NCBI GenBank assembly: GCA_963704725.1
Contig: OY969934.1
Coordinates: 2,176,001 to 2,240,000, forward strand
Origin: an uncultured Actinomycetes bacterium
GTDB taxonomy: Bacteria; Actinomycetota; UBA4738; HRBIN12
Length of the DNA: 64,000 bases
Direction of reading: 5' to 3'
This document shows, piece after piece, positions 1 through 64,000 of the stretch. Position 1 is the first letter of the stretch; the number at the start of each line of letters is the position of its first letter. The notes beneath the pieces were generated by a model, which did no database searches, had not been told where the DNA came from, and was given only the letters and a program-made list of their open reading frames with translations. The position numbers and the translations under genes were made by a program.

Positions 1-2
1 CG

Positions 3-992
3 ATGGCCGTCGTGCAACATGATTGGCTCCCCGAATGGCTCGGGTTCGACCACCCGCTGACGTGGATCATCGCCGTGGCCGTCGGCCTCGCGCTCGGAGC
101 GGCGATGGGCGCCTTCCAGGGATCCATCGTCGCCTACCTCGGCGTCCCCTCGTTCATCGTGACGCTGGGCGGATTCCTCGTGTGGCGAGGCCTCGCCTGG
201 TGGATGGCGAGCGGGCAGACGATCGCGCCGATGGACACGAACTTCCGCCGGCTCGGCGGAGGGTCCACGGGAACGATCGGCGGCACGTGGAGCTGGGTCG
301 TCGGGGTCGTGGCATGTATCGGCCTCGTCGCCCTGCAGATGACGAAGCGGCGCCAGCGGGCCCGGTACGGCTTCCGCCTCCGCCCGCTGTGGGCGGAGGT
401 GACGATCGGGGTGGTCGGAAGCGCGGCGATCCTCGGCCTGATCGCGTTCACGAACCGCTACTACCTGCCGCCCCTCCTCGTCCAGGCGCGAGGGGCCGCC
501 CCGGGCTCGAATATCTCCTACGGCCTGGCCATCCCGGTCCTCATCGCGCTGGGTGTGGCGGTCGTGATGACCTTCCTCGCGACCCGCCGGCGGTTCGGCC
601 GCTACGTCTACGCGATCGGCGGCAATCCCGAGGCTGCCGAGCTCGCCGGCATCAAGACCAAGCGGACGATCGTCAAGACCTTCACGTTGATGGGACTCCT
701 CGTCGGGGTGGCGGCGGTCGTGCAGGTCGCGCGTCTGAACGCGGCGGTGAGCAGTCTCGGGACGGGGATGGAGCTGAATGTCATCGCCGCCGCCGTGATC
801 GGAGGGACCTCGTTCGCTGGAGGCATCGGGACGATCACGGGAGCCGTGCTCGGGGCCCTCGTCATGCAGTCGCTCGTGTCGGGCATGGTCCTCATCGGGA
901 TCGAGGCGCCGCTGCAGGACATCGTCGTCGGCATCGTGCTCGTCGCGGCGGTGACCCTGGACACCCTCATCAGACGGCGGGGGGCCAAGTGA
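3..992 (+). CDS. Sugar ABC transporter permease (XylH/RbsC-like), probably 5'-truncated by window edge
   Basis: Multiple TM helices; '[20 protein letters not shown]' EAA loop and '[14 protein letters not shown]' motif of CUT2 permeases. Confidence 0.9.
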
Positions 993-1774
993 CGGAGCGG
1001 AGCGGTCCGCCGCTCGTCGAGCTCCGGGACATCCGCGTCGCGTTCGGTGGCGTGCACGCGGTCGAAGACGTCACGGTGGACCTGGACCCGGGCGAGGTCG
1101 TCGGCTTGGTCGGGGGAAACGGGGCCGGCAAGACCACGTTGATCCGGACGCTGTCCGGGGCGCACCGGGCGGACTCCGGCCAGATCCTCCTGAACGGTGA
1201 GCCGGTCGAGATCTCCACCCCGAGGGACGCGAAGACCCTCGGGATCGAGACGATCTACCAGACGCTTGCGTTGGCGGACAACGTCGACGCGCCCAGCAAC
1301 GTGTTCCTGGGACGCGAGGTGACCACGCGGTTCGGGAACCTCGACCACAGCGCGATGGAGGACGCCACCCGCAAGCTGATGAACCGGCTGAACCCGAAGT
1401 TCAAGAACTTCGTCACGCCGGTGCAGTCGCTCTCCGGCGGTCAGCGCCAGTCCGTCGCCATCGCGCGGGCCGTCCACTTCAACGCGCGCGTCCTCATCAT
1501 GGACGAGCCCACGGCGGCGCTCGGCCCGGCCGAGACGAGCCAGGTCCGCGGGCTGATCCGCCAGCTGAAGTCGGAGGGCATCGGGATCTTCCTGATCAGC
1601 CACGACATCCACGACGTCTTCGACCTGTCGGACCGGATCAGCGTCATGCTCCAGGGCAAGCTCGTCGGCACGGTGAACAAGGACGACGTCACCGTGGACG
1701 AGGTGCTGGCCATGATCATCCTGGGCAAGAAGCCCGGGGAGGTCACGCAGAAGGACCTCGCCGAGCTGCACTGA
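989..1774 (+). CDS. Sugar ABC transporter ATP-binding protein
   Basis: GTG start overlapping permease stop (GTGA); Walker [14 protein letters not shown] signature, ILMDEPT-like Walker B, ISH switch. C-terminal part of ORF 23..1774. Confidence 0.92.
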
Positions 1775-1783
1775 ACGCCGAGC

Positions 1784-3484
1784 TCAGCTCAGCGGTCGAA
1801 CCGCCACGATGAGCCACCGGCCGCCGGTCGGCCGGCTCACCACGAAGGTGAGCGCGAACGGCCTCGTCTCCCGGCTGGACTCGGTGCCGTCGACGCCGTA
1901 GACGACCCCCTCCACGGTTCCGCGCGCCTCGAGTCCCAGGCTCAGCCCGCTCTGGCCTCGGGGCGGTGGCACGAGGGGCGCCAGCCGGAGGGAATCGAAG
2001 CGGTAGTGCGGCACGGTGGTCCGCCCCGTCGACAGGGCCGCGTCGATCCGGCGCTGCATCTCTTCGAGCCGGGCACCGTCGTCGACGGCCGGCAAGAGGC
2101 TCGCGTCCGCGCCGCGGAGCGCCTCGGCCTCGACCTCGAGGTTCTCGGCGAGGGTGACGGCGAGGTCCTGCGCGCCCCCGCCCGGCAGACCCGCGCTGAG
2201 CTCGGCGACGTCCGGGTCGACGCTCACCACCGGAAGCGTGGACGGGTCGATCTCGGCGCTGATAGCGGGCGACGCCTCCGCGCGAGCCTGCGGGATCGTC
2301 CCCCGGCCCGGCGTCCCGGCCGCGACGATCCCCGCCCCCAGGAACACGACCGAGGCGCCGACGATCGCCCCTCGGCCGAGGGCCCGGGGCGGCGCGAGGC
2401 CCGCCCCGGGCCTCGTGGCCAGCCGGGCCAGCGCGGCGCGGAGTCGATCCCGGTCCGAGCCCGCGGCGGGCAGGAAGCGCTCGAGCGGCAGGCGAGCGGC
2501 GCACAGGAGCACGAGGCTGCCGAGGAGCGCGACCTTGGCTCCGAACTCCGTCGTCTGCGGCGCGATCAGCAGGACGCTGACCACCGCGACGGCTGCGCCG
2601 AAACCCATCCGTCCCACCCGGCCGGCCGGCACGGTCTTCGGGTCGGTGATCATGAAGAACAGGAAGACCAGGATCTCCGGCGACGTGGCGATGACCCACC
2701 AGAAGTGCGAGCCGCACACGGGCGCGGACGACCAACGAGCGATCATGCAGTGCCCCGAGGCGGCCAGCACCCCGAGCCCGGCGACGAGGGTGATCCAGAA
2801 GGCCACCGACATCGCCAGCAGGTGCAGCCGGGCCGTGATGAGCAGGCCGCCCACGAGGATGATCGCGTAGGCGACGGCCATCCACCCGTCGAGCGGGGTC
2901 CACCAGAAGTCGAGGGGCTCCACCCGCGAGCTGCCGAGCAGCAGGAACGCCACCACCAGACCGAGGTTCGACGGGTTGAACACGTGTGAGCCGCGGTACG
3001 TGATCACGTACTTCGTGACGAGCGAGAGCCCAGCCACGAGCGCGAACAGATACCACCCGCGCCAGCTCCAGTAGTCGCCGTTCTCCGTGCCGATCACCCG
3101 GAAGATCAGGGCGACGCTGCTGCCGGTCAGTATGCCGCTCGCCGGCCAGACCAGGGCCTTCGACCGGCGGAAGGTCAACGCCACATCGATCACGGCGCAC
3201 GGCAGAACGGCGGCGAGGATCTGCACGATCGACACCCGGAACCCGAGGGCGACCTGGCCGAGAACCTGGATCGAGACGACCACCGCCGACAGGTGCAGGC
3301 GCGGGTCGCGCAGGGTCGGCAGGACGATCGGGTACCGGCGGTCGCCCACGCGCAGCACGCGCCGGGGCGAGGTGTTCGAGGCCCGCTCGGTCGGACGATC
3401 CGATGACGGCGCGTCGGCTCCCAGCCGCTCCGCATCGCGCGGACCGTCGTCCGCCGGGTTCGACGAGGTAGGCTGCTTCAGCAT
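1784..3484 (-). CDS. RnfD/NqrB-like (UnbU-like) polytopic membrane protein with C-terminal extracytoplasmic domain
   Basis: '[10 protein letters not shown]', 'SLVTKYVI', '[14 protein letters not shown]' motifs typical of the NQR2/RnfD family; start uncertain. Confidence 0.7.
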
Positions 3485-3585
3485 CGTCCTCACGTTGGGA
3501 CGGGTGGAGGGCCATCGTAGCCGACCGCCCGAGAACCCTCCGGTACAATGCGCACCCCTCCCTCCCACGACGCTGAGGAGGCTCT

Positions 3586-4650
3586 ATGCCGATCCCCACC
3601 GAACCGATCGGAAGCATCCCCCGGCCCCAGTCGCTGATCGACGGCATGGGCGCGTTCGCGGCGGGAACGATCTCGCTGCCGGAGCTCCGCCGGCTCCAGG
3701 ACGAGAGCCTCCGGGACACGATCGAGCGGTTCGAGGCGACCGGGTCGCCCGTCATCTCCGACGGGGAACAGACCAAGTCGAGCTTCGTCACCTATCCGCT
3801 CGAGGGTCTGGACGATCTCGTGCCCGACGGCGCGGTGATCCCGTTCGAGGACGGACACACGCGCCAGCTCCCCAGGCTCACGGCGGGGCCGTTCCGGTTC
3901 GGCCGGTACGCGGACGACTACCTGGACGCCGCCAAGGGCTACGCGCACGTGCCGGTCAAGCAGGCCGTGATCGCGGCATCGGCCATCAGCTTGCTGTACC
4001 CGCAGGACGGGATCGATGGATACCCTCGCGATCGATTCCTGGACGATCTCGTCTCCGAGTGCGAGACCGACATCCGCCGCTCGCTCCAGCGGGGCGCGCA
4101 TTGCGTGCAGATCGACTTCACCGAGGGCCGACTGTCGATCAAGCTGGACCCCTCCGGTCACCTGCTGCGCGACTTCATCGCGCTCAACAACCGGGTGCTC
4201 GAGCGCTTCTCCGAGCAGGACCGCGCCCGGATCGGCGTCCACACCTGCCCCGGCGGCGATCGCGACTCCACGCACAGCGCCGACGTCCGGTACGAGGAGC
4301 TCCTGCCCGACCTGTTCCGGCTGAACGTCGGCAACGTGTACGTCGAGCTCGCCGCCGAGCAGGATCGGGGGCACGTGCTCGAGGTGATCGCCGAGCACCT
4401 GCGGCCCGAGCAGCGCATCTTCGTCGGGGTGATCGATCCGATCGACCCGCGCGTGGAATCTGCGGAAGAGGTGCGCGACCGGGTGCTCGAGGCCGCCGAG
4501 GGGCTCCCCGTGTCGCAGCTCGGCACGACGGACGATTGCGGATTCTCGCCGTTCGCCGACGACACGTCGACCTCACGGGACGTGGCGTTCGAGAAGATCC
4601 GCGCGCGGGTCGAGGGCACCCGGCTGGCCGCGGATCGACTCGGCGTCTGA
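3586..4650 (+). CDS. Cobalamin-independent methionine synthase II family protein (MetE catalytic domain only)
   Basis: N-terminal 'TEPIGSIPRP', 'ISDGEQ', Zn-ligand motifs HTC, E (YVELA), 'DDCGF'; RBS GAGGAGG; TACAAT -10 at 3544. Confidence 0.85.
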   Translation: MPIPTEPIGSIPRPQSLIDGMGAFAAGTISLPELRRLQDESLRDTIERFEATGSPVISDGEQTKSSFVTYPLEGLDDLVPDGAVIPFEDGHTRQLPRLTAGPFRFGRYADDYLDAAKGYAHVPVKQAVIAASAISLLYPQDGIDGYPRDRFLDDLVSECETDIRRSLQRGAHCVQIDFTEGRLSIKLDPSGHLLRDFIALNNRVLERFSEQDRARIGVHTCPGGDRDSTHSADVRYEELLPDLFRLNVGNVYVELAAEQDRGHVLEVIAEHLRPEQRIFVGVIDPIDPRVESAEEVRDRVLEAAEGLPVSQLGTTDDCGFSPFADDTSTSRDVAFEKIRARVEGTRLAADRLGV

Positions 4651-4728
4651 TCGACGGCCGCGTAGCCCGCCTCCAGGGGTTTCGGCGGACTGCTACAGTC
4701 CCCGCTCCGTCGAACCCGGAGGGTGGGG

Positions 4729-7533
4729 ATGTCATCTCGAGCTCGTGGCGCGCTTCGTCGGATGCTCGTCGCCGTGGCCGGCCTGTCACTGGTGGCGCTC
4801 CCGCTGGCGCCCTCGACCGGGGCGGCGGGATCTGCCGCCGCTCGTTCGCCACGGATGCCCGCCGCCCGCTCGGCGGCGTTCTTCGACGCCCGCGCAGGCG
4901 GCGGAGCGGTGGCCGCTCCCGCCCGCGTGCTCCGCGCCCGGGCCGATCTGGCCCGGACGCTCGGCCCCCTGGGCGTCGTCCAGACGGACCGGGTCACCGG
5001 GACGCTGCGGTTCGTCGGCCGGCTCGACGGGTTCCTGACCGGCCCGAGCGTGCGGCCGGCTCGACGGGTCGCGCTGGACTTCGTCCGCTCGCGGCTCGCG
5101 GCGTTCGGCCTTTCCCGCCCCGACCTCGCCACGTTCGACCTGCGCCGGGACTACGTCGACGTGATCGGGACGCACCACCTCTCGTGGGTGCAGCGCGCCG
5201 ACGGGCTCACCGTGTTCGGCTCCGGCCTTTCGGCGAGCGTGACCGCCGACGGTCGGCTGGTGAACGTCACCGGCTCGCCCGTCCATTCGCTCGAAGCGCC
5301 TTCCGCACACGTGCGGATCGACCGCGACGCCGCGGTCGTCGCCGCGCGAGCCGCCGCCGGCGGCTCGACCGCTCGCCAGTCCGCCGACACGGCGGAGCGC
5401 GTCCTGTTCCCGACGGCCCGCGGCGCCCGGCGGGCGTGGCGGACGGTCACGCGGATCTCCGACACCGAGACCGACCTGTCGATCGTCGACGCCGAGACCG
5501 GCGAGGTGCTGTGGCGCGCCAATCTCACGGTGGCCGATTCGAACGGGACCGGCCAGGCCGTCGAGTACTACCCGGGTGGCGACGTGCCCCTCGGCGGCGG
5601 CACGGCGCACCAGGTGACCTTCCCGGTCGCGGACGGGACCGCGCTGTCGGGCAACAACGCGCACGTCTACTCGGACGTGAACGACGACGACGCCGCCCAG
5701 CCCCGAGACGAGGTCCCGGCGGCGTCGGGCCTGGACTGGAACTACCCGCCGGTGATCGACACGACCACGACGGCGCAGAACTGCTCGACCCATTTCTTCT
5801 GCACGTGGGACGCCACCACGCCGCGTCAGTGGCGAACCGACCGCCGGTTCTTCGGCGTCCAGCTGTACCACTACCTCAACGTGTTCCACGACCACCTGCT
5901 CGCGTCGCCGATCGGCTTCACCGAGGCGGCGGGCAACTTCCAGGTGACGAACGCGTCCGGGCAGGGCGAGGGCGGCGACCCGGTGCAGGGGCAGTTCATC
6001 GACGGCGCCAACCTCGACAACGGCTTCCCCGACGCCAACCACCTGAACAACGCGAACATGTCGACGCAGGCCGACGGCGAGCCGCCGGTCATGCAGATGT
6101 ACCTGCAGACGGCGGCTCCGGGGCTTCCCAACGTCCCGAGCGGTGACTCCGGGACCGAGGCCGAGACCGTGTACCACGAGTACACGCACGGACTGTCGAA
6201 CCGGCTCGTGACGCAGCCCGACGGCACGCCCGCGCTCAACACCCCACAATCGGGCGCCATGGGCGAGGCGTGGAGCGACTGGTACGCGGTCGACTTCACC
6301 GACAACCAGGGCTTCTTCCCGGACGGCCCCGCGGATGGCGACGCCATCATCTTCCGGTACTCCGCCGGAGACGAGGTCGCCTTCCGCACCGAGGCGATCG
6401 ACTGCCCGGTGAACTCGACGGCCGCCAACTGCGGGGGGACGCCCGGGAGCGGCCCCGGCGGCTACACGTACGGCGACTTCGGCACGATCGTCGGGGGCCC
6501 GGAGGTCCACGCCGACGGCGAGATCTGGCTCCAGGCGCTGTGGGACGTCCGCACCGCGCTCGGCTCGGACGTGTCCGAGTCCATCATCACGCGCGGCATG
6601 GAGCTGTCCGCTCCGGACCCCTCGTATCTCGACATGCGCAACGCGATCATCCAGGCTGACCTGACGGCGTTCGGTGGCTCCCATGTCGATCAGCTGTGGC
6701 AGATCTTCGCCGCCCGCGGCATGGGCTACTTCGCCGCGTCGCTCGACGGGGGCGACACGGAGCCGGTGGAGGACTTCAGCGTGCCGCCGGACTGCGCGGT
6801 GGATCCGTGCGGGTCGATCTCGGGGACGGTGACCGACTCGGAGTCCGGCGCTCCCATCGAGGGCCTCGAGGTGTTCGTCGCGGGACAGCACCACTCGGGG
6901 TTCCCGGCGGACCTCGCGGACACCTCCGACGCGACGGGGGCCTTCTCGATCACCGACGTTCCCTTCCACGACTACCCGGAGGTCGTGGCGACGGGCGCCG
7001 GCTACGAGCCGTTCCGCGTGCCGGTCACGGTCGACGGTGACGAGAGGCTCGACGTGGAGCTCGTTCGGGACTGGGCCGCGACCGTCGGCGGCGCAAGGGT
7101 CCTCAGCTTCACGCCGCCCGACTACTCACCGTTCTGCGGCGTGGGCGCCGAGGGCGCGTTCGACCTCTCGCTCGGCTCGGGGTGGGCGAGCGACTCGCCC
7201 CGCAACGACGACAGCGGCGTGACCGGGGCCCGGTCGGCGGTCGTCCGGCTGCCGCGCATGGTCGACGTGACCACCTTCGGCGTGGCGAGCGGCGGGACGT
7301 GCGGCGACGGCCCGGACGCCGGGGTGAAGCGGTTCCAGATCCAGACCCGCGGCCGGCACGGCCCATGGGTCACCGCGGTGCGGGGACGGTCCCGCGCCAA
7401 CGGCGTCCTGCGGACGTTCACGCCCACGCAGGGCACGGCGAACGTGCGGATGATCCGCTTCGTCATGCTGTCGAACCACGGGAACCCGGACTTCATGGAC
7501 GTGCTCGAGGTCACGGTCCGGGGCACGACGTAG
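4729..7533 (+). CDS. Secreted M36 (fungalysin) metallopeptidase with propeptide, carboxypeptidase-regulatory-like and C-terminal beta-sandwich domains
   Basis: Signal peptide; HEYTHGLSNRL Zn motif; 'AMGEAWSDW'; 'EVHADGEIW'; 'FAARGMG'. Confidence 0.88.
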   Translation: MSSRARGALRRMLVAVAGLSLVALPLAPSTGAAGSAAARSPRMPAARSAAFFDARAGGGAVAAPARVLRARADLARTLGPLGVVQTDRVTGTLRFVGRLDGFLTGPSVRPARRVALDFVRSRLAAFGLSRPDLATFDLRRDYVDVIGTHHLSWVQRADGLTVFGSGLSASVTADGRLVNVTGSPVHSLEAPSAHVRIDRDAAVVAARAAAGGSTARQSADTAERVLFPTARGARRAWRTVTRISDTETDLSIVDAETGEVLWRANLTVADSNGTGQAVEYYPGGDVPLGGGTAHQVTFPVADGTALSGNNAHVYSDVNDDDAAQPRDEVPAASGLDWNYPPVIDTTTTAQNCSTHFFCTWDATTPRQWRTDRRFFGVQLYHYLNVFHDHLLASPIGFTEAAGNFQVTNASGQGEGGDPVQGQFIDGANLDNGFPDANHLNNANMSTQADGEPPVMQMYLQTAAPGLPNVPSGDSGTEAETVYHEYTHGLSNRLVTQPDGTPALNTPQSGAMGEAWSDWYAVDFTDNQGFFPDGPADGDAIIFRYSAGDEVAFRTEAIDCPVNSTAANCGGTPGSGPGGYTYGDFGTIVGGPEVHADGEIWLQALWDVRTALGSDVSESIITRGMELSAPDPSYLDMRNAIIQADLTAFGGSHVDQLWQIFAARGMGYFAASLDGGDTEPVEDFSVPPDCAVDPCGSISGTVTDSESGAPIEGLEVFVAGQHHSGFPADLADTSDATGAFSITDVPFHDYPEVVATGAGYEPFRVPVTVDGDERLDVELVRDWAATVGGARVLSFTPPDYSPFCGVGAEGAFDLSLGSGWASDSPRNDDSGVTGARSAVVRLPRMVDVTTFGVASGGTCGDGPDAGVKRFQIQTRGRHGPWVTAVRGRSRANGVLRTFTPTQGTANVRMIRFVMLSNHGNPDFMDVLEVTVRGTT

Positions 7534-7558
7534 CTTCGGCGCGGGATCGGGCGCCGGG

Positions 7559-8995
7559 TCAGGCCCGGCGCCCGACCGGGTCCTCGGCGTCACGCTCGGA
7601 AGCCTCCGCCTCGCGAAGAGGGAGCCGGAGCTCGAACCGCGCTCCCCCGGCCGGCGACGGCACCACGAGAACGGTCCCGCCGTGCGCCTCGGCCACGGCG
7701 GCGACGATGGACAGGCCCAGGCCGGCCCCGCCGCTCTCGCGGGACCGCGAGGGATCGGCGCGGTAGAAGCGCTCGAACACGCGCTCCGCGTCCTCCGGCG
7801 GGATGCCGGGCCCCTCGTCGTCCACCTGCAGGAGGGCCTCCGTTCCCTCCGAGCGCACGTGCACGCGGACGGCCGAACGTGGCGGCGTGTGCACCCGCGC
7901 GTTCGAAAGGAGGTTGTCCGCGACCTGCCGCAGGCGCGCGACGTCCCCGGTGACGACCACGGCCTCCGGGACCTCCAGCTCGATCCGGCGCCCGGGGTCC
8001 GCCACGCGCGCCGCGTCGACGGCAGCCGCGGCCACCTCGACGAGGTCCACCGGCTCGCGCTCCAGCGCCCGGCCCTGGTCGAGCCGAGCCAGGAGGGACA
8101 GCTCGTCGACCAAATCACCCATGCGCACGCTCTCCTCCTCGATCCGGCGCATCGCGTTCCGCAGCGCCTCGGGGTCGTCCGCGGCCCCGCGGCGGAAGAG
8201 CTCGGCGTACCCGCGGACGGAGGTGAGCGGCGTGCGGAGCTCGTGCGAGGCGTCGGCCGCGAACCGCCGCAGGCGCTCCTCGGACGCCCGCCGCACCTCG
8301 AACGACTCCTCGATGCGCGAGAGCATGGCGTTCAGGGCGAGCCCCAATCGTCCCACTTCGGTCCGGGGGTTGGCCGGCTCGACCCGTCGGGACAGGTCGC
8401 CCGCCGCGATGGCCCCGGCGGTCTGGCCGATCCGCTCGAGCGGCCGGAAGCCGATCCGGACCAGCCACCACGCGAGCGCCGCCAGGCCCGCCAGGACCGC
8501 GACGCTCACCAGGACCTCGATCATCAGGAGGCGGCCGAGCGTGTCTCCGACGTCGCCGAGCGGCACGGCCACGACGAGCGTCCCGCCCGTCACCGGCACG
8601 GCCAGCAGGCGGAACGTCTCACTGCCGCTCCGCGCGTCCACGGTGAAGACACGGCGCTCGCTCCCCCCGTTCGACGAGCCGGGGAGCGCCACCGGGAGCT
8701 TCGGTGCGCCGTCCGGTCCGTACGGCGCGACCTCCTCCCGCACGACGTCGCCCCCCGCGTCCACGGCGGCGACGTACGTGGCCGGGAACAGGTCGACCCA
8801 CTCATGCGCCTCGTCCGGGCCCTGGGGGCCCGGGACGAGCTCGCGCGCGGCGGCGTCGGGAAGGACCGAGAGCTGCTGGTCGACCCGGTCGATCAGGAAC
8901 GAGCTCAGGAAGCGGTAGGTCGCGACGTCCGCGGCGAGCAGCCCCGCGGTCACCAGGACCAGCATGGCCACCAGGAGCCGGGCCCGCAGGGACAC
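7559..8995 (-). CDS. Sensor histidine kinase (HAMP-HisKA-HATPase), PhoR/TcrY-like
   Basis: Two TMs, HAMP, 'ADASHELRTPL', N box 'NLLSNA', G boxes 'DEGPGI', 'GAGLGL'. Confidence 0.93.
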   Translation of the reverse strand: MSLRARLLVAMLVLVTAGLLAADVATYRFLSSFLIDRVDQQLSVLPDAAARELVPGPQGPDEAHEWVDLFPATYVAAVDAGGDVVREEVAPYGPDGAPKLPVALPGSSNGGSERRVFTVDARSGSETFRLLAVPVTGGTLVVAVPLGDVGDTLGRLLMIEVLVSVAVLAGLAALAWWLVRIGFRPLERIGQTAGAIAAGDLSRRVEPANPRTEVGRLGLALNAMLSRIEESFEVRRASEERLRRFAADASHELRTPLTSVRGYAELFRRGAADDPEALRNAMRRIEEESVRMGDLVDELSLLARLDQGRALEREPVDLVEVAAAAVDAARVADPGRRIELEVPEAVVVTGDVARLRQVADNLLSNARVHTPPRSAVRVHVRSEGTEALLQVDDEGPGIPPEDAERVFERFYRADPSRSRESGGAGLGLSIVAAVAEAHGGTVLVVPSPAGGARFELRLPLREAEASERDAEDPVGRRA

Positions 8996-8998
8996 GGA

Positions 8999-9712
8999 CT
9001 ACTCCTTCGGGAGCCGGAGCGTGTAGCCGACGCCGCGAACGGTGTGGATCAGCTTGGGCTCCTCGACGTCGACCTTGCGGCGGAGGTAGCTGATGTAGGT
9101 CTCGACGACGCCGGCGTCGCCCCCGAAGTCGTACCGCCACACGTGGTCGAGGATCTGCGGCTTGGAGACCACGCGCTTGGCGTTCAGCATCAGGTAGCGC
9201 AGGAGGTTGAACTCGGTCGGCGAGAGCTCCAGTGTGCGGCCCCCGCGCCACACCTCGTGGGTGTCCTCGTCCATCTCGAGGTCGGCGAAGACCAGGCGCC
9301 CGGAGGCCGACTCGCTCTCCCCCGAGCGCCTGAGCACGGCGCGGACCCGCGCCACCAGCTCCTCGAGGCTGAAGGGCTTGGTCACGTAGTCGTCGGCGCC
9401 CATGGTCAGTCCCCGGACCTTGTCCTCGGTGGCGTCTCGCGCCGTGAGGAACAGGATCGGGGTGCGGATCCCGTCGCCCGCCAGGCGTTCCTGGACGTCG
9501 AACCCGTCGAGATCGGGCAGCATGACGTCGAGGACCACGAGGTGGGGCCGGAACGAGGTCGCGGCAGCCAGCGCCGTCCGCCCCGTGTCCGCCGTCTGGA
9601 CCTGGAAGCCCTCGTACCGCAGCACGGTCGCCACGAGGTCCGTGATGCTCCGCTCGTCGTCCACCACGAGCACCCGCCGCGCGGACGCCGTCTCCGGCTG
9701 GGTCTCGCTCAC
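8999..9712 (-). CDS. OmpR-family response regulator (PhoP/TcrX-like)
   Basis: Receiver 'VVDDE...LDVMLP...FLTAR...YVTKPF'; winged helix 'VVETYISYLRRK...IHTVRGVGY'. Confidence 0.94.
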   Translation of the reverse strand: MSETQPETASARRVLVVDDERSITDLVATVLRYEGFQVQTADTGRTALAAATSFRPHLVVLDVMLPDLDGFDVQERLAGDGIRTPILFLTARDATEDKVRGLTMGADDYVTKPFSLEELVARVRAVLRRSGESESASGRLVFADLEMDEDTHEVWRGGRTLELSPTEFNLLRYLMLNAKRVVSKPQILDHVWRYDFGGDAGVVETYISYLRRKVDVEEPKLIHTVRGVGYTLRLPKE

Positions 9713-9719
9713 GCCTCGG

Positions 9720-9774
9720 ACCTTACGCCCGGACCCCGGGAGTCACCTGAGGAACGGCTGTGAATCGGCTGAGT
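9720..9774 (-). promoter_or_regulatory. Leaderless promoter with four 11-bp-phased direct repeats (putative autoregulatory RR boxes)
   Basis: Minus strand ACTCAGC-N4-TCACAGC-N4-CCTCAGG-N4-TCCCGGG, then -10 TAAGGT (9720-9725) 7 nt before the GTG start. Confidence 0.65.
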
Positions 9775-9792
9775 GCGCGCTCGCGCCGGCGA

Positions 9793-10809
9793 TCAGCCCT
9801 TGCCCCGGATCCAGTACCCGACGGGGAAGAGCTGGAGCCGGATCCGGCGGCTCACGGCACCCCACACCCCTCGGGGCCACCAGATCGCGACGACCATGGC
9901 CACCAGGCCCAGCACGATCAGGTACCAGGCGCCGTACCGGGACAGGGTCTGCTGCAGGACGAAGAAGATCGCGGTTCCAACGATCGGGCCCTCGATCGTG
10001 CCGATCCCCCCGATCACGGTCACGAAGATCATCTGCGCCGAGAAGCCCACGCTGAACGCCGCCGAGGATTCGATCCCGAGCTGGCTGATGATCAGGATCG
10101 CCCCGGCCGCGCCGCAGCCGGCCGCCGCGACCAGGTACACGATCCGTTTGGCGCGCGACACGCGGGCGCCGGCGCTCCGCGCGGCGGTCTCGTCGTCTCG
10201 GATCGCCGTGAGGACGAGCCCCAGCCGGCTTCGGAGCGTGAGGTAGACGGCGGTCAGTGCGGCCAGGACCACGGCGAGCGCTGCCCAGTACGTGTCCGCG
10301 CCGAGCGCCGTGGGGTCGAAGCCCGACAGGCCGGGCAGCCGCGCGCCGGTCCCGCCCCCGAGCGACCGGAAGCGGCTCACGATCAGATGGCACGTGTCGG
10401 CGGCCACCCAGGTGGCGATGGCGAAGTACCCGCCGCGCAGGCGCAGGAGCAGCAGCGAGATGGGCAAGGCAAGCACCGCGCAGCCGAGCGTCGCGAACGG
10501 GACGGCGACGAACGGGCTGACCCCGTGCTGCGCCAGGACCAGCACGAGGAACGCCCCGATCCCCACGTACGCCTGCTGCCCGACGGAGACGAGGCCGGCG
10601 TAGCCAGCGAGCAAGTTCCACATGCTCGACATCGTGAGCAGGATGAAGACGTTCACGAGCGTGTCCGTGGTGCTCGAGAACACCAGGTACGGCAGGTAGC
10701 CGAGCACGAGCACGATCACCGCGGCTACGGCGAGCGACCCGGCGACCGGTCGCCGCGACCGGGACACGCGGACGGCGGCGGACGTGGTCTCGGTCGACGG
10801 GTCCGGCAC
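9793..10809 (-). CDS. HAAT (branched-chain amino acid family) ABC permease, LivM-like
   Basis: 'WNLLAGYAGLVSVGQ', 'LRLRGGYFAIAT', 'AIRDDETAA'. Confidence 0.9.
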   Translation of the reverse strand: MPDPSTETTSAAVRVSRSRRPVAGSLAVAAVIVLVLGYLPYLVFSSTTDTLVNVFILLTMSSMWNLLAGYAGLVSVGQQAYVGIGAFLVLVLAQHGVSPFVAVPFATLGCAVLALPISLLLLRLRGGYFAIATWVAADTCHLIVSRFRSLGGGTGARLPGLSGFDPTALGADTYWAALAVVLAALTAVYLTLRSRLGLVLTAIRDDETAARSAGARVSRAKRIVYLVAAAGCGAAGAILIISQLGIESSAAFSVGFSAQMIFVTVIGGIGTIEGPIVGTAIFFVLQQTLSRYGAWYLIVLGLVAMVVAIWWPRGVWGAVSRRIRLQLFPVGYWIRGKG

Positions 10810-10812
10810 GGC

Positions 10813-11679
10813 TCAGTCCTCCCGCCCGCGCGCGATGCCCCGCGGTCGCACCGCGAGCACGGCGAAGAAGACGAGGTGGCCGCTCAGCACCCCGTACGCG
10901 GGATCGATGTGCGCACCGATCGTCTGCGCCACGCCCAGGACGATGCCCCCGACGAGCGTCCCCCACAGCGACCCCAGCCCGCCGATCACGACGGTCTCGA
11001 ACGCGAACAGGAGACGGCTCGGCCCGATGCTCGGGTCGAACGTGGAGTACGCGCCGAACGCCAGGCCGGCCAGGGCCACCGTCGACAGCGCAAGCGCGGC
11101 CGCGATGCCGAACACGTGCCGGTAGTCGATGCCGGAGATCTGGCTCGCCTCGCGGTCGTCGGCAACGGCGCGGATCATCCGGCCCGTCGCCGACCTCGAC
11201 AGGAAGTACTGCAGGCCGAGGAGCACGCCCACCGCAAGGACGAAGATCCCGAGCGACAGGTACGCCACCGAGATCTCCGACGTGAGGTGGAAGGACCCGG
11301 ACTTCAGCGTTCCCAGGTCGATCGAACGGCTGTCGGCCGAGAGGAACTCCAACAACCCGTTCTGGATCACGATCGACAACCCGAAGCTCACGAGGAGCAC
11401 CGTGAGCGGCCCGCGCGCCAGGCTCGTCTGGATGAGCGAGCGCTGTCCGACGTACCCGATCGCGGCGAAGAGGGGAACCACGACCACGAACGCGTAGAGC
11501 TGCGGGATCCCCAAGGCGGGCACCAGCCCGACGGCCAGGTACGCGGCCACGACCGCGAGGTCCCCGTGCGCCAGGTTGATCACCCGCATCGTCCCGAACA
11601 GGAGCGACAACCCGCACGCGAGGAGCGCGAACAGACCGCCGAGCAGGACCCCCTGGACGACGACGTTCAGCCAGTCCAC
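10813..11679 (-). CDS. HAAT ABC permease, LivH-like
   Basis: 'GLSLLFGTMRVINLAHG', 'GRMIRAVADD', 'VIGGLGSLWG'. Confidence 0.9.
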   Translation of the reverse strand: MDWLNVVVQGVLLGGLFALLACGLSLLFGTMRVINLAHGDLAVVAAYLAVGLVPALGIPQLYAFVVVVPLFAAIGYVGQRSLIQTSLARGPLTVLLVSFGLSIVIQNGLLEFLSADSRSIDLGTLKSGSFHLTSEISVAYLSLGIFVLAVGVLLGLQYFLSRSATGRMIRAVADDREASQISGIDYRHVFGIAAALALSTVALAGLAFGAYSTFDPSIGPSRLLFAFETVVIGGLGSLWGTLVGGIVLGVAQTIGAHIDPAYGVLSGHLVFFAVLAVRPRGIARGRED

Positions 11680-11686
11680 GTCGACC

Positions 11687-12433
11687 TCACGCCGTCTCGG
11701 ACGCGGCGAGCCCGAAGTACGCCGATTCGATCTCCGTCGGCGTGAACTCGCCGGGCCGCCCCTGGAGCGTCGTCCGCCCCTTGAGGAGGCATTGGATCGT
11801 GGTCGCGACCCGCACTGCCTGGCTCACGTCCTGCTCCACCAGCAGGATGGTGGTTCCCGCCGCGAGCAACTCGGGCAGGACCCCGTAGATCTGGCGGACG
11901 ACGATCGGCGCCAGTCCCAGCGAGAGCTCGTCGAGCAGCAGCAGACGCGGGTTCGACACGAGCGCCCGGCCCAGCGCGACGGCCTGCTGTTCCCCGCCCG
12001 AGAGCTGCCACGCGCGCTGGCGGCGTCGCTCCGGCATCCAGCGGAAGAGCTCGTAGATGCGATCGATCGTCCACGGCCCCGGCCGCGCGTGATACGTGCC
12101 GACGAGCAGGTTCTCCTCCAGGGTGAGAGACGGGAACAGGCGCCGACCCTCGGGGACGAGCGCGATCCCGGCGGCGAACCGTCGCTCGGGCGGTTTCGCG
12201 GTCACGTCCACACCGTCGAGCAGGACCCGGCCGGCCAGCGGGCGATGCAGGCCGGCGATCGTTCGGAGCAGGGTCGACTTGCCGGCGCCGTTGGCCCCGA
12301 TGATCGCCCGCACCTCGCCGGCGGCCACCCGAACGTTCAGCTCGTGCAGCGCCCGAAGCTGTCCGTGGGCGACCGTCAGGTCGCGGACCTCGAGGAGGGG
12401 AACCCCTCCGCCGCCGGGCGCCGGTTCGCTCAC
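11687..12433 (-). CDS. HAAT ABC ATP-binding protein, LivF-like
   Basis: GANGAGKS, 'VPEGRRLF', LSGGEQQ, 'LLDELSLGLAP'. Confidence 0.92.
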   Translation of the reverse strand: MSEPAPGGGGVPLLEVRDLTVAHGQLRALHELNVRVAAGEVRAIIGANGAGKSTLLRTIAGLHRPLAGRVLLDGVDVTAKPPERRFAAGIALVPEGRRLFPSLTLEENLLVGTYHARPGPWTIDRIYELFRWMPERRRQRAWQLSGGEQQAVALGRALVSNPRLLLLDELSLGLAPIVVRQIYGVLPELLAAGTTILLVEQDVSQAVRVATTIQCLLKGRTTLQGRPGEFTPTEIESAYFGLAASETA

Positions 12434-13206
12434 GACGATCGGGCTCTCCCCTCGCCGACCCCCGCCTCCGCCAGGGCATCGGCCGTCGCCTCCGTGCCCA
12501 GGAAGACCTCCTTCACGGCCGGGCTCGCCAGCACGGCTTCGGGATCGCCCTGCCCGACGATCCGGCCACCGGCCAGGCAGACCATCCGATCCACGGTGTC
12601 GGTGAGCGCGCGCACGACGTGCTCGATCCAGACGACGCCGACGCCCTCGAGCCGAACGCTCCGCACGATCTCGACCAGGTCGCCGACCTCGGGGTCGGTC
12701 AGCCCGCCGGCGACCTCGTCCAGCAGCAGCAGCTTGGGACGCGTCGCCAGGGCGCGCGCCAGCTCGAGCCGCTTGCGCTGGAGCAGACCCAGCGCTCCGG
12801 CCGGCCCGTTGGCAAGCTCCGCGAGCCCCGTGCGCTCGAGCGCCGACGCCGCCAGCTCGAAGCTCTCCGCCCCGCGGGCACCCGCCCCCTGCTGGGCGGC
12901 CAGGAGCGTGTTCTCGAACACCGTCATGTCATGGAACGGCCGGGGCACCTGGTAGGTACGCCCGATGCCGAGCCGGGACCGCCGGGCGGCGTCGAGCCTG
13001 GTGATCGGCCTGCCCTCGAAGCGGACCTCCCCGCCGTTCGGCGTGAGATCTCCCGACATGATCCCGAACAGGCTCGTTTTGCCGGCGCCGTTGGGCCCGA
13101 CGATGCCGAGTGCCTCACCCGCCCGGACCTCGAGCGTCAGATCGTCGGCCACGACGACCTGGCCGAACCGCTTCTCGATGCGGTCCAGCTCGAGGAGGGC
13201 ACCCAC
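12430..13206 (-). CDS. HAAT ABC ATP-binding protein, LivG-like
   Basis: GPNGAGKT, 'GIGRTYQ', 'LELARALA', 'LLDEVAGG', 'IEH'; GTG start inferred. Confidence 0.9.
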   Translation of the reverse strand: MGALLELDRIEKRFGQVVVADDLTLEVRAGEALGIVGPNGAGKTSLFGIMSGDLTPNGGEVRFEGRPITRLDAARRSRLGIGRTYQVPRPFHDMTVFENTLLAAQQGAGARGAESFELAASALERTGLAELANGPAGALGLLQRKRLELARALATRPKLLLLDEVAGGLTDPEVGDLVEIVRSVRLEGVGVVWIEHVVRALTDTVDRMVCLAGGRIVGQGDPEAVLASPAVKEVFLGTEATADALAEAGVGEGRARSS

Positions 13207-13216
13207 GGACCGCAGA

Positions 13217-14590
13217 CTAGGCGTTCGTCGGGACCAGGTCGCCGCCGATCGGGACGTCCGGGTTGATGCTGTTGTCGACGACGACCATCTCCCAGTCGAA
13301 GTTCGTGCCCGGCTTCCACTGCACACCCACCGGGTTCACGATCCCGATCCCGGGGATCGTGGGGCTGTTCGGGTCCGCAGGGTCGATGTGCGGTCCGGTC
13401 GTGAAGTCGAGCGGGCCGGACATGCCCGTGTAGTTCACCTTGAACAGGGCGTCCGCGACCGCGTCGCCGTCGTGCGGGTCGTCGACGGTGGCGAACGCCT
13501 CCTTCGCCACCTCGAACAGCGAGTAGGTCGACCCCAGCGTCTGCAGCCACTGGGCGCCGGTCTCCTCCTGGAACGCGTTGGCCAGGTCCTCGGCCGTGTC
13601 GCCGGACAGGCTCGAGGTGTACGGCATGAACGGGCCCCACCAGGAGTCGGTCGCGATGTTGTTCACGAGGTCGCCGAGCGCCTCGGTCTCCGCCGGGAAC
13701 AGCAGGACCTTGGCCACCGTGGCCAGCTTCGGCGCGTAGCCCTGCTGCGCCGCCTGCGTCCAGAACGTGTTGAAGTCGGGCGGCAGCGGCGCGTTGATGT
13801 AGATCTGGCAGTCCTGCTGCTTGAACTGCGAGATCATCTGCGAGAAGTCGGTGAGCTGCAGGTCCGGATAGGCGCCGCCGTCCACGAACGTGTAGCCGGC
13901 CGCGTCGATGATGCCCGGCCACGCGTCGCGGAACGCATTGCCGTCCGCGTCGTTGGGGAACATGCCGCCGACGACCTTGTTCGTGTCGACGCGGTTCCAC
14001 ATCGGGACGAAGCACCCGCCGAACGCCTCCGCGCCGAAGAAGAACATCGTGGAGTAGGTGAACGGCTGGGGGTTCGCCGGATCGGCCTGCCGCGCGAAGT
14101 ACCACGCCTGCCACGGCACCACCGTCGACAAGCACGGGACCTTCGCCGACTCGCACGCGGTCGCGACCGGGTTCGTCGTCTCCGGCGTGGAGCTCGTCAC
14201 GATCAGGTCCGCGTGGTTCTGGTTGATGAGCTCGCGGGCGACCTGGGACGCGCGGTTGGGGTCCGACTGAGAGTCCTTCACGACGACCTCGACCGAGTAG
14301 GTCGTTCCGCCGACCTGGAAGCCGTTCTGGTACGCGTCGGTGGCCCTGATCCGGTCGACGACGAAGTTGTCACCAGAGGCGAAGCCGGCCAGGGCTCCGG
14401 TCTGCGGGGTCACGAACCCAATCACGATCGTGTCGGTGCTTCCGCTCCCCGATCCCTTCACGTCGCTGGTACAGGCGTCGAGGATCCCCCCGGCCCCCAG
14501 CATCACCGCGCCCGCGCCGATCCCCTTCAGGAGAGACCGGCGGGAGATCGCCTGCTCGAGCAGCGGGTCCCATCGCTCCCGCTCGGCCAT
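13217..14590 (-). CDS. HAAT ABC substrate-binding lipoprotein, Tat-exported; probable aromatic acid/aldehyde binding
   Basis: 'SRRSLLKG' Tat motif, lipobox-like 'LDAC', type-1 periplasmic binding motif 'KDSQSDPNRA'; RBS AAGGGGG. Confidence 0.85.
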   Translation of the reverse strand: MAERERWDPLLEQAISRRSLLKGIGAGAVMLGAGGILDACTSDVKGSGSGSTDTIVIGFVTPQTGALAGFASGDNFVVDRIRATDAYQNGFQVGGTTYSVEVVVKDSQSDPNRASQVARELINQNHADLIVTSSTPETTNPVATACESAKVPCLSTVVPWQAWYFARQADPANPQPFTYSTMFFFGAEAFGGCFVPMWNRVDTNKVVGGMFPNDADGNAFRDAWPGIIDAAGYTFVDGGAYPDLQLTDFSQMISQFKQQDCQIYINAPLPPDFNTFWTQAAQQGYAPKLATVAKVLLFPAETEALGDLVNNIATDSWWGPFMPYTSSLSGDTAEDLANAFQEETGAQWLQTLGSTYSLFEVAKEAFATVDDPHDGDAVADALFKVNYTGMSGPLDFTTGPHIDPADPNSPTIPGIGIVNPVGVQWKPGTNFDWEMVVVDNSINPDVPIGGDLVPTNA

Positions 14591-14644
14591 ACGTCCCCCT
14601 TTCCCCCACCCCGCGCGTCCGGGCCGTCCGGAGAGCGCACGGTC

Positions 14645-14687
14645 ATTCGCAGCGCGGACTCTAGGCATGAACACCGGGCATGGTCAA
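14645..14687 (-). promoter_or_regulatory. Transporter promoter with PcaR-type box
   Basis: -35 TTGACC (14682-14687), 18 bp spacer, -10 TAGAGT (14658-14663); box ATTCGC-AGC-GCGGAC at 14645-14659. Confidence 0.65.
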
Positions 14688-14715
14688 TCTCCTGCGCCGA
14701 GATGCAACGGCGCGA

Positions 14716-15543
14716 CTACTCGATGCCGGGCGCGGCCGGGCGGCCGGTCCCGCTCTGGGCCCGGAGATCGGCCTCGATCTGCTCCGCCGTTGCCCTCAGC
14801 TTCGGAACGAGCTCCGTCTCGAGGTCGTCCAGGCTCTTCATCGACGCGTGCACCGGGACCGCCAGCCCGGCGATGACCCGGCCGGACTGATCGCGGATCG
14901 GCACGCCCACCGAGCGGAGGCCCTCCTCGAGCTCCTGATCCACGAGTGCATACCCCCGCTCCCGTACCTCCTCGACGAGCGTTCGCAGCTCGCCGAGGAG
15001 GGACACGGTGTGCGACGTCAGCGGCTCCAGGCGGAGCCGCTCCAGGTAGCGCTCGAGCTCGTCGGGATCGAGCCCGGCCAGCAGGACCCGCCCCATCGAT
15101 GTCGCGTACGCCGGCAGGCGGGTTCCCACGGGGATGGCCACGATCATGATCCGCCGGGCGGGAACCCGCAGGACGCAGACCACCTCGTCCCCGTCCAGGA
15201 CCCCGACCGTCGCCGACTCCTGCAGCGTCGTCACCAGCTCCTCGACGTGGGGCTGGGCCACCTCGAGGAAGCTCATCCCGGACAGGAACGCGTAACCGAG
15301 CTCGAGGACCCTCGGTCGCAGGGAGAACTCCCGTCCGTTCGAGCTGACGTAGCCGAGCTCGACGAGGGTATGCAGGAAGCGCCGGGCCGCCGAACGCGTG
15401 AGGCCCGTCGAGCGCGCCACCTCGCTCAGCGTGAGTCGCTCCTGGTCCTGTCCGAACGCCCGGATCACCGCCAACCCCCGGTCGAGCGCGCGGACGAAGT
15501 CGCCGTTTCGGCTGGGGTGGCTATCGTCGTCTGGGGTCGGCAC
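14716..15543 (-). CDS. pcaR: IclR-family regulator (PcaR/PobR-like)
   Basis: 'FVRALDRGLAVIRAF...TLSEVARSTGLTRSAARRFLHTL', 'GTRLPAYATSMGRVLL', 'DQELEEGLRS'; pca context. Confidence 0.85.
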   Translation of the reverse strand: MPTPDDDSHPSRNGDFVRALDRGLAVIRAFGQDQERLTLSEVARSTGLTRSAARRFLHTLVELGYVSSNGREFSLRPRVLELGYAFLSGMSFLEVAQPHVEELVTTLQESATVGVLDGDEVVCVLRVPARRIMIVAIPVGTRLPAYATSMGRVLLAGLDPDELERYLERLRLEPLTSHTVSLLGELRTLVEEVRERGYALVDQELEEGLRSVGVPIRDQSGRVIAGLAVPVHASMKSLDDLETELVPKLRATAEQIEADLRAQSGTGRPAAPGIE

Positions 15544-15595
15544 GGCGCGGTCACGATAGGAGGGGCCTCGCGGTCGGTCAACCGGTCCCCGCCCC

Positions 15596-15663
15596 TTGAC
15601 AGTTCCGCGGGGTTCGTCGCACAGTCGCATCCGCTCCGCGCATGGCGCGTCCGCCGTGCGAAC
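15596..15663 (+). promoter_or_regulatory. Promoter of aldehyde dehydrogenase-pobA operon with PcaR-type box
   Basis: TTGACA 15596-15601, 18 bp spacer, CACAGT 15620-15625; box GTCCGC-CGT-GCGAAC 15649-15663. Confidence 0.7.
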
Positions 15664-15694
15664 GGCGCGCTCGCTCCGGAAGGGGGGACGACCG

Positions 15695-17152
15695 GTGGCG
15701 CTTCTCGACACGGCCGCGTGGCCGAGCAAGATCTTCCAGGACGGCTGGGTGCCGGGCTCCGGAGGCGACCGAGCCGTCATCGAGCCGGCGACGGGCGACG
15801 AGCTCGGCCGCATCGGGCTCGCGAACGGCGCCGACGTCGCGCGGGCCGCCGCGCGCGCCTCCGAGGCGCAGCGCCCCTGGGCCGCAACGGGCTACCTCGA
15901 GCGCGGCGCGATCATGCGCCGGGCCGGCCGGCTCTTCGAGGAGCACGCCGAGGAGATCCAGGGCTGGATCATCCGCGAGACGGGGGCCATCCCGCCCAAG
16001 GCGCAGCTCGAGACGTGGTTCGCGGCGACGACCTGCTACGAGTCGGCGGGCCTCACCTCGCTGCCGTACGGCGAGCTGCTGCAGACCCGCGACCCGATCC
16101 TCAGCATGTCGCGACGGATCCCCGTCGGCGTCGTCGGCGTGATCTCCCCCTTCAACTTCCCGCTGATCCTGTCGATCCGCGCGGTGGCACCGGCCCTGGC
16201 GCTCGGCAACGCCGTGATCCTGAAGCCCGATCCCCGGACCTCCGTGGCCGGCGGCGTCGTCCTCGCCCGGATCTTCGAGGAGGCCGGCGTCCCGGAGGGC
16301 TTGTTCTCGGTGCTCCCCGGCGATGCCACGACCGGCGAGGCGCTCATCTCCGACCCCGGCGTGACCATGATCTCGTTCACCGGCTCCTCACGCGCCGGGA
16401 AACAGGTCGGTCAGCTCGCGGCGAAGCACCTGAAGCGCGCCCACCTGGAGCTGGGCGGCAACAACGCGCTGATCGTGCTCGACGACGTCGACGTCGAGCG
16501 AGCCGTGTCCGTCGGCGCGTTCGGCTCGTTCATGCACCAGGGACAGGTCTGCATGACGACCGGGAAACACCTGGTGGCGCGCGACATCGCCGACACGTAC
16601 GCAGAGGTCCTCGCGGCGCACGCGGAGCACACCCCCGTCGGCAACCCCGCCACCGAGCAGGTCGCCCTCGGCCCGATCATCGACGAGCAGCAGCGGGATC
16701 GCGTGCATCGGATCGTCACCGACACCGTCGGTGCGGGCGCGCGCCTGGCCGCGGGCGGCACGTACGAGGGGCTCTTCTACCGCCCGACGGTCCTCGCCGA
16801 CGTGCCCACGGATGCGCCGGCGTTCACCGAGGAGATCTTCGGCCCGGTCGCGCCCGTCGTGCCGTTCGACTCCATCGACGAGGCCGTCAAGCTCGCCGCG
16901 TCGAGCGAGCACGGGCTGTCGCTGGGGATCCTCACCCGGGACGTCATGAAGGGGCTCGAGATCGCCGAGCGCATACCGACCGGCGTGGTGCACATCAACG
17001 ACCAGACCGTGTCCGACGAGGTGGTGAACCCGTTCGGCGGGGTGAAGGCGACGGGGAGCTCCTGGATCGGCGGACCCAGGGCGAACATCGAGGCCTTCAC
17101 CACGACGCAATGGGTCACCGTGCGAGGCGACCTCCCCGAGTACCCGTTCTAG
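15695..17152 (+). CDS. Benzaldehyde/4-hydroxybenzaldehyde dehydrogenase (ALDH family)
   Basis: 'ISPFNFP', 'FTGS', catalytic 'LELGGN', 'HQGQVCM', 'EEIFGP'; RBS AAGGGGGG before GTG. Confidence 0.88.
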   Translation: MALLDTAAWPSKIFQDGWVPGSGGDRAVIEPATGDELGRIGLANGADVARAAARASEAQRPWAATGYLERGAIMRRAGRLFEEHAEEIQGWIIRETGAIPPKAQLETWFAATTCYESAGLTSLPYGELLQTRDPILSMSRRIPVGVVGVISPFNFPLILSIRAVAPALALGNAVILKPDPRTSVAGGVVLARIFEEAGVPEGLFSVLPGDATTGEALISDPGVTMISFTGSSRAGKQVGQLAAKHLKRAHLELGGNNALIVLDDVDVERAVSVGAFGSFMHQGQVCMTTGKHLVARDIADTYAEVLAAHAEHTPVGNPATEQVALGPIIDEQQRDRVHRIVTDTVGAGARLAAGGTYEGLFYRPTVLADVPTDAPAFTEEIFGPVAPVVPFDSIDEAVKLAASSEHGLSLGILTRDVMKGLEIAERIPTGVVHINDQTVSDEVVNPFGGVKATGSSWIGGPRANIEAFTTTQWVTVRGDLPEYPF

Positions 17153-17172
17153 GCGGGCCCTCGGCGAGCGCG

Positions 17173-18357
17173 ATGCGAACGCAGGTCGGTATCGTGGGGG
17201 CGGGCCCCGCGGGGCTCCTGCTCTCGCACCTGCTGCACCTGAACGGGATCGACTCCGTCGTGCTGGAGGACCAAACGCGCGATCACGTCGAGCAGCGCGT
17301 GCGTGCCGGGGTCCTCGAGCAGGGCACGGTCGACCTGATGCGCGAGACCGGCCTGGCCGACCGGCTCGACCGCGAGGGGCTCGTGCACCACGGCATCGAG
17401 CTCCGCTTCGCCGGGGAGGCGCACCGCATCCCGATGACCGACCTCACGGGTCGCTCGATCTACATCTACGGCCAGCAGGAGGTCGTGAAGGACCTCATCG
17501 CGGCCCGTGTGGCCGCCGGCGGCTCGATCCTGTTCGAGGTCGAGGACGTCCGGCCCGAGGGCTTCGACGGCGACGAGCCCGTGCTCCGCTTCCGGCGGGA
17601 CGGCCGGGACTACGAGCTGCGGTGCGACGTGATCGCCGGCTGCGACGGCTCCCACGGCGTGTGCCGCGAGGCCGTCCCGGGCGGTGTGCTACGCACGCTC
17701 GAGATCGACTACCCGTTCGCCTGGCTCGGCGTGCTCGCCGCGGTGCCGCCCTCCACCGACGAGCTCATCTACGCGAACCACGAGCGCGGGTTCGCGCTGC
17801 ACAGCCTGCGCTCACCCGAGATCAGCCGGCTCTATCTGCAGGTCGCGCCCGACGAGGACGTGGCCGACTGGCCGGACGAGCGCGTCTGGGACGAGCTGGG
17901 CCGGCGACTGGAGCTGCCCGGGTGGTCGTTGCGGACGGGACCCGTGCTCGAGAAGAGCGTGGCGTACATGCGCAGCTTCGTCGTCGAGCCGATGCAGTAC
18001 GGACGCATGTACCTGGCCGGCGATGCCGCGCACATCGTCCCGGCGACGGGCGCGAAGGGTCTGAACCTCGCCGTGAACGACGTCCGCGTGCTCTCCGAGG
18101 CCCTGTGCCACTGGTTCCGGACCGGCGAGACACGGCTCCTCGACGGGTACTCGGATCGCGTGCTGCAGCGCGTGTGGCGCGCGCAGAACTTCTCCCAGTG
18201 GATGAGCGCGATGCTGCATCGGTTCCCCGGCGCGGATCCGTTCACGGACCGGTTGCAGCGCAATCAGCTCGAGTACGTGTGCAGCTCCGTGGCGGCGGCC
18301 ACCGGCCTGGCCGAGAACTATGTCGGGCTGCCGTTCGACGTGACGGTGGCGGCATGA
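17173..18357 (+). CDS. pobA: 4-hydroxybenzoate 3-monooxygenase
   Basis: 'MRTQVGIVGAGPAGL', 'RAGVLEQG', 'CDGSHG', 'YPFAWLG', 'GDAAHIVPATGAKGLNLA', 'AENYVGLP'. Confidence 0.95.
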   Translation: MRTQVGIVGAGPAGLLLSHLLHLNGIDSVVLEDQTRDHVEQRVRAGVLEQGTVDLMRETGLADRLDREGLVHHGIELRFAGEAHRIPMTDLTGRSIYIYGQQEVVKDLIAARVAAGGSILFEVEDVRPEGFDGDEPVLRFRRDGRDYELRCDVIAGCDGSHGVCREAVPGGVLRTLEIDYPFAWLGVLAAVPPSTDELIYANHERGFALHSLRSPEISRLYLQVAPDEDVADWPDERVWDELGRRLELPGWSLRTGPVLEKSVAYMRSFVVEPMQYGRMYLAGDAAHIVPATGAKGLNLAVNDVRVLSEALCHWFRTGETRLLDGYSDRVLQRVWRAQNFSQWMSAMLHRFPGADPFTDRLQRNQLEYVCSSVAAATGLAENYVGLPFDVTVAA

Positions 18358-19457
18358 CGGCGGCGCCGACGTGGCGAGCGGAGGTGGTCGGCAGCCTGCT
18401 CCGGCCCCCGTACCTGAAGGACGCGTTCGAGCGCGCCGACCGGGGCGAGATCGACGATGTCGAGCTCGCGCGGACGCAGGACCGGGCGGCGCTCGAGGCC
18501 GTCGCGCTCCAGGAGGCGTGCGGCGTCGACGTGGTGACCGACGGCGAGGTCCGCCGGCGATTCTGGTTCGACCCGCTCACGGCGAGCCTGTCCGGCTACA
18601 ACCCCGAGGAGACGGCCCCGGTGCCGTTCACCCGGGGCGGGGAGACCGCGGCCGGACCCCCGCCGAAGCTGCCCGTCGTCACCGAGCGGCTCGGCCTCGC
18701 GCGGAACCTCCCGCTCGAGGAGTTCGCGTTCCTGCGCGCCCACACGGAGCGACCGACCAAGGCGACGATCGCCGGGATGACGTACGCGAGCGTGCTGTAC
18801 GTCCCGGGGATCTCCGAAGCGGCGTATCCGGACCGCGAGGAGTACATGGCGGATGCGTTGCGGCTCATGACCGAGGTGGTTCGCGAAGCCGCGGCGGCCG
18901 GCGTCCGGCACGTCCAGCTGGACTCGCCGCGCTACACGCACCTGGTGAGCGAGGAGGGCCGGGCCAACCTGGCGAAGGTCGGCCTCGACCCCTCGACGTG
19001 GCTGTCGCAGATGATCGGGTACGACAACGCGCTGATCCGGTCGGTCCCCGAGGTGACGTGGGCCGTGCACCTGTGTCGCGGGAACCACCGCAGCATGTGG
19101 TCCGTGGAGGGCGGCTACGACGACATCGCGGAGCAGCTCTTCAACGGCCTCGAGGTCGACCGCATCCTGGCCGAGTACGACTCGCCGAGGTCCGGGACGT
19201 TCGAGCCGCTCCGTTTCGTCCCGCCCGAGAAGACGGTCGTGCTCGGCCTGATCACCACCAAGGAGCCCGAGCTCGAGGACGCCGACCAGCTCCGTCGCCG
19301 CATCGACGAGGCCTCGGCGTTCGTGTCGCTGGATCGGCTGGCGCTCTCCCCTCAGTGCGGCTTCGCCTCGACCCTGCCGGGCAACCTGGTGACCTTCGAC
19401 GACCAGCGCGCCAAGCTCGAGCTCCTCGCCGGGGTGGCGCGCCGGGTGTGGGGGTAA
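18354..19457 (+). CDS. MetE catalytic-domain (YxjH-like) Zn-dependent thiol alkyltransferase homologue
   Basis: 'RAEVVGSLLRP', 'VTDGEVRR', 'HLCRGN', 'AEYD', 'LSPQCGFAS'; ATGA overlap with pobA stop. Confidence 0.85.
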   Translation: MTAAPTWRAEVVGSLLRPPYLKDAFERADRGEIDDVELARTQDRAALEAVALQEACGVDVVTDGEVRRRFWFDPLTASLSGYNPEETAPVPFTRGGETAAGPPPKLPVVTERLGLARNLPLEEFAFLRAHTERPTKATIAGMTYASVLYVPGISEAAYPDREEYMADALRLMTEVVREAAAAGVRHVQLDSPRYTHLVSEEGRANLAKVGLDPSTWLSQMIGYDNALIRSVPEVTWAVHLCRGNHRSMWSVEGGYDDIAEQLFNGLEVDRILAEYDSPRSGTFEPLRFVPPEKTVVLGLITTKEPELEDADQLRRRIDEASAFVSLDRLALSPQCGFASTLPGNLVTFDDQRAKLELLAGVARRVWG

Positions 19458-19464
19458 CCCGGGC

Positions 19465-19845
19465 TCAGCCCGGTCCGGCGTCCTGGAGCGCCCGGCCCGC
19501 GATCCGGAACGCCTCGTTCGCGGCCGGCACGCCGGCGTAGACCGCCGTGTGGAGCAGGACCTCGGCGATCTCCTGCGGCTCGAGCCCGAGCCGGCGCGCC
19601 GCTCGGACATGCATCTCGATCTCCTGGTGACATCCGAGCGCGGTGAGGACGGCGAGCGTGATGCACGAGCGCGTCCGGCGGTCGAGCCCGGGCCTGGCCC
19701 ACACCCCGCCCCAGGCGGATCGGGTCACGTAGTCCTGGAAGGGTGCGCTGAACGCGGTCGTGGACGCGATCGCCGCGTCGACGTGCTCGTCGCCGAGCAC
19801 CTCGCGTCGCACGCCCATGCCGGTCTCGTACGTCGGATCGATCAT
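19465..19845 (-). CDS. pcaC: 4-carboxymuconolactone decarboxylase
   Basis: 'GMGVRREVLGDEHVD', 'AWGGVWARPGLDRRTRSCIT', 'AVYAGVPAAN'. Confidence 0.92.
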   Translation of the reverse strand: MIDPTYETGMGVRREVLGDEHVDAAIASTTAFSAPFQDYVTRSAWGGVWARPGLDRRTRSCITLAVLTALGCHQEIEMHVRAARRLGLEPQEIAEVLLHTAVYAGVPAANEAFRIAGRALQDAGPG

Positions 19846-20618
19846 CGTGCCTCCTCGCTCGCGAGCAGGTGCTCGCGGATCAGGGCGGTCACCTCCTCGG
19901 GACGCTCCACGTTCGCCAGGTGCGCGGCGTCCACCGTGGCGGCGCGGCACCTCGGGATGCCCTCGGCGAGGAGCCGGGCATCGTCCTGCGGCATCGAGGG
20001 ATCTCGCGCCCCCGACACGACGAGCGTGTCGGCCCGGATGTCGCCGAGAGCCGCGCGCAGGTCCGCGGTCCCGACCGCCTCGCAGCACGCCGCGTAGCCC
20101 TCGGGCGGCGTCGCGGCGATCATGTCGCGCATTCTCGTCACGACCGCGGGCTCCCGCCGCGCGAACCCGGGCGTGAACCATCGGCCCACCACCAGGTCGG
20201 CCACGGCGCCCGTGCCCTCGGCCCGGACGAGCGCGGCGCGTTCGAACCAGGCCGCGGGCGGAGCGAATCGCGGCGAGGTGCAGCACAGCACGAGGCGATC
20301 CACGCGATCGGGCGCGTGCGCCGCCACCCACATCGAGACCATCGCCCCGATCGAGAGCCCGGCGAGGTGCGCGCGCTCGACGCCGAGGCCATCCAGTAGC
20401 GCGAGCAGATCCGCGCCGAGGTCCGAGAGGTCGTACGGCGGCGGCGGGACCGGTGACCGGCCGTGCCCGCGCAGGTCGTAGCGAACGACGCGGAAGTCCT
20501 CCGCCAACACCGCGACCTGCGGTTCCCACATGTCGAGCGTGCTGCCGAGCGAGTTCGACAGGACCAGGACGGGCCCGCCGGGCGGCCCCTCGACGAGGTG
20601 GTGGACCTCGACGCTCAC
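19842..20618 (-). CDS. pcaD: 3-oxoadipate enol-lactonase
   Basis: 'LSNSLGS', 'YDLRGHG', nucleophile elbow 'GLSIG', 'AAHLANVE'. Confidence 0.92.
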   Translation of the reverse strand: MSVEVHHLVEGPPGGPVLVLSNSLGSTLDMWEPQVAVLAEDFRVVRYDLRGHGRSPVPPPPYDLSDLGADLLALLDGLGVERAHLAGLSIGAMVSMWVAAHAPDRVDRLVLCCTSPRFAPPAAWFERAALVRAEGTGAVADLVVGRWFTPGFARREPAVVTRMRDMIAATPPEGYAACCEAVGTADLRAALGDIRADTLVVSGARDPSMPQDDARLLAEGIPRCRAATVDAAHLANVERPEEVTALIREHLLASEEAR

Positions 20619-21970
20619 GAGCCGCGGTGTGCCGCGAGCGCCCGGTCGACCAGAGCCTCGGCGCTGCCGAGGTAGCCGGAGGGATCGAGGAGCTCCCCGA
20701 TCGCGTGCGCCGAGAGCTGCGCCGAGACCTCCGGGCTCCGCTCGAGGACCTCCGCGAACGGCCGCCCCTGCGAGACGGCGAGCGCGCTCGCGTCCTCGAC
20801 GAGCCGGTGCGCCTCGAGGCGGCCGAGGGCGGGGGCAAGCGCGGACACCACCCGCTCGGCGAGCAGCAGCCCTCCCGTCCGATCGAGGTTCGCGCGCATC
20901 GTCGACGCGTCCACCTGTAGGTGCTCGAGGCAGTCCCGGAGCCACGCCGCCGCGGACCCCACCGAGATCAGCAGGGTGCCGAGGGGAAGCCATTCGGCGT
21001 GCCACGCGCCCGCCGCGCGCTCGTGCTCCGGCGAGGCGGCCGCCAGGATCGTCGACACGAGCCCCGGCGCCTGCCGGGCGCACGCGATCGCGCTCACCGC
21101 GGCGATGGGGTTCCGCTTGTGCGGGAGCGTGGACGATCCGCCCCGGCCCGGCGCGCCCTCGCGCACCTCTCCCACCTCGGTCTGTGCCAGCAGGACGACG
21201 TCGCCGGCAGCCTTGCCGATCGCGCCGGCGGCCTCGCCCAGCGCACCGGCGACCTCGGAGACCCGCGTGCGGTCGGTGTGCCAGGGCAGGATCGGGTGCG
21301 CCAGCCCCAGCTCGTCGGCGAACGCGGCCGCCACCGCGGGCCCGGACTCACCGAGGGAGGCGAGCGTGCCGGCCGCGCCACCGAGCTGGGCCGCCAGCCG
21401 CCGGTCGCGCACCGACGTCAGGCGCTCGGCCGCCTCGTCGAGGGCCACCATCCACCCGGCGGCCTTCAGCCCGAACGTCGTCGGGAGCGCCTGCTGCAGC
21501 AGCGTCCGAGCCGCCATCGGCGTGGCGCGATGCCGGTCCGCCTGGTCGGCCGCGGCGTCGGCGGCCGCCCGCAGGTCGTCCAGGAGCGGCTCGAGGCTGC
21601 GGCGGACGACCAGCATCGCGGCGGTGTCCATCACGTCCTGGCTCGTCAGGCCCCGATGGACGTGCCGCGCCGCCGAGCCCCCCACGGCCTCGGTCAGCGC
21701 GGCGACGAGTGGGACGACCGGGTTGCCGTCGTCCGCGGCCTGCCGGCCGATCGCCCCGACGTCGAACGCCTCGGCGCGGCAGGCCCGGGCGATCGCCTCG
21801 GCGTCCTCGGCCGGAGCGAGACCCACCCGCGCCAGGGCCCGGGCGAGCGCCGCCTCGGCGTCGAGCATCGCCTGGAGCCACGCGCGATCGCCGGCCTCGT
21901 GGCGAACCCGGCCGCGGGCCAGGACGCCCTCGAACAGGCCGCCCTCAGAGGTCGAAGAAGACGGTCTCAC
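20615..21970 (-). CDS. pcaB: 3-carboxy-cis,cis-muconate cycloisomerase
   Basis: Fumarase superfamily signature 'GGSSTLPHKRNP', 'HRGLTSQD', 'EHERAAGAWHAEW'. Confidence 0.92.
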   Translation of the reverse strand: MRPSSSTSEGGLFEGVLARGRVRHEAGDRAWLQAMLDAEAALARALARVGLAPAEDAEAIARACRAEAFDVGAIGRQAADDGNPVVPLVAALTEAVGGSAARHVHRGLTSQDVMDTAAMLVVRRSLEPLLDDLRAAADAAADQADRHRATPMAARTLLQQALPTTFGLKAAGWMVALDEAAERLTSVRDRRLAAQLGGAAGTLASLGESGPAVAAAFADELGLAHPILPWHTDRTRVSEVAGALGEAAGAIGKAAGDVVLLAQTEVGEVREGAPGRGGSSTLPHKRNPIAAVSAIACARQAPGLVSTILAAASPEHERAAGAWHAEWLPLGTLLISVGSAAAWLRDCLEHLQVDASTMRANLDRTGGLLLAERVVSALAPALGRLEAHRLVEDASALAVSQGRPFAEVLERSPEVSAQLSAHAIGELLDPSGYLGSAEALVDRALAAHRGS

Positions 21971-22487
21971 CGTCGCCCTGCAGCCGGATGTCGAACCGGT
22001 ACCCGTCCTCGCTCCGCCGAGCCAGGAGCGTCTCGCGGCGCGAGGGATCGACGGCGTCCAGGACGGGATCGGACGCGTTCGCCGCCTCCTCGTCCTCGAA
22101 GTAGATCCGAGTCGCAGCCCGCTTGAGGAGCCCGCGGGCGAAGACCGAGACGTCGACGTGGGGCGCCTGCACGACGCCGTTCGGTCCCGCCAGCCGGCCG
22201 GGCTTCACCGTCAGGATCCCCCACTCGCCCGCCGGGTCGGTCGAGGCCCGCCCGAACCCCCGGAAGGGTCCCGTCGCCGGCGCGTCGGGGAACCGGCCGT
22301 CCGCGTCGGCCTGCCACGTCTCGACCATCGCGTCGGGCACGGGTTCGCCGGCGCCGTCAAGGACGCGACCGCGGATCCACAGCGCTCCGGTCGCGCCCTC
22401 CGCGACGACGTGGGGACCTGCCGGCCACGGCAGGCCGATGGCGAAGAAGGGCCCCACCGTCTGCGACGGCGTGCGCCCCGCGCTCAA
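21945..22487 (-). CDS. pcaG: Protocatechuate 3,4-dioxygenase alpha subunit
   Basis: 'TPSQTVGPFF', 'ETWQADADG', 'QAPHVDVSVFARGLL', 'DIRLQGDGETVFFDL'; TTG start overlapping pcaH stop. Confidence 0.92.
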   Translation of the reverse strand: MSAGRTPSQTVGPFFAIGLPWPAGPHVVAEGATGALWIRGRVLDGAGEPVPDAMVETWQADADGRFPDAPATGPFRGFGRASTDPAGEWGILTVKPGRLAGPNGVVQAPHVDVSVFARGLLKRAATRIYFEDEEAANASDPVLDAVDPSRRETLLARRSEDGYRFDIRLQGDGETVFFDL

Positions 22488-23212
22488 CCGTCGCCGTCCC
22501 GCTCGAAGGGGGTCGAGGCTCGGCCCCCCACGACGATGTCGAACTCGAAGCCCAGCGCCCACTCCGGGACCGTCTCGGACAGGTCGAACCGAGAGATCAG
22601 CCGGCTTCGCGCCGCGGGGTCCGGGATCGAGTTGAAGATCGGGTCCTGCCCGAAGAGCGGATCGTCCGGGAAGTACATCTGCGTGACGAGGCGCTGCGTG
22701 AAGTTGCGCCCGAACACGGAGAAGTGCACGTGGGCCGGCCGCCAGGCGTTCGCGTGGTTGCGCCACGGGTACGCCCCCGGCCTGATCGTCACGAACCGGA
22801 ACCGGCCCTCGTCGTCCGTGACGCATCGGCCCGCTCCCGTGAAGTTCGGATCGAGCGGTGCCGGGTGGTTGTCGCCGTCGTGGCGGTACCGCCCGGCCGC
22901 GTTCGCCTGCCACACCTCCACGAGCGACCGGCGGATGGGCCGCCCGTCCGGACCCAGGAGCGTGCCGTGCACGATGATCCGCTGCCCCTGGGGCTCGCCC
23001 CCATGCCCGGCCGTGAGGTCGTGGTCGAGCTCGCCGACCCGGTCGTATCCGAGGAGCGGACCGCCCAGCGCCGCGAGATGGTCGGGCATGGCAACCAGCG
23101 GCCGCAGCGGGGCCCGCAGCCGAGTCGCCACGTAGTCGGGGTACAGGTACGGGGGATCGACGTCGGCGACGTCGGCCGCCTCGATCGCTCGAGCGGCGGG
23201 CTCTGGCGGCAT
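22484..23212 (-). CDS. pcaH: Protocatechuate 3,4-dioxygenase beta subunit
   Basis: 'EVWQANAAGRYRH', 'DPNFTGAGR', 'PGAYPWRNH.NAWRPAHVHFS', 'TQMYF'. Confidence 0.95.
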   Translation of the reverse strand: MPPEPAARAIEAADVADVDPPYLYPDYVATRLRAPLRPLVAMPDHLAALGGPLLGYDRVGELDHDLTAGHGGEPQGQRIIVHGTLLGPDGRPIRRSLVEVWQANAAGRYRHDGDNHPAPLDPNFTGAGRCVTDDEGRFRFVTIRPGAYPWRNHANAWRPAHVHFSVFGRNFTQRLVTQMYFPDDPLFGQDPIFNSIPDPAARSRLISRFDLSETVPEWALGFEFDIVVGGRASTPFERDGDG

Positions 23213-23277
23213 GAGCGAAGCCCTCCTTCACAGCGGAGCGCACGTTCGCGAGCCTACAGGGGCTCCGATGTCCGCGG

Positions 23278-23328
23278 AACGTAGAGGGCGGCATGTTCGT
23301 CTGTCAAGCGGATGTTCGCGTGGCGGAC
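23278..23328 (-). promoter_or_regulatory. pcaH promoter with PcaR-type box
   Basis: Minus-strand TTGACA (23302-23307), 18 bp spacer, TACGTT (23278-23283); box GTTCGC-GTG-GCGGAC 23314-23328. Confidence 0.7.
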
Positions 23329-23451
23329 GCCACGGCCCACCGGCCGGGCAGGCCGAACCGGGCCCTCGTCCGTAGTACGGGAGCGGCGCAGCCGGGCGCC
23401 GCCGGCCGGTACAGCCGGATCGCGGGTCAAACCGCTCGACGAGGAGGTTCC

Positions 23452-24564
23452 ATGCGCAGACGCGTCCTCTCGCTGCTCTCGGTCCTGTGTCTCCTGGCGC
23501 TCGCGACGCTCGGATCCACCGCCGCCGCAAGCTCGCGGCACGACCCGTCGGCCGCCCGGCACCGGCGCGGCTACCGCGTCTCGGACCTCGTCTCCGACGT
23601 GGCCGGCGAGGCCCGCCACCTCGACCCCGATCTCGTGAACGCCTGGGGGCTCGCCGCGGGGCCCACCTCGCCGTGGTGGGTGTCCGACAACCACGCGGAC
23701 GTCTCGACGATCTACGACGGCGCGGGCACCGTCTCGGACCTCGTGGTCGGGGTGGACGGCGGCGTCACCGGGCTGGTCTTCAACGGCGGGACCGACTTCG
23801 TGGTCGAGAACGGCATCTACTCGGGACCCTCGATCTTCCTGTTCGACACCGAGGCCGGGACGATCGTCGGCTGGAACCCGGGCGTTCCACCACCCTCGCC
23901 CTCGACGTCGAGCTTCGTCGTGGCGGACCGTTCGAACGTCGGCGCGATCTACAAGGGCCTCGCCATCGCCTCGACGGCGGACGGTGACTTCCTGTATGCG
24001 GCCGACTTCCACAACGCGCGGGTCGACATGTTCGACGGCGACTTCACCCTCGTCAGCGACGACACCACGTTCGTCGATCCCGACATCCCCGACGGCTTCG
24101 CCCCCTTCGGCATCCAGAACATCGACGGGACGATCTTCGTCGCGTACGCCAAGCAGGACGCCGCCGCGGAGGACGAGGAGGCGGGCGCTGGACTCGGCTA
24201 CGTCGACATGTTCGGCACCGACGGGGCGTTCCTGGGACGTGTCGCGTCGCAGGGCACCCTGAACGCGCCGTGGGGGCTGGCCATGGCGCCGGCCGACTTC
24301 GGCCGTTTCAGCGGCGACCTGCTCGTGGGCAACTTCGGCGACGGACGGATCCACGCCTATCGTGCCGCGGCCGGCGGGGCGTTCATGCACGCCGGAGCGC
24401 TTCGGGCCCGCAACGGGCACCCGGTCACGATCGACGGGCTGTGGGCGCTCGAGTTCGGCACGGGCGACGTGGCCGGTCCGACGAACGCTCTGTACTTCAC
24501 CGCGGGGCCCCAAAACGAGACGCACGGACTGTTCGGCAAGATCGTCGCGGTCCCGCGCTCCTGA
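23452..24564 (+). CDS. TIGR03118-family secreted beta-propeller protein
   Basis: Signal peptide; 'DPDLVNAWGL', 'PWWVSDN', 'YKGLAI', 'LNAPWGLA', 'LLVGNFGDG', 'IDGLWAL', 'LYFTAGP'; RBS GAGGAGG. Confidence 0.85.
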   Translation: MRRRVLSLLSVLCLLALATLGSTAAASSRHDPSAARHRRGYRVSDLVSDVAGEARHLDPDLVNAWGLAAGPTSPWWVSDNHADVSTIYDGAGTVSDLVVGVDGGVTGLVFNGGTDFVVENGIYSGPSIFLFDTEAGTIVGWNPGVPPPSPSTSSFVVADRSNVGAIYKGLAIASTADGDFLYAADFHNARVDMFDGDFTLVSDDTTFVDPDIPDGFAPFGIQNIDGTIFVAYAKQDAAAEDEEAGAGLGYVDMFGTDGAFLGRVASQGTLNAPWGLAMAPADFGRFSGDLLVGNFGDGRIHAYRAAAGGAFMHAGALRARNGHPVTIDGLWALEFGTGDVAGPTNALYFTAGPQNETHGLFGKIVAVPRS

Positions 24565-24574
24565 GGACGCGCCG

Positions 24575-24604
24575 GGGGGACACGCCCGGTGCGGCGTGTC
24601 CCCC
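24575..24604. terminator. GC-rich hairpin after TIGR03118 gene
   Basis: GGGGGACACGCC-N6-GGCGTGTCCCCC inverted repeat between convergent genes. Confidence 0.6.
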
Positions 24605-24743
24605 ACGCGTTCGGGCTCTTCGGGAAGATCGAGGCCGCGGCTTGAGACGTTCGGGAGAGCGGAGCTCGCGGCGCGCGAGGCGGGTTCGCCCGCTTCCGGG
24701 AGCCCCGCTCACCCGCCCGCGTTCCCGGCCGGCGCCTCGGGCG

Positions 24744-25334
24744 CTACACCCACAGGAGGGCGACGGAGGCCACGAGGAGAACGGCGAGCGCGACGCTCAC
24801 ACCTCGACGCCTCCGTTCGTCCTCGATCACACGGCCGAGGGCGGCCCCGCCCGCCGCCCAGATCGAGGCCGACACGAGGACGACCACCATGAGCGTGCCG
24901 GTGAGCAGGATGACGCCGACGAGCCGAGGCAGCGCACGCGGCAGGAACGTGCCAACCGCGGCGACGGCGAAGATCCACGCCTTCGGGTTGACCCACTGGA
25001 ACACGACGGCCCGCGGCACGGTGAGCGGGCGGGACACGTTCGCCCGTCCCACGGCGCCGCTCTCCAGGACCAGGTACGCCACGTACAGCAGATAGGCAGA
25101 GCCCACGACCTTGAGGACGAGCTCGGCCGCGGGCACGGCGTCGAGGAGGACGCCGATGCCGGTCGCCACGCCGATCACGAGCCCGCCGATCCCGAGCGCC
25201 GTCCCCACGACGTGCGGCATCGTCCGGCCGAACCCGAACCGGAGTCCCGAGGCCCACAGCACCGCGTTGTTCGGGCCGGGCGACACCGAGCCCACGAAGG
25301 CGAAGCCCACGAGCGCCGCGAGCTCGCTCACCAT
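24744..25334 (-). CDS. LysE/RhtB family translocator
   Basis: 'SPGPNN', 'FQWVNPKAW', hydrophobic helices. Confidence 0.88.
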   Translation of the reverse strand: MVSELAALVGFAFVGSVSPGPNNAVLWASGLRFGFGRTMPHVVGTALGIGGLVIGVATGIGVLLDAVPAAELVLKVVGSAYLLYVAYLVLESGAVGRANVSRPLTVPRAVVFQWVNPKAWIFAVAAVGTFLPRALPRLVGVILLTGTLMVVVLVSASIWAAGGAALGRVIEDERRRRGVSVALAVLLVASVALLWV

Positions 25335-25407
25335 CGGGGGCGGGATCGACGTGCCATCGCCACCATCAAAGGACGGGCGGCCCGGGGCGGTCTTGTACGA
25401 TCCTCGC

Positions 25408-26211
25408 GTGGTGGCCGCCCCCCGCGAGTGGGTCCACGCATGGAAGCCGGCGGTCCCCGGCATCCAGGAGGTGTTCCACGCGCGGTTCGTCGATCACGCC
25501 TATCCCCCGCACACGCACGACGCCTGGACCGTGTTCATCGTCGACGAGGGTGCGATCCGCTACGACCTCGAGACTCGGCACCGGGGGGCGGCGGGACCGC
25601 GCGTGACGCTCCTGCCGCCGAACGTCGTGCACGACGGGCGACCGGCCGGCACCGCCGGGTTCCGCAAGCGCGTGCTGTACGTGGGGACCGACGTCCTCGG
25701 GGAAGAGCTGGTCGGCCCGGCCGTGGACGATCCCGACCTCGAGGACCGCGCGCTCCTTCGATGGATCCGGGCCCTCCACCGCGCGTTGCGGGACCCCAAG
25801 GACGCGTTCCGGGCCGAGGCGACGCTCGCCCTCGTGGCCGGGCGGATCCAGGCGCATCTCGGCAAGCCCGGCGCGACGTCGTTCGAGCGGTCCGAGGACG
25901 AGATCGCGACCGACCTCAGGGATCTCCTCGACGAGCACCGCTTCGAGCCGCTGACGCTGGCCGAGGCGGGGCGGATCCTGCACGTCTCGCCGGCGCATCT
26001 GGTGCGGTGCTTCACCCGAGCGTTCGGCATCGCGCCGCACCGCTACATGGTGGCGCGCCGCATCGAGGCCGCGCGGCGGCGCCTCCTCGAGGGCGAGCCC
26101 GTGGCGGAGGTCGCGGCGAGCGTGGGATTCCACGACCAGGCGCACCTCACGCGGCACTTCCGCCGCCACGTGGGGACCACGCCCGGTCGGTACCCGTCCA
26201 GGCCCGCGTGA
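25408..26211 (+). CDS. AraC family transcriptional regulator
   Basis: Cupin 'YPPHTHD...HDG'; HTH 'FGIAPHRY...VGFHDQAHLTRHF'; divergent from LysE; start approximate. Confidence 0.88.
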   Translation: MVAAPREWVHAWKPAVPGIQEVFHARFVDHAYPPHTHDAWTVFIVDEGAIRYDLETRHRGAAGPRVTLLPPNVVHDGRPAGTAGFRKRVLYVGTDVLGEELVGPAVDDPDLEDRALLRWIRALHRALRDPKDAFRAEATLALVAGRIQAHLGKPGATSFERSEDEIATDLRDLLDEHRFEPLTLAEAGRILHVSPAHLVRCFTRAFGIAPHRYMVARRIEAARRRLLEGEPVAEVAASVGFHDQAHLTRHFRRHVGTTPGRYPSRPA

Positions 26212-26231
26212 CCGGGAGCCGGGGCGTCGCG

Positions 26232-27020
26232 ATGACCTCGGAACGAGCCCGCGTCGCGCGCGAGCTCGCGCTCGGCGGCTGCGTCGCCGCGACCGAGGAG
26301 GCCGACGCGCTGCTCCGGGCATCGGGTGAGGGCGTCGGTCCGATCGAGGAGCTCGTCGCCCGGAGGCTCCGTGGGGAGCCGCTGGCGTGGATCACCGGAT
26401 GGGTTCGGTTCTGCGACCTCGCGATCCGCGTCGATCCCGGGGTGTTCGTGCCGAGACCGCACTCGGAGACGTTGGCTCGCCGGGCGGCGTCGCTGCTCCC
26501 GGCCGCCGGGATCGCCGTCGACCTGTGCACCGGTAGCGGCGCCGTGGCCGCCGTCCTGCGCTCGGCGCGACCGCGGTCAACGGTGGCCGGCACCGACGTC
26601 GATCCCGTCGCGGTCGCCTGTGCGGGCCGCAACGGCGTGCGCGCGCTCCTCGGCGATCTCGACGCGCCGTTGCCGCGGTCATGGCGGGGGCGGATCGACG
26701 TCGTGACCGCCGTGGCCCCCTACGTACCCACGGAGGAGCTCCACCTGCTCCCCCGGGACGTGCTCGCCCACGAACCCCGGCACGCGCTCGACGGCGGGCC
26801 GGGCGGGACGGCGATGCTCGCGCGGGCCGTCGATGCCGCGGCTCGATGGCTACGCCCCGGCGGCACCATGATCCTGGAGATCGGCGGCGATCAGGCAGAG
26901 GCGCTGAAGGTGCGCATGCAGGAGATCGGGCTCTCCGAGATCCGCGTGCACCGCGACGACGACGGGCGGGATCTCGCGATGGAGGCACTCCGTCCCGCCG
27001 CGTTCACGAGGGGACGGTGA
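26232..27020 (+). CDS. PrmC/HemK-related SAM methyltransferase
   Basis: 'RRLRGEPLAWITG', 'GVFVPRP', 'VDLCTGSG', 'APYVP', 'EPRHALDGG'. Confidence 0.82.
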   Translation: MTSERARVARELALGGCVAATEEADALLRASGEGVGPIEELVARRLRGEPLAWITGWVRFCDLAIRVDPGVFVPRPHSETLARRAASLLPAAGIAVDLCTGSGAVAAVLRSARPRSTVAGTDVDPVAVACAGRNGVRALLGDLDAPLPRSWRGRIDVVTAVAPYVPTEELHLLPRDVLAHEPRHALDGGPGGTAMLARAVDAAARWLRPGGTMILEIGGDQAEALKVRMQEIGLSEIRVHRDDDGRDLAMEALRPAAFTRGR

Positions 27021-27033
27021 CCGCGCAAGGGCT

Positions 27034-27083
27034 CGGTCCCGTCGGTGGGGCGGCCGGATGACCGCGTCCCACCGACGGGACCG
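27034..27083. terminator. Hairpin between convergent genes
   Basis: CGGTCCCGTCGGTGGG (27034-27049) / CCCACCGACGGGACCG (27068-27083), perfect 16-bp inverted repeat. Confidence 0.65.
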
Positions 27084-27097
27084 TCGCCGGTCGAGCG

Positions 27098-27766
27098 CTA
27101 CGGGGCGATCACGTTCAATGCGGCGGCGGGCTGCGCCAGCGGCTCGGGCTCTCCCAGGAACCGGGACGCGAGGTAGGGACTGAGATACGGCATGCGCGGG
27201 TCGACGATCCGCCCGTTCACCTCCTGGAGCCCGAGCGAGGCCAGGTACGACTCGCGCAGGCCCGGGAACTGCGCGAACAGCAGGTCCTGCGTCCCGCCGG
27301 ATCCGACCAGGTAGGCGGGGTTCGCGACGAAGAGCCGACCGAGCGGACCGAGCATGGTCGGGTTGTTCCGGAAGTACGCGAGGTAGGGGCTGGGCTCATG
27401 CTCCCCTCCCGCCGCGTTGCCGGCGAGGACGTCGCGGGCCACGTCCGTGAACAGCGCCGCGCGCAGCTCCTGCCGGGTGACTCCGGCTGCGTACGCCTGC
27501 TCGGCCGCCGCCTGGAGCTGCCCCAGTGGCACGTCGGCCACGGCCAGAGATCCGAACTCCACCTGCCCGTCCCACCATCGCCCGTACGCCCTCATCTGTG
27601 CCTGCGACACCTCCGGGCGATCCGGCGCCGCGGCCTGGTCGAGCGCCGCCCCCCACGCCGGGGCGGCCTGCATGACCGTGAGCCCGAGGAACGCCAGCAC
27701 CACCGCGCCGGCGATGCGTCGGGAGACTCCGGTCTTCGGACCCGATGCCTCGTTCGATCTCTGCAT
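27098..27766 (-). CDS. Hypothetical secreted protein
   Basis: Strong RBS (AAGGAGAAGGAG), signal peptide ending 'APAWG-A', coding-like composition; no recognised family. Confidence 0.7.
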   Translation of the reverse strand: MQRSNEASGPKTGVSRRIAGAVVLAFLGLTVMQAAPAWGAALDQAAAPDRPEVSQAQMRAYGRWWDGQVEFGSLAVADVPLGQLQAAAEQAYAAGVTRQELRAALFTDVARDVLAGNAAGGEHEPSPYLAYFRNNPTMLGPLGRLFVANPAYLVGSGGTQDLLFAQFPGLRESYLASLGLQEVNGRIVDPRMPYLSPYLASRFLGEPEPLAQPAAALNVIAP

Positions 27767-27783
27767 CTCCTTCTCCTTTCTGT

Positions 27784-28836
27784 TCACGGCGATCCGTTCG
27801 GCGCCGGCCCCGTGCTGACGTGGAGCTCGACGCTCGCCCCGGCCGTCACCTCGACGCCCGCCGCGGGCTGCTGGGAGGTGACCAGCCCCGCCGGGACCTC
27901 CTCCGACGGCTCGAGGGTGACGGTCACGGCCAGTCCGAGGTCGGCCAGGATCGCCCGGGCCTCGGCCGGCGACAGGCCGGCGACGTTGGGCACCAGGGTC
28001 ACGACCGGCTGCGCGGTCGCGCCTCCCGGCGGCTCCGGGTCGGGGAAGGCGTTGGCCCGGATGAACGGGGTGCAGGTCACCGTCGCCTCCGCCGCGTCCC
28101 CGATCGTGGAATCGTCCTCGAGGGGCACCTCGCCCACCTCGCCCACCGCGGCGCCCGCGAAGGACGCGCTGCCGAGGAGCCGGCCGTTCGCGCTCCACAC
28201 GGCCGCCGTGCACGCCTGCGCGCCGAGCTGCAGGCCCTCGGGGACCTCGGGCACCTCCACGTCGTACCGGATCGACAGGTGATCGCCGGCGTCCACGATG
28301 CGCGCGTTGGCGATCGCCACCGCGACCGGGGCGTCGAGACGTCCGGGCTCGCACGAGCCCGTGGCCGTCGCCCCCTCGATCGGGGCATCGACCGGCGCGA
28401 CCATGGGGCCCGACCGGCCCTGGGACAGCGCGGTGAGCTCGAACGAGAGCGAGCCGATCTGCGAACCCGACGCGGCGAAGACCCTGAGCTCGCACGGATG
28501 CACCCCCGGGTACGCCGCGGTGGACCATCGGGGGATGAAGGTCACGTCGGCCCGGGTCGGGTCGGCCTCCCCGGTCGCGGGATCGAGGTGGGGCGCCACC
28601 TGGAACTCGGACAGCACGTACGTCTGCGATCCGGTCGAGCCGGGCGTTCCCTCCCCCGGCTGGAGCGCGGTCCACGCGAACCAGCCCGCCGCCGCGAACA
28701 GGCCGAGCGCGACGAACCCCGCGGACAGCTGCCGGGTCCGGCGTCGGCGCTCGACGCGACGCTCCACCGATCGTTGGTCCCCGCGCGGCTCGAACGAGCC
28801 GACCGCCTCCTTCAGCAGATCCTGGACGTCAGGCAT
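27784..28836 (-). CDS. Single-pass membrane protein with C-terminal PASTA domain; putative anti-sigma factor
   Basis: Basic 'RRVERRRRTR' + TM; PASTA 'VPNVAGLSPAEARAILADLGL...VPAGLVTSQQPAAG...VELHVSTG'; overlaps the ECF stop. Confidence 0.75.
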   Translation of the reverse strand: MPDVQDLLKEAVGSFEPRGDQRSVERRVERRRRTRQLSAGFVALGLFAAAGWFAWTALQPGEGTPGSTGSQTYVLSEFQVAPHLDPATGEADPTRADVTFIPRWSTAAYPGVHPCELRVFAASGSQIGSLSFELTALSQGRSGPMVAPVDAPIEGATATGSCEPGRLDAPVAVAIANARIVDAGDHLSIRYDVEVPEVPEGLQLGAQACTAAVWSANGRLLGSASFAGAAVGEVGEVPLEDDSTIGDAAEATVTCTPFIRANAFPDPEPPGGATAQPVVTLVPNVAGLSPAEARAILADLGLAVTVTLEPSEEVPAGLVTSQQPAAGVEVTAGASVELHVSTGPAPNGSP

Positions 28837-29314
28837 CGTCGTCACCCCCATAGCGTTCGCGCAGGCTGAGACGGGCGCGGTGGAGCCGCCCCCGGACCGA
28901 CGCCGCCTCGATCCCGAGGATCCTGCCGGCCTCCTCGGCCGAGTATCCGAGCCACTCGACGAGCACGAGCGCCTCACGCTGGGCTCGAGGGATCGAGCGG
29001 ATGGCCCGGAGCAGGTCGAGGCGGCGATCGGTGGCCTCCGTCTCCTCGGAGGGCTCGCGCAGCACCTGCCGGCGCGCGGCCATGGCCAACCGCCGCACCG
29101 CATTCCGATGCAGGTTCAGGGCCGTCCGGTAGAGGTACCCCTCGGGGTCCTCCATCGCCGAGACCCGGTCCCACCGCTCGAGGACCCTGGCCATGGCCTC
29201 CTGGGCCAGGTCCTCGCCCTCGGCCGCGCTCCCCGTGAGCAGCAGGCACGCCCGCGCCAGGCGTCGGTACCGCTCCGCGAAGAAGTCGCCGAAGGCCGGT
29301 GCCTCACTGGTCAT
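28829..29314 (-). CDS. ECF RNA polymerase sigma factor (SigE-like)
   Basis: Region 2 'EGEDLAQEAMAR...PEGYLYRTALN'; region 4 'PRAQREALVL...EEAGRILGI...SVRGRLHRAR'; start 29314 or 29338. Confidence 0.88.
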   Translation of the reverse strand: MTSEAPAFGDFFAERYRRLARACLLLTGSAAEGEDLAQEAMARVLERWDRVSAMEDPEGYLYRTALNLHRNAVRRLAMAARRQVLREPSEETEATDRRLDLLRAIRSIPRAQREALVLVEWLGYSAEEAGRILGIEAASVRGRLHRARLSLRERYGGDDDA

Positions 29315-29408
29315 GGGCAGAGTCTGCAGGGCCTGCACGACTCATGAACACACTGGGCGGCCGTTCCGTTCGGGTCGCCCCCGGAACGGTCGGCCCGCCC
29401 GCGCAGGA

Positions 29409-30389
29409 TCAGCCGGCGGGCCGCTCCCGCCGGGAGGCCAGGGTGGCGCCGGCGATGACGAGCGCCACGCCCACGATGGAGGACGGATGCAGCGCCTCGT
29501 CCCGGAACACCACCCCCAGGACCATCGCCACGACCGGGATCAGGTAGGTGGCGAACGACGCCCGTGACGACCCGACCCGTGAGACCAGACGGCCCATGAG
29601 GACGAAGGCGAAGCCGGTTCCCACCATCCCGAGCGCCGAGACCGCCAGCAGCGACCTCCACGCGAAACCCGATCCGGCGAGGCCGACGAGTCCCAGCGGA
29701 GCCGTCCACAGGGACGCCAGCGCGAGCATCCGCGCCATCACCGGCAGTGATCCGTACCGCTGTGTCAGCGGGGTCGCGATGTTGATGGCCAGCCCGTAGC
29801 AGACCGTCGCCGCCAGGACCAGCCCGACGCCGAGCGCCTCGCTCGAACCCTCTCCGGCCGACGGGACCGCGATGGTGGCGACGCCGGCGAAGCCGACGAT
29901 CAGCCCCAGGGCCTGGGTCCGACCCGGGAGCCGCCGCAGCATGAGCGAGCCGATCGTCACCGCGAAGATGGGCAGGGCACCGTTCAGCAGGCCGGTCAGG
30001 CCCGAGGAGATCGATTGTTCGGCGATCGGGAAGAGCGTGAAGGGGATCGCGACCCACAGGGCAGACAGGGCAACGAGGCGTGCGGCGTCCTCCCGCCGCA
30101 CCCGCCTCCGGCTCGCCGGCACGAGCCACAGCACCCCGGCGCCGAACAGGATCCGCAGCCAGGTGACGAGGCCCGGCTCGAACGCGTCCAGCCCGATCGC
30201 GATGAGCAGGAACGACGATCCCCAGATCCCTCCGATCGACAGGAAGATCGCCCAATCGAGCCGGGTGAACGAGCCGAGGTGGGTCCCCGCGCTCGTCGTG
30301 AGCAGCCGGCGTGTGCCGGCGGTCTCGTCCGCCGCGAGCTCTCGACGTCCCGTGATCCCCTCACCCCCAGGCCCGACTCGACCGCACAA
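29409..30389 (-). CDS. DMT/EamA family transporter
   Basis: 'IWGSSFL', about 10 TMs, 'TYLIPVVA'; true start probably ~20-30 codons downstream of 30389. Confidence 0.85.
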   Translation of the reverse strand: MCGRVGPGGEGITGRRELAADETAGTRRLLTTSAGTHLGSFTRLDWAIFLSIGGIWGSSFLLIAIGLDAFEPGLVTWLRILFGAGVLWLVPASRRRVRREDAARLVALSALWVAIPFTLFPIAEQSISSGLTGLLNGALPIFAVTIGSLMLRRLPGRTQALGLIVGFAGVATIAVPSAGEGSSEALGVGLVLAATVCYGLAINIATPLTQRYGSLPVMARMLALASLWTAPLGLVGLAGSGFAWRSLLAVSALGMVGTGFAFVLMGRLVSRVGSSRASFATYLIPVVAMVLGVVFRDEALHPSSIVGVALVIAGATLASRRERPAG

Positions 30390-30419
30390 CGATCGATCCC
30401 CGGCGTTCGTGAGACGGGC

Positions 30420-32048
30420 TCAGCCCGACTCGCGCGATCGCTCCTCGCCGGCCTCGACGACGAGCTCGGGTGCGGATCCGGGCTCGATCGACCCGAACTC
30501 CGTGAGCAGCTCGTCGCCCACCTCCATCGCCCCGACGTGCGCCGTCTCTCGCAGCTCCTTCTCGGGCAGGAGCCACGTGACCAGGAAGGCCGCGATCGCC
30601 AGGGGCACCGCGGCCAGGAAGACCACGTGGATCGATCGCGCCAGCGCGAGGAGGACCGACTCGCGGATCGGAGGAGGAAGCGCGCGGATCGCCTGCGGGC
30701 TGCCCTGCAGCTGATCGGCGTTCACGGGCCCCGTGCCGCCGGGGAGCAGCCGCGCCAGGTTGAACGCGAGCCGGTTGTTGAAGATCGCCCCGTAGATGGC
30801 CACGCCGAAGGCGCCGCCCATGGAGCGGGTGAAGGTCTCGGTCGCGGTGGCCGTGCCGAGGTCGCTGTGCGGCACGCTGTTCTGCACGGCAAGCACCATG
30901 ACCTGGATGATCATGCCCATGCCGAGGCCGAGCACCACCATGTACAGGGACGAGGTGACCCGTGACGTCCCGACCCCCATGGTGGACATGAGGTACATCC
31001 CCACGGCGATCGTGGCCGTGCCGACGATCGGGAACCGCTTGTAGCGGCCCGTCCTCGTGATCATGCGCCCGGAGGCGATCGAGGAGAACATCAGCCCCGC
31101 CATGAGCGGCAGGATCAGCAGCCCGGAGTTCTCGGCGCTCGCGCCGCCGACGGTCTGCAGGTACAGGGGGAGGAAGATGATGGCGCCGAACATGGCGAAC
31201 CCGACGAGGAACTCCAGGCCGCTCGCCACCGAGAACACCGGATCCCGCCACAGGCGGAGCGGGATCACCGGCTCGGCGGCGCGCCCCTCCTGCAGGACGA
31301 ACAGGACGAGAAGCACCACGCCGGCGATCGCCAAGCCCACGATCGTCGGCGAGCCCCACGGGTACTGGGTGCCACCCCACACGGTGACGAGCAGGAGACA
31401 GGTGGCGCTCCCCATCACGAGGGCCGCCCCCAGGTAGTCGATCGCGTGCTGGACGCGGCGGAAGTTCACGTTCAGCGCGGAGGACGTGACCACGAGCGCG
31501 AGCGCACCGACGGGAACGTTCACGTAGAAGACCCATCGCCAGGTGAGATGGTCGACGAACCACCCGCCGAGCAGTGGCCCGACCACGCTCGCGAACGCGA
31601 ACACCGCGCCGAGGTATCCCTGGTACTTGCCGCGCTCGCGCGGTGAGACGACGTCGCCGATGATGGCCTGCGCCATCGAGATCAGACCCCCGCCCCCCAC
31701 GCCCTGCAGCGCACGGAACAGGACGAGCTCGAGCATGTTCTCCGACAGCCCGGCGAGGGCGGAGCCGGCGACGAAGATGACGATGGCGGCCTGGAACACG
31801 ATCTTGCGGCCGAGCAGGTCGCTCACCTTGCCGTACAGAGGCACCGAGACCGTCGACGTCAACAGGTACGCGGTGACCACCCACGACAGGTGGTTGAGCC
31901 CGCCGAGGTCGCCGACGATCGTCGGGAGGGCGGTGGCCACGATGGTCTGGTCGAGCGCCGCGACGAGCAGCCCGGCCATAAGGCCGCTGAACACGATGAG
32001 GATCTCTCGATGCGAGAGCGCGCTGCCGCCCGACGTCGTGTCGCTCAC
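30420..32048 (-). CDS. MFS DHA2 (EmrB/QacA) drug-efflux transporter
   Basis: 'ALDQTIVATALP', 'YGKVSDLLGRK', 'FRALQGVGGG', 'WRWVFYVNVP'. Confidence 0.93.
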   Translation of the reverse strand: MSDTTSGGSALSHREILIVFSGLMAGLLVAALDQTIVATALPTIVGDLGGLNHLSWVVTAYLLTSTVSVPLYGKVSDLLGRKIVFQAAIVIFVAGSALAGLSENMLELVLFRALQGVGGGGLISMAQAIIGDVVSPRERGKYQGYLGAVFAFASVVGPLLGGWFVDHLTWRWVFYVNVPVGALALVVTSSALNVNFRRVQHAIDYLGAALVMGSATCLLLVTVWGGTQYPWGSPTIVGLAIAGVVLLVLFVLQEGRAAEPVIPLRLWRDPVFSVASGLEFLVGFAMFGAIIFLPLYLQTVGGASAENSGLLILPLMAGLMFSSIASGRMITRTGRYKRFPIVGTATIAVGMYLMSTMGVGTSRVTSSLYMVVLGLGMGMIIQVMVLAVQNSVPHSDLGTATATETFTRSMGGAFGVAIYGAIFNNRLAFNLARLLPGGTGPVNADQLQGSPQAIRALPPPIRESVLLALARSIHVVFLAAVPLAIAAFLVTWLLPEKELRETAHVGAMEVGDELLTEFGSIEPGSAPELVVEAGEERSRESG

Positions 32049-32378
32049 GGTCCCGATCCCTCCTCACCGCGGACCCGTCGAGACTCTCACGACCGGGTCG
32101 AGCGTGACATGCTACGGTCGTCTCGACGCGTTCCGAGTGGCTTCCCGGCGGGTCGATCTTCTCGACCCGGCCCGGCGACACGGTGAACGTAGCCGCCGAA
32201 CAGAGACCTCCCTGGTGGGCGATCGGGAGCGGCGAAGGCGATGGCGCGAGGAGGCGACCCTCCGAAGCCGCATCGTGGAATCGGCTCGGGAACGATGATC
32301 CCCCACGTCCGGATCCGTCTCCATGGCTATCGCAGCATCGTGGCGGGCCCGTCCGGCGCGGCGGAGGAGGGAGGCAGC

Positions 32379-32771
32379 ATGAGTTCCTGGCCGAATGGGA
32401 TCGATGCCATCACGTTGTTCGTCGGGGATCTGGTTGCGGCGAAGGACTTCTACCAGAGGGTGTTCGGCCTGCCGGTGTTCTTCGAAGACGACGACTCGGC
32501 GGTCTTCAACTTCGGGAACACCGTCGTGAACCTGCTGAAAGAGGCGGCGGCGACCGAGCTGATCGAAACCCGCAGTCGTGGCACCTCACGACGCGGGATC
32601 CCGGCTCCAGTTCACGATCGAGGTGGACGACGTGGACGTGATGTGCGAGCGCCTGGCCTCGCACGGCGTGCGGTTGCTGAATGGCCCGATGGATCGCCCT
32701 TGGGGGTTTGCACCGCCAGCTTCATGGACCCGGGCGGTCACATCTGGGAGATCGCGCACCGACTGACCTGA
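32379..32771 (+). pseudogene. VOC/glyoxalase-family gene with two compensating frameshifts
   Basis: N- and C-termini in one frame; conserved middle ('FTIEVDDVD...LLNGPMDRPWG') in the +1 frame; shifts at about 32565-32568 and 32702-32706. Confidence 0.75.
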
Positions 32772-32814
32772 TTCCACCCGACGAGCCATTCCGGCTCTGA
32801 CCTGCGGTTTCTCT

Positions 32815-32889
32815 TGGTGGGCGCTAGAGGATTTGAACCTCTGGCCTCTTCCGCGTCAAGGAAGCGCTCTACCCCTGAGCTAAGCGCCC
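32815..32889 (-). tRNA. tRNA-Val(GAC)
   Basis: GGGCGCT...AGCGCCC-A-CCA cloverleaf; anticodon arm CTTCC-TTGACGC-GGAAG; GGTTCAAATCC T arm. Confidence 0.95.
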
Positions 32890-32915
32890 GCAGCCCGGCA
32901 TGGTACCGGGTCTCG

Positions 32916-32986
32916 AGGCGGGGACCGGAATTGAACCGGTGTACAGGGTTTTGCAGACCCTTGCCTAACCACTCGGCCACCCCGCC
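32916..32986 (-). tRNA. tRNA-Cys(GCA), CCA not encoded
   Basis: GGCGGGG...CCCCGCC-T; anticodon arm AGGGT-CTGCAAA-ACCCT; GGTTCAATTCC; upstream TAGACT -10 at 33014-33019. Confidence 0.95.
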
Positions 32987-33057
32987 GGTGAGCCCGTTGT
33001 CGGGCCGGCGGACAGTCTACTTGCAGATGCGACACGGGCCGGTCCTCGAAGGCCCGG

Positions 33058-33807
33058 TCAGTGGGCCCCGACGAGCGTCCTCCACGCGTCCAGCCGGTCG
33101 CCGGCCACGGTCACGAGCCGGCGCTTCTTGAGGTTCTCGCGCATGATCCACCGGACGTCCGGGTCCTCCGAGCGCATCCAGGGATCGAGCCGGGCGCTCC
33201 CCTCCTCCGGCAGCGACGCCACCGCGACGCTCCAGCAGTAGCCGAGGGCCTGCCGAAGGACGCGGACGTCGTCGGCTCGCCGATCGGGCGCCTTGGTCAC
33301 GGATCGCGTGATCCGGTCGAGGAGGTCGAGCACCCGACGGACGGCGCGCGGGTCCCCGAGCAGGTCGGGCTCGCACACGCCGGCGACCACGGCCCGCCGC
33401 TCGAGCGGGCTCCCGGAGCTCCATCGCCGCATCTCGACGAGCATGGCCGGCAGGTCCGCCCTCCCCCACCGCTGCAGCCCCATCGCCACGGCCTCGCGGA
33501 CGCGCCACCGGGGGTCCTCGGCGAATGCTCGGATCTCGAGGACGAGGTCCGTCCGGCCGTCCGCCACGAGCCGTCCGAACCCCACCACGCCGCACACGGC
33601 CAGGAACCCGTCCGGGGTGTTCTCGGGGGCCCGGTCCGGCCCCCACGCGACGAGCCGACGGAACAGCCGCTCGTCGCCCTCGTCCGCGACGGCCTGCACC
33701 AGCTCGAGGTTGCCTCGCGGACCCGGCAGGTTGGAGTGCTTTCGGATGAACGCCTCGGGGTCCTTCGACTTGCGGAACGCGAGCCGGAGCCCTTCGACCT
33801 TGTTCAT
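33058..33807 (-). CDS. HEAT-repeat protein (possibly AlkD-like DNA alkylation repair family)
   Basis: 'SNLPGPRGNLEL', HEAT motifs 'DPRWRVREAVAMGL', 'DPDVRWIMRENLKK'. Confidence 0.7.
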   Translation of the reverse strand: MNKVEGLRLAFRKSKDPEAFIRKHSNLPGPRGNLELVQAVADEGDERLFRRLVAWGPDRAPENTPDGFLAVCGVVGFGRLVADGRTDLVLEIRAFAEDPRWRVREAVAMGLQRWGRADLPAMLVEMRRWSSGSPLERRAVVAGVCEPDLLGDPRAVRRVLDLLDRITRSVTKAPDRRADDVRVLRQALGYCWSVAVASLPEEGSARLDPWMRSEDPDVRWIMRENLKKRRLVTVAGDRLDAWRTLVGAH

Positions 33808-33849
33808 GCGGGCTTGATCGTAGACGCAGCCGCGCCGGACGGCCGCCGC

Positions 33850-34938
33850 TCAGGACGGCAGGATCACCTCTCCCGTGGCCCGGTCGATCGCCACCTCGAC
33901 GGGGGGAAGGGGGCTCGGCGCGGGCCCACCGACCACCCGGGCGCCGTCCGTGGGATCGAACTCGGCGCCGTGGCACGGGCAGTACAGGAGCTCGGCCGAG
34001 CGGTCGTAGCCGACCAGGCAGCCGGCATGGGTGCAGGTGCGGCTGTAGGCCACGACCTGGTTCTGGCCGATCCGGATGAGCGCCGCGGGGCCGACGCCGG
34101 GCGCATCGAATCCGACGGCGTCGCCCACGGAGAGCTGGTCGAGGGAGGCGATGGGTGTCCCGCTCCCGGACGCACTCGTGCCCGTCGAACCCGTGGAACC
34201 GGTGGTCCCCCTCGCGCCGGTCGTCCCCGTGGCGCCGCCCCCGCCCTCGGTCGTCCCGGTCGTGCCGAGGGCGCGACGGGTGGCCGGGGAGGCGGGTCCG
34301 GCGATGGCGGTCGCGAGCGCCGCGGCCGCGAGCGTCCCCCCGGCCAGGGCGCCGCCACGCAGGAGCTGGCGGCGCGTGATCTGGCCGGGCGGGGCAGGAC
34401 GGTTCTTCCGGCCGACCGCGACCGCCGCTCGCCGGCGCCGCTCGATCTCGAGGAGCCCGACGAGGTAGGCGAGCCAGCCCACTGCGTACATCGAGTCCGA
34501 GCCCAGGAAGTACGGGTGGACGTGCCACGTCGCCGAGAGCGTGAGCGAGAGGTTCACCAGGAACCCGCCGGCGGCGGCGAGCGTCGGCGCCACGCCGGCC
34601 AGCGTGCCCAGTCCGATGGCCGCCTCGGTCAGCGCGATCCCCACCCCCACCAGGACCGGGGCGTGGTCCAGCATCCGAAGGATCGGCGCGATCGGGCTGC
34701 CCTGCTCGAACGATCGCAGCTGGTGGCCGATGTAGTCGAGCGACCCGGCGTGCAGGAAGTTCGGGTCGGCGAGCTTCTGCAAGCCGGCGTAGAGGAACGT
34801 GACGCCGAGGAAGGCGCGGAGGACCCGCATCGACCAGGGCTGGGCGCGCCAGCTCTCCCGGATCCGCCCCGTCGGGGCGGACCGGTGTCCTGGAGGCGAC
34901 GGCATGGACGACGCGCCGCGCCGGGTCGTGGCTCCCAT
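33850..34938 (-). CDS. DoxX/DoxD-like membrane domain fused to a Rieske [2Fe-2S] domain
   Basis: 'LRAFLGVTFLYAGLQKLADP' (DoxX/DoxD); Rieske boxes CTHAGC and CPCHGAEF; Gly/Thr linker. Confidence 0.85.
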   Translation of the reverse strand: MGATTRRGASSMPSPPGHRSAPTGRIRESWRAQPWSMRVLRAFLGVTFLYAGLQKLADPNFLHAGSLDYIGHQLRSFEQGSPIAPILRMLDHAPVLVGVGIALTEAAIGLGTLAGVAPTLAAAGGFLVNLSLTLSATWHVHPYFLGSDSMYAVGWLAYLVGLLEIERRRRAAVAVGRKNRPAPPGQITRRQLLRGGALAGGTLAAAALATAIAGPASPATRRALGTTGTTEGGGGATGTTGARGTTGSTGSTGTSASGSGTPIASLDQLSVGDAVGFDAPGVGPAALIRIGQNQVVAYSRTCTHAGCLVGYDRSAELLYCPCHGAEFDPTDGARVVGGPAPSPLPPVEVAIDRATGEVILPS

Positions 34939-35020
34939 CGCCGGGACTATCCCTGCGCCGTCTTCGAGACCGGTTGGAGAAACCTGGGAAGACGGTGAGA
35001 GTCCGGGAGTCGGTCGACGG

Positions 35021-35779
35021 CTAGCCCAGGCCTCGGACCGCCCAGGCCCGAGCGGACACCGAGAAGGGGGGCGCCGGAAGCCTCTCGCGACAGCGCTCGC
35101 GCAGCCGGGCCACCGCCTGCGGTTCGAGACTCGCCACGTGATCCCCGGCGGGCCCCACGCCGAGGGTGAACGGCTCCCACCAGTCCTCGAAGGTCGGATG
35201 CTCGACGGTCACCACCAGCGTGTCCCCCTCGATCTCCCGCAGTTCGGCGGCCTCGAAGAGCTCCTCGAGATGCCCACGGCGGACCCCCGCGAGGTGCGAC
35301 TCGTCCTCGACCCCCGGGTCGAGCTCGCGCGCCGCCTCCCAGAACGGCCCGAGCGCGCCCCGATCGCCCGCCAGGTCCCACACGCATGCCGACACGACAC
35401 CGCCCTCGCGGGTGACGCGTGCCATCTCCCGAAGCCCGGCGACCGGATCCGCCATGAAGTGCACGACGAGCTGCGCCATGACGACATCGAAGGCCCCGTC
35501 CTCGAACGGGAGCCGCTCCGCCGCGGCGCGTCGCACGGCCACCTCCGGGTGGCGCTCCAGCACGGCCGACACGAACGACGCGGAGGGGTCGACGGCCGTG
35601 ACCGCGGCCGGTCCGAGGCGCCTAACCAGCTCGCTCGTCAGCGCCCCGGGGCCGGAGCCGACGTCGAGGACGCCCTGGCCGGAGGCGACCCCCGCGAAGT
35701 CGGCGAACGAAGCGGCGAGCGGGACCGAGTACCGGCCCATGAACCGGTCGTACTCGTCGGCGTCAACGGCGAAGGTCAC
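35021..35779 (-). CDS. Class I SAM-dependent methyltransferase
   Basis: 'YDRFMGRYS', motif I 'VLDVGSGPG', 'AERLPFEDGAFD'. Confidence 0.88.
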   Translation of the reverse strand: MTFAVDADEYDRFMGRYSVPLAASFADFAGVASGQGVLDVGSGPGALTSELVRRLGPAAVTAVDPSASFVSAVLERHPEVAVRRAAAERLPFEDGAFDVVMAQLVVHFMADPVAGLREMARVTREGGVVSACVWDLAGDRGALGPFWEAARELDPGVEDESHLAGVRRGHLEELFEAAELREIEGDTLVVTVEHPTFEDWWEPFTLGVGPAGDHVASLEPQAVARLRERCRERLPAPPFSVSARAWAVRGLG

Positions 35780-35788
35780 GGGCGGAAT

Positions 35789-36583
35789 CTACGCGCTCCG
35801 CGGATCCCGGTTGTACAGCTTCAGCGCCCACCGGTACCCCACGAACCCGATGAGCGCGCACCAGGCGACGGCGAGCGGGGCGCTGCCGCCGATCGGGGTT
35901 CCCATGAGCAGCCCTCGCAGCGTCTCCATGACGGGCGTGAACGGCTGGTATTCGGCGAACCACCGGAGCCCGACGGGCATGGAGTCGGTGGGGACGAAGC
36001 CGCTGCCGAGGAACGGCAGGAGCATCAACGGCATCGGGAGGTTGCTCGCGCTCTCCACGCTCTTGCCAAACAGACCGAGCGCGACCGAGAGCCACGTGAT
36101 CGCCAAGGTGGCCATCAGGAGCACGCCCGCCGCCGCGACCCACTCGATGATGCCGGCGTCGGGCCGGAAGCCGATCGCGAGGGCGACGACGACGACGACG
36201 ACCAGCCCGAGCATCGTCTGGATCGTGCTGGAGAAGACATGGCCGGCCAGCACCGAGGCCCGAGCGATCCCCATCGTCCGGAATCGGGCGATGATGCCCT
36301 CGGTCATGTCCATCGACACCGCGATCGCCGTCCCTTGCGCCACGCCCGCTACCCCCATCAGGACGATCCCGGGGGTCACGTAGTCGACGTACGCGCCGCC
36401 GTCGCCGGACCCGGCGCCGAGCCCCGCGCCGAGCGTCCGGCCGAACACGTAGACGAACATCAGCAGCAGGATGACGGGGAGCCCGACGACCAGCAGCGTC
36501 ACGGACGGGTAGCGCATCGCGTGACGGAGATTGCGCCGAAGCATCGTGGCAGAGTCCCGGATCGCGTAGGCGTGTGTGCTCAT
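35789..36583 (-). CDS. ABC-2 type permease (DrrB-like)
   Basis: 'YVDYVTPGI', 'DMTEGIIARFRTM', 'FVPTDSMP...WFAEYQP'. Confidence 0.9.
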   Translation of the reverse strand: MSTHAYAIRDSATMLRRNLRHAMRYPSVTLLVVGLPVILLLMFVYVFGRTLGAGLGAGSGDGGAYVDYVTPGIVLMGVAGVAQGTAIAVSMDMTEGIIARFRTMGIARASVLAGHVFSSTIQTMLGLVVVVVVALAIGFRPDAGIIEWVAAAGVLLMATLAITWLSVALGLFGKSVESASNLPMPLMLLPFLGSGFVPTDSMPVGLRWFAEYQPFTPVMETLRGLLMGTPIGGSAPLAVAWCALIGFVGYRWALKLYNRDPRSA

Positions 36584-37542
36584 CACCGTGCGTCCCCTTC
36601 CATCTCGGCGTGGCCGGTGAGCGCGAGGAAGACGTCGTCGAGATCCGGCGTGTGGAGCGTGAGCCGTTCGACCTCCACCGACGCCTCGGCCACCCGGTCG
36701 AGCAGGGCGCGCAGCGAGCCCACTCCGCCGTCGCTGGGGATCTGCAGCGCGAGCGCGTCGTCGTCGCGGAGCGACCCGGGGAGGACGCGCGCTGCCGCGT
36801 CGAGCGCGCGCAGATCCCGGAACTGCAGACGGACGTGGCCACCCGGAACCATTCGCTTCAGCTCGTCGGGCGTGCCCTCCGCGATCAGCCGCCCGTGGTC
36901 GAGTACGGCGACGCGGTCGGCGAGGTGGTCCGCCTCCTCCAGGTAGTGCGTCGTGAGGAAGATCGTGACCCCGCTCGCCACGAGGTCGCGGATCGTCCCC
37001 CAGACGGTACGCCGGCTGCGAGGGTCCAGGCCCGTCGTGGGCTCGTCGAGGAACATGATCCGAGGGTCCCCCACCAGCGTCATGGCGATGTCGAGCCGCC
37101 GCCGCATGCCGCCCGAGTACGTGACCACGGGCTTCCCGGCCGCCTCGACCAGCTCGAATCGCTCGAGGAGCTCGGCGGCGAGCCGTCTGCCCTCGGTCCG
37201 ATCGAGGTGGCACAGATCGACCATGAGCAGCAGGTTCTCCTCGCCGGTGAGCAGCCCATCCACCGCGACGGACTGCCCAGTGACGCCGATCACCTTGCGC
37301 ACGGCATCGGCCTCGCCCGCAAGATCGTGGCCCGCGACGCGAACCCGACCGGCGTCGGCGCGGATCATCGTGGACAGGATCTGGACGGTCGTCGTCTTGC
37401 CCGCGCCGTTGGGTCCGAGCAACGCGAAGATCGAGCCTGCGTCGACACTCAGGTCGATGCCGTCCAGCGCCACGGTGTCGCCGAACGACTTGCGCAGGCC
37501 GGACGCCTCGAGCGCCCGCGGGACTGTGGTGGTCGTGGTCAT
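36583..37542 (-). CDS. ABC ATP-binding protein (DrrA-like)
   Basis: GPNGAGKTT, YSGGMRRRLD, 'FLDEPTTGLDP', 'TTHYLEEAD'. Confidence 0.92.
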   Translation of the reverse strand: MTTTTTVPRALEASGLRKSFGDTVALDGIDLSVDAGSIFALLGPNGAGKTTTVQILSTMIRADAGRVRVAGHDLAGEADAVRKVIGVTGQSVAVDGLLTGEENLLLMVDLCHLDRTEGRRLAAELLERFELVEAAGKPVVTYSGGMRRRLDIAMTLVGDPRIMFLDEPTTGLDPRSRRTVWGTIRDLVASGVTIFLTTHYLEEADHLADRVAVLDHGRLIAEGTPDELKRMVPGGHVRLQFRDLRALDAAARVLPGSLRDDDALALQIPSDGGVGSLRALLDRVAEASVEVERLTLHTPDLDDVFLALTGHAEMEGDAR

Positions 37543-38423
37543 CCCTCGTCCTTTCCCTTTCCGGCGTGGCTCGCGAAGGAGCGGTGGATCGTGATGTCGC
37601 CCAGGGAGGTGCGCGCGTGGACCTCGACCGCCTCCTGGGTGGGTTCGGGACGCTCGGAGTCCTCGAGATCGCTCTGGACGTTGCCGAACTTCGTGTCGAG
37701 ATCCAGCCAGGCCGCGGCGCCGTCTCGGACACCGACCTCGATCGCGCCGAGCGCGCTCTGCGCGACGACCGCGCCTCGTGCGACCTCGCCGAGGCGGACT
37801 CGGCCGTTGGCGGTCTTCGCGGCGACCGATGCGTGCGCTAGGTCGACGGAGATCGTGCCGTTGGCCGCGTTCACGCGCACGTCCCCCGTGACCTCGCCGA
37901 TCCAGGTGTCGCCGTTGGAGTTCTTGACGACCGCGGGACCCTCGATGCGGCCGATCGCCACGGCTCCGGAACCTGCGGTGACCTCGCCCTTGCCGACGAT
38001 CTCATCCACCGTGACGTCGCCGAATCCTGTCTTGAGTTCCACCGGACCCGCGCGGTCGAGCTGGATGTCGCCGCCGCCGGACCGGTATCGGCATTCACCG
38101 ATGCGACCGCTGCAGCGCAAGGCCGCCAGGCCCGACTCACCCGACACCCGCGATCCCGTGGGCAGGTCGATCCGCACGTCGATCGACTCGCCGCCCCCCC
38201 ACGGGGTCCACTGCCGCCACCCCTTCGGCGCCTTGACCAGCAACCTCCCGCTCACGTACTCGACGCGGGTCTGCTCGGCGGCCGACACGTCGCCCTTCTT
38301 GGCGGGATCGCTCGGGCGCACCTCCACGACCGTGTCGACGCGGTCGCTCGCCGCGATCTGGATGTCGCCGACGCCGAGCTCCAAGGTGATGGAGATGGGG
38401 TCGGGGGTGTCGAAGGTCGGCAT
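37539..38423 (-). CDS. DUF4097 family beta-strand repeat protein
   Basis: 'MPTFDTPDPI' start; repeated 'xTxxGDIx' beta-solenoid motifs; RBS AGGAGG. Confidence 0.82.
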   Translation of the reverse strand: MPTFDTPDPISITLELGVGDIQIAASDRVDTVVEVRPSDPAKKGDVSAAEQTRVEYVSGRLLVKAPKGWRQWTPWGGGESIDVRIDLPTGSRVSGESGLAALRCSGRIGECRYRSGGGDIQLDRAGPVELKTGFGDVTVDEIVGKGEVTAGSGAVAIGRIEGPAVVKNSNGDTWIGEVTGDVRVNAANGTISVDLAHASVAAKTANGRVRLGEVARGAVVAQSALGAIEVGVRDGAAAWLDLDTKFGNVQSDLEDSERPEPTQEAVEVHARTSLGDITIHRSFASHAGKGKDEG

Positions 38424-38496
38424 GACACTTCCTCCTGGGGATCGGCGGGTCGTCTCACCGTCCGGCGTCGAGCGAGGCATCGGCTGGTTCCCGGAT

Positions 38497-39039
38497 TCAG
38501 CGCGCCCAGCCCGTGTATCGCTGAGCGCCGTACGAGGACCGCCGTTCGCGTCGACGGGCCGGATCGTTTCGTTCCAGTGCGGCGGCGACCGCTCGGACGA
38601 GCCAGGCGTTGACCGAGAGCCCGTCGTCGTCGGCCGCACGCTCGGCCCTGGCCTTCAGGTGATCGGGCAGTCGAAGGTTGATGCGCGCCATCGTGCCCGA
38701 GTCGCCCTCGGTGGGACCGAGCGGCGGGATGCCCGTCGCCGGCCGGCCACTCGCCGAGCCGTCGCCCACGGTCTGATCCTCCGCGGACGGATCGGCCGGC
38801 GGGGGCGTCACCACGAACTCGGGGTCACGCCCCCGCAAACGCACCTCGACCGAGCCCGGCGCGAGCTCCACGGTGATCTCGTCTGCCGCCGCCGCCAGCG
38901 CGTCCTGCAGCGTGAGGCGGATCGCCGCGTCCAGAGGTGCGACGAGGCGCCGAGCCAGCTCCCGAGCGTTCTCGTCCCCCGCCCCGGCGGCCACCTCGAG
39001 CTGCTGCTGGATGCTCTCGACGTACCGTTGGAGATTCAT
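38497..39039 (-). CDS. Protein with C-terminal ribbon-helix-helix (HicB-like) DNA-binding domain; probable autorepressor
   Basis: 'ARINLRLPDHLKARAERAADDDGLSVNAWLVRAV' RHH pattern; leaderless start. Confidence 0.78.
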   Translation of the reverse strand: MNLQRYVESIQQQLEVAAGAGDENARELARRLVAPLDAAIRLTLQDALAAAADEITVELAPGSVEVRLRGRDPEFVVTPPPADPSAEDQTVGDGSASGRPATGIPPLGPTEGDSGTMARINLRLPDHLKARAERAADDDGLSVNAWLVRAVAAALERNDPARRRERRSSYGAQRYTGWAR

Positions 39040-39102
39040 GGCGCCATGATGACATCATTGCTGGCGCCATGTCAACCTCATATGGCGCCATCATGGTGCC
39101 AA
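39036..39102 (-). promoter_or_regulatory. Promoter covered by five ATGGCGCCAT-type palindromes
   Basis: Units at 39038, 39049, 39061, 39082, 39093; minus-strand TTGACA 39070-39075 and CATCAT 39046-39051. Confidence 0.75.
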
Positions 39103-39210
39103 TCCGGCGGGAGAGGCGCACCGCCGGGCCGGGTCGTGCCGACCAGCTCAACCCTCGATCCGACATGAGAGGGATGCGGGCCGGCGAGCCGGATCGGGGA
39201 TGATGAGCGC

Positions 39211-39843
39211 ATGCCGCGCCCACTGACCGAGCGATCGCTCCTGCGCGCCACCCGGGCGTTGGCGGCGGGCGACCCCGCCCTGGCGGGATCCGTGGAACGG
39301 TTCGGCCCGCCGCCGCTCTGGTCGCGCGAGCCGTCGTTCGCCACGCTGGTGCACCTGATCCTCGAGCAGCAGGTGTCGCTGGCCTCGGCGCTCGCGGCGT
39401 TCGACCGGCTGCGCACCGCAACCGGGGAGGTGACGCCGGCGGGGCTCCTGTCCCTGGACGACCCGACCCTTCGCGAGATCGGGTTCAGCCGGCAGAAGGC
39501 CGGCTACGCGCGCGACCTCGCACTGGCTCTCACCGACGGCTTCGACCTTGGGGGGCTGGGGCGGCTCCCGGACGACGACGTGCGGAGCTCGCTGATGCGG
39601 CTGCGCGGCGTGGGTCGATGGACGGCCGACGTCTACCTGACGATGTGCCTCCTGCGCCCCGACGTGTGGCCTCACGGTGACCAGGCCCTGGCGACCGGAG
39701 CGATGGAGCTCCTCGCGTTGCCGGCGCGTCCGACGTTCGAGGAGCTGGAGTGCCTTGCCGAGCGCTGGCGTCCCTACCGTGCCGTCGCCGCCCGGATCCT
39801 GTGGCACCACTATCTGGGCGTCCGCGGCCGGCTCGACCGGTGA
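39211..39843 (+). CDS. DNA-3-methyladenine glycosylase II (AlkA/HhH-GPD family)
   Basis: 'ILEQQVS', HhH 'LRGVGRWTA', 'PDVWPHGD', 'WRPYRAVA'. Confidence 0.88.
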
Positions 39844-39865
39844 CGGCGCGGGAGGCGCTCGTCGG

Positions 39866-42253
<2,388 letters not shown>

Positions 42254-42304
42254 CGTCTCCCCGACCGACGACCCCCCGTGTGGGCCCCGGGGCGAGCTCG
42301 GTCC

Positions 42305-42793
42305 TCAGCTCACCGCCTTCTTCACCAACGCGCCGATCCTCTTCTGATCGGCGGCGGTCAGCCTCGTCAACGCGAAGGAGGTCGGCCACATGGCGCCTTC
42401 GTCCAGGTTCGCCGACTCCTCGAAGCCGAAGGTCGCGTACCTCGACTTGAACTTGTCGGCGCTCTTGAAGAAGCAGACGACCTTGCCGTCCCGGTTGGCA
42501 TAGGCGGGCATCCCGTACCAGGTCTTGGGCAACAAGGAGGGCGCGCTGGCCTTGACGATCGCGTGGATCCGCTCGGCCAGGACGCGATCCGCCTCCGGCA
42601 TCTCGGCGATCTTCGCGAGGAGGTCGCGCTCGCCTTCCGCCGCGTCCGCGCCCCGGCGCGCCTCCGCCTTCAGCTCCCGGGCGCGCTCCTTCGCCGCGGC
42701 CCGTTCCTCGTCCGTGAACCCTTGGTACGCCGTGCCCGTGGTGCCCTTGGCGGACCTCTGCGTGACCTTCCTTGCCGGTTTCCTCTCAGCCAT
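42305..42793 (-). CDS. DUF1801-like protein
   Basis: '[16 protein letters not shown]', '[11 protein letters not shown]', 'RYATFGF', 'MWPTSFAL'; RBS GGAGG. Confidence 0.82.
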
Positions 42794-42914
42794 CTGCAAG
42801 CACCTCCGTGCGTCGGTCGAGTCCAAACCACTTGACCTCCGGCGCGACCGCCGGACGGCTCGGTGCGGCAACCCTGATCGCGCTCGCCTCGCCGAGCCGT
42901 CGGAGCGGTCCGGC

Positions 42915-43135
42915 TGGGTGATCTGGACCAGATTGCCACAGGTGTCGTTCACCATGGCGATCGTCGAGCCGGTCACCTCCGTCGGCGGCATCGTGAACTC
43001 GGCCCCTGCGGCCTTCATCCGCTCGTGGTCGGGTTGGATGTCCTCCGTGTAGAACATGGCGGCGGGCTGCCCCTGCTGGAACATCGCCCGCTGGAAGGCC
43101 CTGGCTGCGCCCGGATCCCGCGGGTCTGGTTCCAT
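42915..43135 (-). pseudogene. C-terminal half of a VOC/glyoxalase gene, 5'-truncated
   Basis: 'FYTEDIQ...[31 protein letters not shown]' VOC C-half; N-half absent. Confidence 0.65.
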
Positions 43136-43161
43136 GACCCCGCGCGATGGAGAAACGTGAC

Positions 43162-44070
43162 ATGGATCAGCAGGAATCGCTCACCCGGCAGTTCGAGGCG
43201 CACCGCCCGCGTCTGCGGGCCGTGGCGTATCGCATGCTGGGCTCCCTGAGCGAAGCCGACGATGCCGTCCAGGACGCCTGGCTGCGGCTCAGCCGTACCG
43301 ACGCCGCCGAGGTGGACAACCTCGGTGGCTGGCTGACGACCGTGGTCGCGCGGGTGGCGCTCAGCATGCTCCGCTCTCGCACGACGCGGCGCGAACAGCC
43401 GCTGGATGTGCGCGTCCCCGATCCGATCGTCGATGCCGCCGACGGCACGGACCCCGAGCACGAAACGCTGCTCGCCGACTCGGTCGGGTTGGCGCTGCTG
43501 GTCGTGCTCGAGACGCTGACCCCGCCCGAACGGCTCGCCTACGTGCTTCACGACATGTTCGCGGTGCCCTTCGAGGAGATCGCGGTCATCATGGAGCGCT
43601 CCCCGGAGTCGGCGCGCCAACTCGCCAGTCGTGCCCGCCGCCGCGTCCGCGGACACGCCCCGGTGCCGGACGCGGATCTCCCCGCTCAATGGGAGGTCGT
43701 CGACGCCTTCCTCGCGGCCGCACGCCATGGGGACTTCGAGGCGCTGGTCGCCGTCCTGGACCCGGACGTGGTGCTCAGAGCCGACGGCGGCCGCGCGGAC
43801 GTGTCGCGCCTCATCCGTGGTGCGGAGGCGGTCGCGCGCCAGGCCCTGATGTGGACGCGGGTCGCTGGGACCACGCGGCGGGCGCTGATCAACGGCGCCG
43901 CCGGCATGGTCTCGATCCGCGATGGCCGACCGTTCTCCGTGCACGCGGTGACGATCACGAGCCGGAAGATCGTCGAGTGGGACATCCTCGCGGACCCCGA
44001 ACGGCTCGCCCTGCTCGACCTCGCCACTGCAGCGACCGACGGCGACGCATCACAAGACCTCGATGGGTAG
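43162..44070 (+). CDS. ECF sigma factor with C-terminal SnoaL-like domain (ECF41-like)
   Basis: '[21 protein letters not shown]', '[15 protein letters not shown]', '[12 protein letters not shown]'. Confidence 0.9.
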
Positions 44071-44115
44071 TCGGCCGATGCCGCTGCTCGACGTCGATCG
44101 GGTCCGATTCGCTCC

Positions 44116-44166
44116 GTTACAGTTCCGTGACGATCGGGCCACGTGCCCTCCGGGCTTGGCTACGCT
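44116..44166 (+). promoter_or_regulatory. Putative OmpR-family binding repeats and -10 box
   Basis: GTTAC (44116), GTGAC (44127), GCCAC (44138) at 11-bp phase; TACGCT at 44161. Confidence 0.45.
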
Positions 44167-44239
44167 GATGTCGCTGTCGTGTGTCCGCGACCCGTCCGCG
44201 CGCGCCGCGGGCCCGGGCCGATTCGTCGGTCGAGGAGTG

Positions 44240-44692
44240 ATGGGCATGGTTCGCATCGAGCTATCGGCCGAGGGCAGGAGAGCGCTGGAGGAACGGCTGC
44301 AGCGTCTCGACGACCAGGCCTCGGACCTGAAGGTGCAGTGGGCGGAGTCTGCAGACCCGGCGACCCAGGCGGCTCTCGAGGCCGTCGGGCGGGAGAAGGC
44401 GCGCCTCCGCGAGGCCCTCACGGCCGCGCGCACGATCGAGGAAGGGGTCAGCGACGCGACCGTCGTCGAGCAGGGGGATACCGTGACGATCCGGATGGAC
44501 GGGGATCCCGGTCACGAACGGTTCAAGCTCGTGAGCGAGCTCGAGGCGCGCCTGAACGACTCGTGGATCTCCACCGAAGCGCCGATGGGACGAGCCCTGC
44601 TCGGCGGCCGGCTCGGGGACCGGGTCGACGTCCTCACGCCGAGCGGGCCCGTGCGCTACCAGATCCTGTCCATCGACCGAGACCCCCCGTAG
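44240..44692 (+). CDS. GreA/GreB/Rnk-family protein with atypical coiled-coil tip
   Basis: 'LSAEGRRALEERL', C-domain 'VEQGDTVTI...ISTEAPMGRALLGGRLGDRVDVLTPSG...YQILSI'; RBS GAGGAG. Confidence 0.8.
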   Translation: MGMVRIELSAEGRRALEERLQRLDDQASDLKVQWAESADPATQAALEAVGREKARLREALTAARTIEEGVSDATVVEQGDTVTIRMDGDPGHERFKLVSELEARLNDSWISTEAPMGRALLGGRLGDRVDVLTPSGPVRYQILSIDRDPP

Positions 44693-44764
44693 GGCACCCA
44701 TTGAGCCGCGGTCACGCCGCAGCGGGCGGATCGAACGCGGCACGAGGCCGTCCCGGGCTCCTCC

Positions 44765-45448
44765 ATGGGTGAGCGCATCCTGCTGGTGGAGGACGACCGG
44801 CGCGTACGGCGGGCCACGGTGCTCGCGCTCGAGGAGGCCGGGTACGAGGTGCTCGAGGCCGACGGCGCCGAGACCGCGATCCAGGCCCTGATCGACGGGA
44901 ACCCGAACATCGCGATCCTTGACGTGATGCTGCCCGGTCAGGACGGGTTCGAGCTGTGCCGCCGGATCCGAAGGATCAGCGACCTCCCGATCATCTTCCT
45001 GTCCGCGCGGGGAGGAACGATGGACATCGTGATCGGGCTCGAGTCCGGCGGCGACGACTACGTCACCAAGCCCTTCAAGGTGCCGGAGCTCGTCGCCCGC
45101 ATCCGGGCCGCCCTCCGCCGGTTCGACGCCGAGGGTCATCAGGACCTGATCCGAGTGGGCGACCTGGAGATCGAGCCGTCCGCCGGCGTCGTCCGGCTGC
45201 AGGGTCGCGAGGTCTCGCTCACGAGGACCGAGTTCCGTCTCCTGGAGTGCCTCGCCTCTCGGCCCAACCAGATCTTCACGCGCGAAGTGCTCCTGGAGCG
45301 GGTGTGGGAGTACGACTACCTCGGCGACTCACGCCTGGTCGACGTGCACGTCCGTCGGCTCCGAGGCAAGGTCGAGCGCGATGCCGCCGCTCCCCAGCTC
45401 ATCAAGACCGTGCGGGGGTTCGGCTACAAGCTCGTCGGGCAGCCATGA
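44765..45448 (+). CDS. OmpR-family response regulator (MtrA/AfsQ1/CseB-like)
   Basis: 'LLVEDD', 'LDVMLPG', 'YVTKPF', 'GDSRLVDVHVRRLRGK', 'KTVRGFGY'. Confidence 0.92.
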   Translation: MGERILLVEDDRRVRRATVLALEEAGYEVLEADGAETAIQALIDGNPNIAILDVMLPGQDGFELCRRIRRISDLPIIFLSARGGTMDIVIGLESGGDDYVTKPFKVPELVARIRAALRRFDAEGHQDLIRVGDLEIEPSAGVVRLQGREVSLTRTEFRLLECLASRPNQIFTREVLLERVWEYDYLGDSRLVDVHVRRLRGKVERDAAAPQLIKTVRGFGYKLVGQP

Positions 45449-46851
45449 CCCCGCTCCGGGGACTCCTGCGGCGTCAGAGCCTGCGCTTTCGGATCACGCT
45501 GACGTACACGGGCACGGCCGCGGCGCTCGCCATCGTCCTCAGTGCGGGAACCTTCTTCTCGGTGCAGCGAGCTCTGCTGGACCAGCGCGTCACCTCGACG
45601 ACGCGACAGACGATCTTCGCGCTCCTGTTCGCCCGGAGCTTCGTCGGCAGCGACGCCGAGCGCAACCAGCGGGTCGTCTCCCTACTCCAGTCGCGCGAGT
45701 CGCTCGATGCGATGGTGACCGACGGCGACACGTGGTTCTCCTCGTCGCTGTCCCTGACGCCGGACACCGTCCCGACCGAGCTGCGCGCCCTCGTCTCCCG
45801 GGAGCGACTGGCCTATCAGTTCACCTCGACCGGCGAGGAGAACGTGATCGTCTACGGCGCGCCGTTGCCTCCGCCCGGGGTGGACCTCTACCTGTTCTTC
45901 TCCATGGCCGACCTCTCGCGCGCGCTGTCGCTGCTCGGCCGAGTCCTGATCGTGGCGAGCGCCATCGTCGTCCTCGTCGCCGCCGCCCTTGCCCAGCGCA
46001 TCAGCCGTCGGGTGCTCCAGCCCCTGACGGCGGTCAGCCTCGCGGCTCGGGACCTGGCCGACGGCCTCCTGGAGGCACGGGTGGTCCCGGCGAGCACGGA
46101 CGAGCTGGGAATGCTGGCGAACTCCTTCAACGAGATGGCCGGCGAGCTCCAGCGGATGATCGAGCGCGAGCGCCGGTTCGTCGCCAACGCCTCGCACGAG
46201 CTGCGCACACCGCTGTCGACGTTGGAGGCGACCAGCGGGTTGCTGGCCGCCCACCGCGACGAGTTCTCGGGACCGGCGGGAGAGGCCGTGGACCTCGTCG
46301 TCGAGGACGTCGCCGGGCTCCGGCGACTGGTCGAGGAGCTCCTGGAGGTGTCCGAGCTCGACGCGGGCAGGGCGAGCGTGCGGTGGGAGGAGGTGGACCT
46401 GCGCGCCCTGGCCGACGCCGCCCTCAAGCGCCGTCACCTCGAGGCGCCGATCGACGGGGACCGGCTCGTCACGTTCTCCGACAAGGCACGCGTCGACCGC
46501 ATCGTGGGGAACCTGCTCGACAACGCCTTCACGCACGGCGGCGGCCGCGACGTCCGCGTGTCCGTTGCCGCGGAAGACCCGGGGTGCCGGATCTCGGTGT
46601 CCGACCGGGGTCCCGGGATCTCCGACGAGGACGTTCCGAAGCTGTTCGATCGCTTCTTCAAGTCCGACGACTCCCGCACCCGACGAACGGGCAGCGTCGG
46701 TCTCGGGTTGGCCATCGCCCACCAGAACGCCCGGCTCCTCGGGGGCTCGCTCGAGGTCCGGACGACCGAGGGCGAAGGATCGACCTTCTCGCTGTGGCTC
46801 CCCTGGCGGGAGGCCCCGCCCGATGTCTCCGAGGGCAAGGACGCGTCGTGA
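45445..46851 (+). CDS. Sensor histidine kinase (MtrB/CseC-like)
   Basis: Two TMs, HAMP, 'ASHELRTPL', 'NLLDNA', 'DRGPGI', 'GLGLAI'; ATGA coupling. Confidence 0.92.
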   Translation: MTPLRGLLRRQSLRFRITLTYTGTAAALAIVLSAGTFFSVQRALLDQRVTSTTRQTIFALLFARSFVGSDAERNQRVVSLLQSRESLDAMVTDGDTWFSSSLSLTPDTVPTELRALVSRERLAYQFTSTGEENVIVYGAPLPPPGVDLYLFFSMADLSRALSLLGRVLIVASAIVVLVAAALAQRISRRVLQPLTAVSLAARDLADGLLEARVVPASTDELGMLANSFNEMAGELQRMIERERRFVANASHELRTPLSTLEATSGLLAAHRDEFSGPAGEAVDLVVEDVAGLRRLVEELLEVSELDAGRASVRWEEVDLRALADAALKRRHLEAPIDGDRLVTFSDKARVDRIVGNLLDNAFTHGGGRDVRVSVAAEDPGCRISVSDRGPGISDEDVPKLFDRFFKSDDSRTRRTGSVGLGLAIAHQNARLLGGSLEVRTTEGEGSTFSLWLPWREAPPDVSEGKDAS

Positions 46852-47414
46852 AGCCCTCGCGGCTGCTCGCGCTCGCCCTGGTGTCGGCCCTGTGCGCCTC
46901 CTGCGCTCCGGATCCCGGTCCGGTCGAGATCCCCCCCGATCAGCTGCCCGAGTCCCTCGCGCGAGGCGCGGAGCCGTTCCCCGGCAGCGGCACGGCGACG
47001 GCGCGCATGTACCTCGTGCGCGGAGGGAGGCTGGTGCGGGTCCTCCGGGACGTGCCCACGGAGACGTCCGCCGCGGAGACGGTCATGCTGGCCCTCCTCG
47101 AGGGCCCGACCGCGGACGAACGCTCCCAGGGGATCGAGACCGCCGTTCCGGGGGCCACCCAGCTCCTCGGCATCCGCATCCTCCAGGGGGTGGCGCACGT
47201 CGACCTCAGCGACGAATTCGAGGGACCCGCCGAGCCGACGATCGTGCTGCTTCGCATCGCGCAGGTGGTCTGGACGCTCGCCGGCGTCCCCGACGTGGTC
47301 GCCGTCGGCTTCGCGGTCGAGGGAGAGGCGATCGGCGTGCCCACCGAGGACCGGGCCGTGGTCGAGGGTCCCGTCTCGGCGCTGGACTACTCGCTGGTCG
47401 CGCCCACCGACTGA
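46848..47414 (+). CDS. GerMN-domain lipoprotein (accessory third component)
   Basis: Lipobox 'CASC'; 'LLEGPTADERSQGIETAVP', 'AHVDLS', 'IAQVVWTL'; GTGA coupling. Confidence 0.82.
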   Translation: MKPSRLLALALVSALCASCAPDPGPVEIPPDQLPESLARGAEPFPGSGTATARMYLVRGGRLVRVLRDVPTETSAAETVMLALLEGPTADERSQGIETAVPGATQLLGIRILQGVAHVDLSDEFEGPAEPTIVLLRIAQVVWTLAGVPDVVAVGFAVEGEAIGVPTEDRAVVEGPVSALDYSLVAPTD

Positions 47415-47485
47415 GGCGCGGATCGTCTCGAAACCGTTACGTCCGCGACGGGTGACCGCAACGTCGGGTTGGCAGGGTTGGACCG

Positions 47486-47731
47486 ATGTCCGCCTCGCAT
47501 TCGCTGGTACCGCCCTCGCCGGCGGGGACGGCGCGCCCGGTCGTTCCCTGCCCGCGTTGCGGAAGCCGAACCACGCGGCTGGAGGACCCGAAGGGACGTT
47601 GGTGCGTCTGCACGCGCTGCGGAACGTGGACCGCCGGGCGGATCCCCCAGGGGCAGGCGAGCGCGCCGACGCACGCCGATCGGGACGAGGGATCCTCGAT
47701 CCCGGACACGAACGGGCCGGGTTCGCCGTGA
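47486..47731 (+). CDS. Putative small zinc-ribbon protein
   Basis: CPRC-X16-CTRC motif; ORF fills an otherwise empty gap. Confidence 0.45.
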   Translation: MSASHSLVPPSPAGTARPVVPCPRCGSRTTRLEDPKGRWCVCTRCGTWTAGRIPQGQASAPTHADRDEGSSIPDTNGPGSP

Positions 47732-47816
47732 GGATCGGCGACACCGAGATGGCGGATGCCCGGCGACGCGGAACGGGAGACCATGACCGGCGAGCTCGGC
47801 CCCCCGGCGCGCCGGC

Positions 47817-48752
47817 ATGGTCTCACCCGACGAGCGGCTCCCGACGCCGCGCCTCGAGGTGACCGTGGACCGCGTCGGGATCGCGCTGAGCGGTGTCGGC
47901 GCGAGCGCGGTGACGTGGGAGACGGCCGTGCTGGCCGGCCTGGCCGACGAGGGCGTCGACCCTCGGACCGCCCACGCGATCGTCGGCACCTCGGCCGGCG
48001 CCGCGGTCGCGGGCCGCATCGCCATGGGAGCCGAGGCACAAGAGGCCGCCGCAGACCTGGCCCACGAGCCTCCGCCCGTCCCCTCGACCAGGGTTCGCCG
48101 GGCTGCACGGTCGACGGTCCGCCGCGCCATCGCGATCTGGAGCGATCCCGAGCTCGACGACCGCGAGCGGCGCCGACGGATCGGATCGCTCACCGTGGAG
48201 GGCGCCCTCCCCGCCGGATCGGGGCCTCAACGGTCACCGGCGGGCCCCACCCTTCCGCCGGAACCCTGGCCCGAGCGACTCCGGATCTCGGCGGTGGACG
48301 CACGCTCGGGGGACCGCGTCGTGTTGGACGCCTCGTGCGGTGCGAGCCTCGAGGAGGTGGTCGAGGAAACCCCCTCTCTGCCCGGGGTGGCGCCGGCGGT
48401 GTCGATCGGTGAGCGCGTCGTGACCGACGCCGCGCTCGTGTCCGGTGCGAACGCGGACCTCCTGGCGAACGCCGCCGTGGATACGGTCCTCGTGCTGACC
48501 ACGGCGAGCCTCGGCGATCCTCTGGACGCCGACGAGGAACGCGCTCTCGACCGCATGTGGAACGCCCATCTGGAAAGGGAGCTCGCAGCCCTGGGGGCCC
48601 GCAAGGTCCCCACCCTGGTGATCCGCCCATCCACGGAAGCTCGCCGGGCGATGGGGAACGACTTCACCCGACTCCGCGATCCGGCCGCCGTCGTGCAGGC
48701 GGGTTACGACCAGGGTCGCCGGGTCGCCTGCTTCCTATCGGCGTCCCAGTGA
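47817..48752 (+). CDS. Patatin-like phospholipase family protein (degenerate motifs)
   Basis: 'IVGTSAG' nucleophile elbow, 'ISAVDARSG', 'SLPGVAP', 'TDAA'; start uncertain. Confidence 0.75.
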   Translation: MVSPDERLPTPRLEVTVDRVGIALSGVGASAVTWETAVLAGLADEGVDPRTAHAIVGTSAGAAVAGRIAMGAEAQEAAADLAHEPPPVPSTRVRRAARSTVRRAIAIWSDPELDDRERRRRIGSLTVEGALPAGSGPQRSPAGPTLPPEPWPERLRISAVDARSGDRVVLDASCGASLEEVVEETPSLPGVAPAVSIGERVVTDAALVSGANADLLANAAVDTVLVLTTASLGDPLDADEERALDRMWNAHLERELAALGARKVPTLVIRPSTEARRAMGNDFTRLRDPAAVVQAGYDQGRRVACFLSASQ

Positions 48753-48783
48753 CGACTTCCGAACGGGATCGAAGGAGGGATCG

Positions 48784-49056
48784 ATGACGAGCGCGGAATC
48801 GATCAGGGATCGCGCGTTGGAGCTCGCTCGAGATGAGCTCGACGCGGCATCGGCGATCCGAGCGCTGAGACGCGCCTGCGCCGGGCACATGGTCCCGGTG
48901 CGGATGGCTCGGGATGAGCTGTCGATCTGGCTCGAAGACGTCCCCGGGCATCGGGTGGCGAGGCGCGCCCTCGAGCTGCTGGATGGGCTGCTCGACGGAT
49001 CGCCCGCCCAGCACATCACCGAGGCGCGAGCCCCGGTACCCCAAGGCGTGGCCTGA
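48784..49056 (+). CDS. Hypothetical helical protein (90 aa)
   Basis: Strong RBS GAAGGAGGG before ATG; amphipathic helices. Confidence 0.6.
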   Translation: MTSAESIRDRALELARDELDAASAIRALRRACAGHMVPVRMARDELSIWLEDVPGHRVARRALELLDGLLDGSPAQHITEARAPVPQGVA

Positions 49057-49149
49057 GCAGCTCCGTGCTCGACGTCGGGATCACGACGTTTCCAACCCTC
49101 GCGTGTAGCGGGACCGGCGATCGTGGGATCGATCCGGGGACGCCCGGCC

Positions 49150-50007
49150 TCAGGCCCCGAGCCGGTAGGTTCGCATCGCACAACCTTCGAGGATCGAGTC
49201 GAGCGCTTCACCGACGAACTCCGACAACAGGCCGACCGTGACGTCGAAGACGTCCGAGTACCCGGCGGCGAGCAAGCAGACCGGCCAGTCGGATCCGAAC
49301 ATCAGCCGTTCCGGCCCGAAGACGTCGAGCGCCGTGCGGACGTAGGGCCGGAGGTCCGCCGGCCGCCACCCGCCCCAGCTCGCCTCCGTCACGAGTCCGG
49401 ACACCTTGCACACCACGTTCTCGAGGTCGCCAAGACCCTTGATGAGCGTGGACCAGGGCTCGATCTCCCCCGCGGCGATCGGCGGCTTGGCGAGATGGTC
49501 GACGACCAGCCCGAGCTGAGGGACCCGCCGAGCGAGCGCCTGCGCGGCAGGCAACTCCCTGCTGCGGACCAGGAGGTCGTAGGTCAGCCCGGCATCCGCG
49601 ACCGCCGCGAGGCCCCTGAGGACGTCGGCGCGCAGGAGCCATTCCGGGTCCGGCTCGTCATGTGCCTGATGTCGGATCCCGACGAGATGACGCCCGCCCG
49701 GTCCCGCGCGCAGCGTCGCGATCGTGTCGGCGACGTCGGGAGCGGTGAGGTCGACCCACCCCACCACGCCCGCGACCCACGTCACGGTGTCGGCGATCTC
49801 GAGCAGGCGTCGGGTCTCGTCGAGCTCGTGCCGAGCCTGGACCACGATCGTCGCGTCGATCCCGGCCGCGATGAGCTCGGGCTCGAGGTCGACCGGGCCG
49901 TACGCCCGCCGGAGCGCCTCGTACTCGCCCGTCATCCACGGGTACTCGGCGACCTCCGGGTCCCAGAAGTGCTGATGGGTGTCGATGACGCGGCCGGGCC
50001 GCCGCAT
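49150..50007 (-). CDS. Amidohydrolase-2 family sugar lactonase (L-fuconolactonase-like)
   Basis: 'IDTHQHFW', 'VDHLAKP', 'CKVSG', 'FGSDWPVC'. Confidence 0.88.
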   Translation of the reverse strand: MRRPGRVIDTHQHFWDPEVAEYPWMTGEYEALRRAYGPVDLEPELIAAGIDATIVVQARHELDETRRLLEIADTVTWVAGVVGWVDLTAPDVADTIATLRAGPGGRHLVGIRHQAHDEPDPEWLLRADVLRGLAAVADAGLTYDLLVRSRELPAAQALARRVPQLGLVVDHLAKPPIAAGEIEPWSTLIKGLGDLENVVCKVSGLVTEASWGGWRPADLRPYVRTALDVFGPERLMFGSDWPVCLLAAGYSDVFDVTVGLLSEFVGEALDSILEGCAMRTYRLGA

Positions 50008-51038
50008 CAGGGCGCGACGGGCGTGCTGCGAACCGGAGCGTCGACGGCGACGTCACCGTCCACGTGCAGGCCCTGTTCCTCGGGCACGAGCCTGCCCCGT
50101 TGCTGCAGGGTCCGGAACAGCTCGACGGTGGCGGCGATCGCTTCCGGGAGTGGCGTCACCGGTGGCGGCCCGATGGTCTCGAGCCCACCGGTGTCGATGT
50201 CGTCGGGGAACGGCAGCGGATCGGGCTTGAACGTGATCCCGTCGGCCGCCCCGCCCACCACTCGGCGCAGAGCGTCGACCACCTCGGAGATCGCCGCGCG
50301 GGACCCGTTCAGGTTGAAGACGTTGGCGCCGCCCGCCGAGACCGCCGATGCCGCGGCGAGCGCCCCGGCAGCGTCGGGGGCGTAGTGGAACAGGGTCGAA
50401 CCGCCGAACCCGATCTCGTAGCGGCACCCCAGCACCGCCGCCACGATCGCCTTCGTCGGCGAGCTCGTGAGTCCCTGATCCCGGCCCGGCCCGAACACGG
50501 TCATGGGCCGGATGCCGATGCTCGAAACGCCGAAGTCCTCCCAGTACGCCCGCGCCGTCCCTTCGTTGGCGAGCTTGTAGGCGCCGTAGTGGCTCGCCGG
50601 TCGGGGCACGGTGTCGCGTGTCACGCTCCCGCCCTCGACCCGGTCGAACACCGCCATCGAGCTCGTGTAGACGACGCCGGGCAGGCTCGCCCTGCGCGCC
50701 GCCTCGAAGAGGTTCACCGTTCCGACGACATTCACGAGGGCACCCATCGGGGGATCGGCCCGGCAGAACGGGAGCTGGAGCGCTCCGAGGTGGATGATCC
50801 TGGTCACGCCCTCGGCGGCGATGATGCGCTCGACGGTCGCGAGGTCGGTGATGTCGCCCTCCACGAGAAGGACCTGCTCGAGCTGATCGGGCGTCGCGAC
50901 CAGCTCGAGCCGCCTCGCGTCGCGGGATCGATCGAGAGCCACGACCCGGATGCCTCTGCCGACCAGCTCGCGGACCGTCCATGCTCCGATGCATCCCAGG
51001 GCGCCGGTGACGAGCACGGTGTCGTCGTTCGTTCCCAT
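50007..51038 (-). CDS. Extended SDR (NAD-dependent epimerase/dehydratase family)
   Basis: 'VTGALGCIG', 'IIHLGA', 'YTSS', YxxxK 'YGAYK'. Confidence 0.85.
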   Translation of the reverse strand: MGTNDDTVLVTGALGCIGAWTVRELVGRGIRVVALDRSRDARRLELVATPDQLEQVLLVEGDITDLATVERIIAAEGVTRIIHLGALQLPFCRADPPMGALVNVVGTVNLFEAARRASLPGVVYTSSMAVFDRVEGGSVTRDTVPRPASHYGAYKLANEGTARAYWEDFGVSSIGIRPMTVFGPGRDQGLTSSPTKAIVAAVLGCRYEIGFGGSTLFHYAPDAAGALAAASAVSAGGANVFNLNGSRAAISEVVDALRRVVGGAADGITFKPDPLPFPDDIDTGGLETIGPPPVTPLPEAIAATVELFRTLQQRGRLVPEEQGLHVDGDVAVDAPVRSTPVAP

Positions 51039-52360
51039 CAGACCCCCTCAACCTCGGGCGCGGACCATTCCGGCCCCAGAGGGTAAGAGAAGGCCCTGAT
51101 CGACGACGGGTGCATCGTGATGCTGAACCCGGGCGCGGTGGGGGCGACGTAGCGACCGTTGCGCACCTCGGCGGGGTGGACGAAATGCTCGTGGAGGTGG
51201 TCGACGTACTCGACGACCCGTCCCTGCATCGACCCGCTCACCGCCACGAAGTCGAACATCGCGAGATGCTGGACGTACTCGCAGAGCCCCACGCCGCCGG
51301 CGTGCGGGCAGACCGCCACGTCGAACTTCGCCGCCATCAACAGGACCGCGAGCACCTCATTGACGCCACCGAGCCGGCACGGGTCGATCTGCGCGAACCG
51401 GATCGCGTCGCTCTGGAACAGCTGCTTGAACATCACCCGGTTGTGACAGTGCTCGCCCGTGGCGACGCCGATCCCCGCCGGCTCGAGCGCCCGCGCGATG
51501 CGCGCGTGGCCGAGAACGTCGTCAGGGCTGGTCGGCTCCTCGATCCACCACGGGCGGAACCGGGCCAGCTCCCCCATCCACGCGATGGCCTGATCGACGT
51601 CCCACACCTGATTGGCATCGAGCATGACGAACCGGTCGTCTCCGACCTCCTCGCGGACGATTCCGGCCCGGCGCACGTCCTCCTCCAAGTCACGACCGAC
51701 CTTCAGCTTGAAGTGTTGCCAGCCCTCGGCCACCGCGGCGCGACACAGCGCGCGCACCCGCTCCTCCGAATACCCGATCCACCCGATCGAGGTGGTGTAC
51801 GCCGGGTACCCGTGCGACAGGACCGTGGCGATCCGCTCGTCGCGGCCCGGAAGGGCCTCCTTCAGGATCGCCGTCGCCTCGTCCGGCGTGAGCACGTCCG
51901 TGAGGTACCGGAACGGGATGGTCCGGACGAGCTCCTCGGGAGACAGGTCGATCAACAGCCTCCACAGGGGTTTGCCTTCGGACTTCGCGTACAGGTCCCA
52001 CACGGCGTTGACGACGGCGGCGGTGGCGAGATGGATCACCCCCTTCTCCGGCCCGACCCACCGCAGCTGCCCGTCGTTCACCAACGAGGACCAGAAGGCA
52101 CCCAGGTCCGAGGTGAGCGACTCGACGGTGCGGCCCACGACGAGCGGCGCCAGCGTCCGGATGGCCGCGACGCACAGCTCGTTCCCGCGCCCCGTCGTGA
52201 ACGTCATGCCGTGACCGGACAGCCCTCGGGCGTCGGTCTCGAGGATCACGTAGGCGGCCGAGTAGTCGGGGGCCTCGTTCATGGCGTCGGATCCGTCGAG
52301 CCAGCGGGACGTCGGGAAGCGGACGTCCACGGCAACGAGATCGACGATGGTTGTCGTCAT
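51038..52360 (-). CDS. L-fuconate dehydratase (enolase superfamily, ENOSF1-like)
   Basis: 'RFPTS...GSDAMN..PDYSAAY', 'LRWVGPEKGVIHLA', 'KLKVG', 'DANQ', 'IEEPTSPDD', 'ATGEH', 'PHAGGVGLCE', 'EYVDHLHEHF'. Confidence 0.92.
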   Translation of the reverse strand: MTTTIVDLVAVDVRFPTSRWLDGSDAMNEAPDYSAAYVILETDARGLSGHGMTFTTGRGNELCVAAIRTLAPLVVGRTVESLTSDLGAFWSSLVNDGQLRWVGPEKGVIHLATAAVVNAVWDLYAKSEGKPLWRLLIDLSPEELVRTIPFRYLTDVLTPDEATAILKEALPGRDERIATVLSHGYPAYTTSIGWIGYSEERVRALCRAAVAEGWQHFKLKVGRDLEEDVRRAGIVREEVGDDRFVMLDANQVWDVDQAIAWMGELARFRPWWIEEPTSPDDVLGHARIARALEPAGIGVATGEHCHNRVMFKQLFQSDAIRFAQIDPCRLGGVNEVLAVLLMAAKFDVAVCPHAGGVGLCEYVQHLAMFDFVAVSGSMQGRVVEYVDHLHEHFVHPAEVRNGRYVAPTAPGFSITMHPSSIRAFSYPLGPEWSAPEVEGV

Positions 52361-52402
52361 GGCAGCACTCCGTTCGACGGGAGCGAGTCGCGGTGAGCTC
52401 GA

Positions 52403-52462
52403 GGGGTCGACCGAGCTCCGTGCCCGGAGGACGGCAAGAGGCACGGAACGCTCGGCGACCCC
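52403..52462. other. Intercistronic stem-loop 3' of the binding-protein gene
   Basis: GGGGTCG-ACCGAGC-TCCGTGCC ... GGCACGGA-ACGCTCGG-CGACCCC imperfect inverted repeat; may stabilise the SBP mRNA (inference). Confidence 0.5.
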
Positions 52463-52473
52463 CCGATCTCGCT

Positions 52474-53478
52474 CTATGCGAACTCGCCGACGTTGTCCGG
52501 CGTCACCATGGCCGTTCCGGTGTCCACGAACGGCTCGACCGTCCCGCCCGTGACCACCTGGTACAGCGTCTCCATCCCGAGCTCGCCGATCTTGGGGGGG
52601 AACTGGGCGACCGAGGCATCCTCCGTGCCCGCCGTGATCGCCGCGACCTCGTCGGGCAGCGCATCGAACCCCACCACCACGATGTCCTCGGGGGCGATCC
52701 CGGCGTTGTCGATCGCCTCCAGCGCTCCGAGGATCGGCGGCCCGCAGGCGCCGTAGATCGCGGTGACGTCCGGATGCGCCGTGAGGACGTCCTCGGCGGC
52801 GGCCACCCCCTTGACCTGGTCGCAGTCCGTCGGGACCTGCTGGACGATCTCGATGTCGGCATCGCCCAGTCCCTGGACCATCCCCTCGACACGGGCGTCG
52901 AGCGCCGGCACCCCGGGCACACCCTCGAGGACCGCCAGCGTCGATCCGGGCTCGAGGTTCTCGGCCAGCCATTGACCGGCGAGCATGCCGCCCGCGAGGT
53001 TGTCGGTCGCGACGACCGAGGACTTCCCGTCCCAGTTCGGCAGGTCGTTGTCGAGCAGGACGATGTCCACCCCGGCGGCGATCGCCGCGTCGAGGGCCGG
53101 CTGCACCGCCTCTCCCGTGGGCGTGATCGCGATGCCGTCGACACCCTGGGTCACCATCGACTCGATCAGCGCGATGACGCCCTCGTCGTCCGTCGCGGAC
53201 TCTCCCATGCCGGTGATAAGCTCGACGTCGGGGTGGGTCTCCGCCCAGGCTTTCGCTGCGTCCTCGATGACGAAGAAGAAGTCGACGGGGAACTTGGTGA
53301 TCAGCCCCAGCTTGTAGCTCCCGCCTGCGGTGCCGGTGGTCGAAGTCTCCGAGCCGGTGGTTTCTCCGGTAGGGCTAGTACCGGCACCGGCGGAGTCCTC
53401 TCCGTCACCGCAGGCGGCTGCAAGCAGCGCCAGGACCGCGGCCGCGGCCACCACCAGCCGAAGTGCTCCTCTTCTCAT
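52474..53478 (-). CDS. Sugar ABC substrate-binding lipoprotein (RbsB-like)
   Basis: Lipobox 'AAAC'; 'VATDNLAGG', 'VVGFDA', 'VAQFP', 'VDTG'. Confidence 0.9.
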   Translation of the reverse strand: MRRGALRLVVAAAAVLALLAAACGDGEDSAGAGTSPTGETTGSETSTTGTAGGSYKLGLITKFPVDFFFVIEDAAKAWAETHPDVELITGMGESATDDEGVIALIESMVTQGVDGIAITPTGEAVQPALDAAIAAGVDIVLLDNDLPNWDGKSSVVATDNLAGGMLAGQWLAENLEPGSTLAVLEGVPGVPALDARVEGMVQGLGDADIEIVQQVPTDCDQVKGVAAAEDVLTAHPDVTAIYGACGPPILGALEAIDNAGIAPEDIVVVGFDALPDEVAAITAGTEDASVAQFPPKIGELGMETLYQVVTGGTVEPFVDTGTAMVTPDNVGEFA

Positions 53479-53554
53479 CCGTCGACCTCCTTCCCCTCGC
53501 GGCGCTCCCGCCGCCCGACATGCACGATCGATGACGTTCCGCAGACTCCTCCCC

Positions 53555-54315
<761 letters not shown>

Positions 54316-54319
<4 letters not shown>

Positions 54320-55395
54320 GGTCGGCTCGCTTGGATGACGCGGAGCCGTTCCTCCAGCCGGCCCCGCAGGACGTCGGACTCGACCGCGACCAGGATGACG
54401 ATCCCGAGCACGATGAGTTGGAAGAACGAGTCGAGATTGGCCAGGTTCATCGCGTTGCGGATCACGCCGATCATCAACGCTCCGACCAGGGCGTGGCCCA
54501 CCTTGCCCCGGCCTCCGAGGAAGCTGGCTCCCCCGATAATGACGGCCGCGATGGCATCGAGCTCGGCCAGATCGCCGAACGTGGGCGCTCCGGCGTTCGT
54601 CCGTCCGGCGGTGAGGACGGCGGCGATGCCCGCGGTCAACCCGCTGAAGACGTACACGGAGATCAGGACCGCCGACGTCGGGATCGCCGTGCGACGGGCC
54701 GCCTCGAGGTTCCCGCCCACGGCGTAGATCCACCGGCCCCACACCACTCGCGTCTGGAGCATCCACACGGCGACGGCGACGGCGGCGACGACGAAGGTCG
54801 ACACGGGGAGCCAACCCAGGACGGAGTTGCCCCCGATCACGCCGATCACCTCCGGCATCCCCTGAATGGGACGGCCGTCCGCCAGCCACAGCGCCAGACC
54901 TCGCACGAGCGTCAGCGTCGCGAGGGTCACGATGAACGGGTGGGGGATCCGGCCCTTGACGAACAGCACCCCGTTCACCAGGCCCACGGCGAGCCCGGCG
55001 CCGAGCATGACGGCCAGCACGAGGATCGTGGAACCGTCGGACCGGAAGACCATGGCGCCGGCCACCGTTCCCAGCGCGAGCGTCGAGCCGACGGAGAGAT
55101 CGATCCCCCCGGTGACGATCACGAGCAGCTGTCCCAAGCAGAGCACCGAGATCACCGCGGTCTGTGCGAGGACGTTCCCGATGTTCCGAGTCGTGAGGAA
55201 CACGGGGGTCACGGCGGCGACCACCAGGGTCAGGATGATCAGGATGAGCACGGGCCCCGCCCGCAGGAGCAGCAGCGCGACCCGCAAGGGGGCGTCGCGC
55301 CGGGCGGGATGGTCCGATCCGTGATCGGCCGGATCCCGCTCACCCGCCGTGGCCGCTCCTCGACCAGGGCGCCCCGGCGGTTCCGCAGACGACAT
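54316..55395 (-). CDS. Sugar ABC permease (RbsC-like)
   Basis: 'GGIDLSVGS', 'PFIVTL', 'YAVGGNLEAA', 'ELDAIAAVIIGG'. Confidence 0.9.
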
Positions 55396-55533
55396 GGCCG
55401 ACCCGGCCGGTTCGCGACCCTCCAGGTCGCTCGCTCGCTCCCCCACCGCTCGCCCCCTCGACCCCCGAATAGTCGGGTGTATCCTGCGGCTTGCGCGCCT
55501 CCCGACGCGAGATCGCGTACAGTACGGCATCAA

Positions 55534-55544
55534 ACATCGGATGT
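55534..55544. promoter_or_regulatory. Putative FadR/GntR operator palindrome
   Basis: ACATC-G-GATGT between divergent operons, just downstream of TACAGT (55518-55523). Confidence 0.55.
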
Positions 55545-55569
55545 CTAGCCCGACGTTGAGGAGTCCGAC

Positions 55570-56265
55570 GTGTCAGCGCCACTGACCGAGGCCGCGATCC
55601 GCCACATCCGGGAGATGATCGCCAGGGGCGCCCTCACCCCTGGGGCGAAGCTGCCGCCGGAGGCCGAGCTGGCCACCGAGCTGGGGGCCTCGCGCAACAC
55701 GGTTCGCGAAGCCGTGCGAGCCCTCGTCACGGCGGGCGTGGTCGACGTGCGTCGAGGCGACGGCACCTACGTGACCAGCCTGCGACCGGAGCAGCTGCTC
55801 GAGGGCATCGGGGCGGCCGCCGAGCTGATGGCGGACGGCTTCTCGCTCGAGCTGATCCAGGTCCGTCGCATCCTGGAGCCGGCGGCCACCGCCCTTGCCG
55901 CCTTGCTCATCGATGAGGAGGCCGTGGCCCGGCTCGAGACCCTGCTCGATCGCATGCGCTCCGCCGAGAGCGAGGAGGTGCTGGTCCAGGCGGACAGCGA
56001 CTTCCACCTGATGGTCGCCTCCTGCTCGGGCAACACCACACTCGCCTCGATGCTGAGTGGCCTGTCCACCGGGATGACGCGGTCGAGGATCTGGCGGGGC
56101 GTGATCGAGGACAACGCCAGGACCCAGACGATCGACCAGCACGCGCAGATCCTGCACGCCCTTCGCGCCCGCGACCCGATCCTGGGGGAAGCCGCGGCGC
56201 TGATCCACGTCGCGACCACCGAGGCGTGGTTCCGGCGGTTGATCGACAGCGCGCCGGTGCCGTGA
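55570..56265 (+). CDS. GntR/FadR family regulator
   Basis: 'KLPPEAELATELGASRNTVREAV...RRGDGTYV'; FCD domain 'DSDFH...SGN'. Confidence 0.92.
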   Translation: MSAPLTEAAIRHIREMIARGALTPGAKLPPEAELATELGASRNTVREAVRALVTAGVVDVRRGDGTYVTSLRPEQLLEGIGAAAELMADGFSLELIQVRRILEPAATALAALLIDEEAVARLETLLDRMRSAESEEVLVQADSDFHLMVASCSGNTTLASMLSGLSTGMTRSRIWRGVIEDNARTQTIDQHAQILHALRARDPILGEAAALIHVATTEAWFRRLIDSAPVP

Positions 56266-56314
56266 TGGGGCGGGCGATCGGCGGTCTCGGCGGCAGATCC
56301 GAGCGAGGCGGCCG

Positions 56315-57160
56315 TTGAAGATCGTCCGATACGTCCATCGGGGACGCGAGGGGGTCGGCGTCGTCTCGAACGGCACCATCGTGCCTGCGGGGGCGGAGGT
56401 CTTCGCTCCGATCCCCGGCGGGGATCCCATCCCGCTCAGCGCGGTCAGGCTCCTCTCCCCGGTCGGTCCCGGCGCCAAGATCATCTGCATCGGGCGCAAC
56501 TACGCCGATCACGCCGCGGAGGACGGCGCGGCCGTCCCCGATGCACCCCTGATCTTCGCCAAGCTCCCGAACAGCCTCGTCGGACCGGGCGACCGGATCG
56601 TGGTGCCGCCCATCAGCGAGCAGGTCGACTTCGAGGCCGAGCTCGGCGTGGTCATCGGAACGCGAGCACGAGCGGTGCCGTCGACGCGAGCCCGGGAGCA
56701 CATCCTCGGATACACCTGCGTCAACGACGTCTCGGCGCGCGACCTGCAGCTGGGCGATCAGCAATGGACCCGAGGCAAATCGCTCGACACGTTCTGCCCG
56801 GTCGGTCCCTGGATCGTCACGCCGGACGAGATCCCCGATCCCACCGCGCTGAGCATCCGCTGCCTGCTCAACGGGGACGTGATGCAGGACGCCTCGACCG
56901 CCGACATGGTGTTCGACGTCGATTCGCTGATCAGCTTCATCACGCAGGGGATCACCCTGGAACCCGGCGATCTCATCGCGACCGGAACCCCGGCGGGGGT
57001 TGGCTTCCTCCGGCAACCGCCGCGGTACCTGACCCCCGGCGACATCGTCCGCGTCGAGATCGAGCACATCGGCTACCTGGAGAACCCGGTGGCGCGGTTC
57101 CCCGCGGGCGGCGGTAACGACCGGATTCCCCCCGCGCTCCCCACCGGACTCGGCCGATGA
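56315..57160 (+). CDS. Fumarylacetoacetate hydrolase (FAH) family protein
   Basis: 'CIGRNYADH', 'DFEAELGVVIG', 'NDVSARD', 'GKSLDTFCP', 'TGTPAGVG'. Confidence 0.92.
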   Translation: MKIVRYVHRGREGVGVVSNGTIVPAGAEVFAPIPGGDPIPLSAVRLLSPVGPGAKIICIGRNYADHAAEDGAAVPDAPLIFAKLPNSLVGPGDRIVVPPISEQVDFEAELGVVIGTRARAVPSTRAREHILGYTCVNDVSARDLQLGDQQWTRGKSLDTFCPVGPWIVTPDEIPDPTALSIRCLLNGDVMQDASTADMVFDVDSLISFITQGITLEPGDLIATGTPAGVGFLRQPPRYLTPGDIVRVEIEHIGYLENPVARFPAGGGNDRIPPALPTGLGR

Positions 57161-58407
57161 AGGTGCGGCTCCCCTACGGACGCCGCGAGATCGAGATGTC
57201 CGTGCCGGAGGACACGAACGTCCTCACTCCGGCGAGCGTGCCTCCGCTCACGGGGCCGGAGTTCGCGCTCAAAGCCGCCCTCCGGTACCCGCGCGGGACC
57301 CGTCCCCTGCGCAGCGTCGCGGCGCCCGGCGCGACCGTGGGGATCAGCATCTGCGACGTGACCCGGGCCTTCCCGGCGAGACAGGTGCTCCCGGTGGTCC
57401 TGGACGAGATCGACGGTGCGCGGGTGACCCTGTTCGTGGCGACGGGAACCCATCGCGTGTCCACCGACGCCGAGCTGGAGGCGATGCTGGGGCCGTCCGT
57501 TCTGCGCCGGGTGAACGTGGTGCAACACGTGGCCGCCGACCGTGACCGCCACGCCAGCGTGGGCCGGATCCCGGGCACACGGACCGACGCCCTCATCGAG
57601 CGGGGCTTCCTGGAACAGGACGTGCGCATCACGCTCGGCTTCATCGAGCCCCACTTCTTCGCCGGCTTCTCGGGCGGACCGAAGATGGTGGCCCCCGGCC
57701 TCGCGGCGATGGAGACGGTGCTCGAGCTGCACTCGGCGGCGCGGATCGGCCATCCGTCGGCCACCTGGGGAGTGCTCGAGGACAACCCCGTTCACGAACC
57801 CATCCGCTGGATCGCGCAGCAGGCGAAGATCGACTTCGCGTTGGACGTCACCCTCGAGGCCGGCGGGCGAATCACGGGCGTGTTCGCGGGCGCTCTTGCA
57901 GAGACCCATCCGGCTGGATGCGGATTCGCCAGGGAGGTCGCGATGGTGCCGGTGGACGAGCCGTTCGACGTCGTGGTCACCACGAATGGCGGCTATCCGC
58001 TCGACCAGAACCTGTACCAAAGCGTGAAGGGCATGAGCGCCGCGGCGCAGATCGTCCGGGAGGGCGGAGCCATCGTCATCGCCTCCGAATGCAGCGACGG
58101 CATGCCGGGCCACGGCCGATACGCCAGTCTGCTCCGGGAAGCGGACGGCCCTCGAGCGTTCCTCGCGAGACTCCCAACGAGGGCGACGGAGCACGACCAG
58201 TGGCAGGTGCAGGTCCAGGCCAAGATCCAGACGCGCGCTCGCGTGTTCGTGAAGGCCGATGGGCTGACCCCGGAGCAGATCAGACGGGCGTGGCTCGAGC
58301 CGATCGACGACGTCGAACAGCTGCTTCGTAACCTCCGCGACCAGGGGGCGAGACGCGTCGCGGTCCTCCCACAGGGCCCGCAGACGATCCCTTACCTCGC
58401 CTCCTGA
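57157..58407 (+). CDS. larA: LarA-family nickel-pincer (NPN) 2-hydroxyacid racemase/epimerase
   Basis: 'CDVTR', 'ATGTHR', 'EPHFFAGFSGGPK', 'LHS', 'GYPLDQNLYQSVKG'; ATGA coupling to FAH gene. Confidence 0.88.
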   Translation: MKVRLPYGRREIEMSVPEDTNVLTPASVPPLTGPEFALKAALRYPRGTRPLRSVAAPGATVGISICDVTRAFPARQVLPVVLDEIDGARVTLFVATGTHRVSTDAELEAMLGPSVLRRVNVVQHVAADRDRHASVGRIPGTRTDALIERGFLEQDVRITLGFIEPHFFAGFSGGPKMVAPGLAAMETVLELHSAARIGHPSATWGVLEDNPVHEPIRWIAQQAKIDFALDVTLEAGGRITGVFAGALAETHPAGCGFAREVAMVPVDEPFDVVVTTNGGYPLDQNLYQSVKGMSAAAQIVREGGAIVIASECSDGMPGHGRYASLLREADGPRAFLARLPTRATEHDQWQVQVQAKIQTRARVFVKADGLTPEQIRRAWLEPIDDVEQLLRNLRDQGARRVAVLPQGPQTIPYLAS

Positions 58408-58450
58408 GGCCCAGCCGTGGGTGGTGCCGATCGAGCTGACCTCGCTCGGC

Positions 58451-59218
58451 TCATGCGCCCTCATACTCGTCGTGCCGGCGCATCCAGAGCTGCCAATCCT
58501 CGTCACCCTCGCCGCGACCCTTCGGCGCGTGATCGAGGATCGGGTAGTACGTCATGACGAACTCCAGTCCGCGCCACGTCGTCGAGTACGCGTGGTACAC
58601 GGCGCTGCCGTCCCGGACGAACGTGCTGAACCCGGGGCTCTCGGTGAGGTATCCCTCGACGTCGGTCGCGGTCGCGCGAGCGTTCTGCTCGACGATCGGC
58701 GGGAACGCGTCCCCAACGTCCTGGCCGGGCAGCGAGACCTGGGCCACCGCTTCGCGAGACTGTTCCTCGGTCTGCGAGAAGCCGAGGTCGAAGTTGAATT
58801 CGCCGGGCGAGGACGAGACCCAAGGCAGGCGCCAGCCCATCCGGCGCTTGTAGGCCTGGAGCTTCTCGAGCGGCGCCTGTGAGACCAGGAGGAGCGTCGC
58901 GTCGCGAGCGTGGAGGTGGGGAAGCACGCCGTCGATGGCGTCGGCGATCGACGAGTTGACCGGGCAGCCGGCCTCGTAGCTCGGGCCGAACATGAAGTGG
59001 TAGACGAGCAGCTGGGACCGCCCGTCGAACAGGTCCCCGAGCGACCTCTCGCCGTCGTCCGTGTCGAAGCGGTAGTCCTGCTCCACCCGCACCCACGGCA
59101 GCTCCCGGCGCAGCTGCGTGATCTCGTCGCCGAGCCGGGTGTGCTCCTTCTCGCGCTTGAGCAGCTCCTCGCGTGCCGCGAGCCACTCGTCACGTGTTGC
59201 GATCGTGTGATCGACCAT
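58451..59218 (-). CDS. DUF899 family thioredoxin-like protein
   Basis: 'WLAAREELLKREK', 'RRELPWV', 'DLFDGRSQLLVYHFMF', 'YKRRMGW', 'WMRRHDEY'. Confidence 0.88.
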   Translation of the reverse strand: MVDHTIATRDEWLAAREELLKREKEHTRLGDEITQLRRELPWVRVEQDYRFDTDDGERSLGDLFDGRSQLLVYHFMFGPSYEAGCPVNSSIADAIDGVLPHLHARDATLLLVSQAPLEKLQAYKRRMGWRLPWVSSSPGEFNFDLGFSQTEEQSREAVAQVSLPGQDVGDAFPPIVEQNARATATDVEGYLTESPGFSTFVRDGSAVYHAYSTTWRGLEFVMTYYPILDHAPKGRGEGDEDWQLWMRRHDEYEGA

Positions 59219-59229
59219 CGTTCTCCTCC

Positions 59230-60018
59230 TCAGTCATCCAGACTGCCCATCGCCAAGTTCACGGTCGTTCCCGTCATGCCACTCGCCTCGTCGGACGCCA
59301 TGAAGACCGCCGCGTTGGCCAGCTCCACGAGCGTCGAGAGCCGTCGCGTGTGGGTCCGGCTCGCCAGGGAGTCGTGGAACTGATCCCAGGTCATCCCCGA
59401 TGCCTCGGCGTAGGACTCGAAGGCGTCCCTGATCCGAGCCGTCTCCGGGATGCCCTGCGGTCGCAGACCGACCACGCGGATCCCCTGCGGTGCGAGCTCG
59501 GCGGAGAGACCCCGTGTGAGTGCCTCCACAGCCGCCATCGCCGGACCGCCGCCTCCCACGGAAGGGACGCCCGCCCTGGAGGGAGTTGCGGTGACGGTCA
59601 TGATCACGCCCGATCCGGTCACGAGCATCCGCCGGGCGGCCAGGCGTGCGGTCAGGAAGTACGACCTCGTGTACGTCGCGATGGGCAGGGAGAACTGCTC
59701 GACGTCGATCTCGACGAGGGGCGCACGGATCTTCGGGTTCGGGATGCCGATCGCGTTGAACGAGATGTCGAGGCGGCCCACCCGGTCGACCACGGACTCG
59801 AGATGCTCGTCCACCGCCCGCTCGTCGAGGGCGTCGACCTCCGCCGCCTCAGCGGATCCCCCTGCCGCGGCGATGTCCTTGGCAACCACTTCGACGGGCG
59901 CCAGGGAGCGCCCGGCGAGGAAGAGATGGGCTCCCTCCGACGCCAAGGCGCGTGCGAGGGCGCCGCCGATCGCGCCTCCGGCCCCGTAGACCACCGCCAC
60001 CTTGTCCTTCAGCATCAT
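59230..60018 (-). CDS. SDR family oxidoreductase (atypical; no YxxxK seen)
   Basis: 'KVAVVYGAGGAIG', 'LDISFNAIG', 'AELAPQGIRV', 'FMASDEASGMTG'. Confidence 0.85.
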   Translation of the reverse strand: MMLKDKVAVVYGAGGAIGGALARALASEGAHLFLAGRSLAPVEVVAKDIAAAGGSAEAAEVDALDERAVDEHLESVVDRVGRLDISFNAIGIPNPKIRAPLVEIDVEQFSLPIATYTRSYFLTARLAARRMLVTGSGVIMTVTATPSRAGVPSVGGGGPAMAAVEALTRGLSAELAPQGIRVVGLRPQGIPETARIRDAFESYAEASGMTWDQFHDSLASRTHTRRLSTLVELANAAVFMASDEASGMTGTTVNLAMGSLDD

Positions 60019-60095
60019 CGCCGACTCCCCTTCCTCCTCTCTCGGTCTCACATCGACGGCACGAGCCGAGGTTCGGGCGTTGTCATGCACGGGTG

Positions 60096-60158
60096 GACAC
60101 CGCCGAGACGCGAAACTGGGCGATCGGCCGCCGCCCATTCCTCGGCGTACGAGGTGTC
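60096..60158. promoter_or_regulatory. Back-to-back putative ECF promoters GCCCA-N15-GGTGTC
   Basis: Minus copy 60096-60121, plus copy 60133-60158, identical spacing. Confidence 0.6.
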
Positions 60159-60224
60159 TATCTGAGTAACTGGGTCCCACATCCCTGGGAGAGCGGAGTC
60201 GAGCGGTGATGGGAGGATGGAGTC

Positions 60225-61217
60225 GTGAGCACGGAGCTCGTCTCTCGGGCCAAAGCCGGCGACCAGGACGCATTCCGCGCGCTGATCGAGCCCTACCGCG
60301 CGGAGCTGCACGTGCACTGCTACCGGATCCTCGGGTCGGTCCAGGACGCAGAGGACGCGCTGCAGGAGACGTTGCTCTCGGCCTGGCGCGGGCTGGAGGG
60401 ATTCGAGCGGCGAGCTTCCGTCAGGACCTGGCTCTACGCGGTCGCCACCAACCGCGCCCTGAACATGCTCCGGGCCGGGAGGCGTCGACCCCAGCTGCAG
60501 ATGCCGCCTGACGTGTCGCTCCCCGAGCCGACGCGTCGCGCGGATCCCCTTTGGCTCGAGCCGTATCCCGACGTCCTGCTCGAGAACGAGCTCGCAAGCC
60601 CGCCCGGCCCGGAGGCACGCTACGAGACCAAGGAAGCCATCTCCCTGGCGTTCGTCACGGCCCTGCAGCTCCTCCCGGCGCGTCAGCGAGCCGTGCTGAT
60701 CCTGCGAGACGTGCTCGGGTATCGGGCGGCCGAGGTCGCCGTGATGCTCGAGACGACCGCGGATTCGGTGACGAGCGCCCTCAAGCGCGCCCGCGCCACG
60801 CTGGAGGATCCGCCGCGGGCCGAGGCGCCACCGCAGCCCGACTCACCGGCTGAGCGCCAGCTGGTGGAGGAGCTCACGGCCGCCTTCGAAGCGAATGACG
60901 TCGACGGCATCGTCGCTCTGCTCGCCGACGACGTACGGCTGAGTATGCCGCCGCTCCCGCTCGAGTTCATCGGTCGCGAGGAGGCCAGACGCTTCTACGC
61001 GATCGTCGCTGCCCGTCCGGGCCGCCGCCGCCTCGTCCAGACCCGAGCCAACGGGCAGCCCGCGCTCGCGTTCTACTCCCGCGACGCCACCGGGGGCGTG
61101 TTCCGCGCGACCAGTCTGATGGTGGTCACGCTCACGGGCGAACGCATCGCCGCGCTCACCCGCTTCGACCCCAGCGTGCTCCAGCACTTCGGGCTGCCGC
61201 GGATCCTGCCTGAGTGA
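60225..61217 (+). CDS. ECF sigma factor with SnoaL-like domain (SigG-like)
   Basis: 'ELHVHCYRILGSVQDAEDALQET', 'WLEPYPD', 'LPARQRAVLILRDVLG', 'SMPP', 'ANGQPA'. Confidence 0.9.
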   Translation: MSTELVSRAKAGDQDAFRALIEPYRAELHVHCYRILGSVQDAEDALQETLLSAWRGLEGFERRASVRTWLYAVATNRALNMLRAGRRRPQLQMPPDVSLPEPTRRADPLWLEPYPDVLLENELASPPGPEARYETKEAISLAFVTALQLLPARQRAVLILRDVLGYRAAEVAVMLETTADSVTSALKRARATLEDPPRAEAPPQPDSPAERQLVEELTAAFEANDVDGIVALLADDVRLSMPPLPLEFIGREEARRFYAIVAARPGRRRLVQTRANGQPALAFYSRDATGGVFRATSLMVVTLTGERIAALTRFDPSVLQHFGLPRILPE

Positions 61218-61384
61218 TCGAGGCGAGTTCGGATCCGAGCCCGATCGGCCTCGGCGACGCCTCGAGCCCCTTCCCATGATCCGACTCGTACCCGGAGGTC
61301 ATGGACAAGCGGTGGCAACTCATGGACAGATCGGAGCCGGCGGGCTCACTGGGCGCCGAATCGGCGCTGGTCAACACCCCATTC

Positions 61385-61460
<76 letters not shown>

Positions 61461-61495
61461 GTGTTCTCCGAGTCTAGAGAGCCGGGGCGGCCCCT

Positions 61496-62020
61496 TCAAC
61501 CGGGGAACTCGAGCGCCGGATGGCAGCGGACCTCTCCCGACAGGGACCCTGCCTGCTCGTCCAGCCGAACGAGCAGGAAGTTCTCCTCGGTGACGACGAT
61601 CCCGTCCGGGAGCACCTGCCCGGCGTAGGGGTTCGGGACGCCGATCGTCACGCCCGGCTCGAACCCGAACCGCCGGTAGAAGGCCGGGTCGCCGAACAGG
61701 AGCACGGCGGCCTCCTCGCGCGCGCGAGCCTCCTCGAGGCCGGCACGCATCAGGGCGGAGCCGATCCCCGTCCCCTGCCGGTCCGGCAGGACGCCGATCG
61801 GCCCAAGCGCGAGAACGGGCGCGTCGCCGATCCAAGCGCGGCTGAACTGGAGGTGCCCGAGGACGGTGCCGGCCTCCTCGGCGACGAGCGCGAACGATCC
61901 CTCCTCGTCCCGCACCGCGCGGACGATCCCGGGCTCCTGGTCGGAACCGAACGCAGCTCGCTCGACCTCGAGCGCCGCCTCTCGATCCGCGTTCTGTTCG
62001 AGCCGCATCCGAACGGTCAC
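61496..62020 (-). CDS. GNAT family N-acetyltransferase
   Basis: 'LGPIGVLPDRQGTGIGSALM', 'GDPAFYRRFGF'; GTGA overlap with dut. Confidence 0.88.
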   Translation of the reverse strand: MTVRMRLEQNADREAALEVERAAFGSDQEPGIVRAVRDEEGSFALVAEEAGTVLGHLQFSRAWIGDAPVLALGPIGVLPDRQGTGIGSALMRAGLEEARAREEAAVLLFGDPAFYRRFGFEPGVTIGVPNPYAGQVLPDGIVVTEENFLLVRLDEQAGSLSGEVRCHPALEFPG

Positions 62021-62457
62021 TGCGTCCCCGTCGAGCCGAAGCCGCCCTCGCCCCGGGTCGAGGGCGGCAGGTCCTCGACCCACGTCGCCTCCAGTTCGGG
62101 TACGGCGACGATCACGAGCTGGGCGATCCGGTCCCCTCTCGAGATGTGCACGGGCGCCGAGCGGTCGAGGTTCACGACCGCGCAGATCAGCTCTCCGCGG
62201 TAGCCCGCGTCGATCAGGCCCGGAGCGTTGGCCAGCGTGAGCCCGTGCCGGCTCGCCAGCCCGCTGCGGGGCAGCACCAGGCCCGCGTGTCCCTCGGGGA
62301 TGGCCACCGCGAGGCCCGTGGGCACCATCGCCCGCTCCCCCGGGCCCACCTCGACGTCCGCCACCGATCGCAGGTCGAATCCCGCGTCGCCGGGGTTGGC
62401 CCGCTCTGGGAGCGACGCGCCGGGATCGAGCCGCCGGAACGGGAGGGAGCCGTTCAC
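62017..62457 (-). CDS. dut: dUTP diphosphatase
   Basis: Motifs 'AGFDL', 'PRSGLA', 'GLIDAGYRGE', 'DRIAQL', 'RGEGGFGSTG'. Confidence 0.96.
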   Translation of the reverse strand: MNGSLPFRRLDPGASLPERANPGDAGFDLRSVADVEVGPGERAMVPTGLAVAIPEGHAGLVLPRSGLASRHGLTLANAPGLIDAGYRGELICAVVNLDRSAPVHISRGDRIAQLVIVAVPELEATWVEDLPPSTRGEGGFGSTGTQ

Positions 62458-62825
62458 GCGGGCTCGAGGAGCTCGATGCGGTTGCCGAACGGGTCTCGCG
62501 CGTAGAAGCGTCGGAACCCCTCGAGCTGCACGTCCTCGTCGATCCGGTACCCCGCGCCGTCGAGCCGGTTCCGCAGCTCGTCAAGACCGCTCACCTGGAA
62601 CGCCGGGTGGGCCTTGCGGGCGGGCGTGAAGTCCTCGTGCTCCACGCCGAGGTGCACCTCGAACGCGCCGGTCCGGAACCACAGCCCGCCCCGCGGCGCG
62701 AGGTCGCTCGGCTTCGGCACCTCCGGCAGCCCGAGCAGCCCGCCGTAGAACGCTCGCCCCGCCTCCTCCTCGCCCGGGGGCATGGCGAGCTGCACGTGGT
62801 GCAGGCCGGTGATCTCGTAGGCCAT
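62454..62825 (-). CDS. VOC/glyoxalase family protein
   Basis: 'LHHVQL', 'KAHPAF', 'DPFGNRIEL'; RBS GGAG. Confidence 0.88.
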   Translation of the reverse strand: MAYEITGLHHVQLAMPPGEEEAGRAFYGGLLGLPEVPKPSDLAPRGGLWFRTGAFEVHLGVEHEDFTPARKAHPAFQVSGLDELRNRLDGAGYRIDEDVQLEGFRRFYARDPFGNRIELLEPA

Positions 62826-62852
62826 CGCCGTCTCCGGAGCGTACCGAACGCC

Positions 62853-62880
62853 GCGGGCCGGGACGAACGCCCCGGCCCGC
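62853..62880. terminator. Hairpin downstream of nrdJ
   Basis: GCGGGCCGGG-N8-CCCGGCCCGC. Confidence 0.5.
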
Positions 62881-62898
62881 ATCGGCGCACGATCTCGA

Positions 62899-64000
62899 CT
62901 AGGAGCAGCCGCTCGTCGAGCCGCAGCTGGGGCAGACGTAGCAGCTGCCCGCGGGCTGCATCTTCGAGCCGCACGAGTAGCACAGCGGCGCGTCGGCGGC
63001 CTGTCCCTCGGGAGCCTGCCGGATCTCGATCGGCCTCGGCGCCGGCTCCTGGGGGACCGGCTCGGACTCGACGACGCCGAGCCGCTCCGCCGCCTCGGAT
63101 GCCGCGGTCTGCTTCCGCTCCTCGATCGAGCGGATCCCGAGCCCCTCGCGCTGCTCCTTCGACAGGTGATCGAGCGCGAGGCGCCGGAACACGTAGTCGA
63201 CGATCGACGTGGCGAACCGGATGTCCGGGTCGTTGGTCATCCCGCTCGGCTCGAACTTCATGTTGATGAACTTGGCCACGTAGGTCTCGAGCGGGACCCC
63301 GTACTGGAGCCCGATCGAGATCGCGATCGAGAACGCGTCGGTGATCCCCGACAGCGTCGAGCCCTGCTTCGACGTCTTCAGGAAGATCTCGCCGATCCCG
63401 TCGTCCGGGTACGTGCTCGCGGTGATGTAGCCCTCGGCGTCGCCGACCTCGAACTTCGTGGTGATCGAGGGCCGGCTCTGCGGCAGCCGCTTGCGCTCCG
63501 GCTTGGCCAGCGCGGCAGGCTCGGGCTGGGCCGCCGACTTCTTCTTGTCCGCCGAGAGCGGCTGCGCGACCTTGCAGTTGTCACGATAGATCGCAACGGC
63601 CTTCAGGCCGAGCTTCCACGACTCGACGAACAGCTGCTCGACCTCCTCGACCGTGACGTGCTCGGGCATGTTCACCGTCTTGCTGATCGCGCCCGAGATG
63701 AACGGCTGCGCCGCCGCCATCATCCGGACGTGGCCCATGTAGTGGATGGGCTCGGCGCCCATCGCGGTGTCGAAGACGGCGTAGTGCTCGGCCTTGAGGT
63801 GCGGCGCGTCCACCACCGAGTTGTGCTCGGCGATGTAGGCGACGACGTCGTCGACCTCTGCCGGCTCGTAGCCGAGGCGATCGAGCGCGCGCGGGACCGT
63901 CTGGTTCACGAACTGCATCGTGCCCCCGCCCACGAGCTTCTTCGTCTTCACCAGCGCGAGCTCGGGCTCGATGCCGGTCGTGTCGCAGTCCATCATCAGG
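62899..64000 (-). CDS. nrdJ: Vitamin B12-dependent (class II) ribonucleotide reductase, 3' part
   Basis: 'MDCDTTGIEP', 'QPFISGAISKTVNMP', 'GLKAVAIYRD', TSCPD-like domain, terminal 'CYSC...CYVCPSCGSTSGCS'. Confidence 0.93.
   Translation of the reverse strand, partial: LMMDCDTTGIEPELALVKTKKLVGGGTMQFVNQTVPRALDRLGYEPAEVDDVVAYIAEHNSVVDAPHLKAEHYAVFDTAMGAEPIHYMGHVRMMAAAQPFISGAISKTVNMPEHVTVEEVEQLFVESWKLGLKAVAIYRDNCKVAQPLSADKKKSAAQPEPAALAKPERKRLPQSRPSITTKFEVGDAEGYITASTYPDDGIGEIFLKTSKQGSTLSGITDAFSIAISIGLQYGVPLETYVAKFINMKFEPSGMTNDPDIRFATSIVDYVFRRLALDHLSKEQREGLGIRSIEERKQTAASEAAERLGVVESEPVPQEPAPRPIEIRQAPEGQAADAPLCYSCGSKMQPAGSCYVCPSCGSTSGCS

Follow-up and report, generated by a model that had tools for sequence, protein, structure and literature searches.

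The 367-residue protein P0003 of an uncultured Actinomycetes bacterium belongs, judged by its sequence, to the MetE family of zinc alkyltransferases and comprises one barrel; its gene is accessory and linked to pobA. We tentatively propose, at somewhat short of an even chance, that P0003 O-demethylates methoxybenzoates without folate or corrinoid, the acceptor of the methyl group being a zinc-activated thiol that is probably homocysteine. The window analysed (64,000 nucleotides of contig OY969934.1) holds the gene as the last of a predicted three-gene operon on the plus strand (15695-19457), flanked on one side by a divergent PcaR/PobR-type regulator and on the other by a convergent pcaHGBDC cluster:

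15695-17152, plus strand: aromatic aldehyde dehydrogenase (ALDH; 4-hydroxybenzaldehyde, benzaldehyde or vanillin dehydrogenase-like), GTG start, PF00171 at 467 bits
17173-18357, plus strand: pobA, 4-hydroxybenzoate 3-monooxygenase, ATG start at 17173
18354-19457, plus strand: MetE-like zinc methyltransferase P0003, 367 aa, PF01717, ATGA overlap with pobA
19465-19845, minus strand: pcaC, of the pcaHGBDC cluster (whole span 19465..23212)
19842-20618, minus strand: pcaD, same cluster
20615-21970, minus strand: pcaB, same cluster
21945-about 22487, minus strand: pcaG, probable TTG start, overlapping the pcaH stop
22484-23212, minus strand: pcaH, same cluster

Gene calls and family profiles agree with the initial annotation on the order and coordinates of the operon, and the ATGA at 18354-18357, where it had placed an overlap of the pobA stop with the MetE-like start, can be read directly in the sequence. 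The ALDH stop codon TAG (17150-17152) is separated from pobA by a 20-nucleotide spacer, and the MetE-like stop TAA (19455-19457) lies 7 nucleotides from the convergent pcaC stop; the three genes of the operon are probably co-transcribed. Among 11 relatives whose pobA/MetE-like junction was examined, the same four-nucleotide overlap is found in L009 and L024, and a gap of 13-60 nucleotides, preceded in most by GGAGG-type sites, in seven others, while no start was found in L002 and L003 is frameshifted. The closest solved relatives of the ALDH in the PDB are a 4-hydroxybenzaldehyde dehydrogenase (9JW2, E 1.4e-102), a benzaldehyde dehydrogenase and a vanillin dehydrogenase, 3R64 and 9IHB being the entries besides 9JW2. 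The pobA product scores above the cut-off of NF006091 (596.5 against 351 bits) and slightly below that of TIGR02360 (528.2 against 538.7). Each of the profiles TIGR02425, TIGR02427 and TIGR02426 exceeds its cut-off in the pcaHGBDC cluster, and the pcaG and pcaH products match the alpha and beta chains of protocatechuate 3,4-dioxygenase in a sequence search of the PDB.

The sole Pfam match of P0003 is PF01717 (Meth_synt_2; 43 bits, cut-off 21) over residues 21-338, and the protein is collinear along its full length with 1YPX, its closest solved relative (E 1.1e-57). The AF2 model (pLDDT 94, pTM 0.92) predicts a (beta-alpha)8 barrel like the C-terminal domain of MetE, and a Foldseek search with this model returns MetE C-terminal barrels as the best matches (1YPX, E 3.6e-21; T. 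maritima MetE, E 2e-18, TM 0.76), followed by UroD and MtaA-like methyltransferases (E 1e-7 to 1e-8). The zinc ligands noted at the outset (HLC, E, C) are intact: H239, C241, E274 and C335 show no variation among 11 aligned sequences, and among 70 aligned sequences H239, C241 and C335 remain invariant with E274 present in at least 90%. For T. maritima MetE, PMC539065 gives the homocysteine ligands as S411, E462 and D577, and the elements of the folate site as a DMV motif, the pterin-stacking Trp539 and Glu583. Profile alignment pairs the four zinc ligands of P0003 with H618, C620, E642 and C704, and S14, E65 and D190 with the three homocysteine ligands; across the P0003 subfamily there is little or no variation at the residues that hold homocysteine by its amino and carboxyl groups in MetE.

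The rank of UroD and MtaA-like folds directly behind MetE in the structural search, together with Amidohydro_2 decarboxylase-type genes that recur in some clusters, could point to a non-thiol reaction on the shared MetE/UroD barrel, for instance one that decarboxylates or hydrates an aromatic acid. However, UroD requires none of the zinc and homocysteine ligands that are conserved here and is only remotely similar to P0003 (10-13% identity), and we regard such a reaction as highly improbable.

The MetE C-terminal barrel (T. maritima 1XPG/1XDJ, PF01717) has its fold, His-Cys-Glu-Cys zinc site and Ser/Glu/Asp homocysteine ligands in common with P0003, which is, however, half the size of MetE, lacks the N-terminal (Meth_synt_1) barrel (TIGR01371, 22 bits; cut-off 929.95) and carries F70-W71-F72 in place of the DMV motif and V147 in place of Trp539, with no clear counterpart of Glu583, whose position falls within an insertion. 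With the N-terminal domain, DMV and Trp539 missing or replaced, P0003 is by these features not a folate-dependent MetE, and its gene lies in an aromatic-catabolism operon and is not a methionine-biosynthesis gene. The same length and motifs are displayed by the YxjG/YxjH-type "vitamin-B12-independent methionine synthase family" (1YPX, NF004875, NF005085), for which a literature search listed no established methyl donor. As P0003 aligns over its full length yet scores below the curated cut-offs (NF005085, PRK06520, 263.6 against 313; NF004875, PRK06233, 194 against 576), it belongs to a subfamily that is akin to this type but distinct from it. At 50% identity the clade of P0003 falls into one cluster, beyond which the nearest full-length relative stands at 305 bits and 47% identity.

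The association of the MetE-like gene with aromatic catabolism, put forward by the initial annotation for this stretch, holds well beyond it. Within 53 close-relative loci, pobA lies no more than 8 kb from the MetE-like gene in 39, with the genes arranged in at least six ways. Across 294 genomes of the host's class, the MetE-like orthologue is present in 15 and pobA in 16, and all 15 carriers have pobA adjacent, on the same contig and at most about 420 bp away; among the genomes counted, G009 (with both genes) and G182 (with pobA alone) are unpublished, and leaving them out makes the figure 14/14. Genome kinship inflates all of the linkage counts. The single pobA-only genome of the class has pobA on a short contig. 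In Chloroflexota and Acidobacteriota, relatives at 40-47% identity adjoin pobA or pcaHG as well, again in varied gene orders: two chloroflexotal loci (L109, L114) read MetE-like, PobA, PcaC, PcaHG, PcaB, and in five loci of Acidobacteriota (L126, L127, L130, L136, L142) the MetE-like gene adjoins pcaHG, with pcaR nearby in L126, L127, L136 and L142. An ALDH gene is present and pobA absent within the flanks of L126 and L127, and pobA is about 7 kb away in L142. A PQQ alcohol dehydrogenase gene stands just upstream of the PcaR-like gene in L126 and directly upstream of the MetE-like gene in L144, where a pca match is absent within the flanks. At two sister-lineage loci (L015, L034) the neighbour is a catechol 2,3-dioxygenase (TIGR03211, 322 bits, cut-off 320).

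In a tree of 126 proteins, the rows linked to pob/pca number 0/37, 6/31 and 38/58 by clade, which is counted in favour of the link. On the other side, 13 of the 53 close-relative loci, some of them on short contigs, are devoid of pob/pca genes within their flanks; unrelated neighbours include an NMT1 binding protein, TauE and AllG (L039, L040) or FecR and a glycosyltransferase (L041). Partial copies at 56-58% identity occur in two further genomes of the same class (G237, G238), neither of which has a pobA match, and one of these copies carries two in-frame TGA codons.

These distributions bear on whether P0003 is simply a methionine synthase in a housekeeping or back-up role, with a non-folate donor as in MesA-D, that hitch-hikes in the pob/pca cluster. 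All sources do name the MetE-like protein a methionine synthase, and one clade of the family is without pca linkage (0/37). Core MetE enzymes that use other donors are described in PMC7857596 and PMC7005905, according to which the core methionine synthases MesA-D/core-MetE serve methionine biosynthesis with corrinoid proteins, or with MesX and O2. The partner genes of P0003 are instead pobA, pca and ALDH, neither a corrinoid protein nor MesX is found beside the MetE-like gene, and P0003 reaches 57.5 bits with NF006589 (MesD) against a cut-off of 392. PF08908 (MesX, DUF1852) has no match in its own genome, in a search whose control likewise matched in 0/14 genomes. That genome encodes a full MetH (TIGR02082, 1585 bits), so that P0003 is not needed for methionine synthesis and a plain housekeeping role is unnecessary; moreover, the accessory distribution (15/294 genomes) matches that of pobA, and the linkage has outlasted six or more rearrangements and is seen again in other phyla. 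We accordingly give this explanation very little credence.

A more substantial alternative, although still an unlikely one, is a methionine synthase of C1 recycling, in which an unrecognised folate-dependent demethylase would produce 5-methyl-THF and the MetE-like enzyme would regenerate THF by moving the methyl group on to homocysteine; ligM-metF-ligH of Sphingobium provides a parallel. The retained homocysteine ligands would serve such a role. A 218-aa GCV_T/SoxG-like gene starts 0-2 nucleotides from the MetE-like stop in 20 Solirubrobacterales loci, the L043 cluster holds MTHFR and two more Meth_synt_2 genes, and several GcvT/DmdA-like paralogues occur in the genome of P0003 itself. The folate-binding-fold gene of Solirubrobacterales and the MTHFR of L043 would fit a folate-linked role and to that extent speak against the folate-independent reading. 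Nevertheless, P0003 does not retain the folate determinants of MetE (N-terminal domain, DMV, Trp539), and none of the eight GCV_T matches of the genome falls within the window. The short GCV_T gene has no orthologue in this genome, where its best match shows 29% identity (E 2.7e-4), MetH could do the same job, and the linkage is with pobA and pcaHG and not with any GcvT-type gene.

Thiol conjugation, which the initial annotation gave as its alternative, would have the zinc-thiolate attack an electrophile such as a quinone, an epoxide, or a benzylic or beta-aryl ether carbon, on the model of epoxyalkane:CoM transferase, thereby detoxifying the compound or cleaving the ether. The zinc site is intact, the MetE family does include a non-methyl alkyltransferase, and the gene keeps company with enzymes acting on ortho-diphenols, compounds prone to oxidation. 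This reading is less favoured, and in our estimate improbable, because the residues conserved for binding homocysteine at its amino and carboxyl ends point to the thiol of an amino acid; nor is there in the textbook pathway any obvious electrophile that would require such a step.

The O-demethylase reading regards P0003 as recruited to serve specifically in the 4-hydroxybenzoate/protocatechuate funnel. Its most likely reaction would be the conversion of 4-methoxybenzoate to 4-hydroxybenzoate and/or of vanillate to protocatechuate, the methyl group moving directly to a zinc-bound thiolate, most probably that of L-homocysteine, to yield methionine with no need for O2, folate or corrinoid. Anisaldehyde, vanillin and 4-hydroxybenzaldehyde would then reach protocatechuate by way of ALDH, the demethylase and PobA, and be passed on to pcaHGBDC. 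Substrate, acceptor and direction of the reaction are all inferred here from sequence and gene context. The initial annotation had suggested an O-demethylase or a methyl sink; demethylation or methyl transfer agrees with the pattern of residues and, in several clusters, with the logic of the pathway, while a methyl sink as a separate role finds no support. In the loci that combine an alcohol or aldehyde dehydrogenase with pcaHG and lack pobA, a non-oxygenase step from a benzoate to protocatechuate would most simply be a demethylation, and L015 and L034 are counted in favour since catechol 2,3-dioxygenase acts on an ortho-diphenol, the expected product of guaiacol demethylation.

Known aryl O-demethylases comprise VanAB (Rieske), LigM/DesA (GcvT fold, THF), P450 systems and the corrinoid methyltransferase systems of anaerobes. 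They share with P0003 the proposed net reaction, aryl-OCH3 to aryl-OH, and the pathway position feeding protocatechuate or catechol ring cleavage, whereas the fold and proposed chemistry of P0003 are unrelated and it matches none of these families. As had been stated of vanAB and ligM, profile searches place no VanA, LigM/DesA or P450 family member in the window, the five P450 matches of the genome included. VanA_C has no match in the whole genome, and the seven GCV_T-family genes that were scored reach at best 76 and 78 bits against the LigM and DesA cut-offs of 580 and 800, an absence that is counted as support for P0003 as the O-demethylase. The MetE-like gene is not a simple replacement for VanA, given that a VanA_C protein occurs in 6/15 orthologue-bearing genomes as compared to 12/279 others of the class (the unpublished G291 among the 12).

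Betaine-homocysteine methyltransferase, in which a homocysteine zinc-thiolate takes a methyl group from a catabolic substrate, gives precedent for such an acceptor role, but it belongs to another family and its quaternary ammonium donor has a far better leaving group than phenolate. The poor leaving group counts against O-demethylation by P0003, as does the stoichiometric use of homocysteine, which in catabolism would require methionine recycling; no methionine-recycling gene was found to recur beside the MetE-like loci. We know of no MetE-family enzyme that uses an aryl methyl ether as donor, and a literature search returned neither such a demethylase nor an account of the present finding. 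A bolder and more doubtful proposition is that the subfamily adds a mechanistic class to the known aryl O-demethylases: one zinc enzyme of 40 kDa would move the methyl group of 4-methoxybenzoate, vanillate or guaiacol straight to homocysteine and need neither O2 nor folate, corrinoid or reductant. If true, soil Actinomycetota, Chloroflexota and Acidobacteria would turn the methoxy groups of lignin and fungi into the methyl groups of methionine and pass the demethylated ring to pcaHG.

Upstream of the operon lie its regulator, a shared control region and an uptake system:

9793-10809 and 10813-11679, minus strand: permeases of a Liv-type ABC uptake system (whole span 9793..14590; Pfam, NCBIfam)
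11687-12433 and 12430-13206, minus strand: ATPases of the same system
13217-14590, minus strand: Peripla_BP_6 binding protein of the same system
14716-15543, minus strand: IclR-family regulator of PcaR/PcaU/PobR type, divergent from the operon, TIGR02431 at 310.7 bits (cut-off 284.75)
15544-15694, no strand: divergent control region with TTGACA (15596-15601), CACAGT (15620-15625) and then a GTTCG/CGAAC-type dyad
15581-15553, minus strand: promoter-like site for the regulator, from a strict consensus scan

The regulator bears HTH_IclR and IclR_C domains. A single promoter carrying a PcaR-type box had been proposed ahead of the ALDH gene, and one putative promoter element is indeed apparent there, both hexamers being kept in 8/8 aligned orthologous intergenic regions; the GTTCG...CGAAC-type dyad that comes next may be the proposed box, by comparison with the Pseudomonas site. 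The strict consensus scan of the control region detected only the divergent promoter of the regulator and none on the plus strand. The Liv-type system, from its gene context, probably takes up aromatic acids, and its Peripla_BP_6 binding protein is encoded upstream of the regulator in other loci of the window type as well, at 65-88% identity.

Genes in the window, where G+C is about 71%, were called by third-position G+C and then by family searches, and those surrounding the MetE-like gene are as follows.

9793-14590, minus strand: Liv-type ABC uptake system of two permeases, two ATPases and a Peripla_BP_6 binding protein (family searches)
14716-15543, minus strand: IclR regulator of the PcaR/PcaU/PobR type (TIGR02431, 310.7 bits against a cut-off of 284.75)
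15695-17152, plus strand: aldehyde dehydrogenase, ALDH (PF00171, 467 bits)
17173-18357, plus strand: pobA (NF006091, 596.5 bits, above cut-off; TIGR02360, 528 bits, slightly below the cut-off of 538.7)
18354-19457, plus strand: MetE-like P0003, 367 aa (PF01717, 43 bits)
Convergent to the operon: pcaC, pcaD and pcaB, then pcaG and pcaH (matches to the alpha and beta chains of protocatechuate 3,4-dioxygenase)

The closest solved relatives of the ALDH are 4-hydroxybenzaldehyde, benzaldehyde and vanillin dehydrogenases. Its gene ends in TAG (17150-17152) with the pobA start 20 nt further on, pobA and the MetE-like gene share ATGA (18354-18357), in which the TGA of the former overlaps the ATG of the latter, and 7 nt separate the MetE-like stop TAA (19455-19457) from the pcaC stop. 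The gene order, coordinates and overlap proposed for this predicted operon in the initial annotation are thus borne out by the junctions themselves. Among the convergent genes, TTGA at 22484-22487 (minus strand) forms a 4-nt overlap between the pcaH stop and the probable TTG start of pcaG, 4-nt overlaps occur at both pcaD/pcaC and pcaB/pcaD, and the pcaG and pcaB ORFs, as called, have 26 nt in common.

The region 5' of the ALDH gene bears TTGACA, an 18-nt spacer and CACAGT, followed by a GTTCG/CGAAC-type dyad, a putative PcaR box. Both hexamers are kept in all eight aligned orthologous intergenic regions. A strict consensus scan of 14600-19900 listed no plus-strand promoter and no terminator, which leaves conservation as the basis of the promoter call; of the single promoter with a PcaR-type box originally suggested, the promoter-like hexamers are conserved and a dyad follows them, but the strict scan did not recover it.

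P0003 is collinear along its entire length with 1YPX (E 1.1e-57), a structural-genomics entry annotated as a 'putative B12-independent methionine synthase family protein'. A confident AlphaFold model built from a 70-sequence alignment (pLDDT 94, pTM 0.92) is closest in fold to 1YPX, to the C-terminal T. maritima MetE barrel and to 3RPD, with far weaker matches to an MtaA-like methyltransferase and UroD. The protein falls under the curated cut-offs of the NCBIfam models nearest to it, both of the YxjG/YxjH type (NF005085, 263.6 against 313 bits; NF004875, 194 against 576 bits). In an exhaustive search its orthologous clade falls into one cluster at 50% identity (588 bits), and the following full-length relative scores 305 bits with 47% identity. 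Although P0003 belongs to the PF01717 superfamily, three defining features of canonical MetE fail, and for this reason it is not a canonical MetE.

Active-site residues described for T. maritima MetE (PMC539065) were mapped onto P0003 by profile alignment to the PDB chain, in which the chain number equals the paper number plus 32. The zinc ligands H618, C620, E642 and C704 are kept as H239, C241, E274 and C335, in agreement with the earlier claim of intact zinc ligands, and the homocysteine ligands S411, E462 and D577 are kept as S14, E65 and D190; these residues vary little or not at all among the 11 and 70 family members aligned. The DMV motif (467-469), which is described as coupling the homocysteine and folate sites (PMC539065), is replaced by F70-W71-F72, and W539, which stacks on the pterin, by V147, while E583, which binds the pterin, falls in an insertion of the alignment. 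The N-terminal barrel is also missing. Since the zinc and homocysteine residues are kept, DMV and W539 are replaced and the N-terminal barrel is absent, P0003 looks like a zinc enzyme that activates homocysteine or an amino-acid thiol resembling it, and does not look like a MetE-style user of methyl-folate as the methyl source.

Nor is P0003 the methionine synthase of the cell. The genome to which the window belongs, a single 3.45-Mb contig that is 95% complete, carries a full-length MetH (TIGR02082, 1585 bits), no two-barrel MetE and three single-barrel MetE-like genes, namely P0003, window 3586-4650 and C1:1494142-1495260 (C1 being that contig).

Close relatives of P0003 were collected from 53 loci in Actinomycetota and Chloroflexota MAGs. 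In 39 of these, pobA lies inside the 8-kb flanks, and one further locus has pca genes only. Gene order varies among the loci, as listed below.

Gene orders at close-relative loci
Window type: binding protein and PcaR, divergent from ALDH, PobA and MetE-like, with pcaCDBGH convergent
L001: ALDH and MetE-like, with pobA on the opposite strand
L005: pcaHGBDC, ALDH, MetE-like, PobA
L010: minus-strand pobA and a regulator upstream of the MetE-like gene
L036: ALDH, MetE-like, PobA, PcaB
About 22 Solirubrobacterales loci: ALDH (minus strand), GntR, MetE-like, short GCV_T protein, MFS, PobA, SDR, zinc alcohol dehydrogenase, PaaK-like ligase, with an Amidohydro_2 gene and a MaoC hydratase upstream

Where pobA directly precedes the MetE-like gene (11 relatives examined), a 4-nt overlap with the MetE-like start is seen in two and gaps of 13-60 nt, mostly with GGAGG-type sites ahead, in seven; one of the remainder yielded no start and one is frameshifted. 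At L003, L048, L051 and L052, on long-read MAG contigs, pobA and/or the MetE-like gene appear split over several frames, probably through assembly indels and not as pseudogenes.

The 13 close-relative loci with no pob or pca genes in their flanks fall into four groups. L037 and L053 lie on short contigs, and L038, L039, L040 and L041 have neighbours with no aromatic signature. L015 and L034 carry GntR, MetE-like, DUF6282, an RraA-like aldolase and catechol 2,3-dioxygenase (TIGR03211, 322 bits against a cut-off of 320), a cluster that is the meta-cleavage counterpart of the pobA/pca association; in L015 (7289-13134), DUF6282 is fused to PIG-L and DUF1932. The Chloroflexota locus L043 (1529-14602) holds three Meth_synt_2 genes (386, 368 and 339 aa) along with MTHFR, a LigB-type dioxygenase, a cupin, two amidohydrolases and NMT1-type binding proteins, and looks like an aromatic plus C1 island.

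Among 79 further loci of distant relatives, the MetE-like gene adjoins pob or pca genes in nine. Two of these, L109 and L114 (Ktedonobacterales, Thermomicrobiales), have the gene order MetE-like, PobA, PcaC, PcaHG, PcaB; the Acidobacteriota loci L126, L127, L130 and L136 have pcaHG with no pobA inside the flanks, pcaR being found as well in L126, L127 and L136 and ALDH in L126 and L127; in L142 the MetE-like gene is immediately preceded by pcaR, with pcaIJF, pcaHG and pobA further upstream; and L108 and L141 complete the nine. In L126, where a PcaR-like gene precedes the MetE-like gene, a PQQ quinohaemoprotein alcohol dehydrogenase (5061-6890), comprised of a PQQ propeller and a cytochrome c domain, is encoded just ahead of that PcaR-like gene. 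In L144, also from Acidobacteriota and with no pca match inside the flanks, such a dehydrogenase (5637-7667) immediately precedes the MetE-like gene. This placement suggests a route that may begin with aromatic alcohols.

In a maximum likelihood tree of 126 proteins (IQ-TREE quick search, LG+G4), pob/pca linkage is found in 38 of 58 members of the P0003 clade, in 6 of 31 of an Acidobacteriota and Dehalococcoidia clade, and in none of 37 of a clade of Proteobacteria, Binatia and Desulfobacterota. The linkage label requires a minimum of 12 changes on the tree, the mean in shuffles being 36.5, and none of 500 shuffles is as low, a result that kinship inflates; the independent support for linkage is the diversity of gene orders and phyla. 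Across 294 genomes of the window's class (orthologue at 70% identity or more; pobA at E <=1e-80), an orthologue is present in 15, own genome included, and pobA in 16, and all 15 carriers have pobA on the same contig, at most about 420 bp away. The sole genome with pobA only, G182, carries it on a short contig, in an assembly of 430 contigs; leaving out the unpublished G009 (both genes) and G182 (pobA only), the count is 14/14. Partial copies of 56-58% identity occur in G237 and G238, which have no pobA, one with two in-frame TGA codons. Within this class the MetE-like gene is an accessory gene gained and lost together with pobA, and its obligate companion. A chance neighbourhood is ruled out by the linkage at close and distant loci, the tree label test and the class-wide profile, and the recurrence beside pobA and pca genes is confirmed at all of these scales.

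The functional tie of the MetE-like gene to aromatic catabolism is thus strongly supported, and the enzymes encoded by its partner genes have 4-hydroxybenzoate, protocatechuate or catechol as product or substrate. In L126 and L127, the ALDH is the sole other peripheral enzyme gene found beside the MetE-like gene, with an alcohol dehydrogenase added in L126, making the MetE-like protein the sole candidate there for an oxygenase-free conversion of a benzoate to protocatechuate. The own genome has no VanA, LigM or DesA, in line with the lack of a vanAB or ligM-type demethylase initially reported for the window. The MetE family moves alkyl groups onto zinc-bound thiolates, and P0003 keeps the homocysteine pocket and not the folate pocket; given this chemistry, the pockets, the partner genes, L126/L127 and the absence of those demethylases, O-demethylation of a methoxybenzoate would be the simplest reaction. 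P0003 may convert 4-methoxybenzoate to 4-hydroxybenzoate before PobA acts, and/or vanillate to protocatechuate, with the methyl group presumably passing to homocysteine; guaiacol to catechol would be the corresponding step in the L015/L034 lineage. The three-gene operon could then form a full route to protocatechuate from anisaldehyde, vanillin and 4-hydroxybenzaldehyde, which are common lignin and fungal metabolites. The O-demethylase or methyl-sink role first conjectured from the sequence is partly supported: the aromatic tie is strong through the pobA/pca linkage, and the demethylase chemistry, each step of which is inferred, is plausible.

Several points count against demethylation by P0003. 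Phenolate is a poor leaving group, and we know of no precedent for aryl O-demethylation in the MetE family. Neighbour clustering of 125 loci recovered pob, ALDH, pca and the Solirubrobacterales-specific partners but no recurrent methionine- or SAM-recycling gene, an absence weakened by poor gene calling in lower-GC loci, and the missing visible route for methionine recycling likewise counts against this chemistry. P0003 as a simple replacement of VanAB was rejected, as mutual exclusion would be expected, yet a VanA_C protein co-occurs in 6 of the 15 orthologue genomes, compared to 12 of 279 others (the unpublished G291 being among the 12).

A folate-linked role is an alternative kept alive by two observations, the MTHFR gene in L043 and a SoxG/GcvT-like folate-fold protein translationally coupled to the MetE-like gene in Solirubrobacterales. 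The latter is the product of a stand-alone gene (218 aa) that the window's genome lacks; in 20 Solirubrobacterales loci (L020:9088-9741 and 19 more) its start lies 0-2 nt from the MetE-like stop, and the pair may constitute a two-protein methyltransferase. The 'core' methionine synthases, as far as they are described in PMC7005905 and PMC7857596, resemble P0003 in having no folate domains but differ in their corrinoid or MesX partners and biosynthetic context, neither of which P0003 shares. In a literature search, no paper was found that associates a MetE-like protein with pobA or places one in the catabolism of vanillate or protocatechuate, though supplementary 'omics lists could hold such genes.

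O-demethylation is the rate-limiting and costliest step in the microbial funnelling of lignin-derived aromatics, and known O-demethylases need O2 and a reductant, releasing formaldehyde, or folate recycling, or corrinoid proteins. If direct transfer from an aryl ether to homocysteine is real, P0003 would typify a new class of O-demethylase; a one-protein, cofactor-free enzyme by which the methyl group is saved as methionine would hold appeal for lignin valorisation and, in soil, would connect plant methoxy groups with C1 and sulfur metabolism by a further link. Even with a different exact reaction, these proteins make up a large unannotated enzyme subfamily that annotation pipelines mislabel as methionine synthase.

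Other genes of the own genome may be recorded here. The MetE-like gene at window 3586-4650 (plus strand; 354 aa; PF01717, 44 bits; NF003317, 68 bits) is a divergent single-barrel member 14 kb upstream of P0003. Its neighbours are an unassigned gene of 566 aa and one for an M36-type metallopeptidase, and no aromatic genes adjoin it. The paralogue at C1:1494142-1495260 (L056:1381-2493; NF005085, 235 bits) is 40% identical to P0003 and falls in the Acidobacteriota and Dehalococcoidia clade of the tree; a cytochrome P450 match (C1:1491248-1491796) lies about 2.4 kb upstream of it. The genome also encodes five GcvT-family paralogues of 381-414 aa (L059-L063), two of them adjacent (C1:1955916 and C1:1957169), and three of the five score best on the DmdA model, under its cut-off (298-355 against 410 bits).
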